Positions 1 to 64,000 of a stretch of DNA of 64,000 bases are shown piece by piece. Position numbers and translations under genes: made by a program. Below the pieces are notes generated by a model, which saw only the letters and a list, made by a program, of their open reading frames with translations, had not been told where the DNA came from and made no database searches. Position 1 is the stretch's first letter; the number at the start of each line of letters is the position of its first letter. The DNA is from Acidimicrobiia bacterium. Its GTDB lineage: Bacteria; Actinomycetota; Acidimicrobiia; Acidimicrobiales; Aldehydirespiratoraceae. Where the stretch lies: contig JAHQYN010000003.1 of the NCBI GenBank assembly GCA_024421085.1, positions 4,721 through 68,720 of the forward strand, in the 5' to 3' direction.

Positions 1-272
1 CCGAACTCGACGGAGGCAAGGTCCTCGTCTACGAAGCTGCCTGGGCGCAGTCCGTCGGAAATGACGTCTCCCGGCTCGCGCCCATGGCCAAGCTCTTCAG
101 CGGCAGGGTCTACCGCGACATCACCGCGATGGCACAGCAGGTCTTCGGCGGTGTCGGGTTCACCCTCGAGTACGACATCCAGCTCTACTTCCGCCGAGCC
201 AAGCAACTGCAACTGAGCTGGTGGGACAGACAGACCTGCGAGGACCGCGTCGCCGACTCAATTCTGGGCTAG
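1..272 (+). CDS. acyl-CoA dehydrogenase, C-terminal fragment (5' end outside window)
   Basis: Frame is open from the window edge. ...AMAQQVFGGVGFTLEYDIQLYFRRAKQLQL... looks like the C-terminal helical domain of acyl-CoA dehydrogenases. Confidence 0.8.
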   Translation, partial: ELDGGKVLVYEAAWAQSVGNDVSRLAPMAKLFSGRVYRDITAMAQQVFGGVGFTLEYDIQLYFRRAKQLQLSWWDRQTCEDRVADSILG

Positions 273-369
273 CAGCGCGAACCGACACCTACGCTAGCGC
301 TACTTCGCAACGTCCCCCGGTAAGGTGGGGCGGCCATATCACCAAGTGGAGGAGTAATGCAACTACAAG

Positions 370-720
370 ATGTGCGAGTGCAGAGACAATCTCGAAGCAA
401 TCCGAGACCGTAGAGATCAAGGGACCCTCCTGGATTCTGATTACCCCTTGCTCGGCCTCATAGAGCTGGCGGGACTAGACCTTGAACAAACGCCGCAGCC
501 TGGGGACACCCAGTCGCTCATGGCGCGACTGGAAGGGGCAGGTAATAGCCTGACTCGACAGGTCATGGCGCATTGGTCACAGAACCGCCACCTGCGAATG
601 AAATTCGATGTCCGTGCTGCCCAACGAGATCAATCTTGCCATTCAAGGATCGGCGGTCGGCGCATCCCTACAACACTGACTAATACTTGTATCCGATCAT
701 TCGATAGTTGGCTACGATGA
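370..720 (+). CDS. hypothetical protein (116 aa)
   Basis: ORF in a lower-GC patch. Its TGA (718-720) overlaps the ATG at 717 of the next ORF (ATGA coupling). No recognisable motif. Start uncertain: the GGAGG at ~347 better serves a short ORF starting at 357. Confidence 0.3.
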   Translation: MCECRDNLEAIRDRRDQGTLLDSDYPLLGLIELAGLDLEQTPQPGDTQSLMARLEGAGNSLTRQVMAHWSQNRHLRMKFDVRAAQRDQSCHSRIGGRRIPTTLTNTCIRSFDSWLR

Positions 721-1121
721 AACCTGAAGTCGAAGACGCACTACGTCGAGCAGCTGAATTCCGCAGAAAAGTGCTCCGGCAGCTTTCGTCAGATGACAGG
801 CGCCAGTTGCTTGAAGATCTTTTTGTGGACTTTTTCGTTGAGCAATGGCGTACGCTGTTGAAATGGGCAGCGTTGACCGGCCAGTCTTCGCAGGTGGATA
901 CCGGTTACATTGCGCAACATGTGGCGTCTATCCTGCTTGCCGAACCGGGCCAGGGGTTCAAGGGTAAGGGCCTAGATCTCATGGACGGATCCGAGGTAAA
1001 GAGTGCGGCAATCATCTCAGGTGTGGATCGACCACGTTGGAATCACAACATGGGCACTCTAGCTCAAGATGCCAAATGCTCGACCAAGTCGTCTCACGAG
1101 TGCGGCGGATTTGCTCCCTAA
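708..1121 (+). CDS. PD-(D/E)xK-like putative restriction endonuclease, possibly truncated or frameshifted
   Basis: GKGLDLMDGSEVKSA resembles a D...ExK nuclease core. The likely real start is ATG 717. A protein-like alternative frame (...NVDTLRELLPTHDVDALVETLRAEISYE*) continues to ~1206. The gene converges on a DNA methylase. Confidence 0.4.
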   Translation: MATMKPEVEDALRRAAEFRRKVLRQLSSDDRRQLLEDLFVDFFVEQWRTLLKWAALTGQSSQVDTGYIAQHVASILLAEPGQGFKGKGLDLMDGSEVKSAAIISGVDRPRWNHNMGTLAQDAKCSTKSSHECGGFAP

Positions 1122-1246
1122 CGTTGATACGTTGCGGGAACTACTTCCGACCCATGACGTTGATGCACTGGTTGAGACGTTGCGAGCCGAAATAAGTTAC
1201 GAATAGTTGGGAATCATTGCGGCGGTGCTGAATACGGGAGTTCGTG

Positions 1247-3175
1247 TCACGAGTTGTACGCCACGCTGAGTCTAGACTTAGCTTCTGCTACCACTTCAAG
1301 GGAATCCCGTACTACACGCCCTGTTTTGTCTACCCAATCCTCCTGGTATGGCGGTGCGATCAAATCCAGTACCCCATTCGCATCAATTCGGCGCCTTGAA
1401 CTTGAGGTGCCGCGACCTAGTGGTGCGATCTGTGCTCGAACCAACGGATGTTGGAGCAAGGCCAAGGTTGCGTACGGGTCGATTGTCGACTCGTAGATAC
1501 CAAACTCAGCTGAACAATGCACTCGGTCGAGATCTTTAGGGATGACCGTTGCCCGGAACTTCGCTGGATTTAGGAGCGACACAATTATCTGTCCGCCGCG
1601 AGCAATGAGTCCCGGAGTCGTCGGCCGGTACCGACTCGCCTTGACCCAGTCAACGTTTCCCAACTCATCAACATGGAGCACCGATATGAACGGGATCAAC
1701 TCTTGCGTGCTTGTGCGGTGCCTCTTTTTTGAGAATAGCACCTTGGCAAATGGCTCTCCTCCCGCTTCCTTGAGTTGCTGTTCGGCTATCAGGGCCTCGG
1801 GGTCGAGGGTGGCAGCATCGATTCTCTTGAGTGTGGCACCATCAACTGAGACGACCTTCCCCTTGTTTTCCGACCCACCTTCGAGAAACTGACCTATGTT
1901 ATCGGCAATATTCGGGAGATCGTTCCCTTTTGGATCAACTGCTATGGCTCCCTTTTTCATGATGTATCCCACGTGATCGGCACGAGCAAGGAAGACTTGG
2001 TTCGACTGTCGCGCCCCCTTACGGAGGAACAGGACGCTGGTCTTGGCCGTGGTGCCCGCGGGAGCAAACGTCGCCGACGGCAGGCTGATTACTCCCTCGA
2101 CACTTGCCTCCACGAACAGGCCGTCTGCCTCGAGTAGCACTTCCCTCATGTGAGGGCCATCCGCAACTCCATCGGGGAGGATGATGCCAGCGACGCCGTT
2201 TGGAGCGAGGAGGTCGACACAACGGGCGACAAATGCGAGGGACGGGTCGATACGTTGCTTGGAATGCAGACCACGAAAGAAATTAGTTGTTCTAGTAATG
2301 CCAGATGGTGAGTCGTACTTTCCTTCTCCGAATGGTGGATTCGTGAGAATCAAGCGCATCTTCCCGCGTAGGCTGTCAATTGGAGCCTCCGTAATGGAAT
2401 CTTCGACTGCGAACACTTCAGGGGAGCTCATTCCGTAAGCGAGCAGGTTGACTCTGGCCATCGCGACTGACGCAGCTGATTGGTCTGCGCCCACGATCGC
2501 TTGCCGAAGTTGCGCTCGGTGAATATCTGGATTACGGGAGACAGCTTCCTCAATGAGACCAATCAAGAAACGTCCGCTACCGCAACACGGATCGCCCATG
2601 ACTGGCCAAGGCATCTCAGCATCCAGCGGGTCGATCAGGTCGAAACCAACCTGGACCATTGCTTTCACAACAGAGTCCGGCGTGAGGTACGTCCCGAGAC
2701 CTCCAGCGTGCTCGTATCGACCACGAAGGAAGACGTCAAAAGCGGTTCCCAATATGTCGTGGGGGGGTTCAGCACCAATTCCTGTGTGAGGTAGTATGGC
2801 TAGGGCTTCGGCCAAAACGTCACAACGACTGATGCGCAAGGGCTCGTCTCTTGGCCAAATGGACTGGGTTCCGCCCCCGGGTACCTGACCGCTCAGTTCA
2901 GGCAACGCGTTGACTACCGCGAAGGCGTCTTTCAACGGTTGGGGGTCCGCCATGACCCTGACCGCATCTGGGTCGAGAAGGTCGGCTAGACACTTGCCAC
3001 CCACGCTCGTATGAGGGTCGCGATGCGCTGCGATGTTGAGGAGAAGAAGCTTCGACAACTCCTCTACGGCCGCATTTGAGGGGCGGATGCCTCCCCGTGT
3101 GTAGAGCAAATGGTGCAGGTTGTTGAGCCGGTCGGCTAGTTGAATTTGGTCAGGGACGGTTTCCGTGGCTTCCAT
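1247..3175 (-). CDS. N6-adenine DNA methyltransferase (HsdM-like) with C-terminal HsdS-like target recognition domain
   Basis: Motif IV LTNPPFG, an AdoMet-binding region (DPCCGSGRFL), and a C-terminal ~200 aa with TRD-like features (...SAEFGIY..., ...LDLIAPPY...). Confidence 0.85.
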   Translation of the reverse strand: MEATETVPDQIQLADRLNNLHHLLYTRGGIRPSNAAVEELSKLLLLNIAAHRDPHTSVGGKCLADLLDPDAVRVMADPQPLKDAFAVVNALPELSGQVPGGGTQSIWPRDEPLRISRCDVLAEALAILPHTGIGAEPPHDILGTAFDVFLRGRYEHAGGLGTYLTPDSVVKAMVQVGFDLIDPLDAEMPWPVMGDPCCGSGRFLIGLIEEAVSRNPDIHRAQLRQAIVGADQSAASVAMARVNLLAYGMSSPEVFAVEDSITEAPIDSLRGKMRLILTNPPFGEGKYDSPSGITRTTNFFRGLHSKQRIDPSLAFVARCVDLLAPNGVAGIILPDGVADGPHMREVLLEADGLFVEASVEGVISLPSATFAPAGTTAKTSVLFLRKGARQSNQVFLARADHVGYIMKKGAIAVDPKGNDLPNIADNIGQFLEGGSENKGKVVSVDGATLKRIDAATLDPEALIAEQQLKEAGGEPFAKVLFSKKRHRTSTQELIPFISVLHVDELGNVDWVKASRYRPTTPGLIARGGQIIVSLLNPAKFRATVIPKDLDRVHCSAEFGIYESTIDPYATLALLQHPLVRAQIAPLGRGTSSSRRRIDANGVLDLIAPPYQEDWVDKTGRVVRDSLEVVAEAKSRLSVAYNS

Positions 3176-3540
3176 AATCCTGCTCCTAGCGTGTTCTCTC
3201 CGAGGCTCGTACGGAACGAGCGATCTGTTTCTCGCATCATGACAGGCGGGTGTGACAGCATGGTGGATCGTGGTCCTGCAGGATGAAATACCTAGTCAGA
3301 GCGAAAAAACAGTGGACCGACACGATCCGGTGGTGACCATACACCAAACGTGCCGCGCGAGTGGCACAGCGATTCGTAACTGGGGTGGTGCGGTTCGAAG
3401 CACTGTCAGGCGATGAAGCAGAGGTGCGGTACCACAGTGCCGGTGAGGTTCCAGAGGGCGCGAAGACCCGAGTCGAAGTCAACAAGCACGAGTCGAAGTC
3501 TACAAGCGCGAGCGTGACAGCGGCGCACGGCACGCTTCGT

Positions 3541-6500
3541 TCAAGACATCGTTGCCGCGTCCTCGACTATGACGGTGGCGGAGGTTGAGCGGCCGAACAC
3601 TTCTGGGGCGTAGATCTCCTCGGCTCGGGCGGGGGGCGCCACGAAGGTTCCTGGAGTGGTCGCCCGGGCGACGTAGCTGTATTCGTGGGTACCGGCCCAC
3701 AGGTGTGCCGAGAAAGCCTCGGCCCGGTCGTCGCGCAGGTTCTGATGGTCATACCAGGTCCGACGCCACCAATAGTCGGCTGCGTCGGCACGGGGCGGCT
3801 CGATTTCGCCGGTCACGGTCAAGGCCGGGTTCAACGCCTCGAACCCTGCGGGCAGCGGGTCAACCAGGACCATGTTGGTGCGGCGGCTGTCGTTGACCAT
3901 CGTCAGAGTGACTCGCACCTCGGCGCCGGCCACGACATGGACGGCGCCGTCGGAGTCGACCCATACGTCGTCGGGATCGTCGACGGCCTCATAGCTGCGC
4001 TGCACCACGAAGCCGCGGTCGAGCGGGCCCAGATCGAGGTCTGCGGGTGCGTAGCGAAGCCCGAGGCGGTAGTAGAGGCGGCCGTCGCCGTCATTCTGGA
4101 CGGTCAGGTCGGCGTCACCCGCCTCGATCAGGTTCCCCATCGGGACCAGTGTCGAGGCGAAGTCGGTGCTCCGACCGGAGAATTCGTGCTCTGCCACGTA
4201 CTGGTCGCCGAGCCAGACACGGGCCACGAAGTCAGGCGCCACCGCTTCGAAGGTCTCGAAATACCTGTCGAGGGCTGCCAGGATGAAGGAGTTCTCCTGA
4301 ACGTTGTTCCAACGGCCCTTCACCTGGTTCGCCAGCAGCCCGGCCACGACCTTGGGTATCAGGTCTGAATCGGGGGCCATGGTGATCAGGGCGTCGAGCA
4401 CGATGCCGTCGGTCCGGCGGTCCGAAGCCAGGATCAGGTAAGCGTCCTCGCCATAATCGGTGGTGAATGTTGCCGCTTGCGCGGTCTCGGTGACTCGATT
4501 GTTGAACACCCGCTCGATCTCGGCTTCAGTCTCTTCATCGCCGACAACCGGCCAGATCCACGCCAACGCGTCCAACTCGAGGTCCGCCCCCGTGCGGTCC
4601 CAGAGTGCGCGGGCCTTGTGCGTGTCTTGGTCACCGTCGAGAGCGCGGACATGCAGTGCGTAGGCCGACAGCATGTCTTTCGACTTCCTGCTGTAGTCGG
4701 ACGGGATCCGGCTCTCAATGTCGCGCAGGTAGCCGCGCCCCTTGCTCATCAGTTCTGCACCGACGGTGAACCCCGCGTTCTGAGCGGTGATTAGCGCATG
4801 CATTGCCTGGATCGATGGGTACGGGTAAGAGATCCCCTTGCGCGCCCACCAACCGAAACCGCCGTCACCATGTTGCAGCGCAGCCAACTCGGCTATGTCG
4901 CTGCGGATGGTGGCGTCGAGCTCAGCGGCGCTCGGCAGACCCTCGGCGTCGAAGGCTTCGAGCACGTCCCGCAACGCGGAGATTGCGAGGATGCGGCTGG
5001 CGTAGGCGTCCGCGGAGGAGTAGCGGTACTCAGCGAGGTACAGGACCGCGTCGGTCAGGGTCTGCAGCGCCGTCGAGGAGGTGTTGACCTCCAATCCTCC
5101 GAACTGGCTGAACACATCTTGGGGCGCGGCGAGCGAATAGCCCACGACACCGGAGTCGAGAATCCCGTAGGTTGCGAACGCCTCGCTGGTGGCGGGCGTG
5201 TAAACGGGCAACGAGACCTCCTGCGCGTCGGCGTTGTCAGCCGAGACGGCCGCGACCCGGAAGTGGGCGGTGCCAACAGAACTCGTCGTTGCGCCGAAGC
5301 GAACCTCGACGCGGTCGTTGGCCGGCACGGTGATCCGTTTCCCGGCGGTCCCCCCGAGGTCCGGGTCGCCTTCAATGTCGGAGTTGGAAGCAAGATTCAG
5401 ATTGGACGCCTGCACGACCACGTCGACCTCAGTCGCCGAATCGGTCTGGTTCTGCACCACGATCGGCAGTTCGAACCGGTCGCCGAAGTTCAGGAACCTG
5501 GGCGCGGACGGCCGAACCTGCAACGGCAGGCGGGCGGTGATCGAAGACTCCGTCGAACCGAAGCGCTCCGCGCCGTCGACCGCTACAGCCATCACCCGGT
5601 AGCGGGTCAGGTTGTCGGGCATCTCGAACTCGACGGTGGCCAAGCCCTCGGCGTCGGTCGCAACTTCAGGGTCGAACAGGGCCAGAGCATCAAGGTTGGA
5701 GCGCACCTCGATCTGAAGGCCTTGCGCGCTGAGATTGGTGCGCCGGGCAGAATCCGCAACGCCAGAGTCGTCGGCCATCGACTCCGCGGCCATATCGTCG
5801 CCTTCGTCGAATGAATCCGCGGTCCAAGCCGTGGCGGTGGTGGTGACGGGGATCTCACCGTCGCCACCGAGCGCAGCAAGCAACTCCTGCGGATTCTCCA
5901 ACAGAATGCTGCCCCGTGCTCGTTGCGCGCTCAGGTAGACGCCCAGCGACCGGTAGAAGACCTCGAGCGGGTCCAAGAGCTCGTAACCCGAAAGGGCCAG
6001 CACCGCCTCGTCAACCACGACCAGCAGCACGTCGGCGTTGTCGACCGGCTCGCCGTCGGCATCGTTCACCTGCACGGTAACGCTGGTGGCAGCCCCCGGT
6101 TTCACGCTGGGCGCCTCCGGGGTGACCGTGACGTCGAGCGCGCGCCGCGCGGGAGGCACACGGAGCCGGATCTCCCCGGCGGCATAGGCCGGTCGAGAAG
6201 CGATGCCGTCCACAACAGTGCCGTCGTCGGCGGTCCGTTCTGTCGTCGCGACGATCTCGACCCGTACCGTCAGTGCCGGGACATGATCGTCGGTGATCGG
6301 CACCTCGAGCACAGCCGCGTGGTCGGTGATCTCGAAGGTGCTCAGTTCGATGATCTCGTTGTGGGCGATCACCAGCAGGCCGGTTCCGGTACTGAAGGGC
6401 GAATCGACCAGGATCTCAGCGGTGTCGCCTGCCGCGTAGGTCTCAGCGTCCGGGACGAGGTCGGCGTTCTCCAAGGTGACGTTGCGGCTCGGCACGCCGC

Positions 6501-9500
6501 TGCGGCTTCCCGTGACCCAGCGGGTCAATTCGCTGCGGTTGGTTCGCCCGGCGTCGTCGACGACCCTGGCGTCGATGCGGTAGCGACCGCCGACCGCAGC
6601 CTCGAACTCGCATGTGACCGGCGCATCCGCCGAGACCACGTCACAGGTTTCGGCGTCGACGGCCACCTCGGTCCATTCACCGTCGACGTACTCCTCAACG
6701 AGCCGAGACGCGGTCATCTCGAGGGACCGGTCGGCGACCGGGTCGCCGTCGAGATCGGTGACGACCGCTTCGATTTCAAGACCGTCGCCCTCCCGCACGA
6801 ACGTTCGGGTCGACCGAACACCGACATAGAGGTCCGCGGCATGCACCAGCACATCGGTCAACGATGCCCACCGCTGCAGGTTCACATCGACGACTTCGGC
6901 CTCTGCGGTGACCGTGGTCGGGAGGTGGTCGCCGTCGCCCTCGAAGTCCATGCGCAGATAATGGCTGCCCGCGGCGTCGGTCAAGCCGGAGAAGGTCTCA
7001 CGAACAGGTTCTGTCCAGGCATCGCCGAAGCCGTAGTCGAAGCCGTAGTCGATTGCCCAGTAGGTGTCAACGCCGCCGCCGAAGGCATCGTGGTGCCACC
7101 ACGGGGTCCACACACCGAACGTGAACTCGCTCCAGTTGGGCGGCGAGTAGGTCGCTGAGCGCGTGGTCACCGACCACGACACCTCGGCGTTCGGCAGAGG
7201 CCCGCCCGAGAAGTAGTTGGCGTCGACCGCCACGGTCGCGGGTTCGCCGACAAAGTACGGGCCGGCCGATTCGAGCCGAGTGGCCACTTCAAACTCGGGC
7301 CGACGGAACTCCTGGATCTGGAACGAGTGGTAGTGCCAGCTGTTGTCGAGGTTCTGCGGACCCTGGAACTCGATAAACCCTTCGCCCAGGTTCGCCCCCT
7401 CGGGCAACTCGACGGTGAGGTCGAACCCGCCGTGCTCGTCGAGGCGGACGCTGCCGTCGCCGAGCTCGTTGCCGAAAGGGTCGCTGGCCCGATAGCTGAC
7501 CAGTTGTCGAGGGGGAAGCAATTTCAGCCCCCCATCGCCGCTCAGCTCGAGGTTGCGGACCCAACCCTTCAGACGGAGCGTCTCGCCGGGGCGATACGTG
7601 CCGCGGTCATCGGCGGTGTACCAGATCAACTGGTCGGTTAGGGACCAGGCCTGACCGTTCGCCCGGTTTATCGCCTGGTCGTCGCCGAGCGTTGCGACGA
7701 TCCAGTTGAACTCGCTGCCGATCGAGGACCGTGCCAGTCCCTCGTCATCGGTGGTGAGGGTCGTGGTCTTGCCCTGCAGGTTGATTTCGACGTTTGCCAG
7801 GGGCTCGCCGGAGCTTAGGCCGGTCGTCCACACCACCACGTCTTGATGGTCGGTGATCATGTCGACGCCGATGTCGGTGTCCTGCACCCAGACGACAACC
7901 GGGCGGTTGGACCAGTATTCGTCGTCTTGGTGGGTCAGGTTCGCGAAGCGCCCGACCCCCTCGATGATCGCGATCGCATGGCCTCGGTCGCCGTCGAGGG
8001 CCTCGTCGAGATCGATGCGCACCTCTGTGACTGTGTCGGAAACAGCGCCGGTATCGACCACCTCGTCGGAGACGAGCGTCCAGGGCGCATCGGGCAGTGC
8101 TCCGCTGCGGGATCGTTCCATGCGTTCGAAGAAATCGACGAACGACTCGAAGTCGCTCGGGCTCACGTCGTAGAGCCGGACCCGCAGTCGGTCATGGTTC
8201 AGCACCGTCACCGGGACCGTCTGGCGTTCAACAAGCGGGTCGAGCGTCACGAGCCGCAGGCCTGGGGCGCTGATGAACGGACTGGTGTCGTCGGTATGGA
8301 ACTCGACGGTCACAGCCTCACCCAGCACCTGACCGAACTCGTCGGCGAGCGTCGCCGGGATCACCACTTCATAGACGGCGTCTCCCTGCGTCGGGCCGAC
8401 GATGTTGACCGAGTTGTATTCCACCCAGGCTCGGGCGCCCGCAAGCTCGGGGGTTATCTCCAGGTCGTCGAGATCGAGTGTTGCGGGGTCGAGAACATTG
8501 TTGAAGTAGATGCCGAGCCGACTCCCGGGCTGGCACGGATACCGCCGCGAACAGCTCGTCTCGTCGACGGCCAGGGCTGAATAGGTGCGGGCCTGCACTA
8601 CCTCCGCGGCGGCGGACGTCTTAGTTCCCTCGGCCGAAGGCACATGCGGCCCGACCTCGATGGTGATGTCGGTATCGGGTTCAAGCGCGGACACCGGCCT
8701 GAATGCGACCCAGGTGCCGTCGACGGTCACAGCGACGCGTCGCTTGATCTCCTCGTCGTCCTCGATCTCAGCTTCGGTGGCGAGCCTCAGGTCGTGTTCG
8801 GCGCCACCGGCGCTCAAGGTGATGGTCTCCAGCACCGAGTCAGCGTCGACTCGCTGATCGAAGGTGGCCAGAAAGACAGGCTGAAGCTTGAGCGAATCGT
8901 GCTGCGGGGTGAACGACAACATGTCGGGCGCTGGCGTCGCGAACTCGAAGCGGACGGTCTCGGCCAGTTCGCCGCCGGATTGCGAGGTCGTTGCGGCCGG
9001 AACCTCGACCACATAGGAGGTGGCCATCGGCAGGCGGTCGAAGACCTGCGGATCGTGCTCGAAACGGAGCGTGCGGGTGCCGATCCACTGCCACCGCCCC
9101 GGCGGCTGCGGAGTCATCGTCACCGGAACGTCGGTCGTGTCGATCTGGGCCAGCGTGGTCAGCGGCACCATCGGCTGATTGAAGGTGATGCTCATGAACG
9201 GAGCCAGCCCCACTTCACCGTCGGGCTGCACCCGCAGCACTTCCAGGGGCCCCGCCTCGACTGCGGGGGCGTCGACGTCGGAATCGGTGGGGAACGGATT
9301 GCCGACCGTGTCGCCGACGCGGGGCCTGCGAAGCGACTCCGCCGGCAAGTTGAAGGCATCTGCGTTGCGATCAGCGCCGGCGTCCCACTCCGGCAGTCGG
9401 TCAGTCACCGCGGTGATCTCCGCCTCCGTGAGCGTGCGGCCGACCACCCGGTCGACCAAGGCAAAGGTTTCAGCAGCGGTGGCCGAACCCTCGCTCAAGC

Positions 9501-9714
9501 TGACGGTCAGCGCACTCGGTCGGTCAGCGGCGTCTGAGCCCACGGCGGCCAGCCCGGAATTGTTGGCGACGATCGGCTCCGTCGTGCTGTCTTGATCGAG
9601 ATCGGCCGCCTCCGTCGGTTCACGGTTTCTTGAGAGTGCCGCGGCGCACAGCGCCGCGGTCAACAGCAACAGCACGATCCCGAGGAACAGCCAGCGCCGA
9701 CGTTTCGTCATCAT
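3541..9714 (-). CDS. alpha-2-macroglobulin family protein (2057 aa), N-terminally anchored, thioester motif absent
   Basis: Signal/anchor MMTKRRRWLFLGIVLLLLTAALCAA followed by long MG/Ig-like repeats. The thioester-domain region reads LYLAEYRYSSADAYASRILA where CxEQ is expected (5005-5028). Confidence 0.8.
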   Translation of the reverse strand: MMTKRRRWLFLGIVLLLLTAALCAAALSRNREPTEAADLDQDSTTEPIVANNSGLAAVGSDAADRPSALTVSLSEGSATAAETFALVDRVVGRTLTEAEITAVTDRLPEWDAGADRNADAFNLPAESLRRPRVGDTVGNPFPTDSDVDAPAVEAGPLEVLRVQPDGEVGLAPFMSITFNQPMVPLTTLAQIDTTDVPVTMTPQPPGRWQWIGTRTLRFEHDPQVFDRLPMATSYVVEVPAATTSQSGGELAETVRFEFATPAPDMLSFTPQHDSLKLQPVFLATFDQRVDADSVLETITLSAGGAEHDLRLATEAEIEDDEEIKRRVAVTVDGTWVAFRPVSALEPDTDITIEVGPHVPSAEGTKTSAAAEVVQARTYSALAVDETSCSRRYPCQPGSRLGIYFNNVLDPATLDLDDLEITPELAGARAWVEYNSVNIVGPTQGDAVYEVVIPATLADEFGQVLGEAVTVEFHTDDTSPFISAPGLRLVTLDPLVERQTVPVTVLNHDRLRVRLYDVSPSDFESFVDFFERMERSRSGALPDAPWTLVSDEVVDTGAVSDTVTEVRIDLDEALDGDRGHAIAIIEGVGRFANLTHQDDEYWSNRPVVVWVQDTDIGVDMITDHQDVVVWTTGLSSGEPLANVEINLQGKTTTLTTDDEGLARSSIGSEFNWIVATLGDDQAINRANGQAWSLTDQLIWYTADDRGTYRPGETLRLKGWVRNLELSGDGGLKLLPPRQLVSYRASDPFGNELGDGSVRLDEHGGFDLTVELPEGANLGEGFIEFQGPQNLDNSWHYHSFQIQEFRRPEFEVATRLESAGPYFVGEPATVAVDANYFSGGPLPNAEVSWSVTTRSATYSPPNWSEFTFGVWTPWWHHDAFGGGVDTYWAIDYGFDYGFGDAWTEPVRETFSGLTDAAGSHYLRMDFEGDGDHLPTTVTAEAEVVDVNLQRWASLTDVLVHAADLYVGVRSTRTFVREGDGLEIEAVVTDLDGDPVADRSLEMTASRLVEEYVDGEWTEVAVDAETCDVVSADAPVTCEFEAAVGGRYRIDARVVDDAGRTNRSELTRWVTGSRSGVPSRNVTLENADLVPDAETYAAGDTAEILVDSPFSTGTGLLVIAHNEIIELSTFEITDHAAVLEVPITDDHVPALTVRVEIVATTERTADDGTVVDGIASRPAYAAGEIRLRVPPARRALDVTVTPEAPSVKPGAATSVTVQVNDADGEPVDNADVLLVVVDEAVLALSGYELLDPLEVFYRSLGVYLSAQRARGSILLENPQELLAALGGDGEIPVTTTATAWTADSFDEGDDMAAESMADDSGVADSARRTNLSAQGLQIEVRSNLDALALFDPEVATDAEGLATVEFEMPDNLTRYRVMAVAVDGAERFGSTESSITARLPLQVRPSAPRFLNFGDRFELPIVVQNQTDSATEVDVVVQASNLNLASNSDIEGDPDLGGTAGKRITVPANDRVEVRFGATTSSVGTAHFRVAAVSADNADAQEVSLPVYTPATSEAFATYGILDSGVVGYSLAAPQDVFSQFGGLEVNTSSTALQTLTDAVLYLAEYRYSSADAYASRILAISALRDVLEAFDAEGLPSAAELDATIRSDIAELAALQHGDGGFGWWARKGISYPYPSIQAMHALITAQNAGFTVGAELMSKGRGYLRDIESRIPSDYSRKSKDMLSAYALHVRALDGDQDTHKARALWDRTGADLELDALAWIWPVVGDEETEAEIERVFNNRVTETAQAATFTTDYGEDAYLILASDRRTDGIVLDALITMAPDSDLIPKVVAGLLANQVKGRWNNVQENSFILAALDRYFETFEAVAPDFVARVWLGDQYVAEHEFSGRSTDFASTLVPMGNLIEAGDADLTVQNDGDGRLYYRLGLRYAPADLDLGPLDRGFVVQRSYEAVDDPDDVWVDSDGAVHVVAGAEVRVTLTMVNDSRRTNMVLVDPLPAGFEALNPALTVTGEIEPPRADAADYWWRRTWYDHQNLRDDRAEAFSAHLWAGTHEYSYVARATTPGTFVAPPARAEEIYAPEVFGRSTSATVIVEDAATMS

Positions 9715-9891
9715 GGAAATGCCTCTCTAGGTGACTCCACCATAGGACGACCGTGTGACACCGTCCGGTTCCCGAGGAGCACCGATTCCCTGGATCCTTC
9801 GAGTTCCGGCGCGTCCGCGGTGGCCCAGCGGCCGGACGCGGCACGCGGCGCTCGGCGAGTCTGCTTCGGGCGCTGCGGAGACGCTGCCGGT

Positions 9892-10000
9892 CCGGTGCCG
9901 CAGGGTTCGGCGCACCGGTCTTGGCTGCCCTTCCAACCACCTACATCCGCACCAATGTCGGGGGCCGGTGCCGCAGGGTTCGGCGCACCGGTCTTGGCTG
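9892..10000. repeat. two identical 36-bp direct repeats (9892-9927, 9965-10000) upstream of kgd, each with a CCGGTGC-N13-GCACCGG palindrome
   Basis: Read directly: ccggtgccgcagggttcggcgcaccggtcttggctg occurs twice, 73 bp apart. Confidence 0.85.
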
Positions 10001-10028
10001 AGGAGACATGCGGCTTGCGGCGTGTGCC

Positions 10029-10034
10029 TACAAT
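10029..10034 (+). promoter_or_regulatory. candidate -10 box TACAAT for a leaderless kgd transcript
   Basis: TACAAT ends 6 nt before the in-frame GTG at 10041. This is a typical actinobacterial leaderless arrangement. No clear -35. Confidence 0.4.
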
Positions 10035-10040
10035 GGCGGC

Positions 10041-13000
10041 GTGACGGCAACCGACGCCTCTGAACAGCACGGTCCCAACGACTGGCTGATCGACGAGATG
10101 CGGGCGCGTTGGAACGCAGACCCGGCTTCGGTGGACCACGAGTGGCGGGTGATTTTCGACGGCGAGAACGGAACCCGTACCGCTGCGACGACCTCAGCCT
10201 CCACCCTGATAGAAACCACCGCCCGCAGCATCACCGCCGACCCGCACCCGCCCCGTCAACCACCTGCGGCGGCTCCGGCCCCGCCTGGAACCGGCACAGT
10301 CCCGCCGCGTCAACCACCTGCGGCGGCTCCGGCCCCCCCCGGAACCGGCACAGGCCCGCGCCCCCCCCCCCCCCTTCCCCCGACTGCCGCGGCTCCGGTT
10401 GCGCCCGGAACCGGCACAGTCCCGCCGCGTCAACCGACTGCGGCGGCTCCGGTTGCGCCCGGAACCGGCACAGCTCCGATCAGGGGCAGCGGGGCGCGCA
10501 TCGTGGCCAACATGGAAGCGTCGCTCGGCGTGCCCACGGCCACCAGTTTCCGGGAGGTCCCGGCGAAGCTCCTCGAAGTCAACCGCAAGATCATCAACGG
10601 CTACCTCGGACGCAAGATGTCCGACAAGGTCTCCTTCACGCACCTCATCGGCTACGCGGTCGTGCGGGCGATCGCCGATGAGATGCCGGTCATGAACAAC
10701 TCGTTCAGTGAGGGCCCCGACGGGGGCCCCACACTGGTGCGCAACCCGCATGTGGCTCTCGGCGTCGCAGTCGACATCGCCAAGTCAGACGGCTCCCGCA
10801 CGCTCATGGTCCCCTGCATCAAGCAGGCCGACACCCTCAACTTCCGGGAGTTCGCCAACCGCTACGAAGACACGATCCGCCGTGTCCGCAACAACGAGTT
10901 AAGCCCCGACGACCTCACCGGCACGACCGTCACCCTCACCAACCCGGGCACCATCGGCACGCTGCAGTCCGTGCCCAGGCTGATGCCGGGCCAGGGCCTC
11001 ATCGTCGGGGTCGGCACGATCGCCTACCCCACCGGCTTCGAAGCCGCGGATCCCGCCACTCTGGCCGATCTCGGGCTCTCGAAGGTCGTCACGATCACCT
11101 CCACCTACGACCATCGGATCATCCAGGGCGCCGAGTCCGGGATGTTCCTGCGCAAGGTCCATGACCTGCTGCTCGGCAGCGACGACTTCTACGTCAAGGT
11201 CTTCCAGTCGCTGGAAGTTCCCTACGAGGCGGTCCAATGGCGCCGCGATGTCAATCCGGTCGACCGCGAGGGGTCACTGCTCGAGAAGCAGGCCAAGGTC
11301 AACCAACTGATCAACATGTACCGGGTCCGCGGCCACCTCATCGCCGACCTCGACCCGCTGCAGGTCAAAGAGCCCAAGATGCACGCCGAGCTCGACCCGG
11401 CGACCTACGGGCTCACCATCTGGGACCTCGACCGCGAGTTCCTCACCGGCACCGACACGGGCATCTATGCGATGGTCGGCGACACCCCGAAGATGGCTCT
11501 GGGCGACCTGCTCGGCGTGTTGCGCGATGCCTACTGCCGAACGGTCGGCGTCGAGTACATGCACATCCAGGACCCGGTGGAGAAGCGCTGGATGCAGGAG
11601 CAGCTCGAGGGGGCAGACTCCCACATCGAGCCCGACGAGCAGCGTCACATCCTCAGCCGGCTCAACGCCGCCGAAGCACTTGAGACGTTCCTCGGCACGA
11701 AATACCTGGGTCAGAAGCGGTTCGGCATCGAGGGGGCCGAGAGCACGATCCCGCTCGTCGATGGGGTGCTCGGCGCTGCGGCAGACAGCCGCATGGCCGG
11801 CGCGGTGATGGGCATGGCGCACCGGGGCCGCCTGAACGTGCTGGTCAACATCGTCGGCAAGACCTACAAGGAGCTCTTCATTGAGTTCGAGGGGGGCGAC
11901 ATCGAGCAGATGACCCAGGGGTCCGGCGATGTCAAGTACCACCTCGGCCAGAAGGGGGTCTTCGTGAGCCGCAACGGCAACGAGCTCCCCCTGGAGCTGG
12001 CCGCCAACCCGAGCCACCTCGAAGCCGTCGATCCGGTCGTGGTGGGGATGGCTCGGGCGCAGATGGACCTGATCGACCCCGAGAGCGGATACGGCAGGTT
12101 CCCGGTCCTGCCGCTGCTGATCCACGGCGACGCAGCCTTCGCGGGGCAGGGGGTGGTCGCCGAGACCCTCAACCTCTCGCAGATTCAGGGATACCGGGTG
12201 GGCGGCACGATCCATGTGATCATCAACAACCAACTCGGCTTCACAACCACGCCGGACGTGGCCCGCTCCTCGGAGTACTCCACAGACGTGGCCAAGATGA
12301 TCCAGGCACCGATCTTCCATGTCAACGGCGACGACCCCGAAGCCTGCGTGCGCGTGGCCCGCCTGGCGTTCGCCTACCGTCAGCGGTTCAACAAAGATGT
12401 CGTGATCGACATGATCTGCTACCGGCGCCACGGACACAACGAGGGCGACGACCCCAGCTACACACTCCCGGAGATGTATCGCCGGGTCGATGCCCGGCCC
12501 TCGGTGCGGGCCCACTTCACCGAGGCGCTCACCAAGCGCGGTGACCTGACCCCGACGCAGGCCGAGGAGGCCCTAGCGGACTTCCGAGCACGCCTGCAGT
12601 CGGCGCTCGACGAGACACGCGGGATGGCCACCGACCCCGACGCGCGCGCCGCGCACCCACCGCAGCCCGTCGGCGTCCTGCCCCATGTGCGAACCTCCAT
12701 AGACCACGTCAGCGTGCAGCGGATCTACCGGGCGCTGTCGATCATGCCCGACGGGTTCACGCTCCACCCCAAGCTCGCCGTGCAGTTCGAGAAGCGCGAC
12801 GAGATGTTCTCAGCCGGCGAGGTCGACTGGGCGTTGGCCGAAGCGATGGCCCTCGGCTCGCTGCTGCTGGAGGGCAACAGCATCCGGCTCGCGGGCCAGG
12901 ACACCCGCCGCGGCACCTTCAGCCACCGTCACTCGACACTGGTCGACTACCAGACCAGCGCCGAGTACGTGCCGTTGGCGACCCTCGCCTCCGGAGACAC

Positions 13001-13847
13001 GCGACTGTGGATCTACGACTCGCTGCTCTCGGAGTATGCGGCTCTGGGCTTCGAGTACGGATACTCGATCGCCAACCGCGAGGCGCTGGTGATGTGGGAG
13101 GCGCAGTTCGGCGATTTCGCCAACGGCGCCCAGATCATCATCGACCAGTTCATTGTGGCCGCCAAGGACAAGTGGAACGAGGAGACCGGTCTGGTCATGT
13201 TGTTGCCCCACGGCCTCGAGGGACAGGGGCCCGAGCACTCCTCGGCCCGTGTCGAGCGTTACCTGCTGCTCGCCGCAGAGGACAACATGCAGATCTGCAA
13301 CGCCACCACGGCCGCCCAGTTCTTCCATCTGCTGCGCCGTCAGACGCTGCTGAACGTGCGGGTGCCGCTGATCGTGTTCACGCCCAAGTCGCTGCTGCGG
13401 GCACGGGCCTCGCGCTCGCCGGTGGGGCACCTGTTGTCGGGAACGTTCGAGGAGGTTCTCAAGGATCCCGGCGAACCCGACCCCGCGTCGGTGAGACGGG
13501 TGGTCCTGGCCAGCGGCAAGGTCGCGGTCGACGCCCTGGCGCAGCGCGACCGCACGGGGGCACCGGTGGCGATCGTGAGGGTCGAACAGCTCTATCCCTG
13601 GCCCTATGATGCCATCGCCGCGCAACTGGCCCGCTACTGGGCGGCCACAGAGCTTGTCTGGCTTCAAGAAGAACCCGAGAACATGGGCCCGTGGAACGCC
13701 ATCAAGGGGCGCCTGTACGAAGCGCACGAACAGACGCACTCGATTCGCCGGGTCAGCCGTGTCGAGTCCGGCAGCCCAGCGTGTGGCAGCGCCAAGGTCC
13801 ACGCCCAGGAGCACGCCGAACTGCTGGGCAAGGCCCTCAACCTTTGA
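10041..13847 (+). CDS. kgd: multifunctional 2-oxoglutarate decarboxylase/dehydrogenase E1 with E2-like succinyltransferase domain (Kgd/OdhA type)
   Basis: Pro/Ala linker, then an E2-like core with YDHRIIQGAESG, then an E1o ThDP domain (RGHLIADLDPL, HGDAAFAGQGVV). The track start is 10008; the in-frame GTG at 10041 is preferred. Confidence 0.9.
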   Translation: MTATDASEQHGPNDWLIDEMRARWNADPASVDHEWRVIFDGENGTRTAATTSASTLIETTARSITADPHPPRQPPAAAPAPPGTGTVPPRQPPAAAPAPPGTGTGPRPPPPLPPTAAAPVAPGTGTVPPRQPTAAAPVAPGTGTAPIRGSGARIVANMEASLGVPTATSFREVPAKLLEVNRKIINGYLGRKMSDKVSFTHLIGYAVVRAIADEMPVMNNSFSEGPDGGPTLVRNPHVALGVAVDIAKSDGSRTLMVPCIKQADTLNFREFANRYEDTIRRVRNNELSPDDLTGTTVTLTNPGTIGTLQSVPRLMPGQGLIVGVGTIAYPTGFEAADPATLADLGLSKVVTITSTYDHRIIQGAESGMFLRKVHDLLLGSDDFYVKVFQSLEVPYEAVQWRRDVNPVDREGSLLEKQAKVNQLINMYRVRGHLIADLDPLQVKEPKMHAELDPATYGLTIWDLDREFLTGTDTGIYAMVGDTPKMALGDLLGVLRDAYCRTVGVEYMHIQDPVEKRWMQEQLEGADSHIEPDEQRHILSRLNAAEALETFLGTKYLGQKRFGIEGAESTIPLVDGVLGAAADSRMAGAVMGMAHRGRLNVLVNIVGKTYKELFIEFEGGDIEQMTQGSGDVKYHLGQKGVFVSRNGNELPLELAANPSHLEAVDPVVVGMARAQMDLIDPESGYGRFPVLPLLIHGDAAFAGQGVVAETLNLSQIQGYRVGGTIHVIINNQLGFTTTPDVARSSEYSTDVAKMIQAPIFHVNGDDPEACVRVARLAFAYRQRFNKDVVIDMICYRRHGHNEGDDPSYTLPEMYRRVDARPSVRAHFTEALTKRGDLTPTQAEEALADFRARLQSALDETRGMATDPDARAAHPPQPVGVLPHVRTSIDHVSVQRIYRALSIMPDGFTLHPKLAVQFEKRDEMFSAGEVDWALAEAMALGSLLLEGNSIRLAGQDTRRGTFSHRHSTLVDYQTSAEYVPLATLASGDTRLWIYDSLLSEYAALGFEYGYSIANREALVMWEAQFGDFANGAQIIIDQFIVAAKDKWNEETGLVMLLPHGLEGQGPEHSSARVERYLLLAAEDNMQICNATTAAQFFHLLRRQTLLNVRVPLIVFTPKSLLRARASRSPVGHLLSGTFEEVLKDPGEPDPASVRRVVLASGKVAVDALAQRDRTGAPVAIVRVEQLYPWPYDAIAAQLARYWAATELVWLQEEPENMGPWNAIKGRLYEAHEQTHSIRRVSRVESGSPACGSAKVHAQEHAELLGKALNL
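10251..10478 (+). repeat. about four imperfect 54-bp (18-aa) tandem repeats in the kgd linker, including a C14 homopolymer at 10361-10374
   Basis: Encoded PPRQPPAAAPAPPGTGTV units. The C-run is read as cg[c ccc ccc ccc ccc c]tt, encoding RPPPPL. Confidence 0.85.
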
Positions 13848-15012
13848 GCGCCGCGTCCGCGCGGGCAGCTTCGAGAACCGCTGCTGCGTCGTCAGTATCG
13901 AGTGCAGTGATGCGGGCTCGGGAGAAACTCGAACCGTCGGCCGCAGCGAGAATGAACCAGGTGGTGCCGGGTGCCAGCGCGATTGCGCCTCCGTCGGCAC
14001 CCCTGAGGTCCCAGGCGGGCGACTCGACGGACCTGCTCCAAGTGCCCTCCACGACGCGCCCCCGCGTGAAGACCTGGACTGGACCGGTGTTGAAGGACTT
14101 GGCCTCGGGCGAAGCCGGGTCGGCCGGCGAGACGCCGTAAACGATCTGCACGACGACCACATTGGCGGGCGCGACTTCCACCTCGGCGCCGTCTCGCAAG
14201 ACGGTGTGGAGAGTTCCGTCCTGCACCCGCACCCAGCCGGCGGTCGCCGGGTCCCACAGATGGCTGACCCGCCGCCCGAAACTGGCTTCGTAGGCGACCT
14301 CCACACCCCCGACCGCAGAACCGGCACCCTCGGGAAGCTCACCGTGGACCACGATCGGCGCGGGCACACCGGCGCCGAGAGACTCGATCATCTCCATGTC
14401 TACCCAGAGGTTGTAAGGCGCGCTGCGCGAGTTCAGACGGGAGTACGGGTCCAGCAGGCGCAGCGCGCCCGCGTCCACGAACACACCCCGGTTCACCGCC
14501 TCACGCAGTTCACCCAGTGTCACGGTGTTGGCACCGGAGAACGCCAGCGCCGGCGCTCCGAGCCCGGCCAACAGGTCGACGTCGGTGGTTCTGGCCGAAC
14601 GGACCGGCCCTACCTCAGGAGGCGTCTGCGACTGGAACACCGCCAAGAAGCGAGTCTTGAGCCCTTCGATCAGTTCCTCAAAGACGATGTCGGCCTCAGC
14701 GAGCCCCACCTGTGGCCGGGACTGATCATTGTTGTTGCCGACCTTGACCGCGACCGCAGGCCCACGAGCAGCCGCGGCATCGGCCGCGGGCAGCCCGGTG
14801 AAGGGGGCGAGGGGGCCCTCCACCAGGGTCGTCGTGCTGGTCCGAAGCTCGGGGGCCGCGGCGGTGCCGGCGCTCACCGAAGCCGACGGGAAGACCGGCT
14901 CCGGCTCCGGCTCCGCTGCGGGTCCATTGGCCTCGATCCGGCTCCCGCCGTCAAGACACGCCGCGACCAGCAGCACCGACAGCGCGACCGCGGCCAGCAG
15001 CAGCGTCCGCAT
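13837..15012 (-). CDS. DUF3048-like secreted lipoprotein
   Basis: Start reset to MRTLLLAAVALSVLLVAAC (lipobox). ...RPAVAVKVGNNNDQSRPQVGLAEADIVFEELIEGLKTRFLAVF resembles the DUF3048 core. Confidence 0.7.
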   Translation of the reverse strand: MRTLLLAAVALSVLLVAACLDGGSRIEANGPAAEPEPEPVFPSASVSAGTAAAPELRTSTTTLVEGPLAPFTGLPAADAAAARGPAVAVKVGNNNDQSRPQVGLAEADIVFEELIEGLKTRFLAVFQSQTPPEVGPVRSARTTDVDLLAGLGAPALAFSGANTVTLGELREAVNRGVFVDAGALRLLDPYSRLNSRSAPYNLWVDMEMIESLGAGVPAPIVVHGELPEGAGSAVGGVEVAYEASFGRRVSHLWDPATAGWVRVQDGTLHTVLRDGAEVEVAPANVVVVQIVYGVSPADPASPEAKSFNTGPVQVFTRGRVVEGTWSRSVESPAWDLRGADGGAIALAPGTTWFILAAADGSSFSRARITALDTDDAAAVLEAARADAALKG

Positions 15013-15740
15013 CAAAGCTCCCTCAGGGCGTCGATACGATCCTGCAGCCGGGGCTGCACCCCCGGGTCGGCATCGAGCGGCCCGATCATCCACAGATGCC
15101 GGGTGGTGCGGGTGCAAGCCACGCCGCTTCCCTCAGCGGCCTGCTCGAACGCCCCGACGAGCGCCGGAGGATACCGGGTCATCCGCACCCCTTGGACGTC
15201 GGTGAGCACCACTCGCTGAGCATCAAGCTGCGCTCGACGCACCGTCTCTGCCAACGGGCCGAGCAGGGGCCCCACCGAGGCCAGGGTCGTGGCGGCATGC
15301 ACGCCGGAGCTGAACTGGGCCAGTTGCCGTGCCACCACCACTTCGAGCTGCAGTCGGTCCAGCTTCTGCAACGCCCCCGTCGTGACCACCAGATGAGTCT
15401 CACCGGGCCGTGCAACGACCGCGGAGTCGGGGGCGCAAGAATCGACCACATGCAGTTGAGGCTCGGCGATCCCGTGGCTTGCGCACAAGCTCGCGACCAG
15501 GCTCTCTAGGCGCGGCTGCGTCCCCGGCCGAAGCGGAGTCGCGGAGATGGCCCGCAGAACCGCGGCGGGCGCGCGCCTGTCGAGCGCGACCGCAGATGCG
15601 CCGGCGACCGCTGCGCCGACGACCGCGGCGACGACGATCCTCGGGCCGAACGGCGACAGCAGCGCCACCAGCGACGCGGCGAGCAGCCCGACCGCGAATG
15701 CCGGGATGAGTAAAACCGATCGGGGTGCCGCTGTGGGCAT
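15012..15740 (-). CDS. M48/HtpX-like membrane protein with degenerate active site
   Basis: Start reset to MPTAAPRSVLL, because the longer ORF would overlap pimA. There are N-terminal TM segments. The HExxH position reads VARQLAQ. The stop overlaps the next start by 1 nt (TGATG). Confidence 0.5.
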   Translation of the reverse strand: MPTAAPRSVLLIPAFAVGLLAASLVALLSPFGPRIVVAAVVGAAVAGASAVALDRRAPAAVLRAISATPLRPGTQPRLESLVASLCASHGIAEPQLHVVDSCAPDSAVVARPGETHLVVTTGALQKLDRLQLEVVVARQLAQFSSGVHAATTLASVGPLLGPLAETVRRAQLDAQRVVLTDVQGVRMTRYPPALVGAFEQAAEGSGVACTRTTRHLWMIGPLDADPGVQPRLQDRIDALREL

Positions 15741-15840
15741 AGAGGTGCTCTCCGCAAGATCTGTGGTCCGCGGTGGTTCGGCCGCGAGTCGATTCGTCGT
15801 CGGTCCAGAATATCGGCGCTCAGGCAGTCTCAGCGCCCGG

Positions 15841-16911
15841 TCAACGCAGCAGTGCCCGGTAACGCTGCAGATACAGCTCCGCGAGGCGGTCCATGGAGAA
15901 CTCGTCGGCCCTGTCGTTTCCCGACACGACGAGCTCGGCTGCTTTGCGGCGGTCCGCCAGCAAGCCGCCGACCGCCTCTGCCAACGCCCGGTGGTCTCCA
16001 GCCGGGAACAACAAGGCATCGCGGCCCTGCCTCGACGCGTTGGCGTAACCGCCGATATCGGACGCGACTACCGGAGTGCCCGCAGCCATCGCCTCCAGAA
16101 GGACGATCCCGAACGACTCACCGAACAGCGAGGGCGCGCAGAAGACGTCGGCGCCGCGCAGTCGAGCCGTCTTGTCGGCCTCGTCGATCGGGCCCAGCCA
16201 TTCGAGCCTCGGGTCGCCGCCGTAGGCCGACTTGAGCCGCTGCGTCTCCGGCCCGCTGCCAGCGATCCAGACCCGGATGTCGGCCGGAAGCAGCTTCACC
16301 GCCTCGAGCAGGACCTGCAGTCCCTTGCGCTCTTCGTGGCGGCCGACGAACAGCACAGTCGGCGAACCCGATGCGTGGGCCGGGCTCTGGCGGTAACGGC
16401 TCACCTCCACCCCGTTGAAGAGCATGCCGTACTCTCCGCCGAGGTGGCGCATCGCCAGTTCGCGGGCATCTTCAGAGACCGCTACACGATCATCGAGGCG
16501 GGCGGCGAGGTAACGGACTGCCTTGGGCATCAATTCATACGACAACGACCGGCCCGCAGCATGGAAGGTCCCGATCAGCGGTGCTGGCCGGGTCAGCAGC
16601 GCCGTCGTAGTGGGCCCCGGCGCGAGCGGTTCGTGCAGGTGGATCACGTCGAACGCCTCGTCGCGCATGGCGCGGATGACGCGGAGCTGCGCTGACGGGT
16701 CCGGCGCCACCGGGGCAACCGACCCGTTGGTCGACGCTGGCAGGCTCAGGCCGAGGGGGGTCACGCCTGCGTCGGGGGGCGGGCCGTCGCAGGGCGCGAG
16801 CACCCGCACCGCGTGGCTGCGCCTCCGCAACGCTCTCGCCAGCGCCAACACCTGCGACTGGACCCCGCCGGGCATCGTCAGGCTGTAGGGACATATCAAG
16901 CCGATGCGCAT
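15841..16911 (-). CDS. pimA: GT4 glycosyltransferase, phosphatidylinositol alpha-mannosyltransferase-like
   Basis: N-terminus MRIGLICPYS...GGVQ and C-terminal PSLFGESFGIVLLEAMAAGTPVVASD. Synteny pgsA-acyltransferase-pimA matches mycobacteria. Confidence 0.8.
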   Translation of the reverse strand: MRIGLICPYSLTMPGGVQSQVLALARALRRRSHAVRVLAPCDGPPPDAGVTPLGLSLPASTNGSVAPVAPDPSAQLRVIRAMRDEAFDVIHLHEPLAPGPTTTALLTRPAPLIGTFHAAGRSLSYELMPKAVRYLAARLDDRVAVSEDARELAMRHLGGEYGMLFNGVEVSRYRQSPAHASGSPTVLFVGRHEERKGLQVLLEAVKLLPADIRVWIAGSGPETQRLKSAYGGDPRLEWLGPIDEADKTARLRGADVFCAPSLFGESFGIVLLEAMAAGTPVVASDIGGYANASRQGRDALLFPAGDHRALAEAVGGLLADRRKAAELVVSGNDRADEFSMDRLAELYLQRYRALLR

Positions 16912-17822
16912 CAGAGGCCGCGCAGGTGCTCGGGCAGCGGCAGGTTCAGCGCCTCATAGTCGCTCGGCCAGTTCGGCGACAGCATGTGCCACTGCTCCGG
17001 CGCCTGCGAGATCAGATACTCGAAGTCTCGTGCCAGGTCTTGGGTAAGCCGGGCGACATCTTGGCGGAGCTTGCCGCGCCGTGTGGTGTCGAGCGGCGCG
17101 GTCGACACGGCATGGCGAGTGTTGCCGCGCCAGTACACCGCCGAGGGGATCAATGGCGACCCGGTGCGCAGGGCCAGGGTCGCCGGGCCCGCCGGAAGCG
17201 TGGTCCGCTCGCCGAAGAACTCCACTGCAACGCCGTTGCCCTGTATGTCTCGGTCTGCCAGCAGGCACAGCACCCGGCCCTGCTTCAGCGCCTGAATGCT
17301 GGATCTTGCGGCGTCGGGCCCCAGAGGCACGATGCTCATGCCCAGGCCCTCGCGAAAGCCCCTGAACCACTCGAACACTTCGGGAGGCTCCAGCGGTTCG
17401 ACTACTGCGGTGACCTGGAATTTCGGCACCAGAGCGAGCCACCACGCCGCCCATTCCCAAGTACCGAGGTGGGGCAGGGCCAGGATCGGCCCTTGGCCGC
17501 GCTCCACCGCCGCGGCGATCTCACCGAACCCCTCGTAGCCGAACCGCTGATCGATCTCGGTGACCGGGACACTCGGCAGACGGAAGCTCTCGGCGTAGTA
17601 GCGGGCATACCACTCGAACGTCTTAGCCACCCGGCGGCGCCGCTCGGTTGCTGACATGCTGCGTCCCAGCACCCGTTCGAGGTTGCGGGCCGCGACCAGG
17701 CGCTTCTGCCCGGCGCCGACCGCGGAGGAGGCGGCGACGGCACGCGCGGCCGCGTTCTGGACAACGACGGGTACGCGGCGGGCCAGCAGAGACCCCGCCC
17801 GGTAGGCGGAGACCGATGCCAC
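16911..17822 (-). CDS. HtrB/LPLAT-family acyltransferase (PIM acyltransferase-like)
   Basis: PHLGTWEW (an HX4-type acyltransferase motif region). It sits between pgsA and pimA. Start set at the in-frame GTG just after the pgsA stop; the track ORF extends to 18014 and overlaps pgsA. Confidence 0.7.
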   Translation of the reverse strand: MASVSAYRAGSLLARRVPVVVQNAAARAVAASSAVGAGQKRLVAARNLERVLGRSMSATERRRRVAKTFEWYARYYAESFRLPSVPVTEIDQRFGYEGFGEIAAAVERGQGPILALPHLGTWEWAAWWLALVPKFQVTAVVEPLEPPEVFEWFRGFREGLGMSIVPLGPDAARSSIQALKQGRVLCLLADRDIQGNGVAVEFFGERTTLPAGPATLALRTGSPLIPSAVYWRGNTRHAVSTAPLDTTRRGKLRQDVARLTQDLARDFEYLISQAPEQWHMLSPNWPSDYEALNLPLPEHLRGL

Positions 17823-17824
17823 GC

Positions 17825-18565
17825 TCAGCCTTCGCGCAGCGTCCGACGTTCCCGCATCCGCTGGGCCCAGGCCGACTCGCTGCGTCCCCCCGGGCGCTGA
17901 CGGAGCCGGCGACGAGGGCGGGGGGCCGGAAGCGGCCTGTCTGTCGACGCTTGGCGCCATACTTTGACGAATCGCTGCACAGCGGTCACCGTGGTGAGTG
18001 CGAGCATGATCCACAGGACCGGTATCAGTATCTCGGGGAACAGCAGCGCCAGCGCGAGCATGATGATGCGCTCGGCGCGCTCCATGATCCCGCCCTTGGC
18101 GTCATAGCCGAGCGACTCGGCCTTGGCCCGCTGGTACGAAACGAAACTAGCCGCCGCCATGACGGCCACCGGCAGCATCATGATCCGGCCCGGCTCGGTG
18201 CCGGCGAGATGCCAAGCGACGCCGCCGAACAGCAGGGCATCGGCCAACCGGTCCGAGACCGAGTCGAAATAGGCGCCCCTGCCGGATCCCGAGTCGGCGG
18301 CGCGGGCCACGGCCCCGTCGAGCGTGTCGGAGATCCCGGCGATCAGCAAGAAGAGCAGGCCGATCCGCAGGTAGCCAGCACCGATCGTCGCTGCCGCGGC
18401 GGTCGCGGTGACGATCCCGACGACGGTTATGAGGTCTGGGGTCACGCCGGTGCGCCGCAAGCTGTGGCCAATCGGGGTGAGGCTGCGGTCAACGGCCGTG
18501 CGCCAGTTTCCGTCGAACATGAAACGCTCCTCCCGAGACTCGTCCCACGATAGCCCGAATCGCAC
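17825..18565 (-). CDS. pgsA: CDP-alcohol phosphatidyltransferase (phosphatidylinositol-phosphate synthase type)
   Basis: DTLDGAVARAADSGSGRGAYFDSVSDRLAD matches the D(x2)DG(x2)AR...G(x3)D(x3)D motif. Polytopic membrane protein. Confidence 0.85.
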   Translation of the reverse strand: MRFGLSWDESREERFMFDGNWRTAVDRSLTPIGHSLRRTGVTPDLITVVGIVTATAAAATIGAGYLRIGLLFLLIAGISDTLDGAVARAADSGSGRGAYFDSVSDRLADALLFGGVAWHLAGTEPGRIMMLPVAVMAAASFVSYQRAKAESLGYDAKGGIMERAERIIMLALALLFPEILIPVLWIMLALTTVTAVQRFVKVWRQASTDRPLPAPRPRRRLRQRPGGRSESAWAQRMRERRTLREG

Positions 18566-18683
18566 ACTGTTGGCGAGTTCGAGTGACCCAGGCGATTCGC
18601 CGCATCAGAACCGGAGCCAGACCTGCTAGCGTTCTCGCGTCAACAGGATCCTTGCGAAATCCAACACCCTGCCCGAGCGACCG

Positions 18684-19212
18684 GTGCCCATGTCTGACGA
18701 ATCCACAAGCGACCACTTGCACCTTCCCGACCTTTCGATCAGCAATTTCCGCGGAATCGAACACCTCGAGATTCCCCGACTGGGACGCGTCAACCTGATC
18801 GCTGGACGCAACGGAGTCGGCAAAACCACGGTACTTGACGCAGTGCGCGTCTACGCGGCGAGGGGCCGTTCAAGACTTCTGGAAGAGTTGCTGCGCCAAC
18901 GCGAAGAGTTCGTGAACGCCTTTGACGAAGACTACGGCCCAGATTTCATCGCTGATTTCTGGGATACACCATTCGGCCCAGAAGGATTTCTGGAGCATGG
19001 TTCTCAGGACCGCGCAACGAAACAACGTACAGGTGCTAGCAACCACACATAGCTGGGATTGCGTAGCGGGCTTCGCTCAGGCATCCGCCGAACTTAACGA
19101 CGTTGAGGGGGTCCTCGTTCGCCTCGAAGAACAACAAGTCGGTGTCAGGGCCATCGAATACACCGAAGCCGACCTCATGCTAGCCGCAGAGCGACGCATT
19201 GAAGTGCGGTAA
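18684..19212 (+). pseudogene. internally deleted, frameshifted ABC-type AAA ATPase (AAA_21 / OLD-ATPase-like)
   Basis: The N-terminal ORF carries Walker A (LIAGRNGVGKTTVLDA). A second frame from ~18922 carries a C-terminal region (VQVLATTHSWDC...IEVR). Together they make only ~175 aa, whereas proteins of this family as I recall them are roughly 350-450 aa (not checked). Confidence 0.7.
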
Positions 19213-19381
19213 TCACTTGCGCCAACACCCCGACGACGCGACAACCGCGGTGTTGCCCACGGAACCGGCGGCGCAACCACCGATGGAGGCCGCCCACCTA
19301 GCGTCTCGGTAGTTGGCGTTTGCCATGTGCTGTCTCCGATTCTCAAGGGAAGGTGATCGACACGAGGTAGCGTAAACGGCC

Positions 19382-22129
19382 GTGACTGGCGACAGACCGA
19401 AGCTGATTGAGGTGGCGTTGCCGTTGGTTGCGATCAACGAGGCGGCGGCGAGGGAGAAGTCGATTCGGCATGGGCATCCTTCGACGTTGCATCTTTGGTG
19501 GGCTCGTCGGCCGTTGGCTGCTACTCGGGCGGTGATCTGGGCCTCGTTGGTGGATGACCCGTCGGGCGATGAGTCGTTGACGCTGGCGGAGCAGGAAACG
19601 GAGCGGCAGCGGTTGTTCGGGATCCTTGAACGGTTGGTGGTGTGGGAGAACTCCAACGATCCTGAGGTGCTGGCGGAGGCGAAGGCTGAGATCGACCGGT
19701 GTTTTCCAGACGGGCCGCCGCCGATCCTTGATCCATTTGCTGGGGGTGGGGCGATTCCGTTGGAGGCGCAGCGGCTTGGACTCACCGCGCTTGCCGGGGA
19801 TTTGAACCCGGTGGCGGTGTTGATCAACAAGGCGATGATCGAGATTCCGCCGCGGTTCGCGGGGATGGTGCCGGTCCATCCGAGCATCGAGAAGACTCTG
19901 ACCACTTGGGAGCGGGCGCAGGGACTGGCGGCCGATGTGGAAGCCTACGGCCAGTGGATGCGCGACGAAGCGAAACGCCGGATCGGGCATCTGTATCCCG
20001 ACGCGACAGGCCCCGACGGGGAACAGCTCACGCCTATCGCCTGGATCTGGGCGCGGACTGTCGAGTCGCCGGATCCGTCTTGGTCGGGCCACGTACCTTT
20101 GGTGGCATCGTGGACGCTCGCCAACAAACCCGGCAAGCCCAAGGTGTGGATCGAGCCCATCATCGACCGGGATGCCCAGACGATCAGCTACGAGATCCGC
20201 GAAGGCGGCGAACCCACAGTCGAACGGACGGTTGGTAGGGGCGGTGGAACATGCATTGCTACGGGCTCGGCTATGTCGTTGGCATATGTGAGGGCCGAGG
20301 GCTTGGCTGGCCGTATGAGCCAGCAGTTGGTCGCGGTTGTTGCTGAGGGCCAACCGGGAAGAGTGTATTTGGCTCCTACAGACGAAGATGTTGAGGGTGC
20401 GTGTGACGCTCCTGAGGTTTCGTTTGGTGCTATGCCGACGAAACACCGCAACTTTCAGACTCCGGCGTATGGCATGGGGAGGTTGGAGGAGTTGTTCTCG
20501 GGGCGGCAGTTGGTGGCGTTGACGACGTTTTCGGATCTGCTGGGTGAGGTTCAAGAACGGATTCTGGCGGATGCCGTCGCGGCTGGTTTGTCTGATGATG
20601 GGATGCGGTTGCGCGACGGCGGGCGAGGAGCGCCGGCGTACGCGGACGCCATCGTGACCTACCTCGCGTTCGCAATCGACAAGTGCGCCGATTTGGGCAA
20701 TTCGCTAGTTCGGTGGGAACCAGTTGCCCAATGCCCAAGACAGCTGTTCGGTCGGCAGGCTATTCCAATGGTCTGGGACTACGCGGAGGCAAATCCGTTT
20801 AGCTCAAGTTCTGGTTCATTTGGTGTGTGTCTTGGTGGGACGGTCAAGGGTCTGCTCAGTCTCGGACTAGTACTCGGTACTGAGGCGGAAGTAACTCAAC
20901 GGGATGCGCGAGCAAGAGTCCAGGAATGTTCGGGTGCTGTGATCTCGACTGATCCGCCGTATTACGACAACATTTCCTATGCGGACCTGTCGGATTTCTT
21001 CTATGTGTGGTTGCGGCGGAATGCTGGTGATGTGTGGCCGGTCGAGTGTTCGACGTTGCTGACCCCGAAGGCTGAGGAGTTGATCGCGAACCGTTACCGC
21101 GCTGGCTCGAGGGAGGAAGCGGAGGAGCATTTCGAGTCGGGTATGGCCGAGTTCATGGCGCAGGTCGCAGAGAGCCACCCGCACGATGTGCCAGCAACGA
21201 TCTACTACGCCTATAAGGCGACCGAGACCAAAGATGGCCAGGTCCGCACCACTGGTTGGGACACGTTCTTGCAAGCTGTTCTGGATGCGGGTCTGCAAGT
21301 CAACGCTACTTGGCCCCTAAGGACCGAGAACAAGAGCCGATTAACCGCACAAGCTGCCAACGCGTTGGCGTCGTCGATCGTGTTGGCGTGTCGTCCCCGG
21401 GCGGTGTCGGCCTCGCTGGCGACTCGTGGTGAGTTCATGGGGGCGCTTCGTAGTGAACTGCCGGAGGCGGTGCGGTTGTTGCAGTCGGGTAATATCGCCC
21501 CGGTGGACATGGCTCAGTCCACTATCGGGCCGGGGATCAAGGTGTTCTCTCGGTATGCCAAGGTGGTGGAGGCTGACGGGTCGTCGATGTCGGTGTCGGT
21601 GGCGTTGCGGATCATCAACGATGTGCTTGGTGAGATACTTGACGGTGAAGAAGCGGAACTCGACCGCGACACACGGTTCGCGTTGAGTTGGTTCGCACAA
21701 CACGGCTACAACCCCGGCCCGTCAGGAGATGCGGACAGCGTCGCTCGGGCGAAGAACACGTCGCTGGGGGGTATCAGAGATTCCGGTATCGGTGAGGCGC
21801 GCCAAGGCGAGTTCCGTCTTTTCGAGCGCGGCGAACTGGCCGACGACTGGTCGCCGGTGGACGATCCCCGCCTTACCGTCTGGGAGGCGTTGCAATATCT
21901 CGTTGCTGCTCTGGAGAGGTCAGAGTCAGAAGCCGCGGAACTGTTCCGTCGACTCGGCGGATATGCCGACAGGGCCCGCCAGCTCGCTTATGTGTTGTAC
22001 CAGAAGGCCAACGACAAGGGCTGGGCCACCGAAGCCGGCGCCTACAACGCCCTCATCGCCGCCTGGCCAAACCTGATCGCAACGGCAGCGACAGCTTCCG
22101 CACGTATCAATCAGCAGACCTTGCTATAG
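19382..22129 (+). CDS. DUF1156-type DNA methyltransferase (915 aa)
   Basis: N-terminus LIEVALPLVAINEAAAREKSIRHGHPSTLHLWWARRPLAA is the DUF1156 signature as I recall it. Motif IV is STDPPYYDNISYADLSDFFYVW. Confidence 0.8.
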   Translation: MTGDRPKLIEVALPLVAINEAAAREKSIRHGHPSTLHLWWARRPLAATRAVIWASLVDDPSGDESLTLAEQETERQRLFGILERLVVWENSNDPEVLAEAKAEIDRCFPDGPPPILDPFAGGGAIPLEAQRLGLTALAGDLNPVAVLINKAMIEIPPRFAGMVPVHPSIEKTLTTWERAQGLAADVEAYGQWMRDEAKRRIGHLYPDATGPDGEQLTPIAWIWARTVESPDPSWSGHVPLVASWTLANKPGKPKVWIEPIIDRDAQTISYEIREGGEPTVERTVGRGGGTCIATGSAMSLAYVRAEGLAGRMSQQLVAVVAEGQPGRVYLAPTDEDVEGACDAPEVSFGAMPTKHRNFQTPAYGMGRLEELFSGRQLVALTTFSDLLGEVQERILADAVAAGLSDDGMRLRDGGRGAPAYADAIVTYLAFAIDKCADLGNSLVRWEPVAQCPRQLFGRQAIPMVWDYAEANPFSSSSGSFGVCLGGTVKGLLSLGLVLGTEAEVTQRDARARVQECSGAVISTDPPYYDNISYADLSDFFYVWLRRNAGDVWPVECSTLLTPKAEELIANRYRAGSREEAEEHFESGMAEFMAQVAESHPHDVPATIYYAYKATETKDGQVRTTGWDTFLQAVLDAGLQVNATWPLRTENKSRLTAQAANALASSIVLACRPRAVSASLATRGEFMGALRSELPEAVRLLQSGNIAPVDMAQSTIGPGIKVFSRYAKVVEADGSSMSVSVALRIINDVLGEILDGEEAELDRDTRFALSWFAQHGYNPGPSGDADSVARAKNTSLGGIRDSGIGEARQGEFRLFERGELADDWSPVDDPRLTVWEALQYLVAALERSESEAAELFRRLGGYADRARQLAYVLYQKANDKGWATEAGAYNALIAAWPNLIATAATASARINQQTLL

Positions 22130-22229
22130 ACTCCCGTGGGGTTATGTTTCCGGGCCCTCCTCGAAACCCTCACTCCGACCTAAAACGCGAAGCTCCAGGA
22201 TAGCTTCATCCAATTCTCAGAGATCGCGT

Positions 22230-22919
22230 CTATCTTGCTATCGCTCCGCCCGTCGCGGTTGCGTGAAGATCCCATGCGAAGTGAATCTGTTTGCGGTCAT
22301 TGTCTGCCAGCGAACCCGGACCTATGTGAAGGGCATGTGCTGTCGCGAAGAACGTACGGTGAGCGGCGTGGAGGGGCGCGTGAAAGTGGCGGAAGACGAA
22401 GTCGAGAAACCGCATGACGTGAAGCGGTGCAACGCAAGCGATCCGACAATCGACGCTGTTGATCGTAAAGTGGCTCGCAGGGTGCCCTTGGGCTGAGGTT
22501 TCGCTGTCGAAGTCAAAGCGAATCGGTGAGCGTAAGACTGCGTCGGAATCTCGGTAGAGGTCGACGATGTCGGCCAGTGGCTGCCCTTCCCTGAGCATAG
22601 CGTGGTCAAGGATGTACGGGCACGGGAAGTAGGAGAGACGATGCCGCGTGACCTCGCCGTCTTCCACCGTGTAAGAGAGCTGGATGAGGCTGCCGTCATA
22701 GAGCAGGGCCGAATAGTCACCGTTCGTGAGCCAGGTCACGTACTGGTCGATCGTCGGGTGCTCAAAGCTCTCAATGAGAGCGCCGTCGCGATGGAGAGGG
22801 TGCCACGACACCACATCCAGTCCCATCGAGACCTCAGTCGCGAACAGCGCCAGTTCCGCGTCACGCAGATAGTCAAGCGCGTTGCGAATCTGGTCTCGGA
22901 TAACCCTAACGGTCGCCAT
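22230..22919 (-). CDS. hypothetical protein, small partner of the upstream helicase (possibly DUF2290-like)
   Basis: 229-aa ORF in a lower-GC patch. Its start overlaps the helicase stop by 14 nt. No catalytic motif recognised. The DUF2290 idea rests only on gene-pair architecture recalled from memory. Confidence 0.55.
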   Translation of the reverse strand: MATVRVIRDQIRNALDYLRDAELALFATEVSMGLDVVSWHPLHRDGALIESFEHPTIDQYVTWLTNGDYSALLYDGSLIQLSYTVEDGEVTRHRLSYFPCPYILDHAMLREGQPLADIVDLYRDSDAVLRSPIRFDFDSETSAQGHPASHFTINSVDCRIACVAPLHVMRFLDFVFRHFHAPLHAAHRTFFATAHALHIGPGSLADNDRKQIHFAWDLHATATGGAIAR

Positions 22920-25056
22920 TTGCGATGTCGGACTTGAGGCTGTGGACTAGTTTGGTACGTAGTGCTGGCGGCAGATCGAGGAGATCCAGTTCTCCCCGCT
23001 CATAAGCCTCAAGGAACACGGAGAGGCCCTCGGTCGCTTTACGCAGTGATTCCTCGACACCCTGTGGTCGATCACGATGAAGGTGTCGCAGCTCCGCCAA
23101 CTTGCTACTCGTCGGAATAGTGAACTCAAGCTTATAGCCCTTGGAGCAGACGGTCTTAACCTCTTGCACTATCGGATCCATCTGCGCTCCCCACCCGGTG
23201 ATACGGACCCAGGCGCGGCTTCGCGTGATGGCCGTGAAGAGGCTGTTTCTCCTTGTGACTACGTTGAACTGCTCAGCCGCGTGCTGGCTATCGACCGCGT
23301 AAACCATCGGTGCCTCGTTGCCCTTGGCGCGGTATATGTGAGCTATTGCGACGGAGTCAGGCTGGAACACCACGTCAGCGCTTGTGTTGACTCCTACAAG
23401 GTGTGACTGGACACCTCGACGGCTGAGATGCCGCATCAGGCGCGGAGCGCGGGACTTCGCCGTGTAGGAGTCAGGAAGAACGATGAGGATGTCGTCGGGC
23501 TCAAGTTCGTCTTGCGACAAGTTACGCTCAATCTCGCTCGCGATCCGTGCGTCGTGCTCGTCCCGGGTCGAGAACGACCAGACCGCGATCGAGTCCGGCG
23601 CTTCAAGCAGCTCTGAGAAATACGATGGGTAGCTCGTGTCCGAACGCTCCAATGTCGCTGGCGAACCCCAAGACAGGTGCCCATGCACGACGTTGTAGCC
23701 GACCTCACGCCAGAGGGTTGGCTCGTCGGGGTGTTGAAGCAGTCCTTCATCGCGATAGACACCGACTCCAAGCGCATGCGCAGTCGCCAGCGCCCACGGA
23801 GTGTTTCGGTAGCAGACCGGGAGGACGATGTCGCGCCGAGGTTCTCCATCGGCTGAAGCGAGGCTGATCAAGTTCTCGCCGTTTGGACCAGTCCCAAACA
23901 ACTCGTCGGTGGTGGGCATGGCTGTCTCTGAGAGCTTCTGCAGTTCGTCGTAACCCCAGACAATCCGCTTCGGGTCTTTGGTAAACAGGTACACGAGCTG
24001 GAAGAACTCCGCTGGCAGATCCTGCGCTTCGTCGATCAGCACTGCGTCGAATATCGGTCGAACGTCATGTGAGCGGGCGACTTCGAGAAGTTCGCGGCAT
24101 GCACCTGCGAATGCCCCGTCCATCCCGTACTTGCCCCTCGCGTACGACCAGTTCCTCGCAGGCTCACCAAGCGCCGACGCGATCAAACTGTACGCACCGG
24201 CCCGGGCGCTCGACCCCCATGAGTGAATAATTCGGAGCCGGCTCTCATCGGGCGTATCGTTCGTGTGCTCGAACGTGAATCGAGTCACCAAGTCGTTGAT
24301 CTGTTGGTACAGGGCGCGGGAGTGGAAGGTCAGAGCGATGTGCCAGTCGGGATGTTGCGAGTGCCAGTAGGCGGCTTTCAGAGCTAGGACGACCGTCTTG
24401 CCTGATCCGGCGAGTCCGCGAATTCGCTGTGGCCCTTCTGGGCTCTCGATCGCAGCAGCTTTTTGCCATCGATCGAGGTTCGCGATGCCGCTCTCAATCT
24501 TCTTGAGGATGGCACCCCGCGAATTGTCCTTTGTTACCGCACTTCGCTTCTTGGCCGGCTTGATGGTCGTGACTCGCTGCAACGCGGCCTGTAGGTTTGT
24601 CTCAATCTCCGCAGAGATCGCGGGCAGATCCTTCACCCAGTCCCGAACCTTCTCTATCGAACCGTAGAACCCCTCTGAATCACTTGGTGCATTGGAGGGT
24701 GGAGTGTTGGCGAAAACTGTGGCCGTTTCGGGGCGTATCGCCACGCGCCGTCCTTCCCGAAGGCCTTCGTGGCGACTGAGGTGGCTCTCGAGGATCGCGA
24801 ACAGGCGATCCTGATCAGCGATGATCTTATTCCACTCCTCGTCGCACGTTGGCACCGAATCGGCTAGAAGGAACGCGACTAGTCCGTGCGCTCTGCACAC
24901 CAAGAGAGCGTCTACCTCAACACGCTCGTCTGCGGTCGCCAGCACCGGATAGCCAAGATAGACGGTCCCCTCCCCAACGACCGGTTGGAGTTGCTCAACC
25001 AACGCTTGGGCAATCGTTCGATTCCGGCTCTCGCCGTACACAACCTCAAGTGACAT
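22906..25056 (-). CDS. SF1 (UvrD/Rep-like) helicase with N-terminal NERD-like domain
   Basis: Walker A GLAGSGKTVVLA, Walker B VLIDEAQDL, and late motifs YRAKGNEAP and FTAITRSRAW. The N-terminal ~110 aa resembles a degenerate NERD module. Confidence 0.8.
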   Translation of the reverse strand: MSLEVVYGESRNRTIAQALVEQLQPVVGEGTVYLGYPVLATADERVEVDALLVCRAHGLVAFLLADSVPTCDEEWNKIIADQDRLFAILESHLSRHEGLREGRRVAIRPETATVFANTPPSNAPSDSEGFYGSIEKVRDWVKDLPAISAEIETNLQAALQRVTTIKPAKKRSAVTKDNSRGAILKKIESGIANLDRWQKAAAIESPEGPQRIRGLAGSGKTVVLALKAAYWHSQHPDWHIALTFHSRALYQQINDLVTRFTFEHTNDTPDESRLRIIHSWGSSARAGAYSLIASALGEPARNWSYARGKYGMDGAFAGACRELLEVARSHDVRPIFDAVLIDEAQDLPAEFFQLVYLFTKDPKRIVWGYDELQKLSETAMPTTDELFGTGPNGENLISLASADGEPRRDIVLPVCYRNTPWALATAHALGVGVYRDEGLLQHPDEPTLWREVGYNVVHGHLSWGSPATLERSDTSYPSYFSELLEAPDSIAVWSFSTRDEHDARIASEIERNLSQDELEPDDILIVLPDSYTAKSRAPRLMRHLSRRGVQSHLVGVNTSADVVFQPDSVAIAHIYRAKGNEAPMVYAVDSQHAAEQFNVVTRRNSLFTAITRSRAWVRITGWGAQMDPIVQEVKTVCSKGYKLEFTIPTSSKLAELRHLHRDRPQGVEESLRKATEGLSVFLEAYERGELDLLDLPPALRTKLVHSLKSDIANGDR

Positions 25057-25214
25057 GTCTTGGATCCTTTGCCGCCGATACTCCCGGTCACACTATGGCG
25101 GCGGGTCAGAACTCGCTAGTCCCAAATCGTTCATCAGTGGGTGGGGCCGAGGGGTGCGCGTCCTCGAAAAGCCGCTCTGGTGTGGGAAGACGCGTGAAGT
25201 TGGCCCTGATCCAG

Positions 25215-26390
25215 CTAGAGGCGGTCGAATGCCTGCTCTAGGTCGCCGAGGAGGTCGTCGAGGGCTTCGAGGCCCACGCTGAGGCGGAGCAGGTCATCAG
25301 CGACTTCCAGAGGCGAACCCGCCGCGGATGCGTGGGTCATCGCGCCTGGATGCTCGATCAGCGACTCGACCGCCCCCAGCGACTCGGCCAGCACGAACAC
25401 TCGAGTGCTCGCCGCCAACCGCATCGCTGCATCCGCACCGCCGACAACCCGAAACGACACCATCCCGCCGAAGTCGCGCATCTGGCGAACCGCGGTCTCA
25501 TGGCCCGGGTGATCGGTAAGGCCCGGATAGAACACTTCAACCACCTCGGCCGTGCCGGTCAAGAACTCGGCCACGGCGCGGGCACTGTCGCAATGACGAT
25601 CCATCCGCACCGCCAGCGTCTTGAGGCCTCGCAGAGTCAGGTAGTTGTCGAACGGGCTGCCGACCGCGCCCACCGCCTTCTGCAGAAACTCGAGCTGTTC
25701 AGCAAACTCGTTGTCGTTCAGCGCCAAGAACCCGCCGACCACGTCTGAGTGGCCGCCGCAGTACTTGGTGGTCGAGTGGACCACCACATCGGCGCCCAGC
25801 GTCAAGGGCTGCTGCAGGTACGGAGTGGCGAAGGTGTTGTCAACGACCAGCCTCGCCCCGACGCTGTGCGTGACTTCGGCGACCGCGGCGATATCGATCA
25901 CCGTCAACGAGGGGTTGGTGGGCGTCTCCACCCAAACGACCTTCGTCGCCGACGGAAGTGCCTCACGCAAGCCCGCCAGGTCGGTCAGGTCGACCGCAGA
26001 CCAGGTGATGCCCATCGGGACCAGCACATGCGCGATCAGACGGAAAGTCCCGCCGTAGGCATCGTCGCCCAACACGATGTGGTCGCCCGGCGCCAGCGTG
26101 CGCAGCAAGGTGTCTTCAGCCGCCATGCCGGAAGCGAAAGCCAGTCCGTGGTCGGCAGCCTCAAGCGATGCGAGGCACTCCTGCAGCGCGGTGCGCGTCG
26201 GGTTGGAGACCCGGGCATACAAGTAACCCCGGTTCACCCCGACCTCCTCCTGCACGAAGGTCGTCGCCAGCGAGATCGGTGTGACCACCGCCCCGCTGCT
26301 GACATCGTGGGGCTGTCCGGCCCTGATTGCACGGGTCTCAAAACCCCAGGCCTGCGCGTCGGCAAAAATATCGTCAGCCACCAAAGTCAC
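25215..26390 (-). CDS. metB: cystathionine gamma-synthase/gamma-lyase (PLP, Cys/Met metabolism family)
   Basis: ETRAIRAG... and the PLP-lysine region HSTTKYCGGHSDVVGG. Start uncertain (GTG 26390 or ATG 26414); either overlaps the cbs 3' end. Confidence 0.85.
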   Translation of the reverse strand: MTLVADDIFADAQAWGFETRAIRAGQPHDVSSGAVVTPISLATTFVQEEVGVNRGYLYARVSNPTRTALQECLASLEAADHGLAFASGMAAEDTLLRTLAPGDHIVLGDDAYGGTFRLIAHVLVPMGITWSAVDLTDLAGLREALPSATKVVWVETPTNPSLTVIDIAAVAEVTHSVGARLVVDNTFATPYLQQPLTLGADVVVHSTTKYCGGHSDVVGGFLALNDNEFAEQLEFLQKAVGAVGSPFDNYLTLRGLKTLAVRMDRHCDSARAVAEFLTGTAEVVEVFYPGLTDHPGHETAVRQMRDFGGMVSFRVVGGADAAMRLAASTRVFVLAESLGAVESLIEHPGAMTHASAAGSPLEVADDLLRLSVGLEALDDLLGDLEQAFDRL

Positions 26391-27747
26391 CTTTCGACAG
26401 GAACGACAGCACATCGCTCGAAGAGACCACCGCTCGGGGCCGCCCGCCATCGAGCACCAGCAACGCTGAACACGACTCCAGCATCTCGACTGCCAAGGCG
26501 ATCGGTTGCCCGGAACCGACAGTGCGCAGCTTCGGGCCCATGATGTCGTAGACCGTCTTGTCGAGTACCGAATCGTTGCCGAAGGCGAGATCCATGATGC
26601 GCAGTTCGCTGACCGACCCCATCACCTCGGCGTTGGCCAGCGGCATCTCGCCCTTGGCCACCGGTAGCTGCGAGACCCCGTGCTCGCCCATCATCTGCAC
26701 CGCTTCGCTGACAGTGGCGTCAGGTTGCACATAGAGCAGGTCCGGAACGTCTTGGCGGCGCGAGTCGAGCACCTCGGCGACCACCGGTCCCGATCCCCGC
26801 AAGAACCCGAATCCGGCCATCCACTCATCGTTGAAGACGGTGCTCAGATAGAGCCGCCCGTTGTCGGGGAGCAGCACCACCACCAGATCGTCGGGGCCGC
26901 ACCCGCGGGCCACTTGCACCGCAGCATTGACCGCGGTGCCGCAGGACCCTCCGATCAGCAGCCCTTCGGACTCGGTCACCTCGCGGGCGGTCAGAAAGGA
27001 GTCCCGGTCGCTCACTGCGATGGTGCGGTCAATGATCGAGGCGTCGTAGGTGTCGGGGAAGAAGTCCTCGCCGATCCCCTCGACGAGATAGGGGCGACCG
27101 CTGCCCCCGGAGAATACCGACCCCTCCGGGTCGGCCGCGATGATCTGCACGTCGGGGTTTCTGTCCTTCAGGTAGCGGCCGACGCCGCTGAGCGTCCCGC
27201 CGGTCCCTGCGCCGGCGACGAAATGGGTGATCCGGCCGTCGGTCTGGCGCCACAGCTCGGGACCTGTCGTCTCCAGGTGGGCTTGAGGGTTGGCAGGATT
27301 GTGGTACTGGTCGGGCCGGAACGCTCCGGGGATCTCCTTCACGAGCCGGGCGGCCGTGGAGTAGTAGGAGGCGGGGTCATCAGGAGCGACCGCGACCGGG
27401 CAGGTCACAACCTCCGCGCCGTAGGCGCGGAGCAGGTCGACCTTTTCAGCGCCCACCTTGCTGGTCACTACGAAGATGCAGCGGTAGCCGCGCTGGGCTG
27501 CCACGATCGCTAGCCCGACGCCGGTGTTGCCCGAAGTCGGCTCGACGATGGTGCCGCCGGGCTGGAGCAGGCCCTCCCGTTCAGCGGTGTCGATCATGGC
27601 GATCGCCGGGCGGTCCTTCGAACTGCCGCCGGGGTTCACGGCCTCGATCTTGGCCACGACCGGACACGGCAGGCCGTCGCTGATGCGTCGGAGCTTGACG
27701 AGGGGGGTGTTGCCGACCATGTCGAGCACCGAGTCGTGAATCTCCAT
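26374..27747 (-). CDS. cbs: cystathionine beta-synthase with C-terminal CBS-domain pair
   Basis: MVGNTPLVKL...NPGGSSKDR PLP fold plus a C-terminal tandem CBS region. Paired with metB. Confidence 0.9.
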   Translation of the reverse strand: MEIHDSVLDMVGNTPLVKLRRISDGLPCPVVAKIEAVNPGGSSKDRPAIAMIDTAEREGLLQPGGTIVEPTSGNTGVGLAIVAAQRGYRCIFVVTSKVGAEKVDLLRAYGAEVVTCPVAVAPDDPASYYSTAARLVKEIPGAFRPDQYHNPANPQAHLETTGPELWRQTDGRITHFVAGAGTGGTLSGVGRYLKDRNPDVQIIAADPEGSVFSGGSGRPYLVEGIGEDFFPDTYDASIIDRTIAVSDRDSFLTAREVTESEGLLIGGSCGTAVNAAVQVARGCGPDDLVVVLLPDNGRLYLSTVFNDEWMAGFGFLRGSGPVVAEVLDSRRQDVPDLLYVQPDATVSEAVQMMGEHGVSQLPVAKGEMPLANAEVMGSVSELRIMDLAFGNDSVLDKTVYDIMGPKLRTVGSGQPIALAVEMLESCSALLVLDGGRPRAVVSSSDVLSFLSKGDFGG

Positions 27748-27875
27748 CGCAGTTCCTTGAATTTGTGACGGCAGCCGTATTGTGGCATCTCTTGGCGCCG
27801 GCGGACTCAGCCAGCGTATGCGCCTTGAGTCCGATCACGATAGTTTCTGACCGCTTGCCAACATGGAGAGGTGAA

Positions 27876-29156
27876 ATGTCTGACAAGGGAGCGTCTGGCA
27901 AGGGAGCGTCTCACAACGGATCGTCTCACAAAGCGGGGTTGCTCTCGGGCGTGCGCGTGATCGAGTCGAGTTTGCTGGGGCCCGGGCATGCGGCAACGTT
28001 CCTCGCCGATCTCGGCGCCGATGTGATCAAGGTCGAGTCGCCCGCCGGTGACTACATCCGTGCGATGACCTGGCCCATCGTCAACGGCGTGTCGCTGCTA
28101 CACCTGCACACCCACCGCGGCAAACGGAGTGTGACGCTCAACTTGAAGACCGATGAGGGCAAACAGCTCTACCTTGACCTGGTAGCCACCGCGGACGTGG
28201 TGTTGGAGGCCATGCGGCCCGGCACCCTGGCCCGCCTGGGGCTCGGCTACGAAGACCTCAAGACGGTCAACCCCAGGATCGTCTTCGCCACGCTCTCCGG
28301 CTACGGATCGACCGGCCCGTACCGGGATATGCCGAGCCACGGCATCGCCTACGACACCTGGTCGGGCATAGTCCAGCCGGTCACCGACGACGAGGGCTTC
28401 ACTCGGATCCCCCCGACGATGCCCAACGTGGGGATCAACGTCGGCCCGATGGTGGCGGCGATGGCGATACTGGCTGGCATCGTCTCGGCTCGTGAGACCG
28501 GTGAGGGATGCTCGTTGGAGATGGCCCAGTCAGACGCCGCGGCCTACATGGACTGGTACCGGATCGAGTCGGAGAGGGCATATCTGCGGCCCGAGGACGA
28601 AGTCACCGGCAACCCCTCAGACGACTACGTGCGCCGCCCCGCCGGTCTGGCCGGGATGTGGGAGGGTGTCCGCTACCAGATGTACGAGTCGACCGACGGC
28701 CATGTCCTGTTCATGGCTTCTGAACAGGCATTCTGGAAGAACTTCTGTGAAGGGGTCGAGCGCATGGACCTGTTCGAGCGCTGGCCGGGCTCCACCTATG
28801 CCGATCATGCGCGCGGCAACACCGAGCTGCAGCGTGAACTCCAGGGAATCTTCAAGACCCGCAGCAGCCGGGAGTGGCTCGATTTCGCCAACGAGCACAA
28901 TACGACAATCGCCCCGGTCAACACGCCTTCCAACATCGGCGACGACCCGCAGTTCCAGGCCCGCATGGGTTTCTACCCGACCGAGGAACTCGGCTGCGAG
29001 CAGTTGCCGCTGCCGGTGTTCGTCGACGGCGAGGCGCTCCGCTGCCCGACGATGGCACCCACCGTCGGAGAGCACAACGAAGACGTGCTGGCCACAGTGC
29101 TCGACAAGTCCCCCGCCGAGATCGCCGCCCTTCGAGACGCAGGTGCCTTCGGCTGA
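27876..29156 (+). CDS. family III CoA-transferase (CaiB/BaiF type)
   Basis: GVRVIESSLLGPGHAATFLADLGADVIKVE. Start reset to the ATG preceded by GGAGAGG. Confidence 0.85.
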   Translation: MSDKGASGKGASHNGSSHKAGLLSGVRVIESSLLGPGHAATFLADLGADVIKVESPAGDYIRAMTWPIVNGVSLLHLHTHRGKRSVTLNLKTDEGKQLYLDLVATADVVLEAMRPGTLARLGLGYEDLKTVNPRIVFATLSGYGSTGPYRDMPSHGIAYDTWSGIVQPVTDDEGFTRIPPTMPNVGINVGPMVAAMAILAGIVSARETGEGCSLEMAQSDAAAYMDWYRIESERAYLRPEDEVTGNPSDDYVRRPAGLAGMWEGVRYQMYESTDGHVLFMASEQAFWKNFCEGVERMDLFERWPGSTYADHARGNTELQRELQGIFKTRSSREWLDFANEHNTTIAPVNTPSNIGDDPQFQARMGFYPTEELGCEQLPLPVFVDGEALRCPTMAPTVGEHNEDVLATVLDKSPAEIAALRDAGAFG

Positions 29157-29225
29157 CCGCGGCATTCCTGACCGATCGTTGTCGCAGGGTTGGCAGTGGG
29201 GGCGTCGGCCTGCGAACGTTGGGGC

Positions 29226-30116
29226 ATGTCGATAGCACAACAAATCGCTGATCCCGGTGTCTGGCATTTCACCGACGGCCAAAGCGCCCAACAAGCCCAA
29301 GAGACCGCTGCGCGCATCGAGTCGCTCGGCTACTCCGCTCAATGGTTCGGCGAGGCGATGGGCAAGAACGCCTTCGTCAACGCCGCAACCCTGATCTCCG
29401 GCACCCGACGGCTGATCATCGCAACCGGGATCGCTGGCATCCACCTTCGTCATCCAGCGGCCATGCAGCAGGCGGGACTGGACCTCGCGGAGCTCTCGGG
29501 CGGTCGCTTCCTGCTCGGGATCGGAGTCTCGCACGCTCCCATGGTTGAAGGGCTTCGCAACCTGCCCTACGAAAAGCCGCTGTCCACGATGCGTACCTAT
29601 CTCGAAGCCATGCAGGGGGCGCTCATCATGCCCGCCCCCAAGGTCGAGCCGCCGCCCGTCGTGCTCGCCGCGCTCGGCCCGAAGATGCTCGCACTGTCCG
29701 CTGAGAAGGCCGCTGGCGCCCACCCCTACTGGACCACACCGGAGCACACAGCCCAAGCCCGCCAGATCATGGGGCCCGACGCTCTATTGTGCGTGGAACA
29801 GAAGTGCGTGCTGACCACCGACCGGGAGCTTGCGCACACCAGAGCAAACGAGCAGCTGCAGCTGTACGCCGCTCTCCCCAACTATCGCAACAGCTGGCTC
29901 CGCCTGGGTTTCAGCGAGGACGAGATCGACTCGCGCGCCGCTCGTTTCGTGGACGCGGTCGTGGCCTGGGGCACTGAAGACGACATTGCGGCGCGCATCT
30001 CGGCGCACTACGACGCCGGGGCCTCCCATGTCTGCATCCAGGCAGTGCCTGCTGACGGGAGCCGCGAGCACCCGGATTGGAATCTGCTCGACACCCTCGC
30101 CCCCAATGCACGATGA
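29226..30116 (+). CDS. LLM-class (luciferase-like) F420-dependent oxidoreductase
   Basis: Luciferase-like TIM-barrel features recognised by eye. Start reset to MSIAQQ. Confidence 0.75.
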   Translation: MSIAQQIADPGVWHFTDGQSAQQAQETAARIESLGYSAQWFGEAMGKNAFVNAATLISGTRRLIIATGIAGIHLRHPAAMQQAGLDLAELSGGRFLLGIGVSHAPMVEGLRNLPYEKPLSTMRTYLEAMQGALIMPAPKVEPPPVVLAALGPKMLALSAEKAAGAHPYWTTPEHTAQARQIMGPDALLCVEQKCVLTTDRELAHTRANEQLQLYAALPNYRNSWLRLGFSEDEIDSRAARFVDAVVAWGTEDDIAARISAHYDAGASHVCIQAVPADGSREHPDWNLLDTLAPNAR

Positions 30117-30210
30117 CCAGCCGGGCACGATGACCAGATGGGCACGATGATCAGATGGGGCACGATGATCAGCAGGGCACGATGAGCAGATGGGCACGAT
30201 GACCAGATGA
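30108..30210. repeat. six tandem 17-18-bp units (gcacgatgaccagatgg consensus)
   Basis: Read directly. Unit 1 contains the stop of the upstream gene (30114-30116). Unit 6 contains the ATG of the downstream gene (30207). Confidence 0.9.
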
Positions 30211-31277
30211 GTTCAGCGCCCTCCGGAATCGATCCTGACCCTGTGAGCGAATGGATTCTGATGCGTCGGGCGGATCTCGCCGTTCCGCTCGACTTCGAGT
30301 TGATCACCGGCGGCGCCTCCAACCTCACCTTCGCGGTCACTGACCAGTCGGGCCAAAGGCTGGTGCTGCGGCGCCCTCCGACAGGCCACGTCCTGCCCCG
30401 TGCCCACGACATGGCACGCGAGCATCGAGTCATCTCCGCGCTGCGCGACACCGAAGTGCCGGTCCCCGAAACCGTCGGCCTATGCACCGACGACTCCGTA
30501 AACGGCGCCGACTTCTACGTCATGGAGTTCGTCGAAGGCTCGATCGTCTTCAACGAGGCCGACGGCAACGCGGTGGACCCCGCATTGCGGCCGGCGATGG
30601 CGAACTCCCTCACCGACACGCTCGCAGCGCTGCACAAGATCGATCCCGCCTCGGTCGGACTCGGCGACCTCGGACGCACCGAAGACTATTGCGCCAGGCA
30701 GTTGCGCCGTTGGAAACGCCAGGTCGATGACGGTTCAGACCGAGTGGTGCCGCTGTTCGACGACCTGCATCAGAGGTTGACCCGGACCGTGCCCCCGCAA
30801 CAGGGCGCCGGGATCGTCCATGGCGACTACCGCTTGGACAACACCATGGTGGGCCCTGACGGAACGGTCGCCGCGGTGCTCGACTGGGAGCTATGCACAC
30901 TCGGCGACGTGCTCGCCGATGTGGCCAGCATGGCGATGTGGTGGGGCGACGACCCTCGCGCCACAGGCCGCCTGCGCGATGTGCCCACCAAGGCAGACGG
31001 CTTCGGATCACGCTCAGAGATGCTCGAGCGGTACGGACAAAACTCCGACCGCGACATCTCGGATCTCCCCTGGTACGTCGCCTTCCAACACTGGCGGATG
31101 TCAGCGATTAGCGAAGGGGTCCGAGTGCGCTACGCAGCCGGGGCCATGGGCGACCAGGACGGCACCGCCGACAGCGATACCAGAGCCAGCATCGACTCAA
31201 TGCTGCAGATCGCCGACGAGATCCTCACCAGCGGCCAGCTGTATCGACCAACAGACCCTGCCACCCTCACGCCTTAG
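30207..31277 (+). CDS. phosphotransferase family protein (APH/choline-kinase fold)
   Basis: IVHGDYRLDNTMV and VLDWELCTLGD catalytic motifs. Confidence 0.85.
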   Translation: MSSAPSGIDPDPVSEWILMRRADLAVPLDFELITGGASNLTFAVTDQSGQRLVLRRPPTGHVLPRAHDMAREHRVISALRDTEVPVPETVGLCTDDSVNGADFYVMEFVEGSIVFNEADGNAVDPALRPAMANSLTDTLAALHKIDPASVGLGDLGRTEDYCARQLRRWKRQVDDGSDRVVPLFDDLHQRLTRTVPPQQGAGIVHGDYRLDNTMVGPDGTVAAVLDWELCTLGDVLADVASMAMWWGDDPRATGRLRDVPTKADGFGSRSEMLERYGQNSDRDISDLPWYVAFQHWRMSAISEGVRVRYAAGAMGDQDGTADSDTRASIDSMLQIADEILTSGQLYRPTDPATLTP

Positions 31278-31332
31278 CCTTGACCCACCGGTGCGGTGAG
31301 GTGTTGGGGTGTGGGGTGTCGATCAGAAAGGC
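31276..31332. repeat. IS-end-like sequence, copy A (matches 35221-35277)
   Basis: 57-bp alignment with ~7 mismatches. The core ggtgttggggtgtggggtgtc is identical. Confidence 0.75.
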
Positions 31333-31342
31333 TTGGCAAGAT

Positions 31343-31610
31343 CTATCGGTGGTTGCGACAGAGCATAGTGTAGATGTGTTGTGTAGGTTTCCAGTTGTGG
31401 AGTTTGCGGGGCATGTGGTTGAGGGCGTCTTGGATGAGCGCGAGGTGTATGGGGTTTATGTTGAGGTTGGTGCCTTTGGGTAGCCAGCGTCGTAGGAGCC
31501 CGTTGGTTTGTTCGTTGCTGGGTCGCCGCCACGTTGCCGGAGACCTCCTTGGCGTGGCGAAGTACCGACAGGCGATGCCGGATCTCGCGTTGCTGCTCGC
31601 GGTCGTCCAT
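31343..31610 (-). mobile_element. IS30-family transposase remnant (short N-terminal piece fused out of frame to the C-terminal ~58 codons)
   Basis: A minus-strand frame reads NEQTNGLLRRWLPKGTNLNINPIHLALIQDALNHMPRKLHNWKPTQ...*, typical of an IS30 transposase C-terminus. Upstream, MDDREQQREIRHRLSVLRHAKEVSGNVAAT lies in another frame. Confidence 0.6.
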
Positions 31611-31718
31611 TAGATGTTCCTCTCACGAAATGCCCGGACTGTCAACAACCTCCGTCAGCTGTCGGGTCACCATCAAGCAGGAAGACACGGATAGAGAAGG
31701 ATTCCACGGCTTGCATCC

Positions 31719-32678
31719 CTATCGCAGCATCTCGGCGCGGACCAGGTTCTCGAGGACATCGTCCGGTTCGATGCTATCGATCCAACGGACGAGTCCTTCC
31801 GCGTCGATAAGGGCGACGACCTGTTGGCTTTGGGCGTACTTGAGTGTTTGGTCACGGGCATCGCTGGTGAAAGTGGATGCCGAGAAGAGGATGCCCACGC
31901 GAGCGACCCCCGTGCGGTCCTGAACCTTCGAGTGGAGATCCCGCACCTCCTTTGCGGTGACGCTGGCTGACCAGTTCTTCGCCTCGATGAGGACGAACGG
32001 TACGTGTAGCTGCCAGCATCTCGACGACCAGTTGTCGACCTGCAGGACTAGGTCGACTTCATCTGTGCTGCCGCGGAGGTTTCGCTCTACCACACGAAAG
32101 TCGGCAACCTGTTGCAACAGAAACGCCAGCAGCCCTTCGAAACGTCGACCTTTCTCGAAGTTCGTGCCCTCCGATCGGAGATCCCAGGCCTTCTTGGCGA
32201 TAGCCGTACGGGTTTCATAGTCGACTGCGACCGCGCAGTCAGACAGAGCAGTCAAGATGTGAGCGCGCCCCGAGGGAGATCCACCCGGTTTAACCACGAT
32301 GACCTCGGCATCGATCGCTCCGAGGAACCGGACTGTGTCGCTCTCGTACAGAGCGTCGAGCCGAAGTGTGACGACGACTGAGCAGCCCACCTGTTGCGCC
32401 ATTGCAAGCCGGGCTTGCATGTGGGGTCGCAGCTCGTCGGCAATGTGGACGTACAGAACGAGGTCGGGATCGCCGGCACCGACCAATGACGGCCGCCAGG
32501 CCATACCCTTCTCGGAGCGGATCGCCTCCCCCGACTCGGACCAGTCGGAAGTCGCCAACAGTGCCTTGACTATGGGCTCGCTTGTCGGGCCGACCATAGA
32601 CTCCGGGATCTCGATGCCCTCCGGTTCGAGATCCTCGTCCGCGTAGGGCAGTTCGTCCTCGTTGCCAAACTCACTCAC
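31719..32678 (-). CDS. restriction endonuclease, Mrr-cat type PD-(D/E)xK C-terminal domain
   Basis: FEGLLAFLL...STDEVDLVLQV...FVLIEAKNW (D...ExK). The N-terminal ~150 aa is unassigned. Its start overlaps the ParB-like stop by 8 nt. Confidence 0.7.
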   Translation of the reverse strand: MSEFGNEDELPYADEDLEPEGIEIPESMVGPTSEPIVKALLATSDWSESGEAIRSEKGMAWRPSLVGAGDPDLVLYVHIADELRPHMQARLAMAQQVGCSVVVTLRLDALYESDTVRFLGAIDAEVIVVKPGGSPSGRAHILTALSDCAVAVDYETRTAIAKKAWDLRSEGTNFEKGRRFEGLLAFLLQQVADFRVVERNLRGSTDEVDLVLQVDNWSSRCWQLHVPFVLIEAKNWSASVTAKEVRDLHSKVQDRTGVARVGILFSASTFTSDARDQTLKYAQSQQVVALIDAEGLVRWIDSIEPDDVLENLVRAEMLR

Positions 32679-33663
32679 CGCCGGCGTTCTCCGCGATCAC
32701 TCGCTTGAGTTGCTGGGCGAACCGCTCCGCGATGCCCATGACCATAGCTCGCTCCTCATTGCCCGTAGCCCGCGCGAACAGCCGGTCAAAGCCCTTGATC
32801 ATGTTCTCAGTTGATCGGTCGAGCTTGTCAGCTTCCACCATTATCTGAACGGTGTCTTCATACGCCGTCGCGATCGTGAGATCCGGGTCCTGCAAGAGTC
32901 GGCGGAGCGTGTCGTCGAGCACCGAGTCGTCACTATCAGACGCCTCTGCATCCTTGCCGGCGTAGTTGATGATCGGCCGAACATCCCGGAGCGAGACTGT
33001 GTCGGTGATCGTCCCACCGAGCCGCTTCGCTACAAATGCGCTACGTACCGCATCCTCCCCGAACTCCTCGTGGAGCTTCGGACGCTTGTTTGCCAACGGT
33101 TGGATGACGTTCCGGTGCAGCTCCCAGAACCAGTTGAGCGGAATCGTGCCTTCCTGGATGTAGTGCTGGTACTCGTCCGGCAATTGGACGGCGTACCTGA
33201 GACGCTTCACACGCTCCTGAGACAGGCCAGTCCGGTCGGCGAGAGCTCGATCAGACGGAGTGGCCGCGCCGTCGGCCTTCATCGCATCTTCCAGTTCCCT
33301 GAGTGCGATCGCCGTTGGCATATCGCGCCATGGTTCGCGCATCTGGTGGATGTTGAACATCGAGACAAGATTCTCGATGTCGCCCTTCCGGTCGGTAATG
33401 AGAGCCGGCACCGACTCGAGCCCTAACCGAAGTGCACACCGAAACCTGCGCTCACCATCGATGAGCGTGTACTTCCCATCGTCTTCGGGATACACGACGA
33501 TTGGAACGAGGATGCCCTCCTGGTGAATCGACTCGGCAAGGCGATCAAGCTCTTCCTCGGGGAAGACGAGACGTGGGTTTCGTGGGTTTGCCTGAACGGC
33601 GGTGACAGACAGGTCTTGGACCTGCGCAGCGTTGGGTGGGCCTGAGTCAGTTTGTGAGGACAT
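32671..33663 (-). CDS. ParB/Srx N-terminal domain protein with GERR box and HTH
   Basis: ILVPIVVY...YTLIDGERRFRCAL (GERR box at 33433-33456) followed by an HTH-like ALADRTGLSQERVKRLRY. Start reset to MSSQTDS (33663), overlapping the methylase stop by 17 nt. Confidence 0.8.
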   Translation of the reverse strand: MSSQTDSGPPNAAQVQDLSVTAVQANPRNPRLVFPEEELDRLAESIHQEGILVPIVVYPEDDGKYTLIDGERRFRCALRLGLESVPALITDRKGDIENLVSMFNIHQMREPWRDMPTAIALRELEDAMKADGAATPSDRALADRTGLSQERVKRLRYAVQLPDEYQHYIQEGTIPLNWFWELHRNVIQPLANKRPKLHEEFGEDAVRSAFVAKRLGGTITDTVSLRDVRPIINYAGKDAEASDSDDSVLDDTLRRLLQDPDLTIATAYEDTVQIMVEADKLDRSTENMIKGFDRLFARATGNEERAMVMGIAERFAQQLKRVIAENAGGE

Positions 33664-34852
33664 GGATGAACTCTGTGTTGTCGTTGGTGCTCGCGCCCTT
33701 GGATGCGCCGAGTGTGGAGTGCTTGGTGGCGAACGAGCGAGTGATGATCGTGCGAAAGTGCTTCGTAGCGAGGTCGCGAATATCAGTTCCGCGGCGAGAG
33801 AGAAGACTTCGCTCGGGATAGCTGAGGACGAGCGGGAACCCAAGCTCCGACACGCCCCGGAGCAAGTCTTCAAAGGCGCTCTCGACTGAGCCGCTCTCTG
33901 AAAACTTCGACGAGAATCTCCCAGCGCGGTAGCGACCCCGACCGATCGAGTCCGGGAAGTCGTAGAGAAAAAGGGTCTCGTGGACGTGGTAATAGCGCGA
34001 GTACTGATCCTTCGTGTACGGCGGATCCGCGTACACCGCTCGGACCTGATCCGACTTGAGCTGCGGCAGCAGATCTAGAGCGTCGCCGTTCTGAAACTCA
34101 TTCTGGACCCTCCACGCCGGCGAGCCGGATGGTGCGAACTCCGCCAAGGTATCCACAAACACCGACCACACGTCTCGCCGCCACACCCTCACAATCCTCT
34201 TCTGGGCGGCCTCGGAGTTCGGGCGCAAGAATTGGGCAGAGTGACCAGGGCTATTGAGACAACGATCCACCGTGCCGAGGAAGGCAGCGAGTGCCTGATC
34301 ATGGCTGCGCTCGTCATCGAGCGAGGCGATGGCATAGCGGATTGCGTCGAGCTGTACGGCCTGCCAGGTGGAGAAGTAACCGCCAGAGAAATAGAGCACC
34401 GTCAGGCAGTACCTCCCGGGCCCGCGGCGACGCGCGGCCAGCCGAGCCTGTCGCCTGCACTCGTCGGACGTGCCGACATGCGGCACGTCCTCCATGTAGG
34501 CGAGAAGATCTGATGGCCTCCTAAGGAGTACATCTCGCTCGTGCTGTAGACGACCGTCGAACTCAACGGCGAGAGCCTTGCATCGCGCCTCATAGTGTGG
34601 TGCCAGTTGGTCCAGGAGACGGAACGGCGCAACCCGCTCCTCGTGGACGAACCGCGATCGAAGTAGCGGGCCGAGGAAGGCGCTCGCGTCATTCATGACG
34701 ACTGAAGCGACGCCATCCAACTCAGAGGTAGCTGCCCCGGTGCCGCAGAAGAGGTCCACAACACGTGCGCTCGCATGCCTCGGTGGGAGATCGGAGATGA
34801 TTTGTGCAACGGGGTCAGCCAGGAACCGCTTGGTCCCCATGTAGCGAATCAT
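33647..34852 (-). CDS. D12-class (Dam-like) N6-adenine DNA methyltransferase
   Basis: N-terminal YMGTKRFL...VVDLFCGTGA and motif IV VYADPPYTKDQY. Confidence 0.85.
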   Translation of the reverse strand: MIRYMGTKRFLADPVAQIISDLPPRHASARVVDLFCGTGAATSELDGVASVVMNDASAFLGPLLRSRFVHEERVAPFRLLDQLAPHYEARCKALAVEFDGRLQHERDVLLRRPSDLLAYMEDVPHVGTSDECRRQARLAARRRGPGRYCLTVLYFSGGYFSTWQAVQLDAIRYAIASLDDERSHDQALAAFLGTVDRCLNSPGHSAQFLRPNSEAAQKRIVRVWRRDVWSVFVDTLAEFAPSGSPAWRVQNEFQNGDALDLLPQLKSDQVRAVYADPPYTKDQYSRYYHVHETLFLYDFPDSIGRGRYRAGRFSSKFSESGSVESAFEDLLRGVSELGFPLVLSYPERSLLSRRGTDIRDLATKHFRTIITRSFATKHSTLGASKGASTNDNTEFIHVLTN

Positions 34853-35220
34853 CTGCAGCTCGCCCCACGACTCAGTTCGAGGCCACGTACTAGTTCGCCC
34901 GGGTCAATCGACAAATGGCGCGCTAGCACGAGAAGCGTATGAAGCGTCACGTTCTTTTCGCCACGCTCTATGTGACCCATGTAGCTCCTGTCGATGTGGC
35001 ACTCCAAAGCGAACGCCTCCTGCTAGTAGCCCTGACCGGAGCGTAGGGCCCTGATACGACGGCCTAGCTTAGCTGCAGCATTCGCCGCGTCGAACGCGGC
35101 CGTCGTCTCGGCGACGGTGGCGATGCGCTCGGGCAGCGCGTTGACTGCTACCTGGGCAGCGTCGTCACCGTACGGACACCCGCCGAGCCCGTCTGCGACA
35201 GCAATCATCCACGATCCGTC
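34849..35220 (-). pseudogene. XRE/controller-type HTH gene interrupted by an in-frame TAG and fused to a PP2C-like fragment
   Basis: The frame reads ...[60 protein letters not shown].... The TAG (35023-35025) sits where S/T of a GLSQE-type helix normally lies. The stop overlaps the methylase ATG (ATGA). No own start codon is seen near the HTH. Confidence 0.55.
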
Positions 35221-35813
35221 AGCCTGGATCCACCGGTGTGGTGCGGTGTTGGGGTGTGGGGTGTCCACTAGAAAGGCCTCCTCACATGGGAGAATGCTGT
35301 CGTTGGAGACAGGCATTTCGAACATGTGAGGAGGCACTTCCTGTGAGCCGCATATCTGGTGGGATTGATGGGGTGGAGGTTCATTTCGATGACGGGTCTT
35401 TGGTGGGGGATGCGGGTTTGTCGTTGGCGGGCACGGTGATGGATCGTTTGGGGCTTGAGGCGATGGTTGATGAGGTGGTGCGTCCGCCGAGTTCGGGGCG
35501 GGGGTCGGGCGCGAAGGCGTTGTCTGTGGTGGCGTCGATGCTTGTGGGCGGTTCGTTCATCGACGACGCTGACAGGCTGCGGTCGGGGTCAACAGCTCAG
35601 GTGCTGCCCGTTGAGGTGTCGGCGCCGTCGACTTTGGGAACGTGGCTGCGGTCGTTCACGTTTGGGCATCTGCGCCAGTTCGACCGTGCTCAGGAACTGG
35701 CGTTGGGGCGGGCGTGGTCTGTGGGCGCGGCACCTGGCTCGCCTTCCAAGCGGGCTGGCGGCTCGGTGACGCGGCCGGGAGCGGCCCAACCGCGAGCGCC
35801 CCAAGATAGGTGA
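35221..35813 (+). mobile_element. 5' portion of an IS1380-family element: terminal sequence copy B, 12-bp inverted-repeat hairpin, truncated transposase
   Basis: From GTG 35343: VSRISGGIDGVEVHFDDGSLVGDAGLSLAGTVMDRLGLEAMV...SMLVGGSFIDDADRLR resembles an IS1380 transposase N-terminus, with only ~135 aa of homology. cctcctcacatg (35277-35288) pairs with catgtgaggagg (35323-35334). Confidence 0.65.
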
Positions 35814-35899
35814 GAGGCTGTGTATCGGCGACGCGGCGATCCCTGCTCTTGTTCGCCGGGCCCACCGCCCGCTCCGAGACACACGGTAGCCTCAGGCGC

Positions 35900-36166
35900 A
35901 TGGGACATATCATCGACATCAAGTACTGCGTACCTTGAGACTATTCGAGCTACGCCGTGAGCGCAGCCAAAGACCTGCTCACCAACTACCAGCACGTCAT
36001 AGAACGCTTGACGCTGACCACGGGATCTCAAGGTGTGTTCGATGTCACCGTCGACGGCGAACTGATCTACTCCAAAGACCGGACCGGACGCCACGACGAA
36101 CCCGGTGAGGTCCTCGCACTCTTCGAGAAGACCGTCGGCGACGTGAAACGCTACGGTCAGGGGTGA
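35900..36166 (+). CDS. SelW/SelT/Rdx-family redox protein with in-frame UGA (CxxU), candidate selenoprotein
   Basis: The ATG at 35900 gives MGHIIDIKYCVP-U-DYSSYAVSAAKDLL...GVFDVTVDGELIYSKDRTGRHDEPGEV. The TGA (35936-35938) is at the second Cys position of the Rdx CxxC/CxxU motif, in the same frame as track ORF 35957-36166. Confidence 0.6.
35949..35967 (+). promoter_or_regulatory. candidate bacterial SECIS hairpin
   Basis: gcuacgc-CGUGA-gcgcagc: a 7-position stem (6 base pairs plus one A-C mismatch) and a 5-nt loop with GU. The loop G is 21 nt from the U of UGA. Confidence 0.4.
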
Positions 36167-36228
36167 CACAGGTCCCCTGCCCCTCGACCCCGGCAGATCA
36201 AGAGGCGAGAATCGGCACCGTCTGACGG

Positions 36229-36276
36229 CCTTCAACAGGACCACCCTTCAACAGGACCACCCTTCAACAGGACCAC
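36229..36276. repeat. three perfect tandem copies of ccttcaacaggaccac (16 bp)
   Basis: Read directly. It lies between the convergent 3' ends of the Rdx-family gene and the LOG gene. Confidence 0.9.
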
Positions 36277-36312
36277 AATGTGCGGGGGATCGGCCGCGTG
36301 AGAGGGTTCGGC

Positions 36313-36894
36313 TCAGGCGCGGATCCACTTGGGGTCGCTGGAGTTGCTGTGGTTGGCGAGCGCGTCGAGCAGCGCTGCGGGGCAATCCTCGGCCAGCAGG
36401 GTCTGGCGGTTGGACGGCTTGAGGATGGTGCGGTCGACCATCCTGTCGAACTGCTCGAGCAGAGGCGTCCAGAAGCCGTTGACATTGAGCACGCCGACAG
36501 GCTTGGCCATGATGCCGAGCTGGTTCCAGGTGAGTGTCTCGGCAAGTTCGTCGAGGGTGCCGAAACCGCCCGGAAGGGCGATGAAAGCGTCCGACAGCTC
36601 GTACATGAGCGCCTTGCGGGTGTGCATCGAATCGACCTTCTCGAGCGCAGTGAGACTCTCGTGGCCGACCTCGTCGTCGAAGAGGTCGGTGGGGATGATG
36701 CCGGTGACACGCCCGCCGCGTGACATCACCGTGTCGGCGATCAGGCCCATCAGCCCGACAGCACCGCCGCCGTAGACGAGCTCGATGTCGCGCTCAACGA
36801 GAAGCTTGCCCAACTCGATTGTTGCCTCGGTGATCTCTGGGTCAGTGCCTGGAGATGAAGCGCAGAACACGCACACACGTTGAAACTTGCGCAT
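36313..36894 (-). CDS. LOG family protein (cytokinin riboside 5'-monophosphate phosphoribohydrolase-like)
   Basis: VYGGGAVGLMG and PGGFGTLDELAE motifs. Confidence 0.9.
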   Translation of the reverse strand: MRKFQRVCVFCASSPGTDPEITEATIELGKLLVERDIELVYGGGAVGLMGLIADTVMSRGGRVTGIIPTDLFDDEVGHESLTALEKVDSMHTRKALMYELSDAFIALPGGFGTLDELAETLTWNQLGIMAKPVGVLNVNGFWTPLLEQFDRMVDRTILKPSNRQTLLAEDCPAALLDALANHSNSSDPKWIRA

Positions 36895-36986
36895 CGAGAA
36901 ACCCTACTGCGCGGTGACTGTCGTCAGTCGCTGGGTTCGGATCGCCAGCAGGGCAGCGACTGGCCCGAGCGCGTACTGTTGGAGGC

Positions 36987-37778
36987 GTGCAGCACGCGAT
37001 ATTTGTGGCGCCGTTCGGGCCCTTCGCAGACCCCCATCGCCTCATGGACCTCGGTCGGGCCGTGGAGGAGTCAGGGTGGGACGGACTCTACCTGTGGGAC
37101 CATGTGCTGCGTCCCGAGAGCAACGAGATCATCGACACCTGGATCGCGCTGGCAGCCCTGGCAACGGCCACGCGGCGGCTCCGTCTCGGTCCGATGGTCA
37201 CACCGCTGCCGCGCCGCCGCCTGATCAAGCTGGTGCGGGAGGTGCTGACGGTCGATCTGCTGAGTGAGGGCCGCTTGACGCTCGGTGTCGGATCCGGCAC
37301 CGACACAGGCGGCGAACTGGCCCGTTTCGACGAGGTTATCGATCCGCGGATCCGCGGCCGGCATCTCGATGAGGGCCTCGGTATCGTTGACAGGCTGCTC
37401 AAGGGAGAGTTCGTGGTCCATTTCGGCGAGCATTTCACCGTGGACGGCGTGTCGGCGGAGCCCCCTACGGTGCAGCGGCCCCGCCCGCCGATCTGGTGCG
37501 CGGCCCGGGGCACCGCAATGAGACCGGTGCGCCGGGCGGCGCGCTACGAGGGGATGTTCCCGATCGAGGTGGACCGCGACAGCTTTCGTCGGGCTCTCGA
37601 CGAGGTAGTCGCGGTGCGCGGCAGCCTCGACGGGTTCGACGTCTGTCTGCGGACCGAGTTCGACGGTACACCGCCGTCGTTCGCAGACCAGGGAGCAACC
37701 TGGCTCCTGCGCTCCTTCCCGGCTGTGACAGACCCGGCGACCGTGTTCGACGCGGTGATCAGCGGCCCGCCGCGCTGA
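36987..37778 (+). CDS. LLM-class F420-dependent oxidoreductase
   Basis: Luciferase-like features (GWDGLYLWDHV..., LGVGSG...). Confidence 0.75.
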   Translation: MQHAIFVAPFGPFADPHRLMDLGRAVEESGWDGLYLWDHVLRPESNEIIDTWIALAALATATRRLRLGPMVTPLPRRRLIKLVREVLTVDLLSEGRLTLGVGSGTDTGGELARFDEVIDPRIRGRHLDEGLGIVDRLLKGEFVVHFGEHFTVDGVSAEPPTVQRPRPPIWCAARGTAMRPVRRAARYEGMFPIEVDRDSFRRALDEVVAVRGSLDGFDVCLRTEFDGTPPSFADQGATWLLRSFPAVTDPATVFDAVISGPPR

Positions 37779-37876
37779 GCGGTCAGACCCCTCGCATCCG
37801 CGTCTTCGGCGAGTCCGCAGCTGCGATGAACGGGTCGGGTTCGGGCGCGGCTGCTTCGGGCAGATAGATTGCGGCT

Positions 37877-39433
37877 GTGGTTGACCAGTCAATGAGCGCC
37901 AAGCTCGACGATCTTCGTGATCGCAAGGATCAAGCGCTGCGTGCAGGCTCTGAGCGCTCCGTCTCGCGCCAGCACAACAAAGGCAAGATGCTGGCCCGGG
38001 AGCGAATCGACTACCTGCTCGATGAGGGCTCTTTCAACGAACTCGACATGCTGGCCCGTCACCGGGCGCACGAAGCCGGACTGGCGGAGCGCCCCTACAC
38101 CGACGGGGTCATCACCGGTTGGGGAACCGTCGACGGGCGCAAGGTGTTCGTGTTCTCACAGGACTTCACGGTCATGGGTGGCGCGCTCGGTGAAGTCTTC
38201 GCGGAGAAACTCCACAAGGTGATGGACCTAGCGCTGGCCACCGGAGCGCCGATGATCGGGCTCAACGACGGTGCCGGTGCCCGTATCCAGGAGGGTGTCG
38301 TTTCGCTCGACGGCTACGGCGGCATCTTCTTCCGCAACGTCCAGGCCTCGGGGGTCATCCCGCAGATCTCGGTGATCCTCGGCCCCTGCGCCGGGGGCGC
38401 GGTCTACAGCCCGGCCATGACCGACTTCATTTTGATGGTGCGCGAGAAGTCGCACATGTTCATCACCGGTCCCGACGTCGTGAAGACGGTCACCGGTGAG
38501 GAGGTGTCGCTCGAGGAGCTCGGCGGAGCGGGCAGTCACGCCAGCAAGTCGGGCGTCGCCACGTTCGTCGCCGACTCCGAGGAGCAGGTGCTCGACGAGG
38601 TCAAGGACCTGTTGAGTTTCCTGCCGTCCAACAATCTCGATCAGACCCCCCGGGTCGAGTCCAGCGACGATCCTGACCGCCTCTGCCCCGAACTCGACGA
38701 GATCCTGCCGGACAGCCCCAACGTGCCCTACGACATGAAGCTGGTGATCGCCTCCGTTGTCGACGACGGCGACTTCATGGAGTACCACGCCAGTTGGGGT
38801 CGCAGCATCACCTGCGGTTTCGCCCGTGTGGACGGACGGGCCGTCGGCGTCGTCGGCAACCAGCCGATGATGCTGGCCGGCGTGCTCGACATCGACTCGT
38901 CGGAGAAGGCCGCCCGCTTCGTTCGCACCTGCGACGCCTTCAACATCCCGCTGCTGACCTTCGTTGACGTCCCCGGCTTCCTGCCCGGTGTCGACCAGGA
39001 GTACGGGGGCATCATCCGGCACGGGGCGAAACTCCTGTACGCCTACTGCGAGGCGACCGTGCCGCGCATCCAGGTCATTACCCGCAAGGCGTACGGCGGT
39101 GCCTATGTGGTGATGGACTCGAAATCGGTGGGTTCAGACCTGTCGTTCGCCTGGCCGACCGCAGAGCTCGCGGTGATGGGCCCGCAGGGCGCGGTGGAGA
39201 TTCTCTACCGACGTGAACTGGCAGACGCGGCCGACGCGGACTCGCGCCGCACCGAGCTGATCGACGATTACACCGACCGTTTGGCGAATCCCTATGTCGC
39301 CGCCGAGCGCGGCTATGTGGACGACGTGATCGAGCCGTCGCAGACCCGCCAGAAGGTCGTGGCAGGGTTCCAGTTGCTCGAGTCGAAACGCGAGGAGTTG
39401 CCGGAGCGCAAGCACGGCAACGTGCCCCTGTAG
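37877..39433 (+). CDS. accD: acyl-CoA carboxylase carboxyltransferase (beta) subunit, AccD5/PccB type
   Basis: Full-length carboxyltransferase domain pair, with a typical ...KHGNVPL C-terminus. Confidence 0.9.
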
Positions 39434-39471
39434 GGGCGCTCAAGGCCGACCGCCGCGAGTAGTGTGGACTC

Positions 39472-42294
39472 ATGGTCGCCGCCGACACCGATACTTGGGA
39501 CTACCCCGGCGCACGCTGGTGGAGGTTTGATTTTCACACACACACGCCGGCTTCGTGCGACTATCGGAACAACGAGGTGAGACACGACGAGTGGCTGCTG
39601 GGATTCATGCGAGCCGGCATTGATTGCGTCGCCGTCACAGATCACAACTCCTGCGCTTGGGTGGACGGGCTCAAATCGGCACTGGTCCGGATCGAAGAGG
39701 AACGGCACCCTGACTTCCGGCGACTTCATCTTTTTCCTGGTGTCGAAATCACCGCGAACGACGGTACACATGTGCTCGCTCTCTTCGATCCGAGCAGGGC
39801 ATCAAGCGACGTGGACCGACTATTGGGCGCAGTGGGCTACCAAGGAGTTTCAGGCAAGAGCGATCGGGCCGCCGACAGCTCGGTGGCCCAGATCGGGAAA
39901 GTAGTCGGTGAACACGGGGGCATTGCAATCCCCGCCCACGTTGACCAAGCCCGGGGCCTGTGGCGGATGCCGGGAAATACGCTGAAGCCGGTGCTAACCG
40001 CTAATTCCGTGTTCGCTGTCGAAGTCGTGGACCCGACCGAAGCGAAACCAGACCTCGTCCACCAGCACGCGTCGCACTGGGCAGAAGTGCTCGGCTCGGA
40101 TACGCATGGTCTCGCCGGAGGAGCCGTTAACGTGCCGGGGTCCCGCTACACATGGATAAAGATGGAACGGCCGTCCATTGAGGGTCTACGCTTGGCGCTG
40201 CTTGACGGTATAGGGTTCTCTGTTCGGCGGAGCGACGACCCGGATCAACCCGACCAATCCTTGCCCAAGCATCATGTGAAAGCGATCTCTATTTCCAAAG
40301 CGCGGTTGATGGGGAACGGAGAACCTGTCAAGCTTGAATTCAGCCCGTGGCTCAACGTGCTCGTCGGCGGTCGCGGGACTGGCAAGTCGACTGTTCTGAA
40401 CTGTACGCGACTCGCCGCGAGACGCGAGGCCGACCTGGACCGACTCGATGAAAACAGCATTTCCAGGAGCACGTTTGATCGATTCAACAATGTACCGCGC
40501 ACCCGCGACGACGATGGAGGCCTCAGGGAAGACACCCGCATCGAGTTGGTGGTTTCACGAGACAGTGTGACCCATCGGATTAGTTGGGATCAAGCGCCGA
40601 AGCCTGATGCTAATGTTGTCGAGACTCAGGATGATGAGCACGAATGGACCGCTTCAACCTCGCAAATAGTCAATGCCGATCGATTTCCCATTCGGGTGTT
40701 CAACCAAGGCCAAATTGCCGAATTAGCAAGCGACAACCAGGCTGCGCTGCTGGACCTGATCGATGAAGGTGCGAGCAGCGAAGACTGCCAACGTAAGCTG
40801 GAAACGGCGCGTCGCACATTCTTAGCTACACGTGCACGAATTCGCGAGATTCAGGTTGAACTAGAGCGGACCGAGGAGGTGAAGGTCGCTCTTGAGGACA
40901 CTGTTCGGGCGCTCTCGCGGATCGAGGAAGCGGGATACGCAACCGCGTTTCAGGCCTTTCGTGAAACTGAACGTCAGGAACGCGAGATTGAACGGCATTT
41001 CGCTGTCGCAGAGCAATCGGTCACCCAAATCGACCGGGTCGCCGATCAGATTCAATCTGAAGACATTCTGGAGGCCGTCTTTGATGAAAATCCCAGCAAT
41101 GGCAGTGAGCGCTCTGCACTAGACATTGTGGAATCGCTGCGCTGTGTTGTTGACGATGCCAAGACGGCACTGCGCGAAGCAAGCGCCGCTGCGCACGGAG
41201 TCATCAAGCAACAGCGGGAGACGTTGCAGACGAGTCCGTGGCGTTCCAAAACAAGACAGGCGCAGGCTGCGTACGATCTAGCAGTAGAGACACTCGCACA
41301 AGCTGGCCTCGGCGACGCCAGATCGCATGCTGAATTGGTTCAGGAGCACCAGGAGTTGAATTCCGAACGGGACCGCCTCGCCGAACTGCGTCTAGAACTC
41401 GGCGAGACGCAAGAGCGAGCGAACGAACAATTGGGAGAGCTGCTCCAGGCTCGTCGCGCGCTTAGTGATGTCCGATCGAAGTTCCTTAGCGAAACCCTCG
41501 CGCATAGTGATTACGTGCAAATCCGGCTTGTGCCGTATGGTGACAATCCACGAACGATCGCGCGCTCGCTGAGAGACGCCCTCGGTATCGCCGACGATCA
41601 TCGATTCCTTGATGATATCGGCAACACGGATGAATCAAGTTCCGACTCGGGTCTTGTACACGGTTTGATCGACAGTCTTCCCCGAGATCCCGAAGAGCGA
41701 CGCATCGAGTTTGAGAAGCGGTTGGAGTCGACGCGTCAAGAGATTGTCGAGTCCGTCGAGAGCGATGAAGGATTCGGCGGGCACTTTATCAACTATCTCC
41801 AACGTCAACACGATCGCAGCGAGGATTTCGTAGATCGGATGCTGACGTGGTTTCCACCAGACAGCCTGAATGTGAAGCACAGCCTCGCTGCCGATGGAAA
41901 AGAGTTCAGGCCGATCGGGCAGGGTTCAGCAGGTCAGCGATCCGCCGCAATGTTGGCATTCTTGCTTGCGCACGGTGATGAACCGCTGGTGCTCGACCAA
42001 CCTGAGGACGACTTGGACAACCAACTCATCTTCGACCTCGTTGTCAGGCAGATGAGCGAAAACAAGTTGCGCCGCCAGATCATCGTCGTTACTCATAATC
42101 CAAACATCGTGGTGAACGGCGATGCCGAGATGCTGCACGTTTTTGACTTCAAGAACGGCCAGTGCATCGTCGCGGAATCAGGTTCACTGCAGAATGTCGA
42201 GATGCGTGAGCAGGTATGCAAGGTTGTGGAAGGTGGCCGGTTCGCCCTTGAACAGCGGTATCGGCGGCTGGAAGCAGGTCGCTTCAATGCTTGA
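39472..42294 (+). CDS. PHP-domain phosphoesterase fused to a Rad50/SMC-like ABC ATPase (940 aa)
   Basis: PHP motifs FDFHTHTPAS, VAVTDHN, IPAHVD, GSDTHG. Walker A GGRGTGKST (40366-40392). A long helical spacer, a signature-like SAGQRS, Walker B LVLDQPEDDLD, and VVTHNPN. Confidence 0.85.
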   Translation: MVAADTDTWDYPGARWWRFDFHTHTPASCDYRNNEVRHDEWLLGFMRAGIDCVAVTDHNSCAWVDGLKSALVRIEEERHPDFRRLHLFPGVEITANDGTHVLALFDPSRASSDVDRLLGAVGYQGVSGKSDRAADSSVAQIGKVVGEHGGIAIPAHVDQARGLWRMPGNTLKPVLTANSVFAVEVVDPTEAKPDLVHQHASHWAEVLGSDTHGLAGGAVNVPGSRYTWIKMERPSIEGLRLALLDGIGFSVRRSDDPDQPDQSLPKHHVKAISISKARLMGNGEPVKLEFSPWLNVLVGGRGTGKSTVLNCTRLAARREADLDRLDENSISRSTFDRFNNVPRTRDDDGGLREDTRIELVVSRDSVTHRISWDQAPKPDANVVETQDDEHEWTASTSQIVNADRFPIRVFNQGQIAELASDNQAALLDLIDEGASSEDCQRKLETARRTFLATRARIREIQVELERTEEVKVALEDTVRALSRIEEAGYATAFQAFRETERQEREIERHFAVAEQSVTQIDRVADQIQSEDILEAVFDENPSNGSERSALDIVESLRCVVDDAKTALREASAAAHGVIKQQRETLQTSPWRSKTRQAQAAYDLAVETLAQAGLGDARSHAELVQEHQELNSERDRLAELRLELGETQERANEQLGELLQARRALSDVRSKFLSETLAHSDYVQIRLVPYGDNPRTIARSLRDALGIADDHRFLDDIGNTDESSSDSGLVHGLIDSLPRDPEERRIEFEKRLESTRQEIVESVESDEGFGGHFINYLQRQHDRSEDFVDRMLTWFPPDSLNVKHSLAADGKEFRPIGQGSAGQRSAAMLAFLLAHGDEPLVLDQPEDDLDNQLIFDLVVRQMSENKLRRQIIVVTHNPNIVVNGDAEMLHVFDFKNGQCIVAESGSLQNVEMREQVCKVVEGGRFALEQRYRRLEAGRFNA

Positions 42295-43573
42295 CAATCG
42301 CGGTGAATTGCTTGAGGCGATTCGACTGGGCGAGACCAGCTTTCTTGAACTCAAAGAAGTACGCTTCTCAGGACTCAAGGTTGCAGGCCCGTCTCGCGAT
42401 GATCTGGCGGATGAAATCGCGGCATTCGCGAACAGCCGGGGCGGAGTACTCGTTCTCGGAGTAGAGGACAGCTCCCGTGACATCATCGGTGTCCCCGATG
42501 ACAGGCTTGATGCTGTTGTCAACTTCGCGAAGGAAATTTGCAACGACTCCATCACTCCGCCGGTCGAGCAGTTCGTGTTGGATCGAGTGTCGCTGCCTTC
42601 CGCTACCGGGCGCATGGCAAGCGTCGTGAAACTTGAGGTGCCACGGAGCCTCTTTGTGCACCGTAGCCCGGGGGGATACTGGCATCGTGCCGGTGACTCG
42701 AAACGAATCATGACGCCAGATTTGTTGGCTCGGCTCTTTCAACAACGCAGTCAGACGCGGCTGATCCGGTTTGATGAGCAAGCCGTGACCAACGCGCGCA
42801 TCGGTGATCTCTCAGAGGAGTTGTGGGCGCGATTCCGCACCCCGCGTTCGGACCATGAACCGGAAACGTTCTTGGCCAAACTCGGTATGGCCGTGCGAGC
42901 CCACGATGGCGCTGTCAGGCCGTCAGTTGCGGGAGTTCTGATAGGCAGCGACGCACCCGAACAATGGTTACCGAACGCATATGTGCAAGCAGTGGCGTAT
43001 CGGGGCACGTCGGTCCTCCCCGAAAGCGTCGCCATGAACTATCAACTCGACGCGTCTGACTTCACTGGACCGTTGGATCGGCAGGTCATCGAGGCCAGTC
43101 GATTCGTCTCCAAGAACATGCGTCAGGGCGCATCCAAGGTAGTCGGACGTGTCGACGAACCCCAATTCGACATGGCTGCCGTATTCGAGGCGTTGGTGAA
43201 CGCTGTCGCTCACCGAGACTACGCGATCCACGGAGCGAAGATACGGCTGCGCCTCTTCGATGACAGACTGGAACTGTTCTCGCCCGGTGCGTTGGCGAAC
43301 TCGTTGACAGTCGACTCGTTGCGGTACCGCCAGACGGCGCGCAACGAAACGGTATGCAGTCTGCTGACGCGATGTACCGCGCCTGACGAGCCGTGGTTGA
43401 CCATCGGTCGTGCACACCTGATGGAAAAACGCGGCGAGGGAGTGCCGATAATACTCGACAGCAGCACGGCGCTCTCGGGGCGCGAACCCGAATACCGCGT
43501 GCTCGACGATGCGGAGCTGATGCTGACCATACACTCCGCGAACAAGAACCCATCGGTGGCTGACGGTGGTTGA
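42287..43573 (+). CDS. AlbA_2 (Schlafen-like) domain protein with C-terminal HATPase_c_4-like domain
   Basis: ETSFLELKEV...EIAAFANSRGGVLVLGVEDSSRDIIGV (AlbA_2) and VFEALVNAVAHRDYAIHGAKIRLRLFDDRLELFSPGAL. Start reset to MLDNRGELL, overlapping the upstream stop by 8 nt. Confidence 0.8.
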   Translation: MLDNRGELLEAIRLGETSFLELKEVRFSGLKVAGPSRDDLADEIAAFANSRGGVLVLGVEDSSRDIIGVPDDRLDAVVNFAKEICNDSITPPVEQFVLDRVSLPSATGRMASVVKLEVPRSLFVHRSPGGYWHRAGDSKRIMTPDLLARLFQQRSQTRLIRFDEQAVTNARIGDLSEELWARFRTPRSDHEPETFLAKLGMAVRAHDGAVRPSVAGVLIGSDAPEQWLPNAYVQAVAYRGTSVLPESVAMNYQLDASDFTGPLDRQVIEASRFVSKNMRQGASKVVGRVDEPQFDMAAVFEALVNAVAHRDYAIHGAKIRLRLFDDRLELFSPGALANSLTVDSLRYRQTARNETVCSLLTRCTAPDEPWLTIGRAHLMEKRGEGVPIILDSSTALSGREPEYRVLDDAELMLTIHSANKNPSVADGG

Positions 43574-43580
43574 GCACTCA

Positions 43581-43661
43581 ATGAACGTCAAACGCGACGA
43601 TCTTCGTGAACGCAGGGACCAAGCATTGAGCGCGGGCTCGCAGATCGGACCGTTGCGATGA
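43581..43661 (+). pseudogene. 26-codon relic of a second accD-like carboxyltransferase gene
   Basis: MNVKRDDLRERRDQALSAGSQ resembles the AccD N-terminus [21 protein letters not shown] at 37892. The terminal IGPLR* resembles GNVPL*. Its stop overlaps the accE ATG (ATGA). Confidence 0.4.
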
Positions 43662-43828
43662 TCGAGGTCTCACCGGCACCGACTGAGGAGGAGGCGGCAG
43701 CCATTCTGGCGGCCTACGAACTGTTGTGGCCCCGACCTGGCGCTGCCAACCCCCCGCAGCCCGTGTCTCGATGGCGTTTCGCGGGTCGCCGCTGGTCTAC
43801 CCGCCCCGGTCACGGCGGTTGGACATAA
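43658..43828 (+). CDS. accE: acyl-CoA carboxylase epsilon subunit (56 aa; shorter than any ORF listed in the track)
   Basis: MIEVSPAPTEEEAAAILAAYELLW...SRWRFAGRRWSTRPGHGGWT resembles epsilon subunits (PTxEELAA... then Trp/Arg-rich tail). Confidence 0.6.
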   Translation: MIEVSPAPTEEEAAAILAAYELLWPRPGAANPPQPVSRWRFAGRRWSTRPGHGGWT

Positions 43829-43939
43829 CCGTTCACCACTGTTCAGCCGACCGGGCCGACTCAGCCGGAGGCCAGCAGTTCCAGAATCGCCGGTCCGCAG
43901 GTCAGAGGCCGGTTGCATCCAACTCTGGTTCTTGCGGAC

Positions 43940-44893
43940 TCAGTCCGCTGACCGGATCTGGGAGCGCAGGTCGGCGAGCCAACGGGCGGATTCTTTGGTG
44001 CCGACACGGTTGTTCTCCTGCTCCTCCTCGGTCCCGTAGGCAGACGGGTAGGAACCTAGGAACTTCACGACGTGTCGCTGCTGGTGGAGACTGCGCAGAG
44101 CGTCGCCGACCACTTCGTTGGCAATGTGGCCTTCGCAGTCGATCAGGAAGCAGTAGTCGCCGAGCGCGCTTCGGGTCGGCCGACTCTCCAGCTTGGTGAG
44201 GTTGATGCGGCGTGCCGCGAACTCTTGCAGAATGCTGATCAGCGAGCCTGGTTGATCAGCCCGTTGGAAGACCACGATCGAAGTCTTGTCGTGACCGGTC
44301 GGTTCGCTGATGCCCTCGCTGGCGACGAGCACGAAGCGGGTCTGGTTGTCGGGGTGGTCTTCAATGTCCGCCGCCAACGTCTCGAGTCCGTAGACCTCGG
44401 CGGCGCGTTGCGGAGCGATCGCGGCCGTGTCCCGCCGTTGCGATTCTGCCAGTTCACGGGCGGCGTCCGCCGTGGAGTTCGTTGCCTCAATGGTCGCCCA
44501 CGACATTTTGTTGCGCAGGAACTGACGGCACTGCGCGTAGGCCATCGGGAAGGAACGGACAGTCTTGACGCCATCTAGGCGCACCCCGGGCTGCACCAGC
44601 AGATTGAGGTTGATGTTGATCACCACTTCGCGCTGAATCAGCAGGTCGGCATCGAAGGCGAGTGTGTCGATCGTGGCGTTGACCGATCCTTCGATCATGT
44701 TCTCGATCGCCGCGAAGCCGTAGTCGATCCCCCCAGTCTCCGTTGCAGTCAGCACATCAACGATCGAACCGAACCGACGGTGGTTCATCTCCACGAGGTC
44801 GGGCTGGGTGTGGAGCGCCTGTTCGGTGAAGGTGCCGCGCGGTCCGAGGTAGCACACGACCGGCTTGTCCAACGGCGATTCGTTCACGCCCAA
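43940..44893 (-). CDS. pheA: prephenate dehydratase
   Basis: YLGPRGTFTEQA, plus an ACT domain with TKLESRPT. Confidence 0.9.
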   Translation of the reverse strand: MGVNESPLDKPVVCYLGPRGTFTEQALHTQPDLVEMNHRRFGSIVDVLTATETGGIDYGFAAIENMIEGSVNATIDTLAFDADLLIQREVVININLNLLVQPGVRLDGVKTVRSFPMAYAQCRQFLRNKMSWATIEATNSTADAARELAESQRRDTAAIAPQRAAEVYGLETLAADIEDHPDNQTRFVLVASEGISEPTGHDKTSIVVFQRADQPGSLISILQEFAARRINLTKLESRPTRSALGDYCFLIDCEGHIANEVVGDALRSLHQQRHVVKFLGSYPSAYGTEEEQENNRVGTKESARWLADLRSQIRSAD

Positions 44894-44949
44894 AGGATAG
44901 GACGACAGGAGCGTCAGACCTATCGACCCCTGCGGCTACCGTTGTCGGC

Positions 44950-46563
44950 ATGGACGATCTGGGACCTGCCGATCCGGTCCCGAAGAATCGACCCTGGGTT
45001 GGCGGTGCGGGCCGTCTTGGCGATTTTGTCCACCGCCAACGCATGAATCTGTCGTTGGTTCCTCTGGGATTCCTGATTCAGCTGCCGCTATGGGTGATGT
45101 TGCGAGAACCGGCCAACACCATGGAAGAGGGCACGCTGCTCATCGGTGGTGAGCTCGTGACGCGGGGTTGGACTCCCCACGGAGACTTCGAGCACCTCTA
45201 CGGTCCCGCCGATCTGTGGACCCTGGCCGCAGCATTCTCGGTATTCGGCGTGTCGATCACTGTCGAGCGAATCGTCGGGCTGCTGTACCGGCTCGTCTTG
45301 GTCGGGTCGATCTATGCGATTGCCAGGCGCTGGGGAACGGGTGTCGCGACAGCCGCGGCCGGGTTGGCCTGGTTGTTGATCGCCCCTTTCGGTTTGATCG
45401 CCTATTCCTGGGTTGCGGCGCTGGCCTTCGGTGTCGCCAGCCTGGCAGTGGCACTCGATGCCAGCGAGAGTTCACGGCGATGGCTGGCAGCGGGGCTGCT
45501 GGCGGGCGTTGCCCTGCTCTTCCGTGCCGACTTCATACTTGCGCTGGGGTTGGGGGTCGGGCCGCTGGTCTGGTCAGCGGGCCGCGAACAGAGGCTGCGG
45601 TTCATAGCGGGTCTGGGTGGGGGTGCGGTCGGGTACATCGTTCATCTCGCTACGGCAGGACCGGTGGCGGTGATCGAGGGAATGTTCATCGATCCGGTGA
45701 TCAGGCTCCGTTCAGGGCGGCGGCTCCCGATTCCGCCGAACTCGGAGACCGCCGACGAGTTCTTCGCCAGGCTCGACGACTTCATCCGTGGACCCGACAG
45801 TCTGCCCGGTCTGGGTCCCCCAGCGCAGATCACCGCGCTGTTCTGGGTGACGCTGCTGGCCGCGGCTCTGACGGTCTGGCTGGCGCGACGCGACCGTTGG
45901 CTGCTCGCCTTCTCCTTGTTGGCGGCGGGAACCGTTCCCCAACTGCTGCAGCGGCCGACTCCCAATCACATCAAGTTCGTGGGAGTGCTGATCTTCCCCG
46001 CTCTGGCGATCGCGCTGGCCCGTCGACTCAGATGGCGAACGGTGAGTGGACTGGCGGCGGTCTGGGTCTTTGCGTGTCTGGTCACGATCGCGCCGCACTA
46101 CATGGGTCGCGTCACGTTCGAGAATTATCTTGAATCGGAGCTTGGAATCGAGGCGACGTTCGCCGGCCGAAGCGTCACCGTGGACGTGGACGATGCTGCC
46201 GACCTGCTGAGCATCTTGACGGCCCTCGACAACTCCGCGGAGCCGGGCGACAGCGTGTTCGTGGGCCCCGAGACGCTGGCTCGCACCAACTACTCCGAGA
46301 CGTTCCTGTACCACCTGCTTGTTGACTACGAGCCCGCCTCGTACCACATCCAGATGAACCCCGGGCTGGCGAACAGGGAGGGAGGCCGTCTCGCCGCCGA
46401 CATCGAACGGGCTGACTGGCTGATCTTGACGGACTTGTTCGAGGGCTGGTCCGAACCCAACAGCTCGACCACCGACGGGGACCTGCGCGCCGACGCGGTG
46501 GTCGAATCGTCGTTCTGTGAGGTTGCGTCGTTCGGCCCGCGCACCCTCTACAGGAACTGCTGA
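44950..46563 (+). CDS. polytopic membrane protein, GT-C-like glycosyltransferase (putative)
   Basis: Multiple TM segments and a C-terminal soluble domain. Start uncertain (ATG 45043 is an alternative). The assignment is weak. Confidence 0.5.
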   Translation: MDDLGPADPVPKNRPWVGGAGRLGDFVHRQRMNLSLVPLGFLIQLPLWVMLREPANTMEEGTLLIGGELVTRGWTPHGDFEHLYGPADLWTLAAAFSVFGVSITVERIVGLLYRLVLVGSIYAIARRWGTGVATAAAGLAWLLIAPFGLIAYSWVAALAFGVASLAVALDASESSRRWLAAGLLAGVALLFRADFILALGLGVGPLVWSAGREQRLRFIAGLGGGAVGYIVHLATAGPVAVIEGMFIDPVIRLRSGRRLPIPPNSETADEFFARLDDFIRGPDSLPGLGPPAQITALFWVTLLAAALTVWLARRDRWLLAFSLLAAGTVPQLLQRPTPNHIKFVGVLIFPALAIALARRLRWRTVSGLAAVWVFACLVTIAPHYMGRVTFENYLESELGIEATFAGRSVTVDVDDAADLLSILTALDNSAEPGDSVFVGPETLARTNYSETFLYHLLVDYEPASYHIQMNPGLANREGGRLAADIERADWLILTDLFEGWSEPNSSTTDGDLRADAVVESSFCEVASFGPRTLYRNC

Positions 46564-46639
46564 CCGCAGCTGTCGACAGGAGCAGGCAGGAGCGGTCGGC
46601 CCCATAGCGCAGCACGGGGTTGGCGGGTAGTATCGAGTC

Positions 46640-47509
46640 ATGGTCGATACGGCCACCCATGACCAGCTTGTAGCCGAAATGACCGGCGGGCTGGCGCCCA
46701 GCGAAGCTGACCTTCCACCGTTTGCAGGGTCGGATCCTACCGAGCCTTCTGGTGAACCCTCGTCCGCTAGACTTGGTGTCCCAGTGACCTTCTCAACCTC
46801 CCCGCGGTTTTACTTTCGTCAGCTGCTGTCGGGTCGCGACTTTGCCACCAACGATCCCATCGCCGCGCAGATGGTCAACTTCGTGTATGCGATCGGAGAC
46901 CGTCAGAGCGGTGAGGCGGTGCTGGTCGATCCGGCCTACGACGTTGAGGGTCTGCTCGGCGTGCTTGCCGCCGACGACATGCGCTGCGCCGGTGTGCTGG
47001 CCACGCACTACCACCCCGACCACGTCGGCGGAGCAATGATGGGCATGCAACTAGAGGGTGTCGCCGAACTGTTGGAGCAGGTGGACGTGCCCATCCACAT
47101 CCAGGCGCCGGAAGCTGAGTTCGTACGCACGGTCACGGGTTTGACCGACGCCGCTCTGGTGCAGCATCAGAGCGGCGACGTCGTGTCGGTCGGAGCCGTC
47201 GACATCGAACTGATCTGCACACCTGGCCATACCCCGGGCAGCCAGTGTTTCCTGGTCGACGGCCGGTTGGTGGCAGGCGACACGCTCTTCCTCGACGGCT
47301 GTGGACGCATGGACCTCCCCGGGTCAGACCCCGCGCAGATGTATGAGAGCCTGACCCAGAAGCTGGCCAAGGTACCCGACGATGCCGTGCTGTATCCCGG
47401 TCACCGCTATTCGTTGGAGTCGTCGGCGACCATGGGTGTCACTCGCGAGCGCAACGTGGTGTTCCGCCCCAAGACCCGCCAACAGTGGCTCGCAGCCTTC
47501 GGAGGTTAA
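46640..47509 (+). CDS. MBL-fold metallo-hydrolase (glyoxalase II-like)
   Basis: ATHYHPDHVGG (HxHxDH) and later His/Asp ligands. Confidence 0.85.
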   Translation: MVDTATHDQLVAEMTGGLAPSEADLPPFAGSDPTEPSGEPSSARLGVPVTFSTSPRFYFRQLLSGRDFATNDPIAAQMVNFVYAIGDRQSGEAVLVDPAYDVEGLLGVLAADDMRCAGVLATHYHPDHVGGAMMGMQLEGVAELLEQVDVPIHIQAPEAEFVRTVTGLTDAALVQHQSGDVVSVGAVDIELICTPGHTPGSQCFLVDGRLVAGDTLFLDGCGRMDLPGSDPAQMYESLTQKLAKVPDDAVLYPGHRYSLESSATMGVTRERNVVFRPKTRQQWLAAFGG

Positions 47510-47546
47510 GTTCCGAATTCAGACACCGGTCTAGGATTGCTGTCTG

Positions 47547-50141
47547 ATGCCCGCTGATTCATCTGAGCCCGCCAGCACAGGTTCGACTGGCACAGGGATG
47601 GGTATCAGTCGGCTCGTGGGGCTCGACGGGCTCCGCGCCATCGCTGCTTTCGCCGTCTTCTTCCACCATGTCGGGTTCCACTCGGGCCGTACCTACGACG
47701 GGGCGATCGGCCGCTACATCGGCCGTCTCGACATCGGTGTGCCGATCTTCTTCGTGCTTTCCGGGTTCTTGTTGTTCAGGCCGATCGCGGCGGCGGTCAT
47801 AGACGAACGCCCCCTACGTCCAACCGCGGAATACCTGTGGCGCAGGTTCATGCGGATCTATCCGGCATTCTGGGTCGCCCTGGCGTTGATCGTCCTGTTC
47901 ACCAGCGAGGACCTGGGTCTCGCCGACGGGATCACCACCTCGCTGCTGTCCCACATCTACTGGACCGACCATGTGGTCGGGCCGATTCCGCAGGCTTGGA
48001 GTTTGGCCACCGAAGTCAGCTTCTATCTGGCTCTGCCCCTGTTCGCCCGGTTCCTTATCCCCTGTTTGGCCGACCGCGGGCACCCGCAGCGCCGCAATGC
48101 GCTCTTCGTCTTTGTTGCCGGGTGTTATCTGCTGTCGGTCTTCTTTCGGATCTGCATGCTCAATCTGGACAGCCCGTGGAGCGTCGACGCACTGCTCTGG
48201 CTTCCCGCAATGTTCGACTATTTCGCGATAGGCATGGCGCTCGCCGTTGCCCGAGTCGGGTTCGAGCACGGTTCGGTTCAACGGGTCCGACTTGAGCGGT
48301 TGGCGGCGCTGGCCGGTTGGTGGTGGATTGGTGCGGCGCTGCTCTTCTATGTCGTGTCCCAGCGGATGGGCTTGGCCCTTGGGCTCGACGCGGCCTCATG
48401 GCCCCGGGAGATTGGGCGCCAGTTCGTGTATGGGGCGATCGGATTCGCGTTGTTGTTCCCCCTGGTGTTCGGCACCGACCGCCGGTCGTACGTGCGCCGA
48501 TTCGTGGCCAGCCAGCCGATGGACTGGCTGGGAAAGATCTCGTATTCGTTTTACCTCTGGCACATGGTCTTCATCGTCCACCCGTGGGGTCCGATGACCG
48601 ACATTTTCGGCGAGGTGAAGCTGTTCGAGACCAACTATTGGCGCCTCTGTGCAGTGGCTCTCGTACCCGTGTTTGTGGTCTCGGTGGCCAGCTATTATCT
48701 GGTCGAACGCCTGGGTCTGCGCATGCAGGGGTTGGTTCGGCGTGAATCGCACGGTCAAACGAGGTTCGAGTCGGCCGTTGAGCGGCTTGCGGCAACTTGG
48801 CGGGCGGCGACGTTCCGGTTGCAGTTGGCGGTGATAGCGGCGGCTGGGCTGGCGTTGCGAGTCGTCTACGTGATAGCGGTGAAGCGCGACCACACGCTGG
48901 AGACGGTCGACGTTTTCCCCGGCGACCAGTTCTACTACTCCCTGGCTGCCGACGCGCTTGCCGACGGCAAGGGATTCGTCACTCCGTGGCACGGGTTGTC
49001 GGGTGTGGCTGATGGTGTTCAAGCCAGCCACGCGGCGGACCATCCACCGTTGACGGCAATTGTTACCGCTCCCGCTTCGTGGCTGCCCGGTGGACAGGGT
49101 GAACACATTTTCGAACAGCGTTTCATCATGTGTCTCGTCGGTGCGGGCGTGATCGTGATGATCGGGTTGCTCGCGCGCCAGCTGGCAGGACGTGCAGTGG
49201 GACTCACCGCGGCTGGTATCGCCGCTGTCTATCCGGCATTGTGGATCAATGACGGGCTGGTCATGGCCGAATCGCTGACAGTGTTCTGCATCGCCGGGGG
49301 GGTCTGGGCCGCTCTGCGTTACCGACAGGCTCCGTCGGGTCGGCTGGCAATAGAACTCGGTGCCTGGATCGGTTTTGCTGCGCTCGCCCGGTCCGAGTCG
49401 TTGTTGCTGTTGCCGCTGCTGGTTGCGCCCCTGATGGTGCTGGGTCATCCGCGCTGGCGCGAACGTGCCAAGGCGGTCGTGGTCAGCGGCGCCGTAACCG
49501 CTCTGGTGATCGCCCCCTGGGTGGTCCCCAACCTCCTGCGGTTCAACGAACCGGTGTTGATGTCGACCAACGACGGCGTGACCCTGATCGGCGCCAACTC
49601 ACCGCAGACATATTCGGGCGGCGCGATCGGTTTCTGGTCGTTGGAGTATGCCGACACGCTGGCCGGTGACCTTCCTGAACTGGAGGGAGCCGATGTCAGC
49701 GAAGCGTCGCGGGTCTGGCGGTCGGAGGCCTTCAGCTACATCGGGGACAATCTGGATGATCTGCCTCGGGTCGTGGCCGCACGGCTCGGTCGTCTGTGGT
49801 CGGTTTTTCGACCCTTGCAGATGTCTGATTTCAACACCGGGGAGGGGCGCGAGGTCTGGGCCTCGAACCTTGCTTTCGCCGGGTTCTGGGTAGCCGTGCC
49901 CCTAGCGCTGATCGGCTGGTGGCGACTCGGTCGCGACCGACTCATGCGGTGGCCCTTCGCGGTTCTCGCAGTCCATGTGTCGCTGATCGGGGCACTGTTC
50001 TACGGGATACCCCGCTTCCGGGCGCCCGCCGAGATAGCGGTGGTGGTGTGCGCGGCGACTGCGATGCACTGGTTGAGCAGCCTTGGGACATGTCAACCTC
50101 GGCCCACATCGTCGTCGTCGCCGGTCCGGGTTGCGCCATGA
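47547..50141 (+). CDS. acyltransferase-3 (OafA-like) domain fused to a GT-C/GT39-like glycosyltransferase domain (864 aa)
   Basis: N-terminal LDGLRAIAAFAVFFHHVGFH and ~10 TM segments. The C-terminal half is paralogous to 53513-54916 and 54913-56355 (FYYSLAADALADGKGF...). Confidence 0.7.
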   Translation: MPADSSEPASTGSTGTGMGISRLVGLDGLRAIAAFAVFFHHVGFHSGRTYDGAIGRYIGRLDIGVPIFFVLSGFLLFRPIAAAVIDERPLRPTAEYLWRRFMRIYPAFWVALALIVLFTSEDLGLADGITTSLLSHIYWTDHVVGPIPQAWSLATEVSFYLALPLFARFLIPCLADRGHPQRRNALFVFVAGCYLLSVFFRICMLNLDSPWSVDALLWLPAMFDYFAIGMALAVARVGFEHGSVQRVRLERLAALAGWWWIGAALLFYVVSQRMGLALGLDAASWPREIGRQFVYGAIGFALLFPLVFGTDRRSYVRRFVASQPMDWLGKISYSFYLWHMVFIVHPWGPMTDIFGEVKLFETNYWRLCAVALVPVFVVSVASYYLVERLGLRMQGLVRRESHGQTRFESAVERLAATWRAATFRLQLAVIAAAGLALRVVYVIAVKRDHTLETVDVFPGDQFYYSLAADALADGKGFVTPWHGLSGVADGVQASHAADHPPLTAIVTAPASWLPGGQGEHIFEQRFIMCLVGAGVIVMIGLLARQLAGRAVGLTAAGIAAVYPALWINDGLVMAESLTVFCIAGGVWAALRYRQAPSGRLAIELGAWIGFAALARSESLLLLPLLVAPLMVLGHPRWRERAKAVVVSGAVTALVIAPWVVPNLLRFNEPVLMSTNDGVTLIGANSPQTYSGGAIGFWSLEYADTLAGDLPELEGADVSEASRVWRSEAFSYIGDNLDDLPRVVAARLGRLWSVFRPLQMSDFNTGEGREVWASNLAFAGFWVAVPLALIGWWRLGRDRLMRWPFAVLAVHVSLIGALFYGIPRFRAPAEIAVVVCAATAMHWLSSLGTCQPRPTSSSSPVRVAP
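50028..50119. repeat. direct repeat copy 1 flanking the Fic insertion
   Basis: The 51-bp core cactggttgagCagccttgggacatgtcaacctcggcccacatcgtcgtcg differs at 1 position from 51517-51567. The upstream ~40 bp is more diverged, with indels. Confidence 0.85.
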
Positions 50142-50222
50142 TCGGTTCACAAAATCATATCGTCGAGTGATGGCGGATATTATTCGTCGCTTGATGATGA
50201 ATGAATTGATAGTATCACCCGT

Positions 50223-51476
50223 GTGATCTACGATCTGCCCCGCATGATGTCCAGAGACGAGGACGTCGCGGGCGAGATCGAGCAGTTGAGAGAACGACTC
50301 CGGCCCTATGTCCGCATGCGACGGCGCTGGTATGGCACCCTTCGCCGCGCTCAGTTCGCGCGCGCTGTCCAGGGCTCGAACTCGATCGAGGGGTACCACG
50401 CCAGCGTCGAAGATGCAGCGGCCGTCATCGACAACGACGAGCCGTTCGCCGACATGTCCGAAGACACCATCAGCGCGGTCTCCGGTTACCGAGACGCCAT
50501 GACCTTCGCGCTGCAACTTTCAGCGGGCACATCACCGAGGGAACGGTTCCGCGAATCAGTGCCCCGAGCGTTCCTCGACGACGGATCGAGCCCACCGTTG
50601 TCGCTGATCGACCTTCCCACCCTCCGGTCTCTCCACTTCATGATGATCAAGCACGACCTTGCACACAACCCGGGTCAGCTGCGCCCCGGGGCGATCTGGG
50701 TTCAAGACCCCGACGGCGATTCGGTGTACGACGCCCCCGATCGGGAGGAGATCGAGGCCTTGCTCGAGGAGCTGTTCGAGCAGTGCGCCAGTCTCTTCGC
50801 CGACGAGACGGTTCCTCCGATGGTCACAGCCGCGATGGCACATCTCAACTTGGTGCTGATCCACCCGTTCAGCGATGGCAACGGTCGCATGGCGCGCTGC
50901 GTGCAGTCGCTGCTGCTCGCAGCAGCGGCGGTTCGGGACGATGACCCGGTCGCGCCCGAGTTTCTCAGCATTGAGGAGTACCTCGGACGCAACACACTGG
51001 AGTACTACGCAACGCTCGACACCGTCGCGGGCGGTCGATGGTCACCGCAGCGAAGCGCGCGACCCTGGATCGAGTTCTGCCTGACCGCGCACTTGCGCCA
51101 GGCTCGAACCGTGCTGCGTCGAGTCTCCGAGTTCGACGCTCTGTGGGATGTTTGCAGCCAGCTTGCACAGCGTCGCGGGGTGCCTGAGCGAGCTGTCGGC
51201 ACGCTGTGTGACGCAGCCCGCGGGTGGACCGTGCGCCGGTCGCTGTACCTCATCCGCACCGAGACAACCCGAGGTGAGCCGATCAGCGAGGGTATGGCCT
51301 CCCGCGATCTCCAGACAATGGTGAGAGCCGGCCTGCTCAGCCCCAGGGGCGATAAGCGAGGGCGGCGATACCTCGCCTCAGAAGAACTTGCGGACATCTG
51401 GCACCAGATCCGCAGAATGCGGCGCATCGAGGATGACACCGACCCCTACCGGTCAGCGCAGTCGCCGCTCTTCTGA
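50223..51476 (+). CDS. Fic family protein
   Basis: HPFSDGNGRMAR core motif. An AT-rich leader lies at 50142-50222. Confidence 0.85.
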   Translation: MIYDLPRMMSRDEDVAGEIEQLRERLRPYVRMRRRWYGTLRRAQFARAVQGSNSIEGYHASVEDAAAVIDNDEPFADMSEDTISAVSGYRDAMTFALQLSAGTSPRERFRESVPRAFLDDGSSPPLSLIDLPTLRSLHFMMIKHDLAHNPGQLRPGAIWVQDPDGDSVYDAPDREEIEALLEELFEQCASLFADETVPPMVTAAMAHLNLVLIHPFSDGNGRMARCVQSLLLAAAAVRDDDPVAPEFLSIEEYLGRNTLEYYATLDTVAGGRWSPQRSARPWIEFCLTAHLRQARTVLRRVSEFDALWDVCSQLAQRRGVPERAVGTLCDAARGWTVRRSLYLIRTETTRGEPISEGMASRDLQTMVRAGLLSPRGDKRGRRYLASEELADIWHQIRRMRRIEDDTDPYRSAQSPLF

Positions 51477-51482
51477 CGCGGT

Positions 51483-51567
51483 GCCGAGATCGCGGTGGTG
51501 TGCGGCGACTGCTATCCACTGGTTGAGTAGCCTTGGGACATGTCAACCTCGGCCCACATCGTCGTCG
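51483..51567. repeat. direct repeat copy 2 flanking the Fic insertion
   Basis: See copy 1. This copy contains the start of the DUF2304-like gene (ATG 51540). Confidence 0.85.
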
Positions 51568-51899
51568 CCACCGTCATCTTCTTGACGGTCCTGTTCATCT
51601 TCCGCTTGGTTCGCCGCCAGGTACTCAAGAGCAAGTATGCGCTGCTCTGGTCGTTTGTCGGCGTGGCGCTGCTTCCGCTGGCAGCGGTACCCGACATTCT
51701 CGTCCCGATCTCGGATTTCATCGGGATCGAATATGAGCCCGCCACGGTGCTCTTCGCTGCCACAGCGTTCCTGTTCGCCACGACGGTGCATCTGTCCTAC
51801 GAGATGTCCCGCGTCGAGGCCCGGACCCAGGACCTGGCCGAGGAACTGGCTCTGTTGCGCGTCGAAGTCGAAGCGGTCAGCCCCCGCTCCACGCCCTGA
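51540..51899 (+). CDS. DUF2304-like small membrane protein
   Basis: ...LVRRQVLKSKYALLWSFVG...LSYEMSRVE...LAEELALL pattern, with 3-4 TM segments. Confidence 0.65.
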   Translation: MSTSAHIVVATVIFLTVLFIFRLVRRQVLKSKYALLWSFVGVALLPLAAVPDILVPISDFIGIEYEPATVLFAATAFLFATTVHLSYEMSRVEARTQDLAEELALLRVEVEAVSPRSTP

Positions 51900-51906
51900 G
51901 AGCCGC

Positions 51907-52662
51907 TTATTCGCTGTTGCGGGACATTCGCTTGGCAGCAGGCGTGGCGGTGACGATGAGACCATCGGCGGAGAAGGGACGGTTCAGCTTGCCGAGCGCC
52001 CGTTCGAGACCGACAACCATACGAACCGCGGCGGCCTCTAGCCGGGACCGGTCGCCGCGCTCGCGTACCGCAGGCACATATGTCACCGTCTGGTCGTGCT
52101 CCCAGCCTGACCTGCGCAACAGTTCAGTCAGGGTGCGCCAACTGAACATCACCACATGGTCTGGATGGTTGATCTCGACCCCTCGGAAGATCGAAGCAGC
52201 CACGTTGATCAGGCCGTAGGCGTTGGGTGTGGTGATGATCAGCGTGCCGTCCGGTTTGCAGAGGTGATGCAGAGCGTCGAGGAACGGACCCGGGGCGGAG
52301 ATGTGTTCGATCACCTCGCCGGCCAACACGACGTCGGCGGGCTCCAAGGCGAGGGCGGCTACTGCTCCGGCGTCTGTGCAGTCCACCAGGTGGGCCTCGA
52401 AGCCCTCCTCGGCAGCAGCGGCAACACCGGCACGGTCGCTGTCGACACCCACGAGTTCAGTGGCGACGTCATGGAGGCGACCATGAAGCCAGCTCCCGGC
52501 GCGGCCCTGTTCGCGGCGGAACCCGGCGTCTGCGAACCCGACATGGATGACCCGCTTGTTGGCGCACTGATTGGTGAGCCATTCGATGCGATCAACGATC
52601 TCTGCATGGGGCAGTTCGTGTGCCAACTCGTCCTGACTGTATTCGGGAGTCTCGGAGTTCAT
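51907..52662 (-). CDS. class I SAM-dependent methyltransferase
   Basis: RVIHVGFADAG..., VVLAGEVIEHI, GTLIITTPN. Start reset to MNSETPEY, with an ATGA overlap onto the upstream stop. Confidence 0.8.
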   Translation of the reverse strand: MNSETPEYSQDELAHELPHAEIVDRIEWLTNQCANKRVIHVGFADAGFRREQGRAGSWLHGRLHDVATELVGVDSDRAGVAAAAEEGFEAHLVDCTDAGAVAALALEPADVVLAGEVIEHISAPGPFLDALHHLCKPDGTLIITTPNAYGLINVAASIFRGVEINHPDHVVMFSWRTLTELLRRSGWEHDQTVTYVPAVRERGDRSRLEAAAVRMVVGLERALGKLNRPFSADGLIVTATPAAKRMSRNSE

Positions 52663-53501
52663 CGGCCCGACTCTGTTTCGAGTTCGCTGCCCGAATCTGG
52701 CGAGAACACCGGTGGTGCAGTCATGGAGGCGGCCACCTCGGCCAGGGTGCGTCGGCTGCCCGCCACAAGTTGCTCGACCCGGGCCTTCATCTTGCTCCGG
52801 CCCCACCACAACACTCTGCTGCCGAGGTGCCCGACCTCGGGGACGACCCAGCGCCCTTCGTCGGGGTCGAAGTCGTAGGGATGGGCATACAGCCAGGCGT
52901 GATCGGGGGCTCTCTTCTTCGCCCAGCCGACGACCGGTCCGGGCGCCACGCGCAGGTATGTCCCGCCCAGAAGCGGGAGCGTGAGCGGCCCGAACCCGAA
53001 GACCGGCGATGGGATCTCAATGAGCCCCGAAGGCCAGCGAAACGGGACTCGGGGAGCTTGGGGCCACCCGAACAGCGGGTTGCGGGCCGGCAGCACGCTG
53101 GAGGAGTACTCGAATCCGAGCTCGCTGAGTATCTCAGGCGCCCAGGCCGACTCGGGCACAAGCGAGAAGATCGGTGCCCGAAACCCCTTGATCTCGGCCT
53201 GCACAAGCTGGGCGAGCCGATCGCAAGCCTCAGCGGTGACCCGGCGGAAAACCTCCGGTCCGACCTCAGGCAACGGTGTGTGATCGGCACCGTGCAAGCC
53301 GATCTCGTGGCCCCGGGCCGCAACCCGAGCCACCAGATCCGGGTCGTCCCGCGCCAGTTCACCGACAACAAAAACGGTTCCAGTAACGCCCCATTCATCG
53401 AGGTCACACAACAACTCGTCGGTGACCGCGCCGAAACGCGGCTCAACGGACTCGTGCGGCCGATGATCCTCAAGATCCAGCGTAAAGACGATGTTGCTCA
53501 C
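52659..53501 (-). CDS. polysaccharide deacetylase family protein (NodB fold, DUF3473-like C-terminus)
   Basis: FTLDLEDH and LHGADH motifs. Start set at in-frame GTG 53501, with GAGGG upstream. Confidence 0.75.
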   Translation of the reverse strand: MSNIVFTLDLEDHRPHESVEPRFGAVTDELLCDLDEWGVTGTVFVVGELARDDPDLVARVAARGHEIGLHGADHTPLPEVGPEVFRRVTAEACDRLAQLVQAEIKGFRAPIFSLVPESAWAPEILSELGFEYSSSVLPARNPLFGWPQAPRVPFRWPSGLIEIPSPVFGFGPLTLPLLGGTYLRVAPGPVVGWAKKRAPDHAWLYAHPYDFDPDEGRWVVPEVGHLGSRVLWWGRSKMKARVEQLVAGSRRTLAEVAASMTAPPVFSPDSGSELETESGR

Positions 53502-53512
53502 GACAGGTGCCC

Positions 53513-54916
53513 TCAACCTACTTCGGCCGAGTCCTCCGCGGGCGTTTCCGAAGGCATCCGAGGCGAATCGGATCGAACAAGCTGCTCGACCAGCCAGGAG
53601 ACGGCGACGGCGCTGAGGGCGATCATGGCGATGTCTATGGGGACTCGGTAGCGGGTCAGTCCGAAAGTGATCGCTGAAGCCAGCAGTATCGTCGGCCACA
53701 TCGACAGCAGCGGTGTCAGCCTTATGCCACGCCGCCAGAACACCATTCCGCCGATGATCGTCAACGGCAGCAGTGCATAGTAGAAGCCGAGGCCGAACGT
53801 CGACGGTTCCTCCCAACGCCCCTCGACCTGATAGTTCAGGCGCAGAGAGTGGCCGGGTTTGAACAGTTCGAGTGACCGACCCATGCGGGCCAGGGCCACA
53901 ACCCCGAACCGCTCCCAGTTGTCGGCGGTGTACTCCAAGGCGTACTTCCGATTGAATGAATCGACAACGGACTCGTCGTAGACGACCCGGGACTCGCCGC
54001 GCAGAGTCGAACCGGGCAACTCAGCTTCCAGCTCGTCCCAGAGCCCGCGGGAATCGAAGCAGACCGTCCAAAACCCCATGGCCTCTCCGCTCCATGCCTC
54101 ATCGCAGGAACCGGCCATCATCACCGTGCCGGGCACGGCGCTCATCGTCACCGGATCCTCGAACCGAAGGTTGTTGTAGATCAACCAGGGCGACAGGACT
54201 ATCAGTCCGGCCAGACCGCACAACACGATCTGCCGCAGCTTCTCGCGCCAACCAACCCCGCTGAGCCACCAGACCAGCGGTATGACCATGAACCCGAACA
54301 GGGCCAACGCCTCGGCCCGGGTCAGGGCCGCAATGGCGATGACCGCGCCGAGCACGACGACCCGTTTCGCCGTCGGCTCGTTGATCCACGCATACCCGGC
54401 CCAGAGCACTGCCACGATCACCGGTTGGTACAGACCCTCGGACAACAGCATCATGTCGTTGATCCACATGAGCGGGTGCACAGCGGCGAGTACTGCGGCG
54501 ATGATTCCCGCCAGGTCTCCGGCCAACCGTCGTACCAGCAAGCCCAACGAGACGATCAGCGCGAAGCCCGCCAGAGTGGACACCAGCCGGTGGTCGGTCA
54601 CCCCGTCGAGTCCGAGACGCGACCAGAACGCCAGGTAGAGCGCATACAAGGGTGGGTCGCCTGCTGAATCGAGGATGTGGCCGTTGACTATGTACTCGTG
54701 CGGGTTGATGAACCAGTGGCCCCTGCTGATCAGATCAGCTTGATGATGGTGGTAGTAAGCGTCGCCAGCGAGGGTGTAGCAGTCCGCTGCGCCGGTGGTG
54801 CAGGTGGGGCGGTACCAGAGCACCGCGGCGATCCGCAGGAACCAGCCGGCCAGTCCGACACCGACGATGATCGGAACGCCGCGCCCGCCGACGACTTCAC
54901 GAACCCGCGAGATCAT
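53513..54916 (-). CDS. GT-C / GT39 (ArnT/PMT-like) glycosyltransferase
   Basis: Polytopic. Contains the DAYYHHHQADLISRGHWF...DPPLYALYL loop typical of this family. Paralogue of the next gene. Confidence 0.65.
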   Translation of the reverse strand: MISRVREVVGGRGVPIIVGVGLAGWFLRIAAVLWYRPTCTTGAADCYTLAGDAYYHHHQADLISRGHWFINPHEYIVNGHILDSAGDPPLYALYLAFWSRLGLDGVTDHRLVSTLAGFALIVSLGLLVRRLAGDLAGIIAAVLAAVHPLMWINDMMLLSEGLYQPVIVAVLWAGYAWINEPTAKRVVVLGAVIAIAALTRAEALALFGFMVIPLVWWLSGVGWREKLRQIVLCGLAGLIVLSPWLIYNNLRFEDPVTMSAVPGTVMMAGSCDEAWSGEAMGFWTVCFDSRGLWDELEAELPGSTLRGESRVVYDESVVDSFNRKYALEYTADNWERFGVVALARMGRSLELFKPGHSLRLNYQVEGRWEEPSTFGLGFYYALLPLTIIGGMVFWRRGIRLTPLLSMWPTILLASAITFGLTRYRVPIDIAMIALSAVAVSWLVEQLVRSDSPRMPSETPAEDSAEVG

Positions 54917-56355
54917 GCTGACACGCCCTCCGGCGCCGGCTGCGTGTCGGCCGATTCCAGATGCCCCGTCGAAGGTGCCGAGGGCGGTCTGAAACGATCC
55001 AGCAGCGCCCCCAGCGCCACCGCGGCCAACACTGCGAACACCAGATCGGCACCGAGTCGGTAGCGGGTTATCCCGAACGTGATCGCCGCGGTGAGGATCG
55101 ACGTGCCCGCAACCGCGGCCACTGGCAGCAGAGATGTCCGGCGGCGCATCACCACCGCACCGTAGATCGAAGCGATCATTACTACATAGTGGCTCAGCAG
55201 GCCGATGTGGACGTGTGAAGATATCCGCCGCTCGAAGAACACATCGAAATCAGCGGTTTGCAGGGGCCTGAACAGCCCGAGCACCCGCCCGACCCGAGCG
55301 GCGACCACCTTCGGTTGTTCGCTGAGGTGGTCTCCGATGTATCCGAGGGCCTTGTCGAGTTTTGCGGCTCCGATGACCGATTCGTCGCCGTCGGGCCAGG
55401 TTGACTGACGGTCCTCGGCGCTCCAGAAACTCAGCGCACCCCGAGAGTCCGTCGCATCACAGTCGCCGCTCCAGTATCCGAGCAGCCGCCCGGAGTAGGT
55501 CTCGTCGCAGTTGCCGAGTTCGAGTACATAGCCTGGGCCGATCGCCAGAAAGGTAGGTTCGTCGAAGGTGGCCAGATTGCGGCCGACCCACGGTGTCAAC
55601 GCCAACATGGCGATCAGAGCCGCGCCGGATGTGCGGGCAATCCGGGTACGCCAGTCCAAACAGCGGTGGGTCAGGATTATCGGTGCCAGCAGCAGGAAGA
55701 ACAGCATGAAGGGTTCGCTGCGGGTCAGGGCTCCGGCAGAGAGCACCACGGTGAGTTCAATGATTCGCCGCCAGGAAGGCTCGTCGTAGACACGGTGGGC
55801 GAACCAGAGAGTCCATGCTGCGATCGGGATGTACATCGACTCTGAGAGAATCAACGCGTCGTTCATCCATAGAGGCGGGTGAAGCGCCACTGCGACCATG
55901 CCGATGACTGCTGTGCGTTGGTTGAACAGGCGTCGCAGGAGCATTCCCACTGGTATGACGGCAGTGCCAGACACGACGCCGCCGGCAAGGCGATGCCAAG
56001 AAACGCTGTCGAGTCCGAGCAACGACCAGATGGAGAGGTAGAGCGTGTAACCGGGCGGGTGTGCGGCCGTTGGCTGGAGTTCACCGAAGATTTTGTACTC
56101 GAACGGGTCGGCAAAACCGTGCCCGTCCGCCAACAGGTTGGCGGTCACATGGTAGTAGACGTTGTCGTTCACCTCGCCGATCGGCAGGTATCGGTACCAC
56201 CGCAGGAACACGAACCAGCGCACGGCCACCGCGAAGAGGAACACTCCCGCCACCAGCCAACCGAACGCACCACGGTTGAACGACCCGCAACCTTTCAGTG
56301 AAGTGCCACTCTTGAGGGAAGTGCCGCCTTTCAATGAAGTGAAGGGTCTGCACAC
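54913..56355 (-). CDS. GT-C / GT39 (ArnT/PMT-like) glycosyltransferase
   Basis: NVYYHVTANLLADGHGF...HPPGYTLYL. ATGA-type overlap with the downstream paralogue. The N-terminal tail contains three TSLK(G/S)G repeats (56291-56344). Confidence 0.65.
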   Translation of the reverse strand: MCRPFTSLKGGTSLKSGTSLKGCGSFNRGAFGWLVAGVFLFAVAVRWFVFLRWYRYLPIGEVNDNVYYHVTANLLADGHGFADPFEYKIFGELQPTAAHPPGYTLYLSIWSLLGLDSVSWHRLAGGVVSGTAVIPVGMLLRRLFNQRTAVIGMVAVALHPPLWMNDALILSESMYIPIAAWTLWFAHRVYDEPSWRRIIELTVVLSAGALTRSEPFMLFFLLLAPIILTHRCLDWRTRIARTSGAALIAMLALTPWVGRNLATFDEPTFLAIGPGYVLELGNCDETYSGRLLGYWSGDCDATDSRGALSFWSAEDRQSTWPDGDESVIGAAKLDKALGYIGDHLSEQPKVVAARVGRVLGLFRPLQTADFDVFFERRISSHVHIGLLSHYVVMIASIYGAVVMRRRTSLLPVAAVAGTSILTAAITFGITRYRLGADLVFAVLAAVALGALLDRFRPPSAPSTGHLESADTQPAPEGVSA

Positions 56356-56391
56356 CCGCCAATCCTAGTTGTGGCTATACCGTGACGACCT

Positions 56392-57798
56392 ATGCATGTG
56401 ACCGTTATCGGCCATAGCTGCCTGCACATCAAGACTCGTGCGGGCACCGTGTTGATCGACCCGTGGCTGTCGGGCTCGTGCTATTGGCGGTCGTGGTGGC
56501 ATTTCCCTCCAAGCGCTGAACCCGATGAGCAGATGTTCAGTCCCGACTGGATCTATCTCACCCACCATCACTTCGACCACTTCCACTATCCGTCGATGCG
56601 GCGGATGGACCGGTCGGCCAAAGTGATGATCCCCCGCTTCGGGGTGGATGCGATGGTCGACGAGGTGAGGAGCCTCGGCTTCGAGTCGCCTCAGGAGCTG
56701 GTGCATGGCCGCATCGTCGAGCTCGGTGACGGGGTTCGGGTGGCTTCGTACCAGTACGGATTCGACGACACGACCTTCGTGGTTGCCGAAGACGACAATG
56801 TTGTGATCGACATCAACGACTGCAAGATCCGCAGGCGTTCGCTCTCCCAGATCAAGCGAGATTTCGGTCGGCCGACGCTGGCCTGCAAGAGCCATTCGTT
56901 CGCGCAGTCGTATCCCGTCCTGTACGAGGCGGAAGACCCGGAGCAGCTCCGACTGGTCTCACGCGACACCTACATCGACGACTTCCACGACGTGATGTCG
57001 GGTCTGCAACCTGAGTTTGCGGTGCCCTTCGGTTCGATGGCCGGTTTCCTGCACCCGGAGAGCCGGCCGGTCAACGAACACTTGGTGACCCCCAACATGG
57101 TCGTAGACGGCGTGGCTGAACGCGGAGGCATTGCAGGCACAGACGTGGTGACCATGGCGCCGGGCGATGTCTGGGACAGCGAGGCGGGGTTCACCCGCTC
57201 CGAAACAGACTGGTACACCGATCGCAGCCGACATCTTGAAGACCTGCTGAAGTTGCATGGCCCCAAGATCGCCGAGCGCGCCGCCCGCGAGGAGGGCGCA
57301 GTTGTGGACTGGCACCACTTCGAGTCCTATCTGACCCGCTTCGTGCGCGACATCCCGAGGGTGTTCGGTCGGCGGCTGGCGCCGAAGCCCTTCGTCTTCC
57401 ATGTGCGGTCCGACGAGTCCACACCGTACTGGTGGGTGTCGTTTCGTTCCCGGTCGGTGGGCCGGTCAGCAGAACCTCCCGCGGACCGCTCCGGGATAAC
57501 CACAGTTCCTGAAGCGGTTCTCGCTGAGGCGATAGACGACACGATCCTGCATCTGGTTCACGGCTCAATGCGCATCCGGACCGCGCTGGCGCCTGACGGG
57601 GTGCAGAGCGACCTCGGTTTCTGGGGCTTGGCGATGATGTGGGAACTCGGATACCTGCCGTTGCGCCGCAGCGCTCGTCGGCGCCGTTTCTGGACCGCGC
57701 TGTTGCGCCGTCACCGGGAGCTCATCGAGCAGATCCCGGTTGTGGTGCTGCGCAATCCGGTCGATCACCTGGCCGAACGCTTCGGTGCCGACGTCTGA
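56392..57798 (+). CDS. MBL-fold hydrolase with C-terminal extension
   Basis: MHVTVIGHSCLHIK...LTHHHFDHF. Confidence 0.7.
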   Translation: MHVTVIGHSCLHIKTRAGTVLIDPWLSGSCYWRSWWHFPPSAEPDEQMFSPDWIYLTHHHFDHFHYPSMRRMDRSAKVMIPRFGVDAMVDEVRSLGFESPQELVHGRIVELGDGVRVASYQYGFDDTTFVVAEDDNVVIDINDCKIRRRSLSQIKRDFGRPTLACKSHSFAQSYPVLYEAEDPEQLRLVSRDTYIDDFHDVMSGLQPEFAVPFGSMAGFLHPESRPVNEHLVTPNMVVDGVAERGGIAGTDVVTMAPGDVWDSEAGFTRSETDWYTDRSRHLEDLLKLHGPKIAERAAREEGAVVDWHHFESYLTRFVRDIPRVFGRRLAPKPFVFHVRSDESTPYWWVSFRSRSVGRSAEPPADRSGITTVPEAVLAEAIDDTILHLVHGSMRIRTALAPDGVQSDLGFWGLAMMWELGYLPLRRSARRRRFWTALLRRHRELIEQIPVVVLRNPVDHLAERFGADV

Positions 57799-57925
57799 GC
57801 CCGGCGGCCGCTGCGAAGGCAAAATACCCCTAGACTTTTGCTGCGGCGGGCGATATGTTCCGTCGTGAGTATCGCGGCCTACTTGCCGGGCGCCATCAAT
57901 TCCCTGATGATTAAGGAAAATCAGT

Positions 57926-58288
57926 ATGGCGCGAGTCTTCTTGACGCTGGAAGTTTTCATCTTCGGCTGTGTGATGTTCACCCTCGGGATGTCGCTTTCG
58001 ACCTACACCTGCATGCGGCTGTTCCGACGACACCTGCGGAGAGCCGCGGGGAAACCCGATGAGCACGGGGTGACCCGTGACGACATCCGCTCGGAGTTGA
58101 TGCGCGATGCCTTCGCCACTGAGCTCATGTGCAACGACGACACCCCCGATGATGTTGCGCGGTACCTCTACTTGGAGGCAGAACGCAGAGCGAGGATGCG
58201 CAAGCAGGGTTTTCTCGCCGACGACGAGAACGACCTCTTCTCACCGCCCCGGCACAGACCCGAACTGCCCGAGAGCCCCGGTCAGTAG
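57926..58288 (+). CDS. hypothetical small membrane protein
   Basis: AAGGAAAA RBS-like sequence upstream, one TM segment, no motif. Confidence 0.45.
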   Translation: MARVFLTLEVFIFGCVMFTLGMSLSTYTCMRLFRRHLRRAAGKPDEHGVTRDDIRSELMRDAFATELMCNDDTPDDVARYLYLEAERRARMRKQGFLADDENDLFSPPRHRPELPESPGQ

Positions 58289-59286
58289 GCGTCCATGTCG
58301 AGGAACTCGAAGGTGTCGAGGGTGATCGCGTCCTGGTCGACTGTCGGGTCGAGATGCCGGATGATCAAGTTGAGCGGCGACGGTTGAAGCCTCCTCGGAG
58401 GACGGACCCCATGAACCCGGACTGAACCGTTGAAACCCGCGTAGACCGCGAAGGCCCCGCGGTGCCGGCGCGTCGCCGAGCGGATGGCACGGGTGGCGTC
58501 AACACTGGCGTTGCTGCTGGTCAACGGGAAGAGTTTCAGCACAACGCAGGCGGGAATCGGACCTGCGGCAGCACGGGCCGTGATCAACGCGACGTCGTCG
58601 GCGACGTGCAGGTGATACTGCGTGTGCGGGCACGCCAGACGCCAACGCAGCACCTCCGGCGTGTAGTCGGTCGCCCAACCGCCGACTCGGTGGCGGTCAA
58701 CGGCGGCGGCGAACTCTTCGAACACGCCCGAATCAAGGAATCCCGCACTGACCTCAATGTGCCGGATACGGCGTGCACCACGGCCCAGCGGGCTGATGAC
58801 CCGAACCGGCAGCGGTCCGGCCAGCCGCCAGCCCATGTACTTGACGACCGCACCAGACGACTTCTCGTTGGTCACGCCGACTACGAACGACCAGCCCCGA
58901 GCGGCGGCTTCGTCGTAGATCTCTAGGCCGATACGACTGAAGTGCCGGGTTCGCTGGTGGTCTGCGTGCACGACTGCGTTCTGTGACCAGGCCCCGTTGG
59001 CGCGTTCGCCGTCGGGCCCGCGGTACACCCGAGGCATGTTGGCATAGTGGGCGACCAGTCGCGGCTTGCCGCCGCCAGCGACGATCTGGTGCCTCTCGAT
59101 GGCACGTCCCAGCGGGTTTTCGCGGTAGGCCCAACGCAGGTAGTCCGACGACACGAAGCGAGGGTCGGGGAGTTCGGCGTTCAACAACGCGGTTGCGTCG
59201 TCGAGGATCCTCTGGTCGTCAGACGACCCGTCGACCGTCCAACCTTCGACGCCTTCGTGGACGGTGGCGCCTTCGGGTGCTTGCAT
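58282..59286 (-). CDS. GNAT-like acyltransferase (putative)
   Basis: General GNAT/FemAB-like appearance only. Start reset to MQAPEGAT, because the longer ORF runs through non-coding direct repeats whose 71-bp spacing is not a multiple of 3. Confidence 0.5.
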   Translation of the reverse strand: MQAPEGATVHEGVEGWTVDGSSDDQRILDDATALLNAELPDPRFVSSDYLRWAYRENPLGRAIERHQIVAGGGKPRLVAHYANMPRVYRGPDGERANGAWSQNAVVHADHQRTRHFSRIGLEIYDEAAARGWSFVVGVTNEKSSGAVVKYMGWRLAGPLPVRVISPLGRGARRIRHIEVSAGFLDSGVFEEFAAAVDRHRVGGWATDYTPEVLRWRLACPHTQYHLHVADDVALITARAAAGPIPACVVLKLFPLTSSNASVDATRAIRSATRRHRGAFAVYAGFNGSVRVHGVRPPRRLQPSPLNLIIRHLDPTVDQDAITLDTFEFLDMDAY

Positions 59287-59317
59287 CGATGCCGTCACGC
59301 CCCGAACAGTACTCGCC

Positions 59318-59419
59318 GCCGGTGCCGCTCCGGTGCTGTGGGGTAGCGCAAGAAGCTCGAAGGGGGACTCGCTGAGATCCACCTCGCGGCCGGTGCCGCT
59401 CCGGTGCTGTGGAGTAGCG
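59318..59419. repeat. two 31-bp direct repeats (59318-59348, 59389-59419) in a divergent intergenic region
   Basis: gccggtgccgctccggtgctgtgg(g/a)gtagcg occurs twice. Each copy holds two copies of CCGGTGC. Confidence 0.85.
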
Positions 59420-59426
59420 TGAAGAC

Positions 59427-60254
59427 GTGCCGAATCGACGCTGGACGGAGTACCTGGCATCGCTGGGTCTGCTGGGGACGGATTTCGGCAAGGCCATTGA
59501 GGGTGTGGTCGGCGTGCCGGTGACCGCCCACAGTGCTTTCGAGGCAGCGGTCAAGGCCGCGTCGATGGCGCTGGAGGGCCGCAGGATCCAGTCGACCGCA
59601 CACCAGGACAGTTCGGCGACTCTCCAGCGGGTGGTCGAAGTTGTTCCGTCCTTCGCGCTCCCGGTGATCGCCGCCGGCCGCATCGCGGTATGGCAGCGGC
59701 TCGGCATCGAGCTCACGGACGGTTCCTGGCAGGGTTACGGCTTTGATCGGGCGTTGGTCACCGCGCACGATGTCGGGCTCGATCCCGGACAGCTCGACCG
59801 GGTCGAAGTCGGGCGGCTCACTGCCGAAGTCGAGACTTCGGTTGCAGAGCTGCAGCGCTGGCTCGAACTGCGAGATCTGGACGCCAAGGCAGAGATCGTC
59901 GATGGCGTCTTCGTGATTCGGCCCGGGTGGTCGTCCCGGCTCACTTCAAGCGGCGGCGGTCCGGAGCTGCATAATCGACGGGTCTATCTGCATGTGGTTT
60001 CGGCAGGTCTGTGGGGTCGGACGACGAGCCGGGTGGCGGGTCTGCCCCTGGCGCTGTCGTTTCCCGTCGACGAAGCCCCGCCCGAACTCAGTGTCACAGA
60101 ATTCGTGATCGACGGCGATACGGTCCGGGCCCGATTGTCGACGACCGACCTGGTCATCCCGGTTGACCTGGGCGGAGTGTTGGCGGCTGCGAGCGCCGAA
60201 GGAGCAGGGGCCGCTGCGGCGCTGTTGGCACTGTTGACAAACGCCCGCCCATGA
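59427..60254 (+). CDS. hypothetical protein
   Basis: 275-aa ORF with GTG start. Its stop overlaps the next start (ATGA). No motif recognised. Confidence 0.45.
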   Translation: MPNRRWTEYLASLGLLGTDFGKAIEGVVGVPVTAHSAFEAAVKAASMALEGRRIQSTAHQDSSATLQRVVEVVPSFALPVIAAGRIAVWQRLGIELTDGSWQGYGFDRALVTAHDVGLDPGQLDRVEVGRLTAEVETSVAELQRWLELRDLDAKAEIVDGVFVIRPGWSSRLTSSGGGPELHNRRVYLHVVSAGLWGRTTSRVAGLPLALSFPVDEAPPELSVTEFVIDGDTVRARLSTTDLVIPVDLGGVLAAASAEGAGAAAALLALLTNARP

Positions 60255-60952
60255 ACCCCCCTGACGCATTCTCCGCCTTCGGGAAACTCGCTCGGGTTGA
60301 GACCATGATCGGGGTGGTGTTCGACTGTGACGGGGTGCTTGTCAACACCGAGGAGCTCTGCTGGGGGGTTTGGCGGTCGCTGGCGTCGGACTACGGGATT
60401 GAGCTGACCCTCAGCGACCTCCGCGCGGTCACCGGATGCTCGGACCGCGAGAGCATCGCCTACTTCGCGAGGTGGCTGGGACCGGATCAACTGCCCATTC
60501 TCGGGTCGCAGTTCGAAGAGCTGTTCACAGCCGCGGCGCGTGATCGCACTGAGTCGTATCCGGATGCGCGCCAGACGATGGTTGAGCTCCGTGAGCGCTC
60601 CGTGCCTGTGGCTGTCGCTTCGAACTCGACGACCGCGGCGGTGCGGTCAGCGCTCGAGCGGGGTGCGTTGAGCGAACTGGTGGACTTTGTTGTGGGTGTG
60701 GATCAGGTGGATGCGCCCAAGCCCGCCCCCGATGTCTATCGACACGCCACAGTGCTGTTGGGCGGCGACACGGTGGTCGCTGTTGAGGACTCTCCCGCGG
60801 GTATCGCCTCTGCGGTCGCGGCTGGTCTGCCGGTGTTGGCGGTCGACCGTGGCGCCTTCGCGTCCGATCAACTGAGCGAAGCGTCGCTGGTGGTTCCATC
60901 GATCAGTTACGGTGCGATTGCCGCGGCTGCTTCGGGAGGTACCGCCCAGTAA
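60251..60952 (+). CDS. HAD-superfamily hydrolase (beta-phosphoglucomutase-like)
   Basis: VFDCDGVLVNT (DxDx) and VEDSPAGIASAVAAG. Alternative start at ATG 60305. Confidence 0.8.
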   Translation: MNPPDAFSAFGKLARVETMIGVVFDCDGVLVNTEELCWGVWRSLASDYGIELTLSDLRAVTGCSDRESIAYFARWLGPDQLPILGSQFEELFTAAARDRTESYPDARQTMVELRERSVPVAVASNSTTAAVRSALERGALSELVDFVVGVDQVDAPKPAPDVYRHATVLLGGDTVVAVEDSPAGIASAVAAGLPVLAVDRGAFASDQLSEASLVVPSISYGAIAAAASGGTAQ

Positions 60953-61011
60953 GTTGCACACGCTCCCTTTCTGGTTCTGCATGGCCCCCGCGCACCGCTA
61001 GCCTGGTCGGC

Positions 61012-62235
61012 TTGACAGAGCCGAGAATCACAGTCCGCCCGGGGCACCCTGACTTCTTGGACCTCGCCTGGGAACAGTCCGTCGTCGATTGGCGCAGCTC
61101 TCGGCTCGTCACACTGCCCAAGGGGATCTCCCGCCACGAAGTCCGCTTCGTCGCCTACGACCAGGGCCTGTATGCGGTCAAGGAACTGCCCCTCAAGGCG
61201 GCTCGCAACGACTACCAGGTGCTGCGCGAGCTTGAACGGATGGAGGCACCGTCGGTCACCGCGGTGGGGCTGGTGGAGGACCGTTCAGACGATCCCGGAG
61301 CGGAGCGCTCGGCAGCCCTGATCACCAGGTATGTCGACTTCTCGTTCTCCTACCGGGAACTGCTCGAAGGCGCCGGTTTCGGCCAACGGCGCCGTCAGAT
61401 GTTGGCCGCTTTCGCCGGTCTGCTCGTCGAACTGCATCTGGCGGGTTGCTTCTGGGGTGACTGTTCGCTGTCGAACGTCCTCTTCAAGTACGACGCGATG
61501 GCCATCGAGGCTCTGATGGTCGACGCAGAGACCGCCGAACTCCATCCCGAGCTCAGCGACGGTCAACGCCTCCACGACATCGACATCATGACAATCAACG
61601 TGGCAGGCGGTATGGCCGACATCGCGGCTTCACGAGGTGTCAGCCTCGACGACGCCGACACCGACCTCGGAGAGGAGATGGCCAGTTGGTACGAATGGCT
61701 GTGGGATGAGACCACCCGCGAGACCGTCATCGGCAGCGACGAGCGTTATCGCATAACCGAACGGGTGCGGCGTCTCAATGACCTCGGATTCACGGTCGAC
61801 GAAGTCGACCTGACCTCCACCGATGGAGGCACCCGACTGCGGGTGCGTCCGAGCGTCGGCCCTCGGAACCACAACAGCCGCCGCTTGCGGGAGATAACTG
61901 GGATAGAAGCCTCGGAGTGGCAAGCCCGGCACCTGCTCAGCGACATCTACCACTTCTCAGCGGGCCAACGCGTTGACAATAGCGGGGACATGGCGTTGGC
62001 GGCGATCCGTTGGCGCACAGAACGCTGGGAGCCGGCAGTCCGGCGGATTCGAGCTGAGGCGGGGGATGACAATGTCTTGCAGGGTTACTGCGACTTCCTG
62101 AATTATCGCTATGAGGCATCCAGCCGAGCAGGCGCTGACCTGGGCCAACGAGTCGCCTTCGACGGCTGGCTCGCAGCCGGACGCCCCGGTTTCCGCCCCG
62201 AACCCGAGGTTTCCCCCACCGACACCGGCATCTAA
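61012..62235 (+). CDS. DUF4032-like protein (kinase-like fold)
   Basis: LPKGISRHEVRFV...YAVKELP...LHLAGCFWGDCSLSNVLF...LMVDAETAELHPELSDGQR, as recalled for the actinobacterial DUF4032 family. Confidence 0.7.
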   Translation: MTEPRITVRPGHPDFLDLAWEQSVVDWRSSRLVTLPKGISRHEVRFVAYDQGLYAVKELPLKAARNDYQVLRELERMEAPSVTAVGLVEDRSDDPGAERSAALITRYVDFSFSYRELLEGAGFGQRRRQMLAAFAGLLVELHLAGCFWGDCSLSNVLFKYDAMAIEALMVDAETAELHPELSDGQRLHDIDIMTINVAGGMADIAASRGVSLDDADTDLGEEMASWYEWLWDETTRETVIGSDERYRITERVRRLNDLGFTVDEVDLTSTDGGTRLRVRPSVGPRNHNSRRLREITGIEASEWQARHLLSDIYHFSAGQRVDNSGDMALAAIRWRTERWEPAVRRIRAEAGDDNVLQGYCDFLNYRYEASSRAGADLGQRVAFDGWLAAGRPGFRPEPEVSPTDTGI

Positions 62236-62239
62236 CGAC

Positions 62240-62268
62240 TTGCAACGCTACGCAAACTAGTTTATGAT
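62240..62268 (+). promoter_or_regulatory. sigma-70-like promoter TTGCAA-N17-TATGAT
   Basis: -35 at 62240-62245 and -10 at 62263-62268. GGAGG lies 5 nt before ATG 62296. Confidence 0.5.
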
Positions 62269-62295
62269 GCAAACCAACTTACCATTGGAGGTATC

Positions 62296-62943
62296 ATGAG
62301 CCAAGCATTCGAAGTGGACGCCAACAGGATCACCGACGAGGAGAGTTGGGTGTCCATTCACGCCACCGTCGACGATGCCCGGCGGTCGATGTACGTCGCA
62401 GGGAGCACGACGATCCTCCTGCTGTGGGCCGCGATCACCGGGACCGGCCTCGTCGCCCAATACGCCATCGCGCAATTGGCACCGGGCTTCACCGAGCGGT
62501 TTCCCTGGTTTCCGGGTCCGCTGTGGGGCGCACTCGCTGTGTTCGGCATGGTGGCCTGTGCCATCATCGGAAACCGAGCGAGCCAAATTCTCGGAGCCGG
62601 AGAGGCGGCGCGCAGCGCAGGGATCCGGGTCTTTCTGTTCTGGCTCGCAGTCGTTGGAGCCGCGTTCCTCATTCCGCTGGCGGCCGGATCGTGGAACGCA
62701 GACGTGGCCGACAGAGGCAGGAGCATCGTGGTCGTCACGGTGGGCATCGTGGCACTGGGCCACATCCTCTTCGGAATCATGCACCGCCCGCTGATTGCGG
62801 CTGCGGGCATCGGCTACGCCTTGGCGTTCTACATCCCCTTCTACGTCGCGGGTGACGCCGCCCCAGCGATCTCAGGCGCCGCGCTGCTGATCGTTGCGAC
62901 AGCCGCGCTCATCTGGGTCACCAAGAATCGAGTGAGCGGGTGA
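62296..62943 (+). CDS. integral membrane protein
   Basis: Strong RBS, 5-6 TM segments, coupled (GTGA overlap) to the downstream regulator. Confidence 0.6.
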   Translation: MSQAFEVDANRITDEESWVSIHATVDDARRSMYVAGSTTILLLWAAITGTGLVAQYAIAQLAPGFTERFPWFPGPLWGALAVFGMVACAIIGNRASQILGAGEAARSAGIRVFLFWLAVVGAAFLIPLAAGSWNADVADRGRSIVVVTVGIVALGHILFGIMHRPLIAAAGIGYALAFYIPFYVAGDAAPAISGAALLIVATAALIWVTKNRVSG

Positions 62944-63299
62944 GCCTCGCCGCCGCGCCCGCCGGCGACGACATCGTCCTCGACGACACCATCCATCAGG
63001 CAACCCGGCTGCGAATCATGACCGTGCTCGTCTCAGTTCCCGAGGCGGACCGGCTGGCCTACGGATTCATCCAAGAGACGCTCGGATTGACCGGCGGGAA
63101 CCTGACCATCCACCTGCGCAAGCTCCAGCAGGCCGGTTACCTGGAGATCACCAAAGAGTTCTGCGGCACCAAGCCGCGGACCTGGGTCCAGGCGACACCG
63201 AGCGGGCGACGCGCCTTTGCGGACTACCTGTCGAATCTGCAGCGAGCACTGACCTTCCAACCCCCGCAACCACCCTCGGAGGACCGCACCGACACCTAA
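62940..63299 (+). CDS. winged-helix transcriptional regulator (ArsR/MarR-like)
   Basis: IHQATRLRIMTVL...IQETLGLTGGNLTIHLRKLQQAGYLEI. Confidence 0.75.
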   Translation: MSLAAAPAGDDIVLDDTIHQATRLRIMTVLVSVPEADRLAYGFIQETLGLTGGNLTIHLRKLQQAGYLEITKEFCGTKPRTWVQATPSGRRAFADYLSNLQRALTFQPPQPPSEDRTDT

Positions 63300-63300
63300 A

Positions 63301-63412
63301 CCCCTCAAAAAAGGGACAACTTCGGTGGTTGTCACAGCTAGTCGTCGTTGGCGGCTGCGTGTGGTTGGCGGCCCCTCACAAAAGGGACAACTTCGGTGGT
63401 TGTCACAGCTAG
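63301..63412 (-). terminator. duplicated 41-bp element (63301-63341, 63372-63412) with hairpin plus T-tract on the minus strand
   Basis: On the minus strand: GACAAC-caccgaa-GTTGTC followed by CCTTTTTT (copy 1) or CCCTTTTGTG (copy 2). Copy 2 overlaps the SulP stop codon. The stem is only 6 bp. Confidence 0.4.
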
Positions 63413-64000
63413 AGACTCCGAGGTTTGCGGCGGAGCCGCCATTGATGCCGCTCGTCGTCGGCCAGCTCCGCAAGTGTGGGAACTCCGTGACGACCGCCGA
63501 GATGCGCCGCGACCGCACGTTTCGCGTGGGGCTCGATATTGACGATGTCGACGGTCAGGCCCGCGGCCACTGCGTCATCGACGAGTTCGGCCAGGGTCGC
63601 CGCGCCCCCGTAGTCGACCCGCCCGACGTTGGCGAAGTCAATGCGCAGGTTCTGAAGCTGGGGATGCTCGGCGCGCGCGGCGATGAAGCGTGCCTCGAGT
63701 TGTGGGGCGGTCACGAACCAGATCACGCCGCGGGGCCTCAGCACCAGGGTGTCGTGGTCGACCTCGTGGGTGTGGTCGACCCGGAGTTCACGGATGAGAT
63801 GGACTGCGACGGCGAGGGCCACGCCGGCGATCACGCCGCGTTCGACGTTGGGCGCGAACAGCAGGGTCGCCGCGAATGTGCCGAAGACGACGAGCCCCTG
63901 CAGTCGCGAGCCACGGGCGATCGTGAGCATGGCCCCGAAGTCGACGAGACGGTAGGCCGCGGTCAGCACGATCGCCCCCAACACCGCAGTCGGCAGGGAC
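63409..64000 (-). CDS. SulP-family anion transporter, C-terminal part with STAS domain (5' end outside window)
   Basis: A final TM segment followed by a STAS-like LVLRPRGVIWFVTAPQLEARF...DFANVGRVDYGGAATLAELV. Confidence 0.8.
   Translation of the reverse strand, partial: SLPTAVLGAIVLTAAYRLVDFGAMLTIARGSRLQGLVVFGTFAATLLFAPNVERGVIAGVALAVAVHLIRELRVDHTHEVDHDTLVLRPRGVIWFVTAPQLEARFIAARAEHPQLQNLRIDFANVGRVDYGGAATLAELVDDAVAAGLTVDIVNIEPHAKRAVAAHLGGRHGVPTLAELADDERHQWRLRRKPRSL

Follow-up and report, generated by a model that had tools for sequence, protein, structure and literature searches.

A ParB/Noc-type protein as the predicted hub of a conserved methyltransferase–effector cassette in an Acidimicrobiia bacterium

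What is a protein of the ParB/Noc type doing between the modification enzyme and the nuclease of an apparent restriction-modification operon? The question is raised by a stretch of 64,000 nucleotides from an Acidimicrobiia bacterium (GCA_024421085.1 JAHQYN010000003.1:4721-68720; hereafter the window), in which three minus-strand genes overlap one another. They encode a DNA adenine-N6 methyltransferase (MTase) of a divergent D12 class (401 aa, 33647..34852), a ParB/Noc-type protein (330 aa from its ATG, 32671..33663) and a nuclease (319 aa, GTG start, 31719..32678). The overlaps comprise 17 nt between the MTase and ParB genes (33647-33663) and 8 nt between the ParB and nuclease genes (32671-32678). 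When the window sequence was checked, all features of the original prediction were present; every gene call, coordinate and overlap was correct, and the assignment of the products to the D12 MTase, ParB and Mrr_cat families agreed with the Pfam, NCBIfam and PADLOC profiles.

The MTase matches Pfam MethyltransfD12 (2.4e-10) and PADLOC MTase_II (3.7e-19) and carries motif I (FxGxG, present as DLFCGTG) and motif IV (DPPY, residues 276-279). Fifty-three residues, including F35, G37 and D276-P-P-Y279, are invariant among 30 operon homologues. No sequence relative of the MTase was found in the PDB and, judged by its weak Pfam score, this protein of about 400 aa is an atypical D12 enzyme. The nuclease contains an Mrr_cat domain (Pfam, 7.5e-13, residues 177-300). 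Its PD-(D/E)xK catalytic residues (31977..32054, minus strand), D209 (32052-32054) and E232-A-K234 (31977-31985), are invariant as D209 and E232-x-K234 in an alignment of 29 sequences (the window nuclease and 28 database homologues) and are retained in most operon homologues, so that the domain is not catalytically dead by alignment. The AlphaFold2 (AF2) model of the nuclease (pLDDT 89.8) gave weak Foldseek matches to the cleavage domains of MspJI, EcoO109I and FokI. An active-looking MTase and a PD-(D/E)xK endonuclease thus appear to share one operon, as in Type II systems. The catalytic domain is also that of E. coli Mrr (Type IV), but the Mrr_N winged-helix reader of that protein is replaced by an alpha/beta domain (approximately residues 30-170) with invariant W46, W61, P63 and R90; only Mrr_cat was detected, with no Mrr_N and no wHTH matches. 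Methyl-dependent cleavage is argued against because the nuclease is co-encoded with a MTase. This conserved N-terminal domain of about 140 aa could be the nuclease's own DNA reader, in which case ParB would not be needed for targeting. Its Foldseek resemblance to chains of short-pAgo systems was weak, with low TM scores, and was not regarded as meaningful.

The protein between the two enzymes is clearly related to the DNA-clamp ParBs. It matches Pfam ParB_N (3.4e-22) and TIGR00180 parB_part (81 bits against a cutoff of 58 bits, over residues 13-172), and its homologues begin at the same MS... position as the window ATG start. The best Foldseek matches of its AF2 model (pLDDT 91.2, pTM 0.79) were Noc, ParB bound to CDP or CTPgS, and KorB, with the helix-turn-helix (HTH) included. 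By sequence it is closest to DNA-clamp ParBs (1e-19 to 1e-23), Srx and SerK being found at 1e-5. The central ParB-type HTH (approximately residues 138-171, 33151..33252) is supported by TIGR00180, by AF2 helices at 138-171, by an alignment with Spo0J/Noc reaching residue ~176 and by a HMMER alignment spanning the HTH of 6sdk and 7nfu. The phosphate-binding box II, GERRFRCA (residues 70-77, 33433..33456), is intact, DGERR is invariant across the family and the four phosphate-binding arginines R31, R72, R73 and R109 are all retained. In place of the canonical ENLQRE stands a box III signature of the family, MFNIHQMREPW (residues 102-112, 33328..33360), which is invariant across intact triplet loci and retained in distant clades. 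At one locus (L037) the N-terminus of ParB is disrupted.

The original prediction took the intact GERR box as the mark of a CTP-dependent clamp. The box stood up to the comparison, whereas the CTP clamp did not follow from it. In the HMMER alignment to 6sdk, N104 corresponds to E111 of Bsu ParB and E135 of Cc ParB, and H106 to Bsu N112 and Cc N136; the positions of Caulobacter Q58, E135 and N136 are occupied throughout the family by N29, N104 and H106. In Caulobacter ParB, the N136A mutant no longer binds CTP, and hydrolysis is lost in Q58A and in E135A (PMC8367383). As three CTPase-relevant residues are substituted, the use of CTP is uncertain, and nucleotide binding, clamp closure and hydrolysis may differ from those of ParB or be absent. 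Neither sequence nor AF3 can predict which nucleotide a protein of the ParB fold prefers (PMC12704722).

The protein also departs from the ParB/Noc/KorB clamps, with which it shares the order of ParB_N fold and HTH, at its C-terminus. Instead of the ParB dimerization domain it has an all-helical domain of about 150 aa (residues 176-330, 32674..33138), and past residue ~93 Pfam gave no match except one spurious one. Only 46 representative clusters among 1.84 billion matched this domain, essentially all of them proteins of ~305-331 aa that share the layout of the window protein, or pieces of such proteins, and no PDB match was obtained by sequence or fold. Nor does the protein resemble a component of a partition system: its N-terminus, MSSQTDSGPPNAAQ, read directly, has no ParA-binding motif of the LG(R/K)GL type, no ParA-type gene adjoins the gene in any context looked up, and no parS is known for it. 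Unlike the clamps, it is encoded inside a MTase-effector operon and is absent from plasmids; tblastn found no family member in PLSDB (72,556 plasmids) or INPHARED (50,697 phage genomes), and a plasmid or phage origin of the cassette was therefore rejected.

The three genes belong together. In a survey of GTDB species representatives whose ParB is at least ~38% identical to that of the window, the order MTase-ParB-Mrr and the common strand were kept in 29 of the 32 loci, an arrangement far beyond chance adjacency. Conservation of the triplet, on which the original prediction depended, was thus found across phyla. The loci come from Actinomycetota, Gammaproteobacteria, Acidobacteriota, Planctomycetota and Verrucomicrobiota, a wide and patchy spread, and their flanks always differ. 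The MTase and ParB genes overlap by 11-20 nt in 21 of 31 loci, and ParB and effector genes overlap or lie within 31 nt of each other. Of the three products ParB varies least: its median identity to the window is 49%, while the MTase reaches 43% and the nuclease 34%. Look-ups from the ParB side, metagenomic contexts among them, returned the full triplet in all five cases; from the nuclease side it was full in two of three, the third being a truncated remnant. At locus L059, the nuclease gene is intact although the MTase is lost, together with the half of ParB that comprises the NTPase and HTH; this single case is consistent with a nuclease that does no harm when ParB is missing. A fourth component was sought in the large ORFs which lie immediately upstream in several loci, but these were rejected as housekeeping genes (IcmF-like mutase, class II RNR, UvrA-like, GH3).

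Many of the flanks are mobile or defence-related (integrase, HipBA, AICE genes, ApeA, Nmad2/DUF4238 with a type III-like RM, TrwC/zeta toxin); others consist of housekeeping genes. In the window, the cassette has an Hma-type methylase and a helicase on one side and a Ppl gene on the other, and its GC content is 60%, against 65% in the flanks. It is bounded by a 57-nt direct repeat on the plus strand, the right copy at 35221..35277 and the left one, 88% identical, at 31276..31332. Homology with a related cassette (L052) stops at the inner edge of the right repeat. IS remnants flank the cassette, and no tRNA integration site was found in the window.

Distant members of the ParB family retain the NPR and DGERR motifs, box III in the form MFNIHxxRExW, the HTH and the C-terminal domain. 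Across the family as a whole, ParB is accompanied by the 400-aa D12 variant or, in the distant members, by canonical D12/Dam enzymes (Pfam 1e-42 to 1e-60) or N6_N4_Mtase proteins, the MTase gene being upstream, downstream or divergent. Whatever the position of the MTase, the gene directly after ParB always encodes a putative effector: the Mrr_cat nuclease, a PRTase which matches PADLOC PRTase_III-A (retron-III-A-type) at 5e-35, a 235-aa protein followed by a gene of ~110 aa, or a DUF4145-like protein. No PDB sequence relative of the 235-aa effector was found. A docking domain shared among the effectors was rejected at the sequence level, hhalign giving a probability of 0.5% for the Mrr-like family against that of the 235-aa protein. 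Because the relatives keep ParB and change both MTase and effector, ParB is, on this comparative evidence, the constant core around which the two partners are interchanged. Since both the effector and the MTase family differ among the relatives, the input is likely to be the methyl mark itself and not any one MTase protein, with ParB as the adaptor.

Our preferred reading, held tentatively and with somewhat less than even confidence, is that the cassette is a mobile, translationally coupled immune module similar to restriction-modification systems, with ParB as an additional obligatory subunit. The MTase would mark the resident DNA. The ParB-type hub would bind DNA through its HTH, using its nucleotide-binding N-terminal domain as a switch, and would read whether the DNA carries the methyl mark; its private C-terminal domain would then license the protein encoded immediately downstream. 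In the window, the licensed PD-(D/E)xK (Mrr_cat) nuclease would cut unmarked DNA, and in the relatives ParB would license another effector, coupling the methylation state to an interchangeable output. The earlier suggestion that ParB loads at a site and licenses or recruits the nuclease now stands as the leading model, a proposal to which the exchange of effectors around a constant ParB lends indirect support. A more specific form of it is conceivable but doubtful: a clamp of the canonical ParB branch would serve as a reader of self and non-self, loading on unmarked DNA, switching with nucleotide, sliding or accumulating, and licensing the downstream effector.

An unlikely alternative to the licensing hub is that ParB is a transcriptional controller, bound to an operator by its HTH and perhaps spreading or clamping like KorB or VirB, in an otherwise ordinary Type II pair, where it would time effector expression against that of the MTase, or limit it, as a C protein or DndB does. 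KorB, VirB and DndB are indeed ParB-family regulators (PMC12704722, PMC10853773), R-M systems need delayed expression of the nuclease, the HTH is conserved and KorB is among the structural matches. A genuine controller gene, however, belongs to this sublineage. Upstream of the MTase lies the pseudogene of an RM controller (C) protein (34849..35106, minus strand, HTH_3; PADLOC Control_protein, 8e-09), whose stop overlaps the MTase ATG. Compared with its intact 85-aa homologue in L052, its start was changed from ATG to ACG (35104-35106) and a TCG codon to an in-frame TAG (35023-35025); the same inactivated state occurs in four independent assemblies. The controller gene normally carried by the sublineage is thus dead in the window genome, as had been predicted, and the window copy, with this pseudogene and the flanking IS remnants, may be poorly expressed or decaying. 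The further idea that ParB replaced the dead controller had to be abandoned because close relatives (L052-L054), with a ParB 92% identical to that of the window, carry an intact controller gene together with ParB; most family members have no controller gene at all. The coexistence of ParB with a dedicated C protein also speaks against the controller reading. Moreover, no shared palindrome, operator or parS-like site was found upstream of the MTase in 31 loci, a long AT-rich palindrome being present there only in the two Marinicella loci. ParB is more conserved than either enzyme, retains its 150-aa private domain and nucleotide pocket, and is always encoded immediately upstream of the effector wherever the MTase lies. 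Effectors such as the PRTase are not DNA-specific and would need a sensor, more than a repressor.

It is similarly improbable that ParB is a cofactor of the MTase, an NTP-driven clamp or remodeller that delivers or activates the methylase on dsDNA beside an autonomous restriction enzyme. Precedents exist in the DpdB ATPase, which is required for base exchange by DpdA (PMC10164549), and in the phage ParB176, which activates its T-dioxygenase, 5mYOX176, on dsDNA (PMC13229309). In addition, the end of the MTase gene runs into the beginning of ParB at 21 of the 31 triplet-clade loci, and the 400-aa MTase is an atypical D12 protein. The relatives, however, use canonical Dam-type or N6_N4 MTases, families which work alone elsewhere, and their genes follow that of the effector or lie on the other strand. 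The constant feature is adjacency to the effector, not to the MTase, and one protein-specific activator for three unrelated types of MTase is unlikely.

Very unlikely, in our estimate, is a role of ParB as an enzymatic effector in its own right, acting as a nuclease or as an NTPase that consumes nucleotides like Osa or ToxB, with the Mrr-like protein as a second effector. Some proteins of the ParB/Srx fold do act as toxins through nuclease or ATPase activity (PMC10853773; ToxB preprint), and the altered residues of boxes I and III suggest changed chemistry, but the full ParB HTH and clamp-type architecture retained here are missing from the toxin and enzyme forms, and the nearest relatives by sequence and fold are the clamp ParBs, far ahead of Srx and SerK. 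Chance or historical accident, in which a mobile island's orphan ParB of the partition type was caught inside an ordinary Type II operon, is hardly credible and is contradicted by the survey: orphan ParBs are common on mobile elements (PMC12704722) and NCBI labels the protein 'ParB/RepB/Spo0J family partition protein', but the order and tight junctions are conserved across phyla, ParA neighbours and plasmid or phage copies are missing in the contexts and collections searched, the C-terminal domain is found only in this architecture, and distant members are still linked to a MTase and an effector.

The licensing-hub reading sets the cassette apart from the systems which it resembles. With Type II C-M-R operons it shares the m6A MTase, the PD-(D/E)xK nuclease, a C gene overlapping the MTase start in the sublineage, mobility and a place among other defence genes, but in 29 of the 32 loci M and R are separated by a third protein, better conserved than either of them, the 'R' slot of relatives holds non-nuclease effectors such as the PRTase, and the family and position of the MTase vary. 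Precedents for the hub are ParB-superfamily NTPases that act as sensors or cofactors in modification-restriction, namely SspE, GmrSD and NsnA (PMC12065111), DpdB (PMC10164549) and the 5mYOX ParB (PMC13229309), and DndB, SspE, GmrSD, DpdB and Menshen NsnA are all similar to the cassette in having an NTP-binding sensor, regulator or cofactor of this superfamily in a modification-restriction or defence operon. The DUF262 branch, however, carries DGQ(H/Q)R and DUF262/ParBDB, whereas the cassette protein has DGERR, ParB_N/TIGR00180/Noc matches and the ParB HTH, and the modification it is paired with is plain methylation. Fusions of ParB with a MTase in phages and plasmids, and the ParB-terminase-MTase loci of phages, likewise combine a ParB N-domain with an adenine or N4/N6 MTase (PMC4738411, PMC12704722), and PADLOC MTase_II PDLC03229 matches the cassette ParB domain weakly. 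In contrast to these, the cassette ParB is a separate, full-length, chromosomal protein with an HTH and its own C-terminal domain, coupled to an effector and not found in phages.

PADLOC 2.0 has no system model for the cassette, giving only generic MTase_II and Control_protein matches, weak matches of ParB (E >= 1.6e-4) to a ParB-MTase fusion model and PD-Lambda-5_A, and weak matches of the nuclease to PDC-S02 and mREase_IV; the distant-clade ParB and its uncharacterized effectors had no match. In agreement with the original prediction, no description of the architecture was found in PADLOC 2.0 or in the searchable literature, in which coverage of subscription journals is incomplete; literature matches on Druantia and Asgard proved irrelevant. 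A restriction-like module with a ParB hub is thus apparently undescribed.

At present, annotation calls the genes 'partition protein', 'DNA adenine methylase' and 'restriction endonuclease' and makes no connection among them; the tools used to find defence systems do not recognize the three as one system. Orphan ParBs are numerous on mobile elements and their functions are largely unassigned (PMC12704722); the family described here gives one orphan-ParB clade a concrete three-gene context with clear genetic predictions. If the doubtful clamp-reader form is true, a ParB-type nucleotide-gated clamp would replace an ATP-driven translocase for long-range DNA communication in a restriction-like system, and the ParB/Noc branch would have its first known part in defence. 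Should ParB prove to be the hub, the reach of ParB switches would extend from segregation, nucleoid occlusion and transcriptional silencing into immunity, and R-M-like systems would include an architecture in which an adaptor that reads DNA stays constant and both its partners, modification enzyme and effector, can be exchanged.

The three overlapping minus-strand open reading frames of the original prediction are present exactly at the positions proposed for them, and the overlaps of 17 nt and 8 nt were confirmed. The first gene (34852..33647) encodes a 401-aa methyltransferase (MTase) of the D12 class, with the motif I DLFCGTG and DPPY at residues 276-279, which matched Pfam with 2.4e-10 and PADLOC MTase_II with 3.7e-19. 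The second gene (33663..32671) encodes a 330-aa ParB-type protein matching Pfam ParB_N (3.4e-22) and, above cutoff, TIGR00180 over residues 13-172, HTH included; the GERRFRCA box read from it earlier was found at 33456..33433. This protein is 100% identical to an annotated protein of an Acidimicrobiaceae MAG. The third gene (32678..31719) encodes a 319-aa nuclease with an Mrr_cat match (7.5e-13) over residues 177-300. The GC content of the cassette is ~60%, compared with ~65% in its flanks.

The triplet is conserved in other genomes. The ParB-like query retrieved 608 clusters, with conservation across the full ~325 aa, and the order MTase-ParB-Mrr was found in all contexts from Rhodanobacter, Micromonospora and three metagenome contigs, whose flanks are unrelated and mostly of mobile or defence type. 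When one genome of each GTDB species was scanned, 46 loci were obtained; all three homologues of the window proteins occur, with order and strand kept, at 29 of the 32 loci with ParB identity of at least ~38%. The hosts belong to Actinomycetota, Gammaproteobacteria, Acidobacteriota, Planctomycetota and Verrucomicrobiota, and the junctions between the genes are tight across the loci. A canonical 282-aa Dam replaces the 400-aa MTase in two more of the 32 loci (L022 and L024), and the N-terminus of ParB appears frameshifted in L037. The family was not found among 72,556 plasmids and 50,697 phage genomes, and parA was not a neighbour in any context inspected. Of three look-ups that started from nuclease homologues found independently of ParB, two led to the full triplet; at the remaining one (locus L059), the nuclease adjoins a truncated ParB remnant and no MTase is present. 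In this decayed module (L059 4345-5945), only 130 aa from the C-terminus of the ParB-like protein are left (60% identical); an intact Mrr-like ORF comes next, and an IS630-type transposase adjoins. An intact nuclease gene persists there without its MTase. Both Marinicella loci (L032 and L033) carry a near-perfect AT-rich palindrome with 19-nt arms (ATATTATAATTGAGTATTG...) ~90 nt upstream of the MTase start. No comparable palindrome was found in the other loci, and it may be a lineage-specific operator.

The AF2 model of the ParB-type protein was confident (pLDDT 91, pTM 0.79), and its N-terminal and HTH domains matched Noc, ParB bound to CDP or CTPgS, and KorB. The sequence scores were 1e-19 to 1e-23 for Spo0J, ParB and Noc, whereas those for Srx and SerK were 1e-5. 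The phosphate-binding arginines R31, R72, R73 and R109 (R60, R103, R104 and R139 in Caulobacter ParB) are all retained, as is E71 (E102). The equivalents of Caulobacter Q58, E135 and N136 are N29, N104 and H106, which are invariant in the family. In Caulobacter ParB, N136A abolished CTP binding, while Q58A and E135A abolished hydrolysis (PMC8367383), and according to a recent survey the ParB fold can bind CTP, ATP or GTP unpredictably (PMC12704722). The protein is therefore likely a nucleotide switch, which may use CTP, hydrolyse its nucleotide and act as a clamp.

Distant relatives (~30% identity), including those from Chloroflexota and archaea, keep the motifs NxxNPR, GILVP, DGERR and MFNIHxVRExW, the HTH and a C-terminal helical domain of equal size. 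This C-terminal domain matched 46 of 1.84 billion representative clusters, essentially all of them proteins of the same layout or fragments thereof, and by this comparison it is private to the family. The distant relatives also lie in tight operons, with different partners: a canonical D12 MTase, ParB and unknown proteins of 235 aa and ~110 aa in Microbacteriaceae-type and other loci; ParB, a DUF4145-like protein and a D12 MTase in L036 and L044; ParB, a PRTase (5e-35 with PADLOC type III-A retron effector models) and an N6_N4 MTase in Nitrosopumilaceae; and a divergent N6_N4 MTase adjoining ParB plus unknown proteins in Bathyarchaeota. A DNA MTase of one family or another is present in nearly all loci examined, and the gene directly 3' of ParB encodes a putative effector in every one. 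ParB is the sole constant component of the module.

The nuclease model was confident as well (pLDDT 90). Its catalytic residues, D209 and E232-x-K234, do not vary among the database homologues, and W46, W61, P63 and R90 are invariant in the N-terminal alpha/beta domain, for which no convincing match was obtained. A Solirubrobacterales/Actinomycetota subgroup (L025-L027, L029, L030 and L037; nuclease gene ~6950-7900) has T-A-K-N-E in place of E-x-K; the acidic residue may have migrated there, or the nuclease may be inactive. The nuclease of one further locus (L018) is degraded.

Directly upstream of the MTase gene, the ORF 35007..34849 represents the C-terminal half of a protein of the RM controller type (PADLOC Control_protein, 8e-09). 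The related cassettes L052-L054 (ParB 92% identical) contain an intact 85-aa HTH controller gene, the stop of which overlaps the MTase start. Compared with this gene, the start codon of the copy in the window is abolished (ATG to ACG) and a TAG has been acquired. The inactivation is real, since the identical state was found in four independent assemblies. The suggestion that ParB replaces the inactivated controller did not hold, because ParB coexists with an intact controller in L052-L054 and a controller is missing altogether from most members of the family. A fragment of a PP2C phosphatase (~100 aa; 35023-35337, minus strand) is continuous, in frame, with the dead controller gene. Since L052 has this fragment too, upstream of its intact controller, it is an old part of the cassette lineage and no local accident.

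A 57-nt direct repeat (31276-31332 and 35221-35277; 88% identical, the only two copies in the window) brackets the cassette, and the homology to the L052 cassette stops at the inner edge of the right copy. For this repeat, an origin as an IS end or as a recombination scar is probable. Its right copy closely precedes a truncated transposase-like ORF (35238-35813, plus strand), and an HTH transposase remnant (31323-31610, minus strand) is situated inside the left end. The cassette is placed among defence genes, as follows from two stretches. At 19382-25056, where the GC content is lower (0.59-0.62), a 915-aa DUF1156 plus D12-like methylase (PADLOC HmaB, E=0) adjoins a 716-aa UvrD-like protein (PADLOC 'Helicase' PDLC03002, 2e-199); the pair resembles an Hma-type defence system. 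At 39472-43573, where the GC content (~0.57) is the lowest in that part of the window, a 940-aa AAA_21/AAA_23 protein (PADLOC Ppl, 2e-133) precedes a 483-aa protein with Schlafen AlbA_2 and HATPase_c_4 domains. Two tandem repeats were also observed: an array at 30091-30226 in which a 17-18-nt unit (GGGCACGATGAYCAGAT) occurs about 7-8 times, between the genes of a luciferase-like oxidoreductase and an APH-family kinase, and three perfect copies of the 16-nt unit CCTTCAACAGGACCAC at 36229-36276.

The data show a cohesive, mobile and methylation-linked module with the ParB-type protein as its hub. We favour the view that ParB would act as a DNA-bound adaptor coupling the methylation state to the downstream effector. 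Both the family and the position of the MTase vary, which implies that the mark matters and not one specific MTase protein; the adjacency of ParB and effector is invariant, ParB is the slowest-evolving component, and a sensor would be required for some of the effectors, which are not DNA-specific enzymes. That ParB serves instead as a regulator, or as a cofactor of the MTase, is possible, the two being about equally probable; a role as an enzyme-type effector is possible too, at a lower rank than either.

Members of the ParB superfamily have been described from modification-restriction and defence systems (DndB, SspE, GmrSD, DpdB, NsnA and the phage 5mYOX ParB), as have ParB-MTase fusions and ParB-terminase-MTase loci of phages. 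These belong to the DUF262/DGxQR branch or have no HTH, whereas the protein described here is a canonical-branch GERR+HTH ParB, encoded as a separate protein in one operon with a plain MTase and an exchangeable effector. PADLOC 2.0 contains no model for the module and no description was found in the searchable literature. Research on ParB proteins and research on defence systems thus both have reason to take a real interest in the module.

Follow-up and report, generated by a model that had tools for sequence, protein, structure and literature searches.

SelW-like proteins of prokaryotes that carry a CxxU motif have been known since 2005 (PMC1088965) and are the most abundant prokaryotic selenoprotein family in the GOS and Sargasso Sea data (PMC2398784, PMC1088965). 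Very few Cys homologues occur in Sec-using organisms (PMC1794560), and reviews from 2022 and 2026 list the family as 'predicted with high confidence' (PMC9312934, PMC13188914). The window, a stretch of 64 kb, includes a gene that agrees with this description on all points tested. It shares with the prokaryotic SelW-like proteins the domain (PF10262/TIGR02174) and the single-Sec CxxU motif; in both cases a SECIS-type hairpin with a G in its small apical loop directly follows the UGA; and both the family and the clade of the window gene are found mostly with Sec, Cys forms being few or absent, in marine or marine-host lineages (PMC1088965, PMC1794560, PMC2398784, PMC13188914). The window gene is an ordinary CxxU form and a new SelW-like member of a family that is itself already well known. 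The Acidimicrobiia clade is not specifically described in that literature, which makes no mention of a probable leaderless promoter, a conserved pairing with tpx or UxxU sub-variants (PMC1088965, PMC1794560, PMC2398784, PMC13188914). The mammalian proteins SelW, SelT, SelH and SelV, as well as MIEN1, share the Pfam family and the CxxU/CxxC position with the window protein. The eukaryotic SECIS, however, is a kink-turn element located in the 3′ UTR, whereas that of the window is a small hairpin of the bacterial type within the coding region. Taking together the comparisons of nucleotide and amino acid sequences described below, we estimate a probability of about 0.9 that positions 35900-36166 of the forward strand are a genuine Sec-encoding SelW-like gene.

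Reading frame and family assignment

Direct reading of the window sequence showed that the ATG at 35900 opens the frame MGHIIDIKYCVP, which runs into an in-frame TGA and continues beyond it in the same frame as DYSSYAV... and DYSSYAVSAAKDLL... until a stop TGA at 36164-36166 (Table 1). The mechanical list of open reading frames includes only the portion from GTG 35957 to 36166, 69 amino acids. A sequence-only reading of this DNA had proposed a hidden selenoprotein gene on the basis of this frame, the position of the TGA, the shortened open reading frame and a hairpin, and all these statements hold.

Table 1. Coordinates of the features discussed in the text (window numbering unless a locus is named)
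Feature	Position	Strand	Basis or remarks
Full SelW-like/Rdx selenoprotein coding sequence (predicted)	35900..36166	+	88 codons including Sec13, plus TGA stop
Cys10 (TGC), first residue of the C-V-P-U redox motif	35927..35929	+	Aligns with first Cys of CxxC in 3dex_A and 2fa8_A
Sec13, in-frame TGA as predicted selenocysteine codon	35936..35938	+	Conservation; aligns with second Cys of CxxC in solved Rdx proteins
Putative bacterial SECIS hairpin	35949..35967	+	5′ arm 35949-35955, loop CGUGA 35956-35960, 3′ arm 35961-35967
GTG used as start by gene callers; Val20, apex of the putative SECIS loop	35957..35959	+	List of open reading frames; GTG invariant in 25/25
-10-like hexamer TAGCCT (TANNNT), putative leaderless promoter	35887..35892	+	7 nt upstream of ATG
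N-terminal stump of an IS1380-family transposase	35238..35813	+	NF033539, E = 3.5e-14, profile positions 2-119 of 419; context
4.6 kb insertion specific to this genome	31244..35865	.	blastn synteny breakpoints, gene content
UxxU sites	L009:9971-9982, L011:6089-6100, L013:9971-9982, L015:9971-9982		In the context TAT TGA GTT CCT TGA

The read-through protein, with U entered as C, matched the Pfam Rdx profile PF10262 at 62.3 bits (E = 5e-17; threshold, 22.6 bits) over profile positions 2-71 of 74, while the 69-amino acid product alone scored 39.8 bits. The comparison of both values indicates that about 22 bits of Rdx signal come from the 19 N-terminal residues that are dropped in the shorter version. 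The NCBIfam model TIGR02174 (CXXU_selWTH) was matched at 49.4 bits (cut-off, 34.2), and the score with the equivalog NF041051 (SelTWH_Campy), 68.1 bits, is below its 88-bit cut-off, as is expected of a related protein that is not a member. The closest solved structures are those of the bacterial Rdx proteins 3dex SAV_2001 (E = 8e-8) and 2fa8 Atu0228; MIEN1 (2ljk) was matched at E = 8.6e-4. In the alignments with 3dex_A and 2fa8_A, their YCTQC corresponds to YCVP-U in the window protein, so that C10 and U13 coincide with the CxxC and the TGA occupies the place of the second Cys of the redox motif. Both the Rdx/SelW assignment, with the two curated thresholds (PF10262 and TIGR02174) passed, and the location of the TGA at the second-Cys/Sec position are therefore as the sequence-only reading had them. 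The Cys-form Rdx structures (3dex, 2fa8, 2obk, 2oka, 2ojl and 2p0g) are homologous over residues 3-86 of the window protein, and they differ from it at the active site: they have CTQC followed by Trp or Asn, while the window protein has CVPU followed by DY. The structure model of P0022, the one database homologue called at full length (all others are missing the N-terminus), was of low confidence (pLDDT 59.7) with a disordered N-terminus; a Foldseek search with this low-confidence model returned Rdx crystal structures as all of its top 21 matches (TM about 0.5, E = 0.05-2).

A protein search identified 229 relatives. Among the 120 listed, 116 are called at 67-72 amino acids, and several listed database homologues carry JGI names, e.g., 'predicted Rdx family selenoprotein'. 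The first 19 codons are lost in annotation because gene callers take the Sec UGA for a stop, and the start would be miscalled at the GTG across nearly the whole family because an RNA function, that of the SECIS loop, holds this triplet invariant. The main value of the analysis lies in this annotation: the decoy GUG start leaves the family about 19 residues short and without the catalytic CxxU, and surveys of selenoproteomes or redox enzymes in Acidimicrobiia, sponge symbionts included, would overlook the active site.

Conservation of the TGA codon and of the hairpin that follows it

The orthologues compared were 24 Acidimicrobiia loci (59-87% protein identity) and two loci from Planctomycetota, all from a one-genome-per-species collection; the window and the 24 orthologues together make up the 25 Acidimicrobiia sequences referred to hereafter. 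Reading at the DNA level showed TGA at the CxxU position in all 25, and in the two Planctomycetota homologues as well; TGC at this position was found in none of the 26 homologous loci. The codon for Cys10 is TGC or TGT in 21 of the 25 sequences and TGA in the remaining four. Upstream of the TGA, Val at -2 is encoded by four different codons across the 25 sequences, Tyr at -4 by TAC in 12 and by TAT in 13, both CAT and CAC are used for His at -10, and codon position 3 collects most of the substitutions in the region (104, 94 and 285 at positions 1, 2 and 3). At the protein level, the six codons between the TGA and the GTG show in-frame conservation, and neither a frameshift nor an extra stop was present in the 25 aligned Acidimicrobiia copies. 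Judged by this pattern of substitutions, the 12 codons upstream of the TGA evolve as coding sequence. The sequence-only reading had held that close orthologues with TGC and no conservation of the hairpin would indicate a nonsense-mutated pseudogene; the orthologues gave the opposite result, with TGA in 26 of 26 loci and a hairpin that covaries.

No Cys-form homologue was found among the five listed matches whose sequences were read. The only one of the sequences read that spans the site, P0022 (ENA, 609-bp contig), has Leu at the Sec position (YCVPLDY), a single base away from TGA. This Leu is probably the product of a TGA-to-TTA/TTG change or an error; it could represent a sequencing error, a real loss-of-function allele or a called read-through, and it is not a Cys form.

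The hairpin, GCUACGC/CGUGA/GCGCAGC, begins 10 nt past the UGA and consists of six Watson-Crick pairs and one A.C mismatch, with the G of the loop 21 nt from the U of the UGA. Taking this U as 1, positions +14-20 pair with +26-32. Compensatory changes (UAC/GUA, CGU/ACG, CAC/GUG, CGC/GCG) were found in five of the seven stem pairs across the 25 sequences. The covariation score was 0.195, compared to 0.112 ± 0.015 in column shuffles, none of 500 of which reached it, and when the 3′ partners were slid by one to three columns as a control the score was at most 0.075. The same helix was predicted independently by RNAalifold. The triplets GCC GUG AGC (Ala-Val-Ser), which form the loop and its closing pairs, do not vary in any of the 25 sequences, each residue having a single codon; at the other invariant Gly, Val, Ser and Leu positions, three to five codons occur. 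This single-codon use indicates a constraint at the nucleotide level. The folding energy of the single hairpin was not better than that of shuffled sequence (z = -0.12 and -0.65); by energy the hairpin on its own is no evidence, and the case for it rests on the comparative data. Scanning the window against Rfam at the gathering threshold produced no match, and bacterial SECIS elements are poorly represented in Rfam (bioRxiv 10.64898/2026.04.03.716425). The SECIS-like hairpin that had been noticed from the sequence alone is found at the same place in the orthologues, covaries and keeps an invariant CGUGA loop.

The geometry was compared with that of E. coli fdhF, read from the genome, in which the UGA is codon 140, the upper stem starts at +15, an irregularity is located at U17/U18 and the GU of the loop is at +23/+24. 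The bulged U and the loop GU of the fdhF SECIS function in SelB binding. In the window hairpin the stem starts at +14, the A.C mismatch is at position 17 and the loop GU is at +22/+23, all within 1 nt of the fdhF positions. The window hairpin differs in that its stem is shorter and weaker (seven pairs, one of them a mismatch), in that it does not have an extended lower helix and in its loop, CGUGA as opposed to GGUC. Its conservation, covariation and geometry suggest that the hairpin is a bacterial SECIS that would recruit SelB.

Upstream region, insertion and neighboring genes

A -10-like hexamer is located immediately upstream of the gene (Table 1). In an alignment of the window with 12 close orthologues, TA(A/G)CCT did not vary; the 7 nt between it and the ATG did, and they have no Shine-Dalgarno motif. 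A separate scan for TANNNT, which skipped the UxxU loci and overlaps with, without being identical to, the alignment of 12 orthologues (which includes L009), found the motif at -13 in 13 of 13 sequences; it was present at -12 to -14 in four of eight distant orthologues. A generic sigma-70 consensus scan found no promoter, using a consensus that does not model the -10-only promoters of actinobacteria. TAGCCT could be such an actinobacterial -10 element, driving a leaderless mRNA.

Comparison by blastn showed that synteny with the orthologous loci extends up to 31243 and is recovered from 35866-35899 until about 36192. Where the orthologues hold about 700 bp with tpx, the window has a 4.6 kb insertion that encodes an Mrr-type nuclease (Mrr_cat), a ParB_N protein and a DNA methyltransferase and also holds HTH and PP2C fragments and the IS1380 stump. 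The sequence-only reading had placed the end of this stump less than 90 bp upstream of the gene and considered that the native promoter may be disturbed by it. The stump is real and its open reading frame does end 87 nt before the ATG, but the part homologous to the transposase ends at about 35711, some 190 nt upstream. The concern about the promoter is probably unfounded, since the sequence is again homologous to that of the orthologues from a point 1-34 nt before the ATG, TA(A/G)CCT included. The insertion, of a mobile or restriction type, has removed tpx and spared the last 34 nt or so before the ATG together with the -10-like box.

The product of 69 amino acids is found in identical form on five contigs, shown as four places from four samples. 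Two of these contigs are long (L028 and L029), and both have the flanking genes found in the window; L029 is 99.9% identical to it. The agreement of the flanks in both long contigs indicates that the arrangement is stable in the population.

Several repeats were found in this part of the window. A 57-nt direct repeat (87.7% identity) at 31276-31332 and 35221-35277 brackets most of the inserted segment, and its copies may be the ends of a mobile islet. A perfect tandem repeat of three 16-nt units (CCTTCAACAGGACCAC) is located at 36229-36276, 63 nt past the stop of the Rdx gene, in a region without homology to the orthologous loci. Farther downstream, a 74-nt direct repeat (81% identity) is present at 37877-37950 and 43566-43639. 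Its first copy is the 5′ end of a carboxyltransferase gene and its second copy ends a gene pair coding for a 940-amino acid SMC_N/AAA_23-like protein and a 428-amino acid AlbA_2/HATPase_c_4 protein; this looks like another inserted, defense-like module.

The gene for a thiol peroxidase, tpx (NF001808, 231 bits), was found next to the Rdx selenoprotein gene in 15 of 16 close orthologues, divergently transcribed (e.g., L003:9337-9834, minus strand) and with the two start codons about 110-300 bp apart. The whole 64 kb window has no tpx. In the distant genomes L018, L019 and L021, the place of this pairing is taken by a rubrerythrin gene that comes after the Rdx gene. Gene neighborhood of this kind suggests a function in peroxide defense, and the tpx and rubrerythrin neighbors are a testable hint on the function of bacterial SelW-like proteins.

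Selenocysteine decoding, alternative readings and UxxU variants

Searches by tblastn with the E. coli SelA, SelB and SelD probes found no homologue of selA, selB or selD in the window or in the related loci L001-L031, and a run of ARAGORN over the window and L001-L026 detected no tRNA-Sec; the related loci searched for the Sec machinery amount to about 600 kb altogether, in addition to the 64 kb window. A complete Sec machinery was reported in Actinomarinales, another order of the class Acidimicrobiia (bioRxiv 10.64898/2026.04.03.716425). From the conservation pattern, the presence of a second selenoprotein family in related genomes and the Actinomarinales preprint, we infer that Sec is decoded in this organism. 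The second family is UGSC: less than 10 kb from the Rdx orthologue, L018, L019 and L021 have a gene that matches NF041046 at 152 bits (cut-off, 125) with an in-frame TGA at the U. Downstream of this TGA comes the hairpin CGUGCA-GUG-UGCACG, whose apex, GUG, occupies +23-25. In each of these genomes, the mRNAs of two unrelated selenoproteins share an apex and its distance from the UGA, as would be expected if a single SelB serves both.

The related loci were also scanned for conserved in-frame TGAs. The first pass was swamped by off-frame TGAs, and with a codon-position filter most candidates proved to be antisense frames or true stops; the only survivors were the UGSC gene and one unclassified open reading frame in L018, L019 and L021. 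The latter, of about 480 residues (L018:388-1839), is directly upstream of the UGSC gene, has an N-terminal CPAC motif and an in-frame TGA at 745 (also L019:2110 and L021:1380) in the context DFKPG-U-GSLSVDP, and matches no Pfam or NCBIfam model. It may code for an unclassified selenoprotein. A scan of the 64 kb window for further Sec TGAs, based on a GC3 signature and hairpins, found no credible case. Five extra candidates came up: the three inspected translate to junk, two of them opposite long open reading frames, and the remaining two were set aside due to a base composition typical of an antisense frame.

If the gene is decoded as proposed, transcription from TAGCCT would begin at or next to the A of the ATG, producing a leaderless mRNA, and translation would arrive at the UGA at codon 13. 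There, the hairpin would recruit SelB-GTP-Sec-tRNASec, leading to the incorporation of selenocysteine and not to termination. The predicted product is a small thioredoxin-like protein in which Cys10-Val-Pro-Sec13 would cycle between the selenol/thiol and the selenenylsulfide, acting, by analogy with the family, as a thiol-dependent oxidoreductase. Its probable function, by association with the neighboring genes tpx and rubrerythrin, would be in peroxide defense.

Other explanations of the interrupted frame were considered. A former CxxC Rdx gene could have been inactivated by a TGC to TGA mutation, a difference of only one base, and the adjoining IS stump and 4.6 kb insertion, as well as the failure to find the Sec machinery in the window or the related loci searched, would be in agreement with such a nonsense-mutated pseudogene. 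However, a dead gene would not be expected to have TGA in 26 of 26 homologous loci, each from a different species, and TGC in none, nor to show purifying selection on the codons upstream, a covarying hairpin and 25 aligned Acidimicrobiia copies free of frameshifts and extra stops; we regard this explanation as highly improbable. The conserved upstream peptide and its coding-type evolution argue equally against a 69-residue product preceded by an untranslated leader. According to that explanation the annotation is right, translation starts at GTG 35957, the 12 upstream codons are a leader peptide or uORF and the hairpin is regulatory. Exactly this open reading frame is called by NCBI and other pipelines and, shortened as it is, its 39.8 bits are still above the Pfam Rdx threshold. 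Yet the Rdx profile runs unbroken from its position 2 across the TGA with the CxxC on C10 and U13, the short protein would not have the first strand or any of the redox motif, amino acids are conserved in frame over the six codons that separate the GTG from the TGA, and the GTG has no Shine-Dalgarno motif and is inside a stem-loop, all of which makes it very unlikely that the annotated protein is the real one.

It is also unlikely, if less strikingly so, that the selenoprotein gene is intact by descent but has been silenced or made dispensable in this genome by the loss of upstream regulatory DNA and tpx to the insertion. Homology to the orthologues is indeed lost upstream of 35866-35899, the 64 kb window has no tpx, and the consensus scan found no sigma-70-type promoter. 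Nevertheless, that scan ignores -10-only actinobacterial promoters, the -10-like hexamer and the start codon are retained, the same arrangement and an identical product are found in several independent samples, and the open reading frame, the TGA and the putative SECIS are all intact. Reading of the UGA by a near-cognate tRNA (Trp or Cys) or through a recoded genetic code would not need the Sec machinery, which for this genome is an expectation drawn from its relatives. This idea is hardly credible considering that the same gene terminates with TGA, that the site is the exact Cys/Sec position of the family, that a covarying hairpin with a geometry similar to that of fdhF lies downstream of the TGA, and that a second recognized selenoprotein gene with a similar hairpin exists in the related genomes L018, L019 and L021. 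An intact Sec-encoding gene is the preferred reading.

Selenoproteins of the UxxU type are known; fish SelL is one of them. Four Aldehydirespiratoraceae genomes (L009, L011, L013 and L015; Table 1) have TGA at both redox positions of the SelW-like gene, generating U-V-P-U. They form a shallow clade with flanks 96-97% identical, to which L002 and L007, with TGC at the first position, are the sister genomes. All four copies of the gene are intact, but the divergence among them is too small to prove selection. A pattern scan of metagenomes for UxxU resulted in one more gene, in L042 (minus strand, about 320-340); the other eight of nine pattern matches were chance hits. The SelW-like lineage of L042 is clearly distinct (Pfam Rdx, 71.7 bits); the gene has its own Shine-Dalgarno motif and a perfect hairpin, GAGGCC-GUG-GGCCUC, with the GU at +22/+23 from the second UGA. 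The occurrence of UxxU in a shallow clade and in the unrelated L042 indicates at least two origins within the SelW-like family. UxxU was recorded for Prx-like 2, a putative mercuric reductase and FmdB-like proteins (PMC2398784, PMC13188914); the 2022 and 2026 reviews do not give it for SelW-like proteins (PMC9312934, PMC13188914). As in the known UxxU selenoproteins, both positions are UGA in L009, L011, L013, L015 and L042, while the window gene is CxxU.

All five UxxU genes retain a single downstream hairpin. If functional, these forms would require a single SECIS to act on both UGAs, across spacers of 19 and 10 nt. As a tentative hypothesis, which we think somewhat more likely to be wrong than right, the SelW-like protein could be a dedicated selenium redox partner of the adjacent Tpx, made from a leaderless mRNA, with one SECIS decoding two UGAs 9 nt apart to produce a U-x-x-U diselenide. 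The UxxU variants are a natural test of how strict the UGA-to-SECIS spacing is in bacteria.

Follow-up and report, generated by a model that had tools for sequence, protein, structure and literature searches.

The closest described counterpart of the gene pair analysed here is trlR-trlF-trlG, the 'temperature restriction locus' (TRL) of Photorhabdus, in which TrlF was named (Hapeshi 2020, PMC7554251). Its TrlG consists of AlbA_2 and HATPase_c_4 domains, and transcription of the operon rises on temperature upshift and in stationary phase (PMC7554251). All 16 distinct events found to suppress growth arrest at 36 °C lay in trlG, across its Schlafen and GHKL domains, and none in trlF although the latter is about twofold larger (PMC7554251). 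Deletion of the whole operon was tolerated, and the difference in virulence between this deletion and a trlG S16N point mutant was read by the authors as gene interplay; no link between temperature restriction and phages was drawn by them (PMC7554251). We found no phage test of the TrlF-TrlG pair in the published literature, nor a plasmid or biochemical test of any such pair.

Single-gene systems have been described for both protein types. Ppl, which combines PHP and ATPase domains, was reported as a single-gene anti-phage system (Gao et al. 2020), and E. coli Ppl is a 3'-5' ssDNA exonuclease that is gated by NTPs and 3'-OH ends and protects E. coli on its own (PMC12904381). Prokaryotic Schlafens are phage-activated tRNases, single members of which protect alone (PMC13056530), and among stand-alone pSlfn architectures Schlafen plus GHKL is the most frequent (PMC13056530; bioRxiv 10.64898/2026.05.29.728809). 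Two pSlfn-HisKinase systems gave no protection in E. coli against the phage panel used (PMC13056530). In the SLFN-pAgo system RzAgo, GHKL-driven tetramerisation activates the Schlafen domain (bioRxiv 10.64898/2026.05.29.728809).

The gene pair and the temperature restriction locus

The window, a 64,000-nucleotide stretch of an Acidimicrobiales MAG, contains two genes (Table 1) that the initial annotation had put forward as an uncharacterised two-component defence system with an undescribed, obligate pairing. Both ORFs were present as proposed, and the same 940-aa and 428-aa products were called on three public contigs by independent gene callers. Gene 1 passed the NCBIfam model TrlF_fam_ATP (NF045780; 564.8 bits, cut-off 350) and trlF-trlG is on record in the Photorhabdus operon, so that the pairing is not new; 'uncharacterised' is still fair for the function, growth arrest being the sole published phenotype of the pair.

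Table 1 Features of the trlF-trlG locus and its flanks (window positions)
Feature	Position	Strand	Evidence
Intact acyl-CoA carboxylase carboxyltransferase ('accD', PccB/AccD5-like)	37877..39433	+	Carboxyl_trans 6.6e-203
trlF-like gene, 940 aa: N-terminal PHP nuclease + Rad50/SMC-like ABC ATPase, long insert (predicted)	39472..42294	+	ORF, HMMs
PHP-fold phosphoesterase domain, residues 1-270 (predicted)	39472..40281	+	Ligands, AF2 model, Foldseek
Walker A / P-loop GGRGTGKST, residues 299-307	40366..40392	+	Translation; G299-T307 invariant
ABC signature SAGQRS, residues 819-824	41926..41943	+	Translation; S819-R823 invariant
Walker B region LVLDQPEDD, residues 839-847	41986..42012	+	Translation; conservation
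H-loop THNPN, residues 874-878	42091..42105	+	Translation; T874-N878 invariant
trlF stop/trlG start overlap, 8 nt (ATGCTTGA)	42287..42294	+	Sequence
trlG-like gene, 428 aa: Schlafen AlbA_2 + GHKL ATPase ('Schlatpase' architecture)	42287..43573	+	Pfam, AF2
Schlafen catalytic motif E16-x4-E21-x-K23 (ETSFLELK)	42332..42355	+	Conservation, SLFN alignment
Third acidic residue D61 of Schlafen site	42467-42469	+	Conservation
GHKL ATPase region, ~residues 293-416	43163..43534	+	HATPase_c_4, conservation, fold
Relic, 5' end of second accD copy, 74 nt	43566..43639	+	81% identical to 37877-37950
56-aa ORF, probable acyl-CoA carboxylase epsilon subunit ('accE')	43658..43828	+	ACC_epsilon E=0.5

The TRL loci of Photorhabdus laumondii and, as a syntenic copy, of Yersinia ruckeri pYR3 hold the same two families in the same order and as overlapping genes. 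The window proteins are distant from those of pYR3 (26-34% identity) but homologous, with E-values of 5e-24 and 4e-18 for two head regions of TrlF and of 3e-29 for TrlG (26% identity). The host is a gammaproteobacterium in the case of the TRL locus; trlR (HTH_73) is absent from the window and from all 80 related loci; the window TrlG extends about 45 aa further at its C-terminus, and its catalytic motif reads E-x4-E-x-K as against E-x4-Q-x-K in pYR3. Because of the ~26% TrlG identity, the lack of trlR and the other catalytic motif, the Photorhabdus genetics transfer only indirectly. The loss-of-function substitution S16N falls on S18 of gene 2, inside ExxxxExK, and N335D on an invariant GHKL Asn. 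Judged by sequence, the window pair is a distant member of the known trlF-trlG module.

The 8-nt overlap of the two genes was confirmed, the ATG of gene 2 (42287-42289) lying within gene 1 ahead of its TGA (42292-42294), and translational coupling was borne out. The pair has a GC content of 0.573 (gene 1) and 0.592 (gene 2) and, as the initial annotation had suspected, is lower than its surroundings, with GC3 values of 0.62 and 0.67 as compared with 0.75-0.86 in the genes on either side. The pair is of foreign composition and constitutes a horizontally acquired two-gene cassette. An islet of Mrr, ParB_N and MTase genes lies 4.6 kb upstream.

Insertion between accD and accE was sound on the accD side (mmdA subfamily score 799 bits) and weaker on the other, where the ACC_epsilon match to the short downstream ORF spans nearly the whole profile at only E=0.5; this ORF is an annotated gene on one public contig. 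Between trlG and accE lies an accD relic that had been missed at first, with an 8-nt overlap between its GTG and the trlG stop; a related locus (L001) carries a larger accD relic in the same place. The trlF-trlG pair interrupts a lipid-metabolism operon here.

Domains and active-site residues of TrlF and TrlG

The domain architecture initially given for both proteins was correct, and Pfam profiles gave the suggested AAA_23 and SMC_N, together with AAA_21, in gene 1 and SLFN_AlbA_2 and HATPase_c_4 in gene 2. The proposed link of gene 1 to Ppl was upheld by the PADLOC Ppl model, which aligned collinearly over the full length (residues 13-933, 2.1e-133); the NCBIfam model Ppl_antiphage scored 527 bits, under its equivalog cut-off of 1000 bits, and AriA was also among the PADLOC matches. 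On these profile matches, TrlF is a Ppl-family protein in which a predicted PHP nuclease is fused to a Rad50/SMC-like ABC nucleotide-binding head.

The N-terminal domain carries the metal ligands D20, H22, H24, D57, H58, E92, H100, H156, D210 and H212, which were invariant or nearly so in alignments of 19 and 58 homologues. The four PHP motifs claimed at the outset stood, whereas alignment to the Pfam PHP HMM failed, no match being obtained in gene 1 even with residues 1-270 alone at E<=1. Given this, the assignment is based on the conserved ligands, on a sub-threshold match (2e-10) to the NCBIfam CehA/McbA metallohydrolase model and on the AlphaFold (AF2) model (pLDDT 86.7), for which the best PDB matches by Foldseek, starting from E=5.5e-10, were TM0559, RNase AM, EndoQ and the PHP domains of Pol III/PolC. 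The N-terminus of TrlF is accordingly predicted to be a PHP-fold metal-dependent nuclease.

The Walker A, SAGQRS, LVLDQPEDD and THNPN motifs were all found as quoted. SAGQRS aligned with the signature region of AriA and SMC, and D842, Q843, P844, E845, D846 and D847 of the Walker B region were invariant, with an identical DQPEDD in pYR3 TrlF. Gln843 takes the position of the catalytic Glu of ABC ATPases, and this family-wide replacement suggests a nucleotide-sensing switch, not a motor, as the role of the ABC head. Walker A and the signature motif are separated by a spacer of about 510 aa, which is predicted to be helical from profile matches to SMC coiled-coil-proximal segments only.

Gene 2 matched SLFN_AlbA_2 at 1e-14 and HATPase_c_4 at 2.8e-17 (residues 316-409), and the PADLOC pAgo model aligned to its residues 55-426 (1.4e-17). 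Its AF2 model matched 3lmm, SLFN5/11/12/13/14 and PDK/HK853, the GHKL region in particular matching PDK4 and HK853. The catalytic motif aligned with ESTHVEFK / GVDD of SLFN14 and SLFN8, and E16, E21, K23 and D61 were conserved in at least 95% of 60 TrlG sequences from the window's clade. The GHKL elements comprise an N-box (FEALVNAVAHRDY, residues 300-312), SPG (332-334), RN (352-353) and RGEGV (382-386), with E301, N305, H309, R310, D311, Y312, S332, P333, R352, N353, R382, G383 and G385 invariant. By sequence and fold, TrlG joins a predicted Schlafen nuclease domain, whose E-x4-E-x-K site is intact, to a GHKL ATPase. Proteins of the AlbA_2/HATPase_c_4 type are usually annotated as DNA-binding or regulatory.

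Pairing and mobility across relatives

TrlG was found directly downstream on the same strand in 61 of 80 species-level TrlF relatives (31-93% identity, >15 phyla), a survey biased to one TrlF clade because the loci were located through the motifs DQPEDDLD and VVNGDAEM. In all 61 pairs the junction fell between -17 and +7 nt (-8 in 21/61), and one order and strand was kept from Acidimicrobiia to Latescibacterota; no other gene recurred in the place of TrlG downstream of TrlF. The two genes are thus a conserved pair and not a chance neighbourhood: TrlF and TrlG are translationally coupled and have been inherited jointly in many phyla. Contrary to the initial supposition, however, the pairing is not obligate, since 19/80 TrlFs (~23%) lacked TrlG, with these solo TrlFs interspersed among paired ones in the tree, and TrlF stood upstream in 49/77 TrlG relatives, leaving 28/77 close relatives (~36%) without it. 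Comparison of paired with solo TrlFs showed no pairing-specific conserved patch that might be a TrlG-binding surface. Pairwise identities of TrlF and TrlG correlated (r = 0.80-0.91), for which simple co-transfer may be the source, and mean identity was 54-57% for TrlG and 41% for TrlF.

Occurrence is patchy and differs from strain to strain; RM, Abi, TA and recombinase genes lie nearby, and the family was found on 938 plasmids. One homologous pair lies on a Burkholderia thailandensis plasmid (NZ_CP068711, 208982-213074). Genomic contexts varied among the relatives, and no conserved housekeeping context was seen.

Proposed function and comparison with known systems

With a probability of roughly 55%, we propose that the window pair is a horizontally acquired TrlF-TrlG module, most probably a mobile anti-phage/anti-MGE system. 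That a Ppl-type nuclease and a pSlfn-GHKL tRNase, each an autonomous one-gene defence system that senses and acts alone, merely co-travel here through joint transfer in defence islands, with no shared mechanism, is conceivable but rather unlikely. The protection conferred by Ppl and by single Schlafens alone, the prevalence of Schlafen plus GHKL among stand-alone architectures, the solo members of both families and the lack of pairing-specific conservation in TrlF would all agree with autonomy, as would a Photorhabdus growth arrest that needs TrlG and apparently not TrlF. It is difficult to reconcile with an order, strand and spacing kept in every pair across phyla, with the lack of any other gene recurring at the TrlG position, and with the interplay that the authors read from the differing virulence of S16N and the operon deletion. 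To our knowledge, neighbours in defence islands do not usually keep such tight junctions.

As the sole experimental phenotype is arrest at 36 °C, in an operon induced by upshift and stationary phase, the module could instead serve physiological growth control (a stress or temperature brake on replication or translation) or genome maintenance rather than immunity, for example as an SbcCD-type DNA-end repair machine with a nucleic-acid-binding regulator. The likeness of TrlF to Rad50/SMC heads, the service of PHP domains in repair and proofreading and the usual annotation of TrlG-type proteins point the same way. We nevertheless consider this improbable in view of the patchy spread, plasmids and defence or recombinase neighbours, the foreign composition, the varied contexts and the split operon, and of the nearest characterised relatives of both genes being anti-phage effectors. 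It seems very doubtful that TrlG is a nucleic-acid-binding regulator or sensor, with a Schlafen domain that binds RNA or DNA and a GHKL switch, controlling TrlF as the sole effector. Such a role would suit the Gln at the second catalytic position of the canonical pYR3 TrlG, the RefSeq name of that protein ('RNA-binding domain-containing protein') and the higher conservation of TrlG, as expected if it touches a conserved ligand, be it from the host or a nucleic acid; the near-complete conservation of the four catalytic residues in the window's clade argues against it, as does relief of the Photorhabdus arrest by loss of TrlG with no trlF mutants, the opposite of what TrlF as sole effector would predict.

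In a mobile anti-phage/anti-MGE system, TrlF would by analogy with Ppl be a 3'-5' ssDNA exonuclease held off by bound NTPs, and would be released once phage infection depletes nucleotides and makes free 3'-OH ends. TrlG would resemble the SLFN-pAgo module, with ATP on the GHKL domain leading to oligomerisation and an active Schlafen RNase, which may cut tRNA and so stop growth as an abortive-infection arm. The Photorhabdus genetics suggest that TrlG is the growth-arresting effector without need of TrlF activity, and that TrlF is most likely a trigger sensor and/or a restrainer of TrlG, as in PARIS AriA/AriB; restraint would explain both the unleashing of TrlG by heat and the absence of trlF mutants.

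Overall, Ppl shares with gene 1 the PHP nuclease and split ABC head but acts as one gene, whereas the window adds a translationally coupled Schlafen-GHKL gene. Gene 2 shares with 'Schlatpase'/pSlfn proteins an AlbA_2 domain with an E-x4-(E/D)-x-K site and a PF13749 GHKL ATPase, and its fold matches Schlafen C-lobes and GHKL kinases; unlike SLFN-pAgo and pSlfn systems it is a stand-alone protein of 428 aa without an Argonaute, Ig-like or DUF262 sensor, and linkage to its recurrent PHP-ABC partner is unmentioned in PMC13056530 and bioRxiv 10.64898/2026.05.29.728809. PARIS, in which the ABC ATPase scaffold AriA acts with the Toprim tRNase AriB, is a possible analogue in placing an ABC protein with a coiled-coil insert beside a tRNA-directed nuclease. 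AriA was the best PDB sequence match to the C-terminal head of TrlF, over the ABC head motifs only (E ~1e-3 to 1e-4), but has no PHP nuclease, AriB is not a Schlafen, and PARIS-style sequestration and release would be hypothetical for TrlF-TrlG. With SbcCD / Mre11-Rad50, TrlF has in common a Rad50/SMC split ABC head, a long insert and a predicted metal-dependent nuclease for DNA ends. The SbcCD nuclease has a calcineurin rather than a PHP fold, and in TrlF the translated insert holds no CxxC zinc hook and Walker B reads DQPE, not DE. The initial description of gene 1 as 'single-chain SbcCD-like' is a reasonable analogy; TrlF, unlike SbcCD, fuses nuclease and ATPase in a single chain.

The trlF-trlG pair and its genomic setting

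The two open reading frames and their 8-nt stop/start overlap were borne out by public data: an identical gene 2 was found on three public contigs, where gene callers give exactly these two products, and the same locus is present at 93% identity on the chromosome of a related metagenome-assembled genome (MAG; OZ224042.1, locus L001). The initial annotation had taken the pairing of the two families to be undescribed. This did not hold, as both are already found in trlR-trlF-trlG, the temperature restriction locus (TRL) operon of Photorhabdus laumondii, from which the names TrlF and TrlG are taken (PMC7554251). There TrlF carries the annotation 'histidinol phosphatase', and TrlG, misannotated as RecG, has an AlbA_2 domain at residues 14-128 and a HATPase_c_4 domain at residues 298-365 (PMC7554251). 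A syntenic operon was reported on Yersinia ruckeri plasmid pYR3 (PMC7554251), for which we used sequence NZ_LN681230. It encodes TrlR (79 aa, HTH_73), an 875-aa TrlF and, overlapping it, a 382-aa AlbA_2 plus HATPase_c_4 protein.

The window TrlG and that of pYR3 were 26% identical in an alignment of 338 residues (E=3e-29); for TrlF, the PHP/Walker A region and the C-terminal head of the window protein aligned with the pYR3 counterpart, with 26-34% identity. Since both proteins are homologous to pYR3 TrlF and TrlG, we assign the window pair, on sequence, as a distant new member of the TRL two-gene family. As in the TRL, trlF is followed by an adjacent, co-oriented trlG coding for AlbA_2 and HATPase_c_4 domains, the overlap being 22 nt in pYR3 and 8 nt in the window. 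The TRL has trlR upstream, whereas the window has none, accD ending 38 nt before trlF; pYR3 TrlR gave no tblastn match in the window or in 80 related loci, and no conserved small upstream ORF was found. The window TrlG also has a longer C-terminus and a complete Schlafen site, E-x4-E-x-K, where pYR3 TrlG reads E14-x4-Q19-x-K21 (4551-5699 of the pYR3 locus, L085). The Gln at the second catalytic position makes the nuclease competence of this canonical TrlG uncertain, as far as the motif can tell. A further TrlF-family gene on pYR3, outside its trlR-trlF-trlG operon, is solo and adjoins an Abi-family gene (97202-101333; 47202-50000 of L085).

The features in and around the locus are listed in the table. 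As had been noticed initially, the pair is lower in GC than its surroundings (GC 0.573 and 0.592, GC3 0.62 and 0.67 for genes 1 and 2, vs GC3 0.75-0.86 for flanking genes), and it is compositionally foreign. The proposed insertion between accD and accE was right in outline but missed a second, decayed copy of accD. At the same place L001 holds a larger relic (11096-11425), made of 216 nt of the 5' end and 112 nt of the 3' end. From this larger relic we conclude that the ancestral order was accD - trlF - trlG - accD - accE, and that the downstream accD copy then decayed separately in the window and L001 lineages. The pair is thus bracketed by an intact accD copy on one side and a decayed one on the other, and this position, which may have arisen by duplication or Campbell-type integration, is the sole local oddity of the locus. 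A functional tie to acyl-CoA carboxylase was rejected because relatives of the pair occupy unrelated contexts. Scanning 37500-44500 for promoters and terminators gave no useful signal. An islet of Mrr, ParB_N and D12 genes with reduced GC3 (0.69-0.74) lies 4.6 kb upstream of the pair. In the window genome, the locus is most probably an ordinary acquired defence cassette. Among the closest relatives, many belong to sponge-associated lineages (Ca. Poriferisodalis, Poriferisocius, Poriferihabitaceae, Poribacteria, Spongiihabitans), and the window organism may be a sponge symbiont.

Features of the trlF-trlG locus and its surroundings (window coordinates)
Feature	Coordinates	Strand	Remarks
Mrr_cat restriction endonuclease	31719-32678	-	foreign-looking islet 31719-35813
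ParB_N-domain protein	32671-33873	-	islet 31719-35813
D12-class N6-adenine methyltransferase	33647-34852	-	islet 31719-35813
DDE-transposase fragment, weak	35238-35813		beside islet genes
Carboxyltransferase (accD), intact	37877-39433		upstream of trlF
Gene 1, trlF-like	39472-42294	+	ORF, 940 aa
Gene 2, trlG-like	42287-43573	+	428 aa, from an ATG overlapping the gene 1 stop by 8 nt
accD 5'-end relic	43566-43639		74 nt, 81% identical; starts 8 nt before the trlG stop
accE-like ORF	43658-43828		56 aa; ACC_epsilon just E=0.5
Prephenate dehydratase			convergent; next after the accE-like ORF

Predicted domains of TrlF and TrlG

Gene 1 scored 564.8 bits against the NCBIfam equivalog for the TrlF family, NF045780 (residues 13-933 vs profile 2-943 of 944), above its curated cut-off of 350 bits for an end-to-end alignment of the whole protein, which is also reached by both paired and solo TrlF relatives. 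Against NF042955, the NCBIfam equivalog for the single-gene anti-phage system Ppl, it scored 527.3 bits, below the curated cut-off of 1000. The less stringent PADLOC HMM for Ppl matched it end to end (2.1e-133), in agreement with the relation to Ppl first suggested, so PADLOC-type tools would name gene 1 'Ppl'.

All the motifs initially read in gene 1 were found to be present and conserved in homologues. The domains expected of the pair were likewise recovered by Pfam (AAA_21, AAA_23 and SMC_N, covering only the ATPase parts of gene 1, and SLFN_AlbA_2 and HATPase_c_4 in gene 2), with the exception of PHP, whose profile matched neither the full gene 1 protein nor residues 1-270 alone (E<=1). 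The NCBIfam CehA/McbA model gave a sub-threshold match to the N-terminus (2e-10, 40.6 bits against a cut-off of 80), no PHP protein was returned by a profile search of gene 1 against PDB sequences, and sequence searching of the PDB yielded no solved Ppl or TrlF structure. The metal ligands D20, H22, H24, D57, H58, E92, H100, H156, D210 and H212 follow the His/Asp/Glu pattern of the HxH ... DH ... E ... H ... H ... DxH motifs and are invariant or at least 90% conserved in homologues. An AF2 model of residues 1-270 (pLDDT 86.7, pTM 0.88) had as its best Foldseek matches 2anu, 7ug9, 9etk, 5zb8, 3f2c and 4jom (E 5.5e-10 to 5e-5, TM up to 0.64), its fold relatives in the PDB being TM0559, RNase AM, endonuclease Q and the PHP domains of Pol III/PolC. 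The assignment of a PHP (distorted TIM-barrel) domain therefore stands on the predicted fold and the conserved ligands, not on an HMM.

The remainder of gene 1 shows the motifs of an ABC ATPase of SMC/Rad50 type in canonical order, interrupted by an insert. Walker A (residues 299-307), the signature SAGQR (819-823, followed by S), the Walker B region LVLDQPEDD with Asp D842 (839-847, 41986-42012) and THNPN with the H-loop His H875 (874-878) are invariant in homologues, and profile matches in the PDB were to the heads of SMC3, Smc, Rad50 and AriA. In ABC ATPases the catalytic Glu immediately follows the Walker B Asp. Throughout the TrlF family, including pYR3 TrlF, this position is taken by an invariant Gln (Gln843, DQPE) and no catalytic Glu is found there. 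The DQPE motif resembles the E-to-Q exchange used experimentally to trap ABC or AriA heads in the ATP-bound state, which suggests that the TrlF head may favour nucleotide binding and sensing over fast hydrolysis and act as a sensor, not a motor.

In gene 2, the Pfam match to SLFN_AlbA_2 spans residues 16-142 and that to HATPase_c_4 residues 316-409 (2.8e-17). The catalytic E-x4-(E/D)-x-K corresponds to E16, E21 and K23, with D61, each at least 95% conserved in 60 orthologues, and the segments GETSFLELK ... LGVED align in the family profile with the catalytic segments of SLFN8, SLFN14, SLFN5, SLFN12 and SLFN11. The GHKL N-box residues E301 and N305 and the Gly-rich boxes are invariant in TrlG sequences, the invariant positions also including S332, P333, R382, G383 and G385. 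A full-length model (pLDDT 79) matched 3lmm, an AlbA_2-HATPase_c_4 protein, along its entire length, other Foldseek matches being Schlafen nuclease lobes and the GHKL kinases PDK and HK853. These profile and model matches identify gene 2 as a predicted Schlatpase supradomain, AlbA_2 followed by a C-terminal PF13749 GHKL domain, as lately defined for SLFN-pAgo and thousands of stand-alone proteins (bioRxiv 10.64898/2026.05.29.728809); AlbA_2 plus GHKL is the commonest architecture of prokaryotic Schlafens (pSlfn; PMC13056530).

Pairing of TrlF and TrlG among relatives

With one genome scanned per GTDB species, 80 TrlF relatives (31-93% identity) were recovered from more than 15 phyla. A TrlG homologue lay directly downstream on the same strand in 61 of the 80; the junction fell between -17 and +7 nt in every one of these pairs and was -8 nt, as in the window, in 21. 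Pairwise identities of TrlF and TrlG were correlated (r = 0.80-0.91). The reverse survey covered 80 metagenomic loci with close TrlG relatives (56-63% identity), 77 of them with enough upstream sequence: TrlF was upstream of TrlG in 49 and missing within ~4.5 kb in 28, five of the latter sitting behind a large N6-methyltransferase. Elsewhere, TrlF is found on 938 plasmids, either solo or preceded by helicase/methylase genes, and also within type I RM operons; in a tree built by neighbour joining, solo TrlFs are spread among the paired ones. As two TrlF motifs served as seeds for the genome scan, the pairing fractions apply to a single clade and do not amount to a census. The pair is conserved but, unlike the initial reading, not obligate: most loci in both surveys are paired and solo TrlFs are scattered, so that pairing is the predominant state in this clade, where it is probably ancestral. 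Comparison of paired and solo TrlFs for a TrlG-specific surface revealed no conserved patch, just three scattered columns.

Several variant loci were also observed. A second, divergent Schlafen-GHKL-like ORF lies 5' of TrlF in four of the surveyed loci (L005 5453-6763, L053 5561-6877, L050 1243-2595 and L056 1100-2350), which also keep the downstream TrlG and possibly represent a three-gene variant. In the metagenomic loci L091, L132, L142 and L143, close TrlG homologues lacking TrlF stand directly behind a ~1000-aa N6-methyltransferase (BREX- or type IIG-like), and in L142 the TrlG homologue precedes another large ORF; these contexts suggest that the Schlafen-GHKL module is exchanged between defence systems. 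Two fusions of ~1453 aa (P0076 and P0095) place an ADP-ribosylglycohydrolase domain (PF03747) ahead of a full TrlF. In a Ca. Azotimanducaceae MAG (L009 6848-9811), the TrlF relative lacks a TrlG and is broken into two ORFs, either by a frameshift or because it is a pseudogene.

Proposed coupling and comparison with known systems

Evidence on the role of TrlG comes from Photorhabdus, the one organism in which TrlG-dependent growth arrest at elevated temperature has been described (PMC7554251). All 16 distinct events suppressing growth arrest at 36 °C fell in trlG, in both domains, and none in trlF, which is about twofold larger; deletion of the whole operon is tolerated (PMC7554251). Were loss of trlF phenotypically equal, the chance of finding no event there would be ~0.3^16. 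Direct positional mapping of the mutations onto 60 TrlG sequences failed, the window clade being too remote, and they were placed through pYR3 TrlG as a bridge, which retains 10 of the 13 listed mutated residues at corresponding positions and is thus a valid proxy. Two missense sites map in this way onto the window TrlG, one to S18 within the catalytic motif and the other to N353, which is invariant. From the distribution of the suppressors we infer that TrlG is the growth-arresting effector, independently of TrlF activity.

Ppl alone protects E. coli. It is described as a 3'-5' ssDNA exonuclease, kept inactive by NTPs bound to both the PHP and the NTPase domain and switched on when nucleotides are depleted and 3'-OH ends are present (PMC12904381). 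Prokaryotic Schlafens are phage-activated tRNases (PMC13056530), and in SLFN-pAgo the binding of ATP to the PF13749 GHKL domain leads to tetramerisation and an active Schlafen nuclease (bioRxiv 10.64898/2026.05.29.728809). The most economical model would be one in which TrlF acts as a sensor of DNA ends and of nucleotide status, breaks down foreign DNA and controls TrlG by gating or restraining it, in a manner analogous to AriA and AriB of PARIS. The tight translational coupling of the two genes suggests that they work in fixed stoichiometry. Alternatively, TrlF and TrlG could be autonomous systems that travel together, in keeping with the frequent solo occurrence of both genes. The coupled reading, a dual-nuclease immunity in which the nucleotide-sensing, SMC-like PHP exonuclease TrlF would hold the TrlG tRNase in check until infection frees it, and in which temperature restriction in Photorhabdus would be heat-triggered autoimmunity, is tentative, and we put its probability at about 0.3.

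One widespread gene pair here unites three subjects that had been published apart: the single-gene anti-phage exonuclease Ppl, the bacterial Schlafen/GHKL tRNases and the unexplained temperature restriction locus of Photorhabdus. If the two proteins are coupled, the growth-temperature limit of an insect pathogen would be explained as autoimmunity of a defence system, Ppl-type immunity would gain a second, RNA-directed arm, and in about three quarters of the sampled relatives an automated 'Ppl' call would leave the partner gene unnoticed; outside enterobacterial plasmids, most genes of the Ppl family would then belong to two-gene systems that are now catalogued as single-gene Ppl. A non-exhaustive literature search found, the TRL paper aside, no Ppl or TrlF with a Schlafen partner, and no paper linking temperature restriction in Photorhabdus to coupled TrlF-TrlG immunity.

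Among known systems, membership of PARIS was rejected: it combines an AriA-type ATPase with a DUF4435/Toprim AriB, the similarity of gene 1 is limited to the AriA head motifs, and the partner here is a Schlafen-GHKL protein, not Toprim. SbcCD and Mre11-Rad50 were also rejected, as their nuclease has a calcineurin fold, whereas that of gene 1 is predicted to have a PHP fold, and a CxxC zinc hook is absent from gene 1 residues 310-818. The window TrlF matches the PHP plus ATPase family of Ppl end to end in PADLOC, yet falls below the narrow Ppl equivalog. Like pSlfn, the window TrlG carries the catalytic E-x4-(E/D)-x-K within an AlbA_2 domain; among pSlfn-type proteins, phage-activated tRNA cleavage has been shown just for RorSlfn5, RzAgo and Cash. 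Judged by these matches, the components of the window pair belong to known defence families, Ppl on the one side and pSlfn/Schlatpase on the other.
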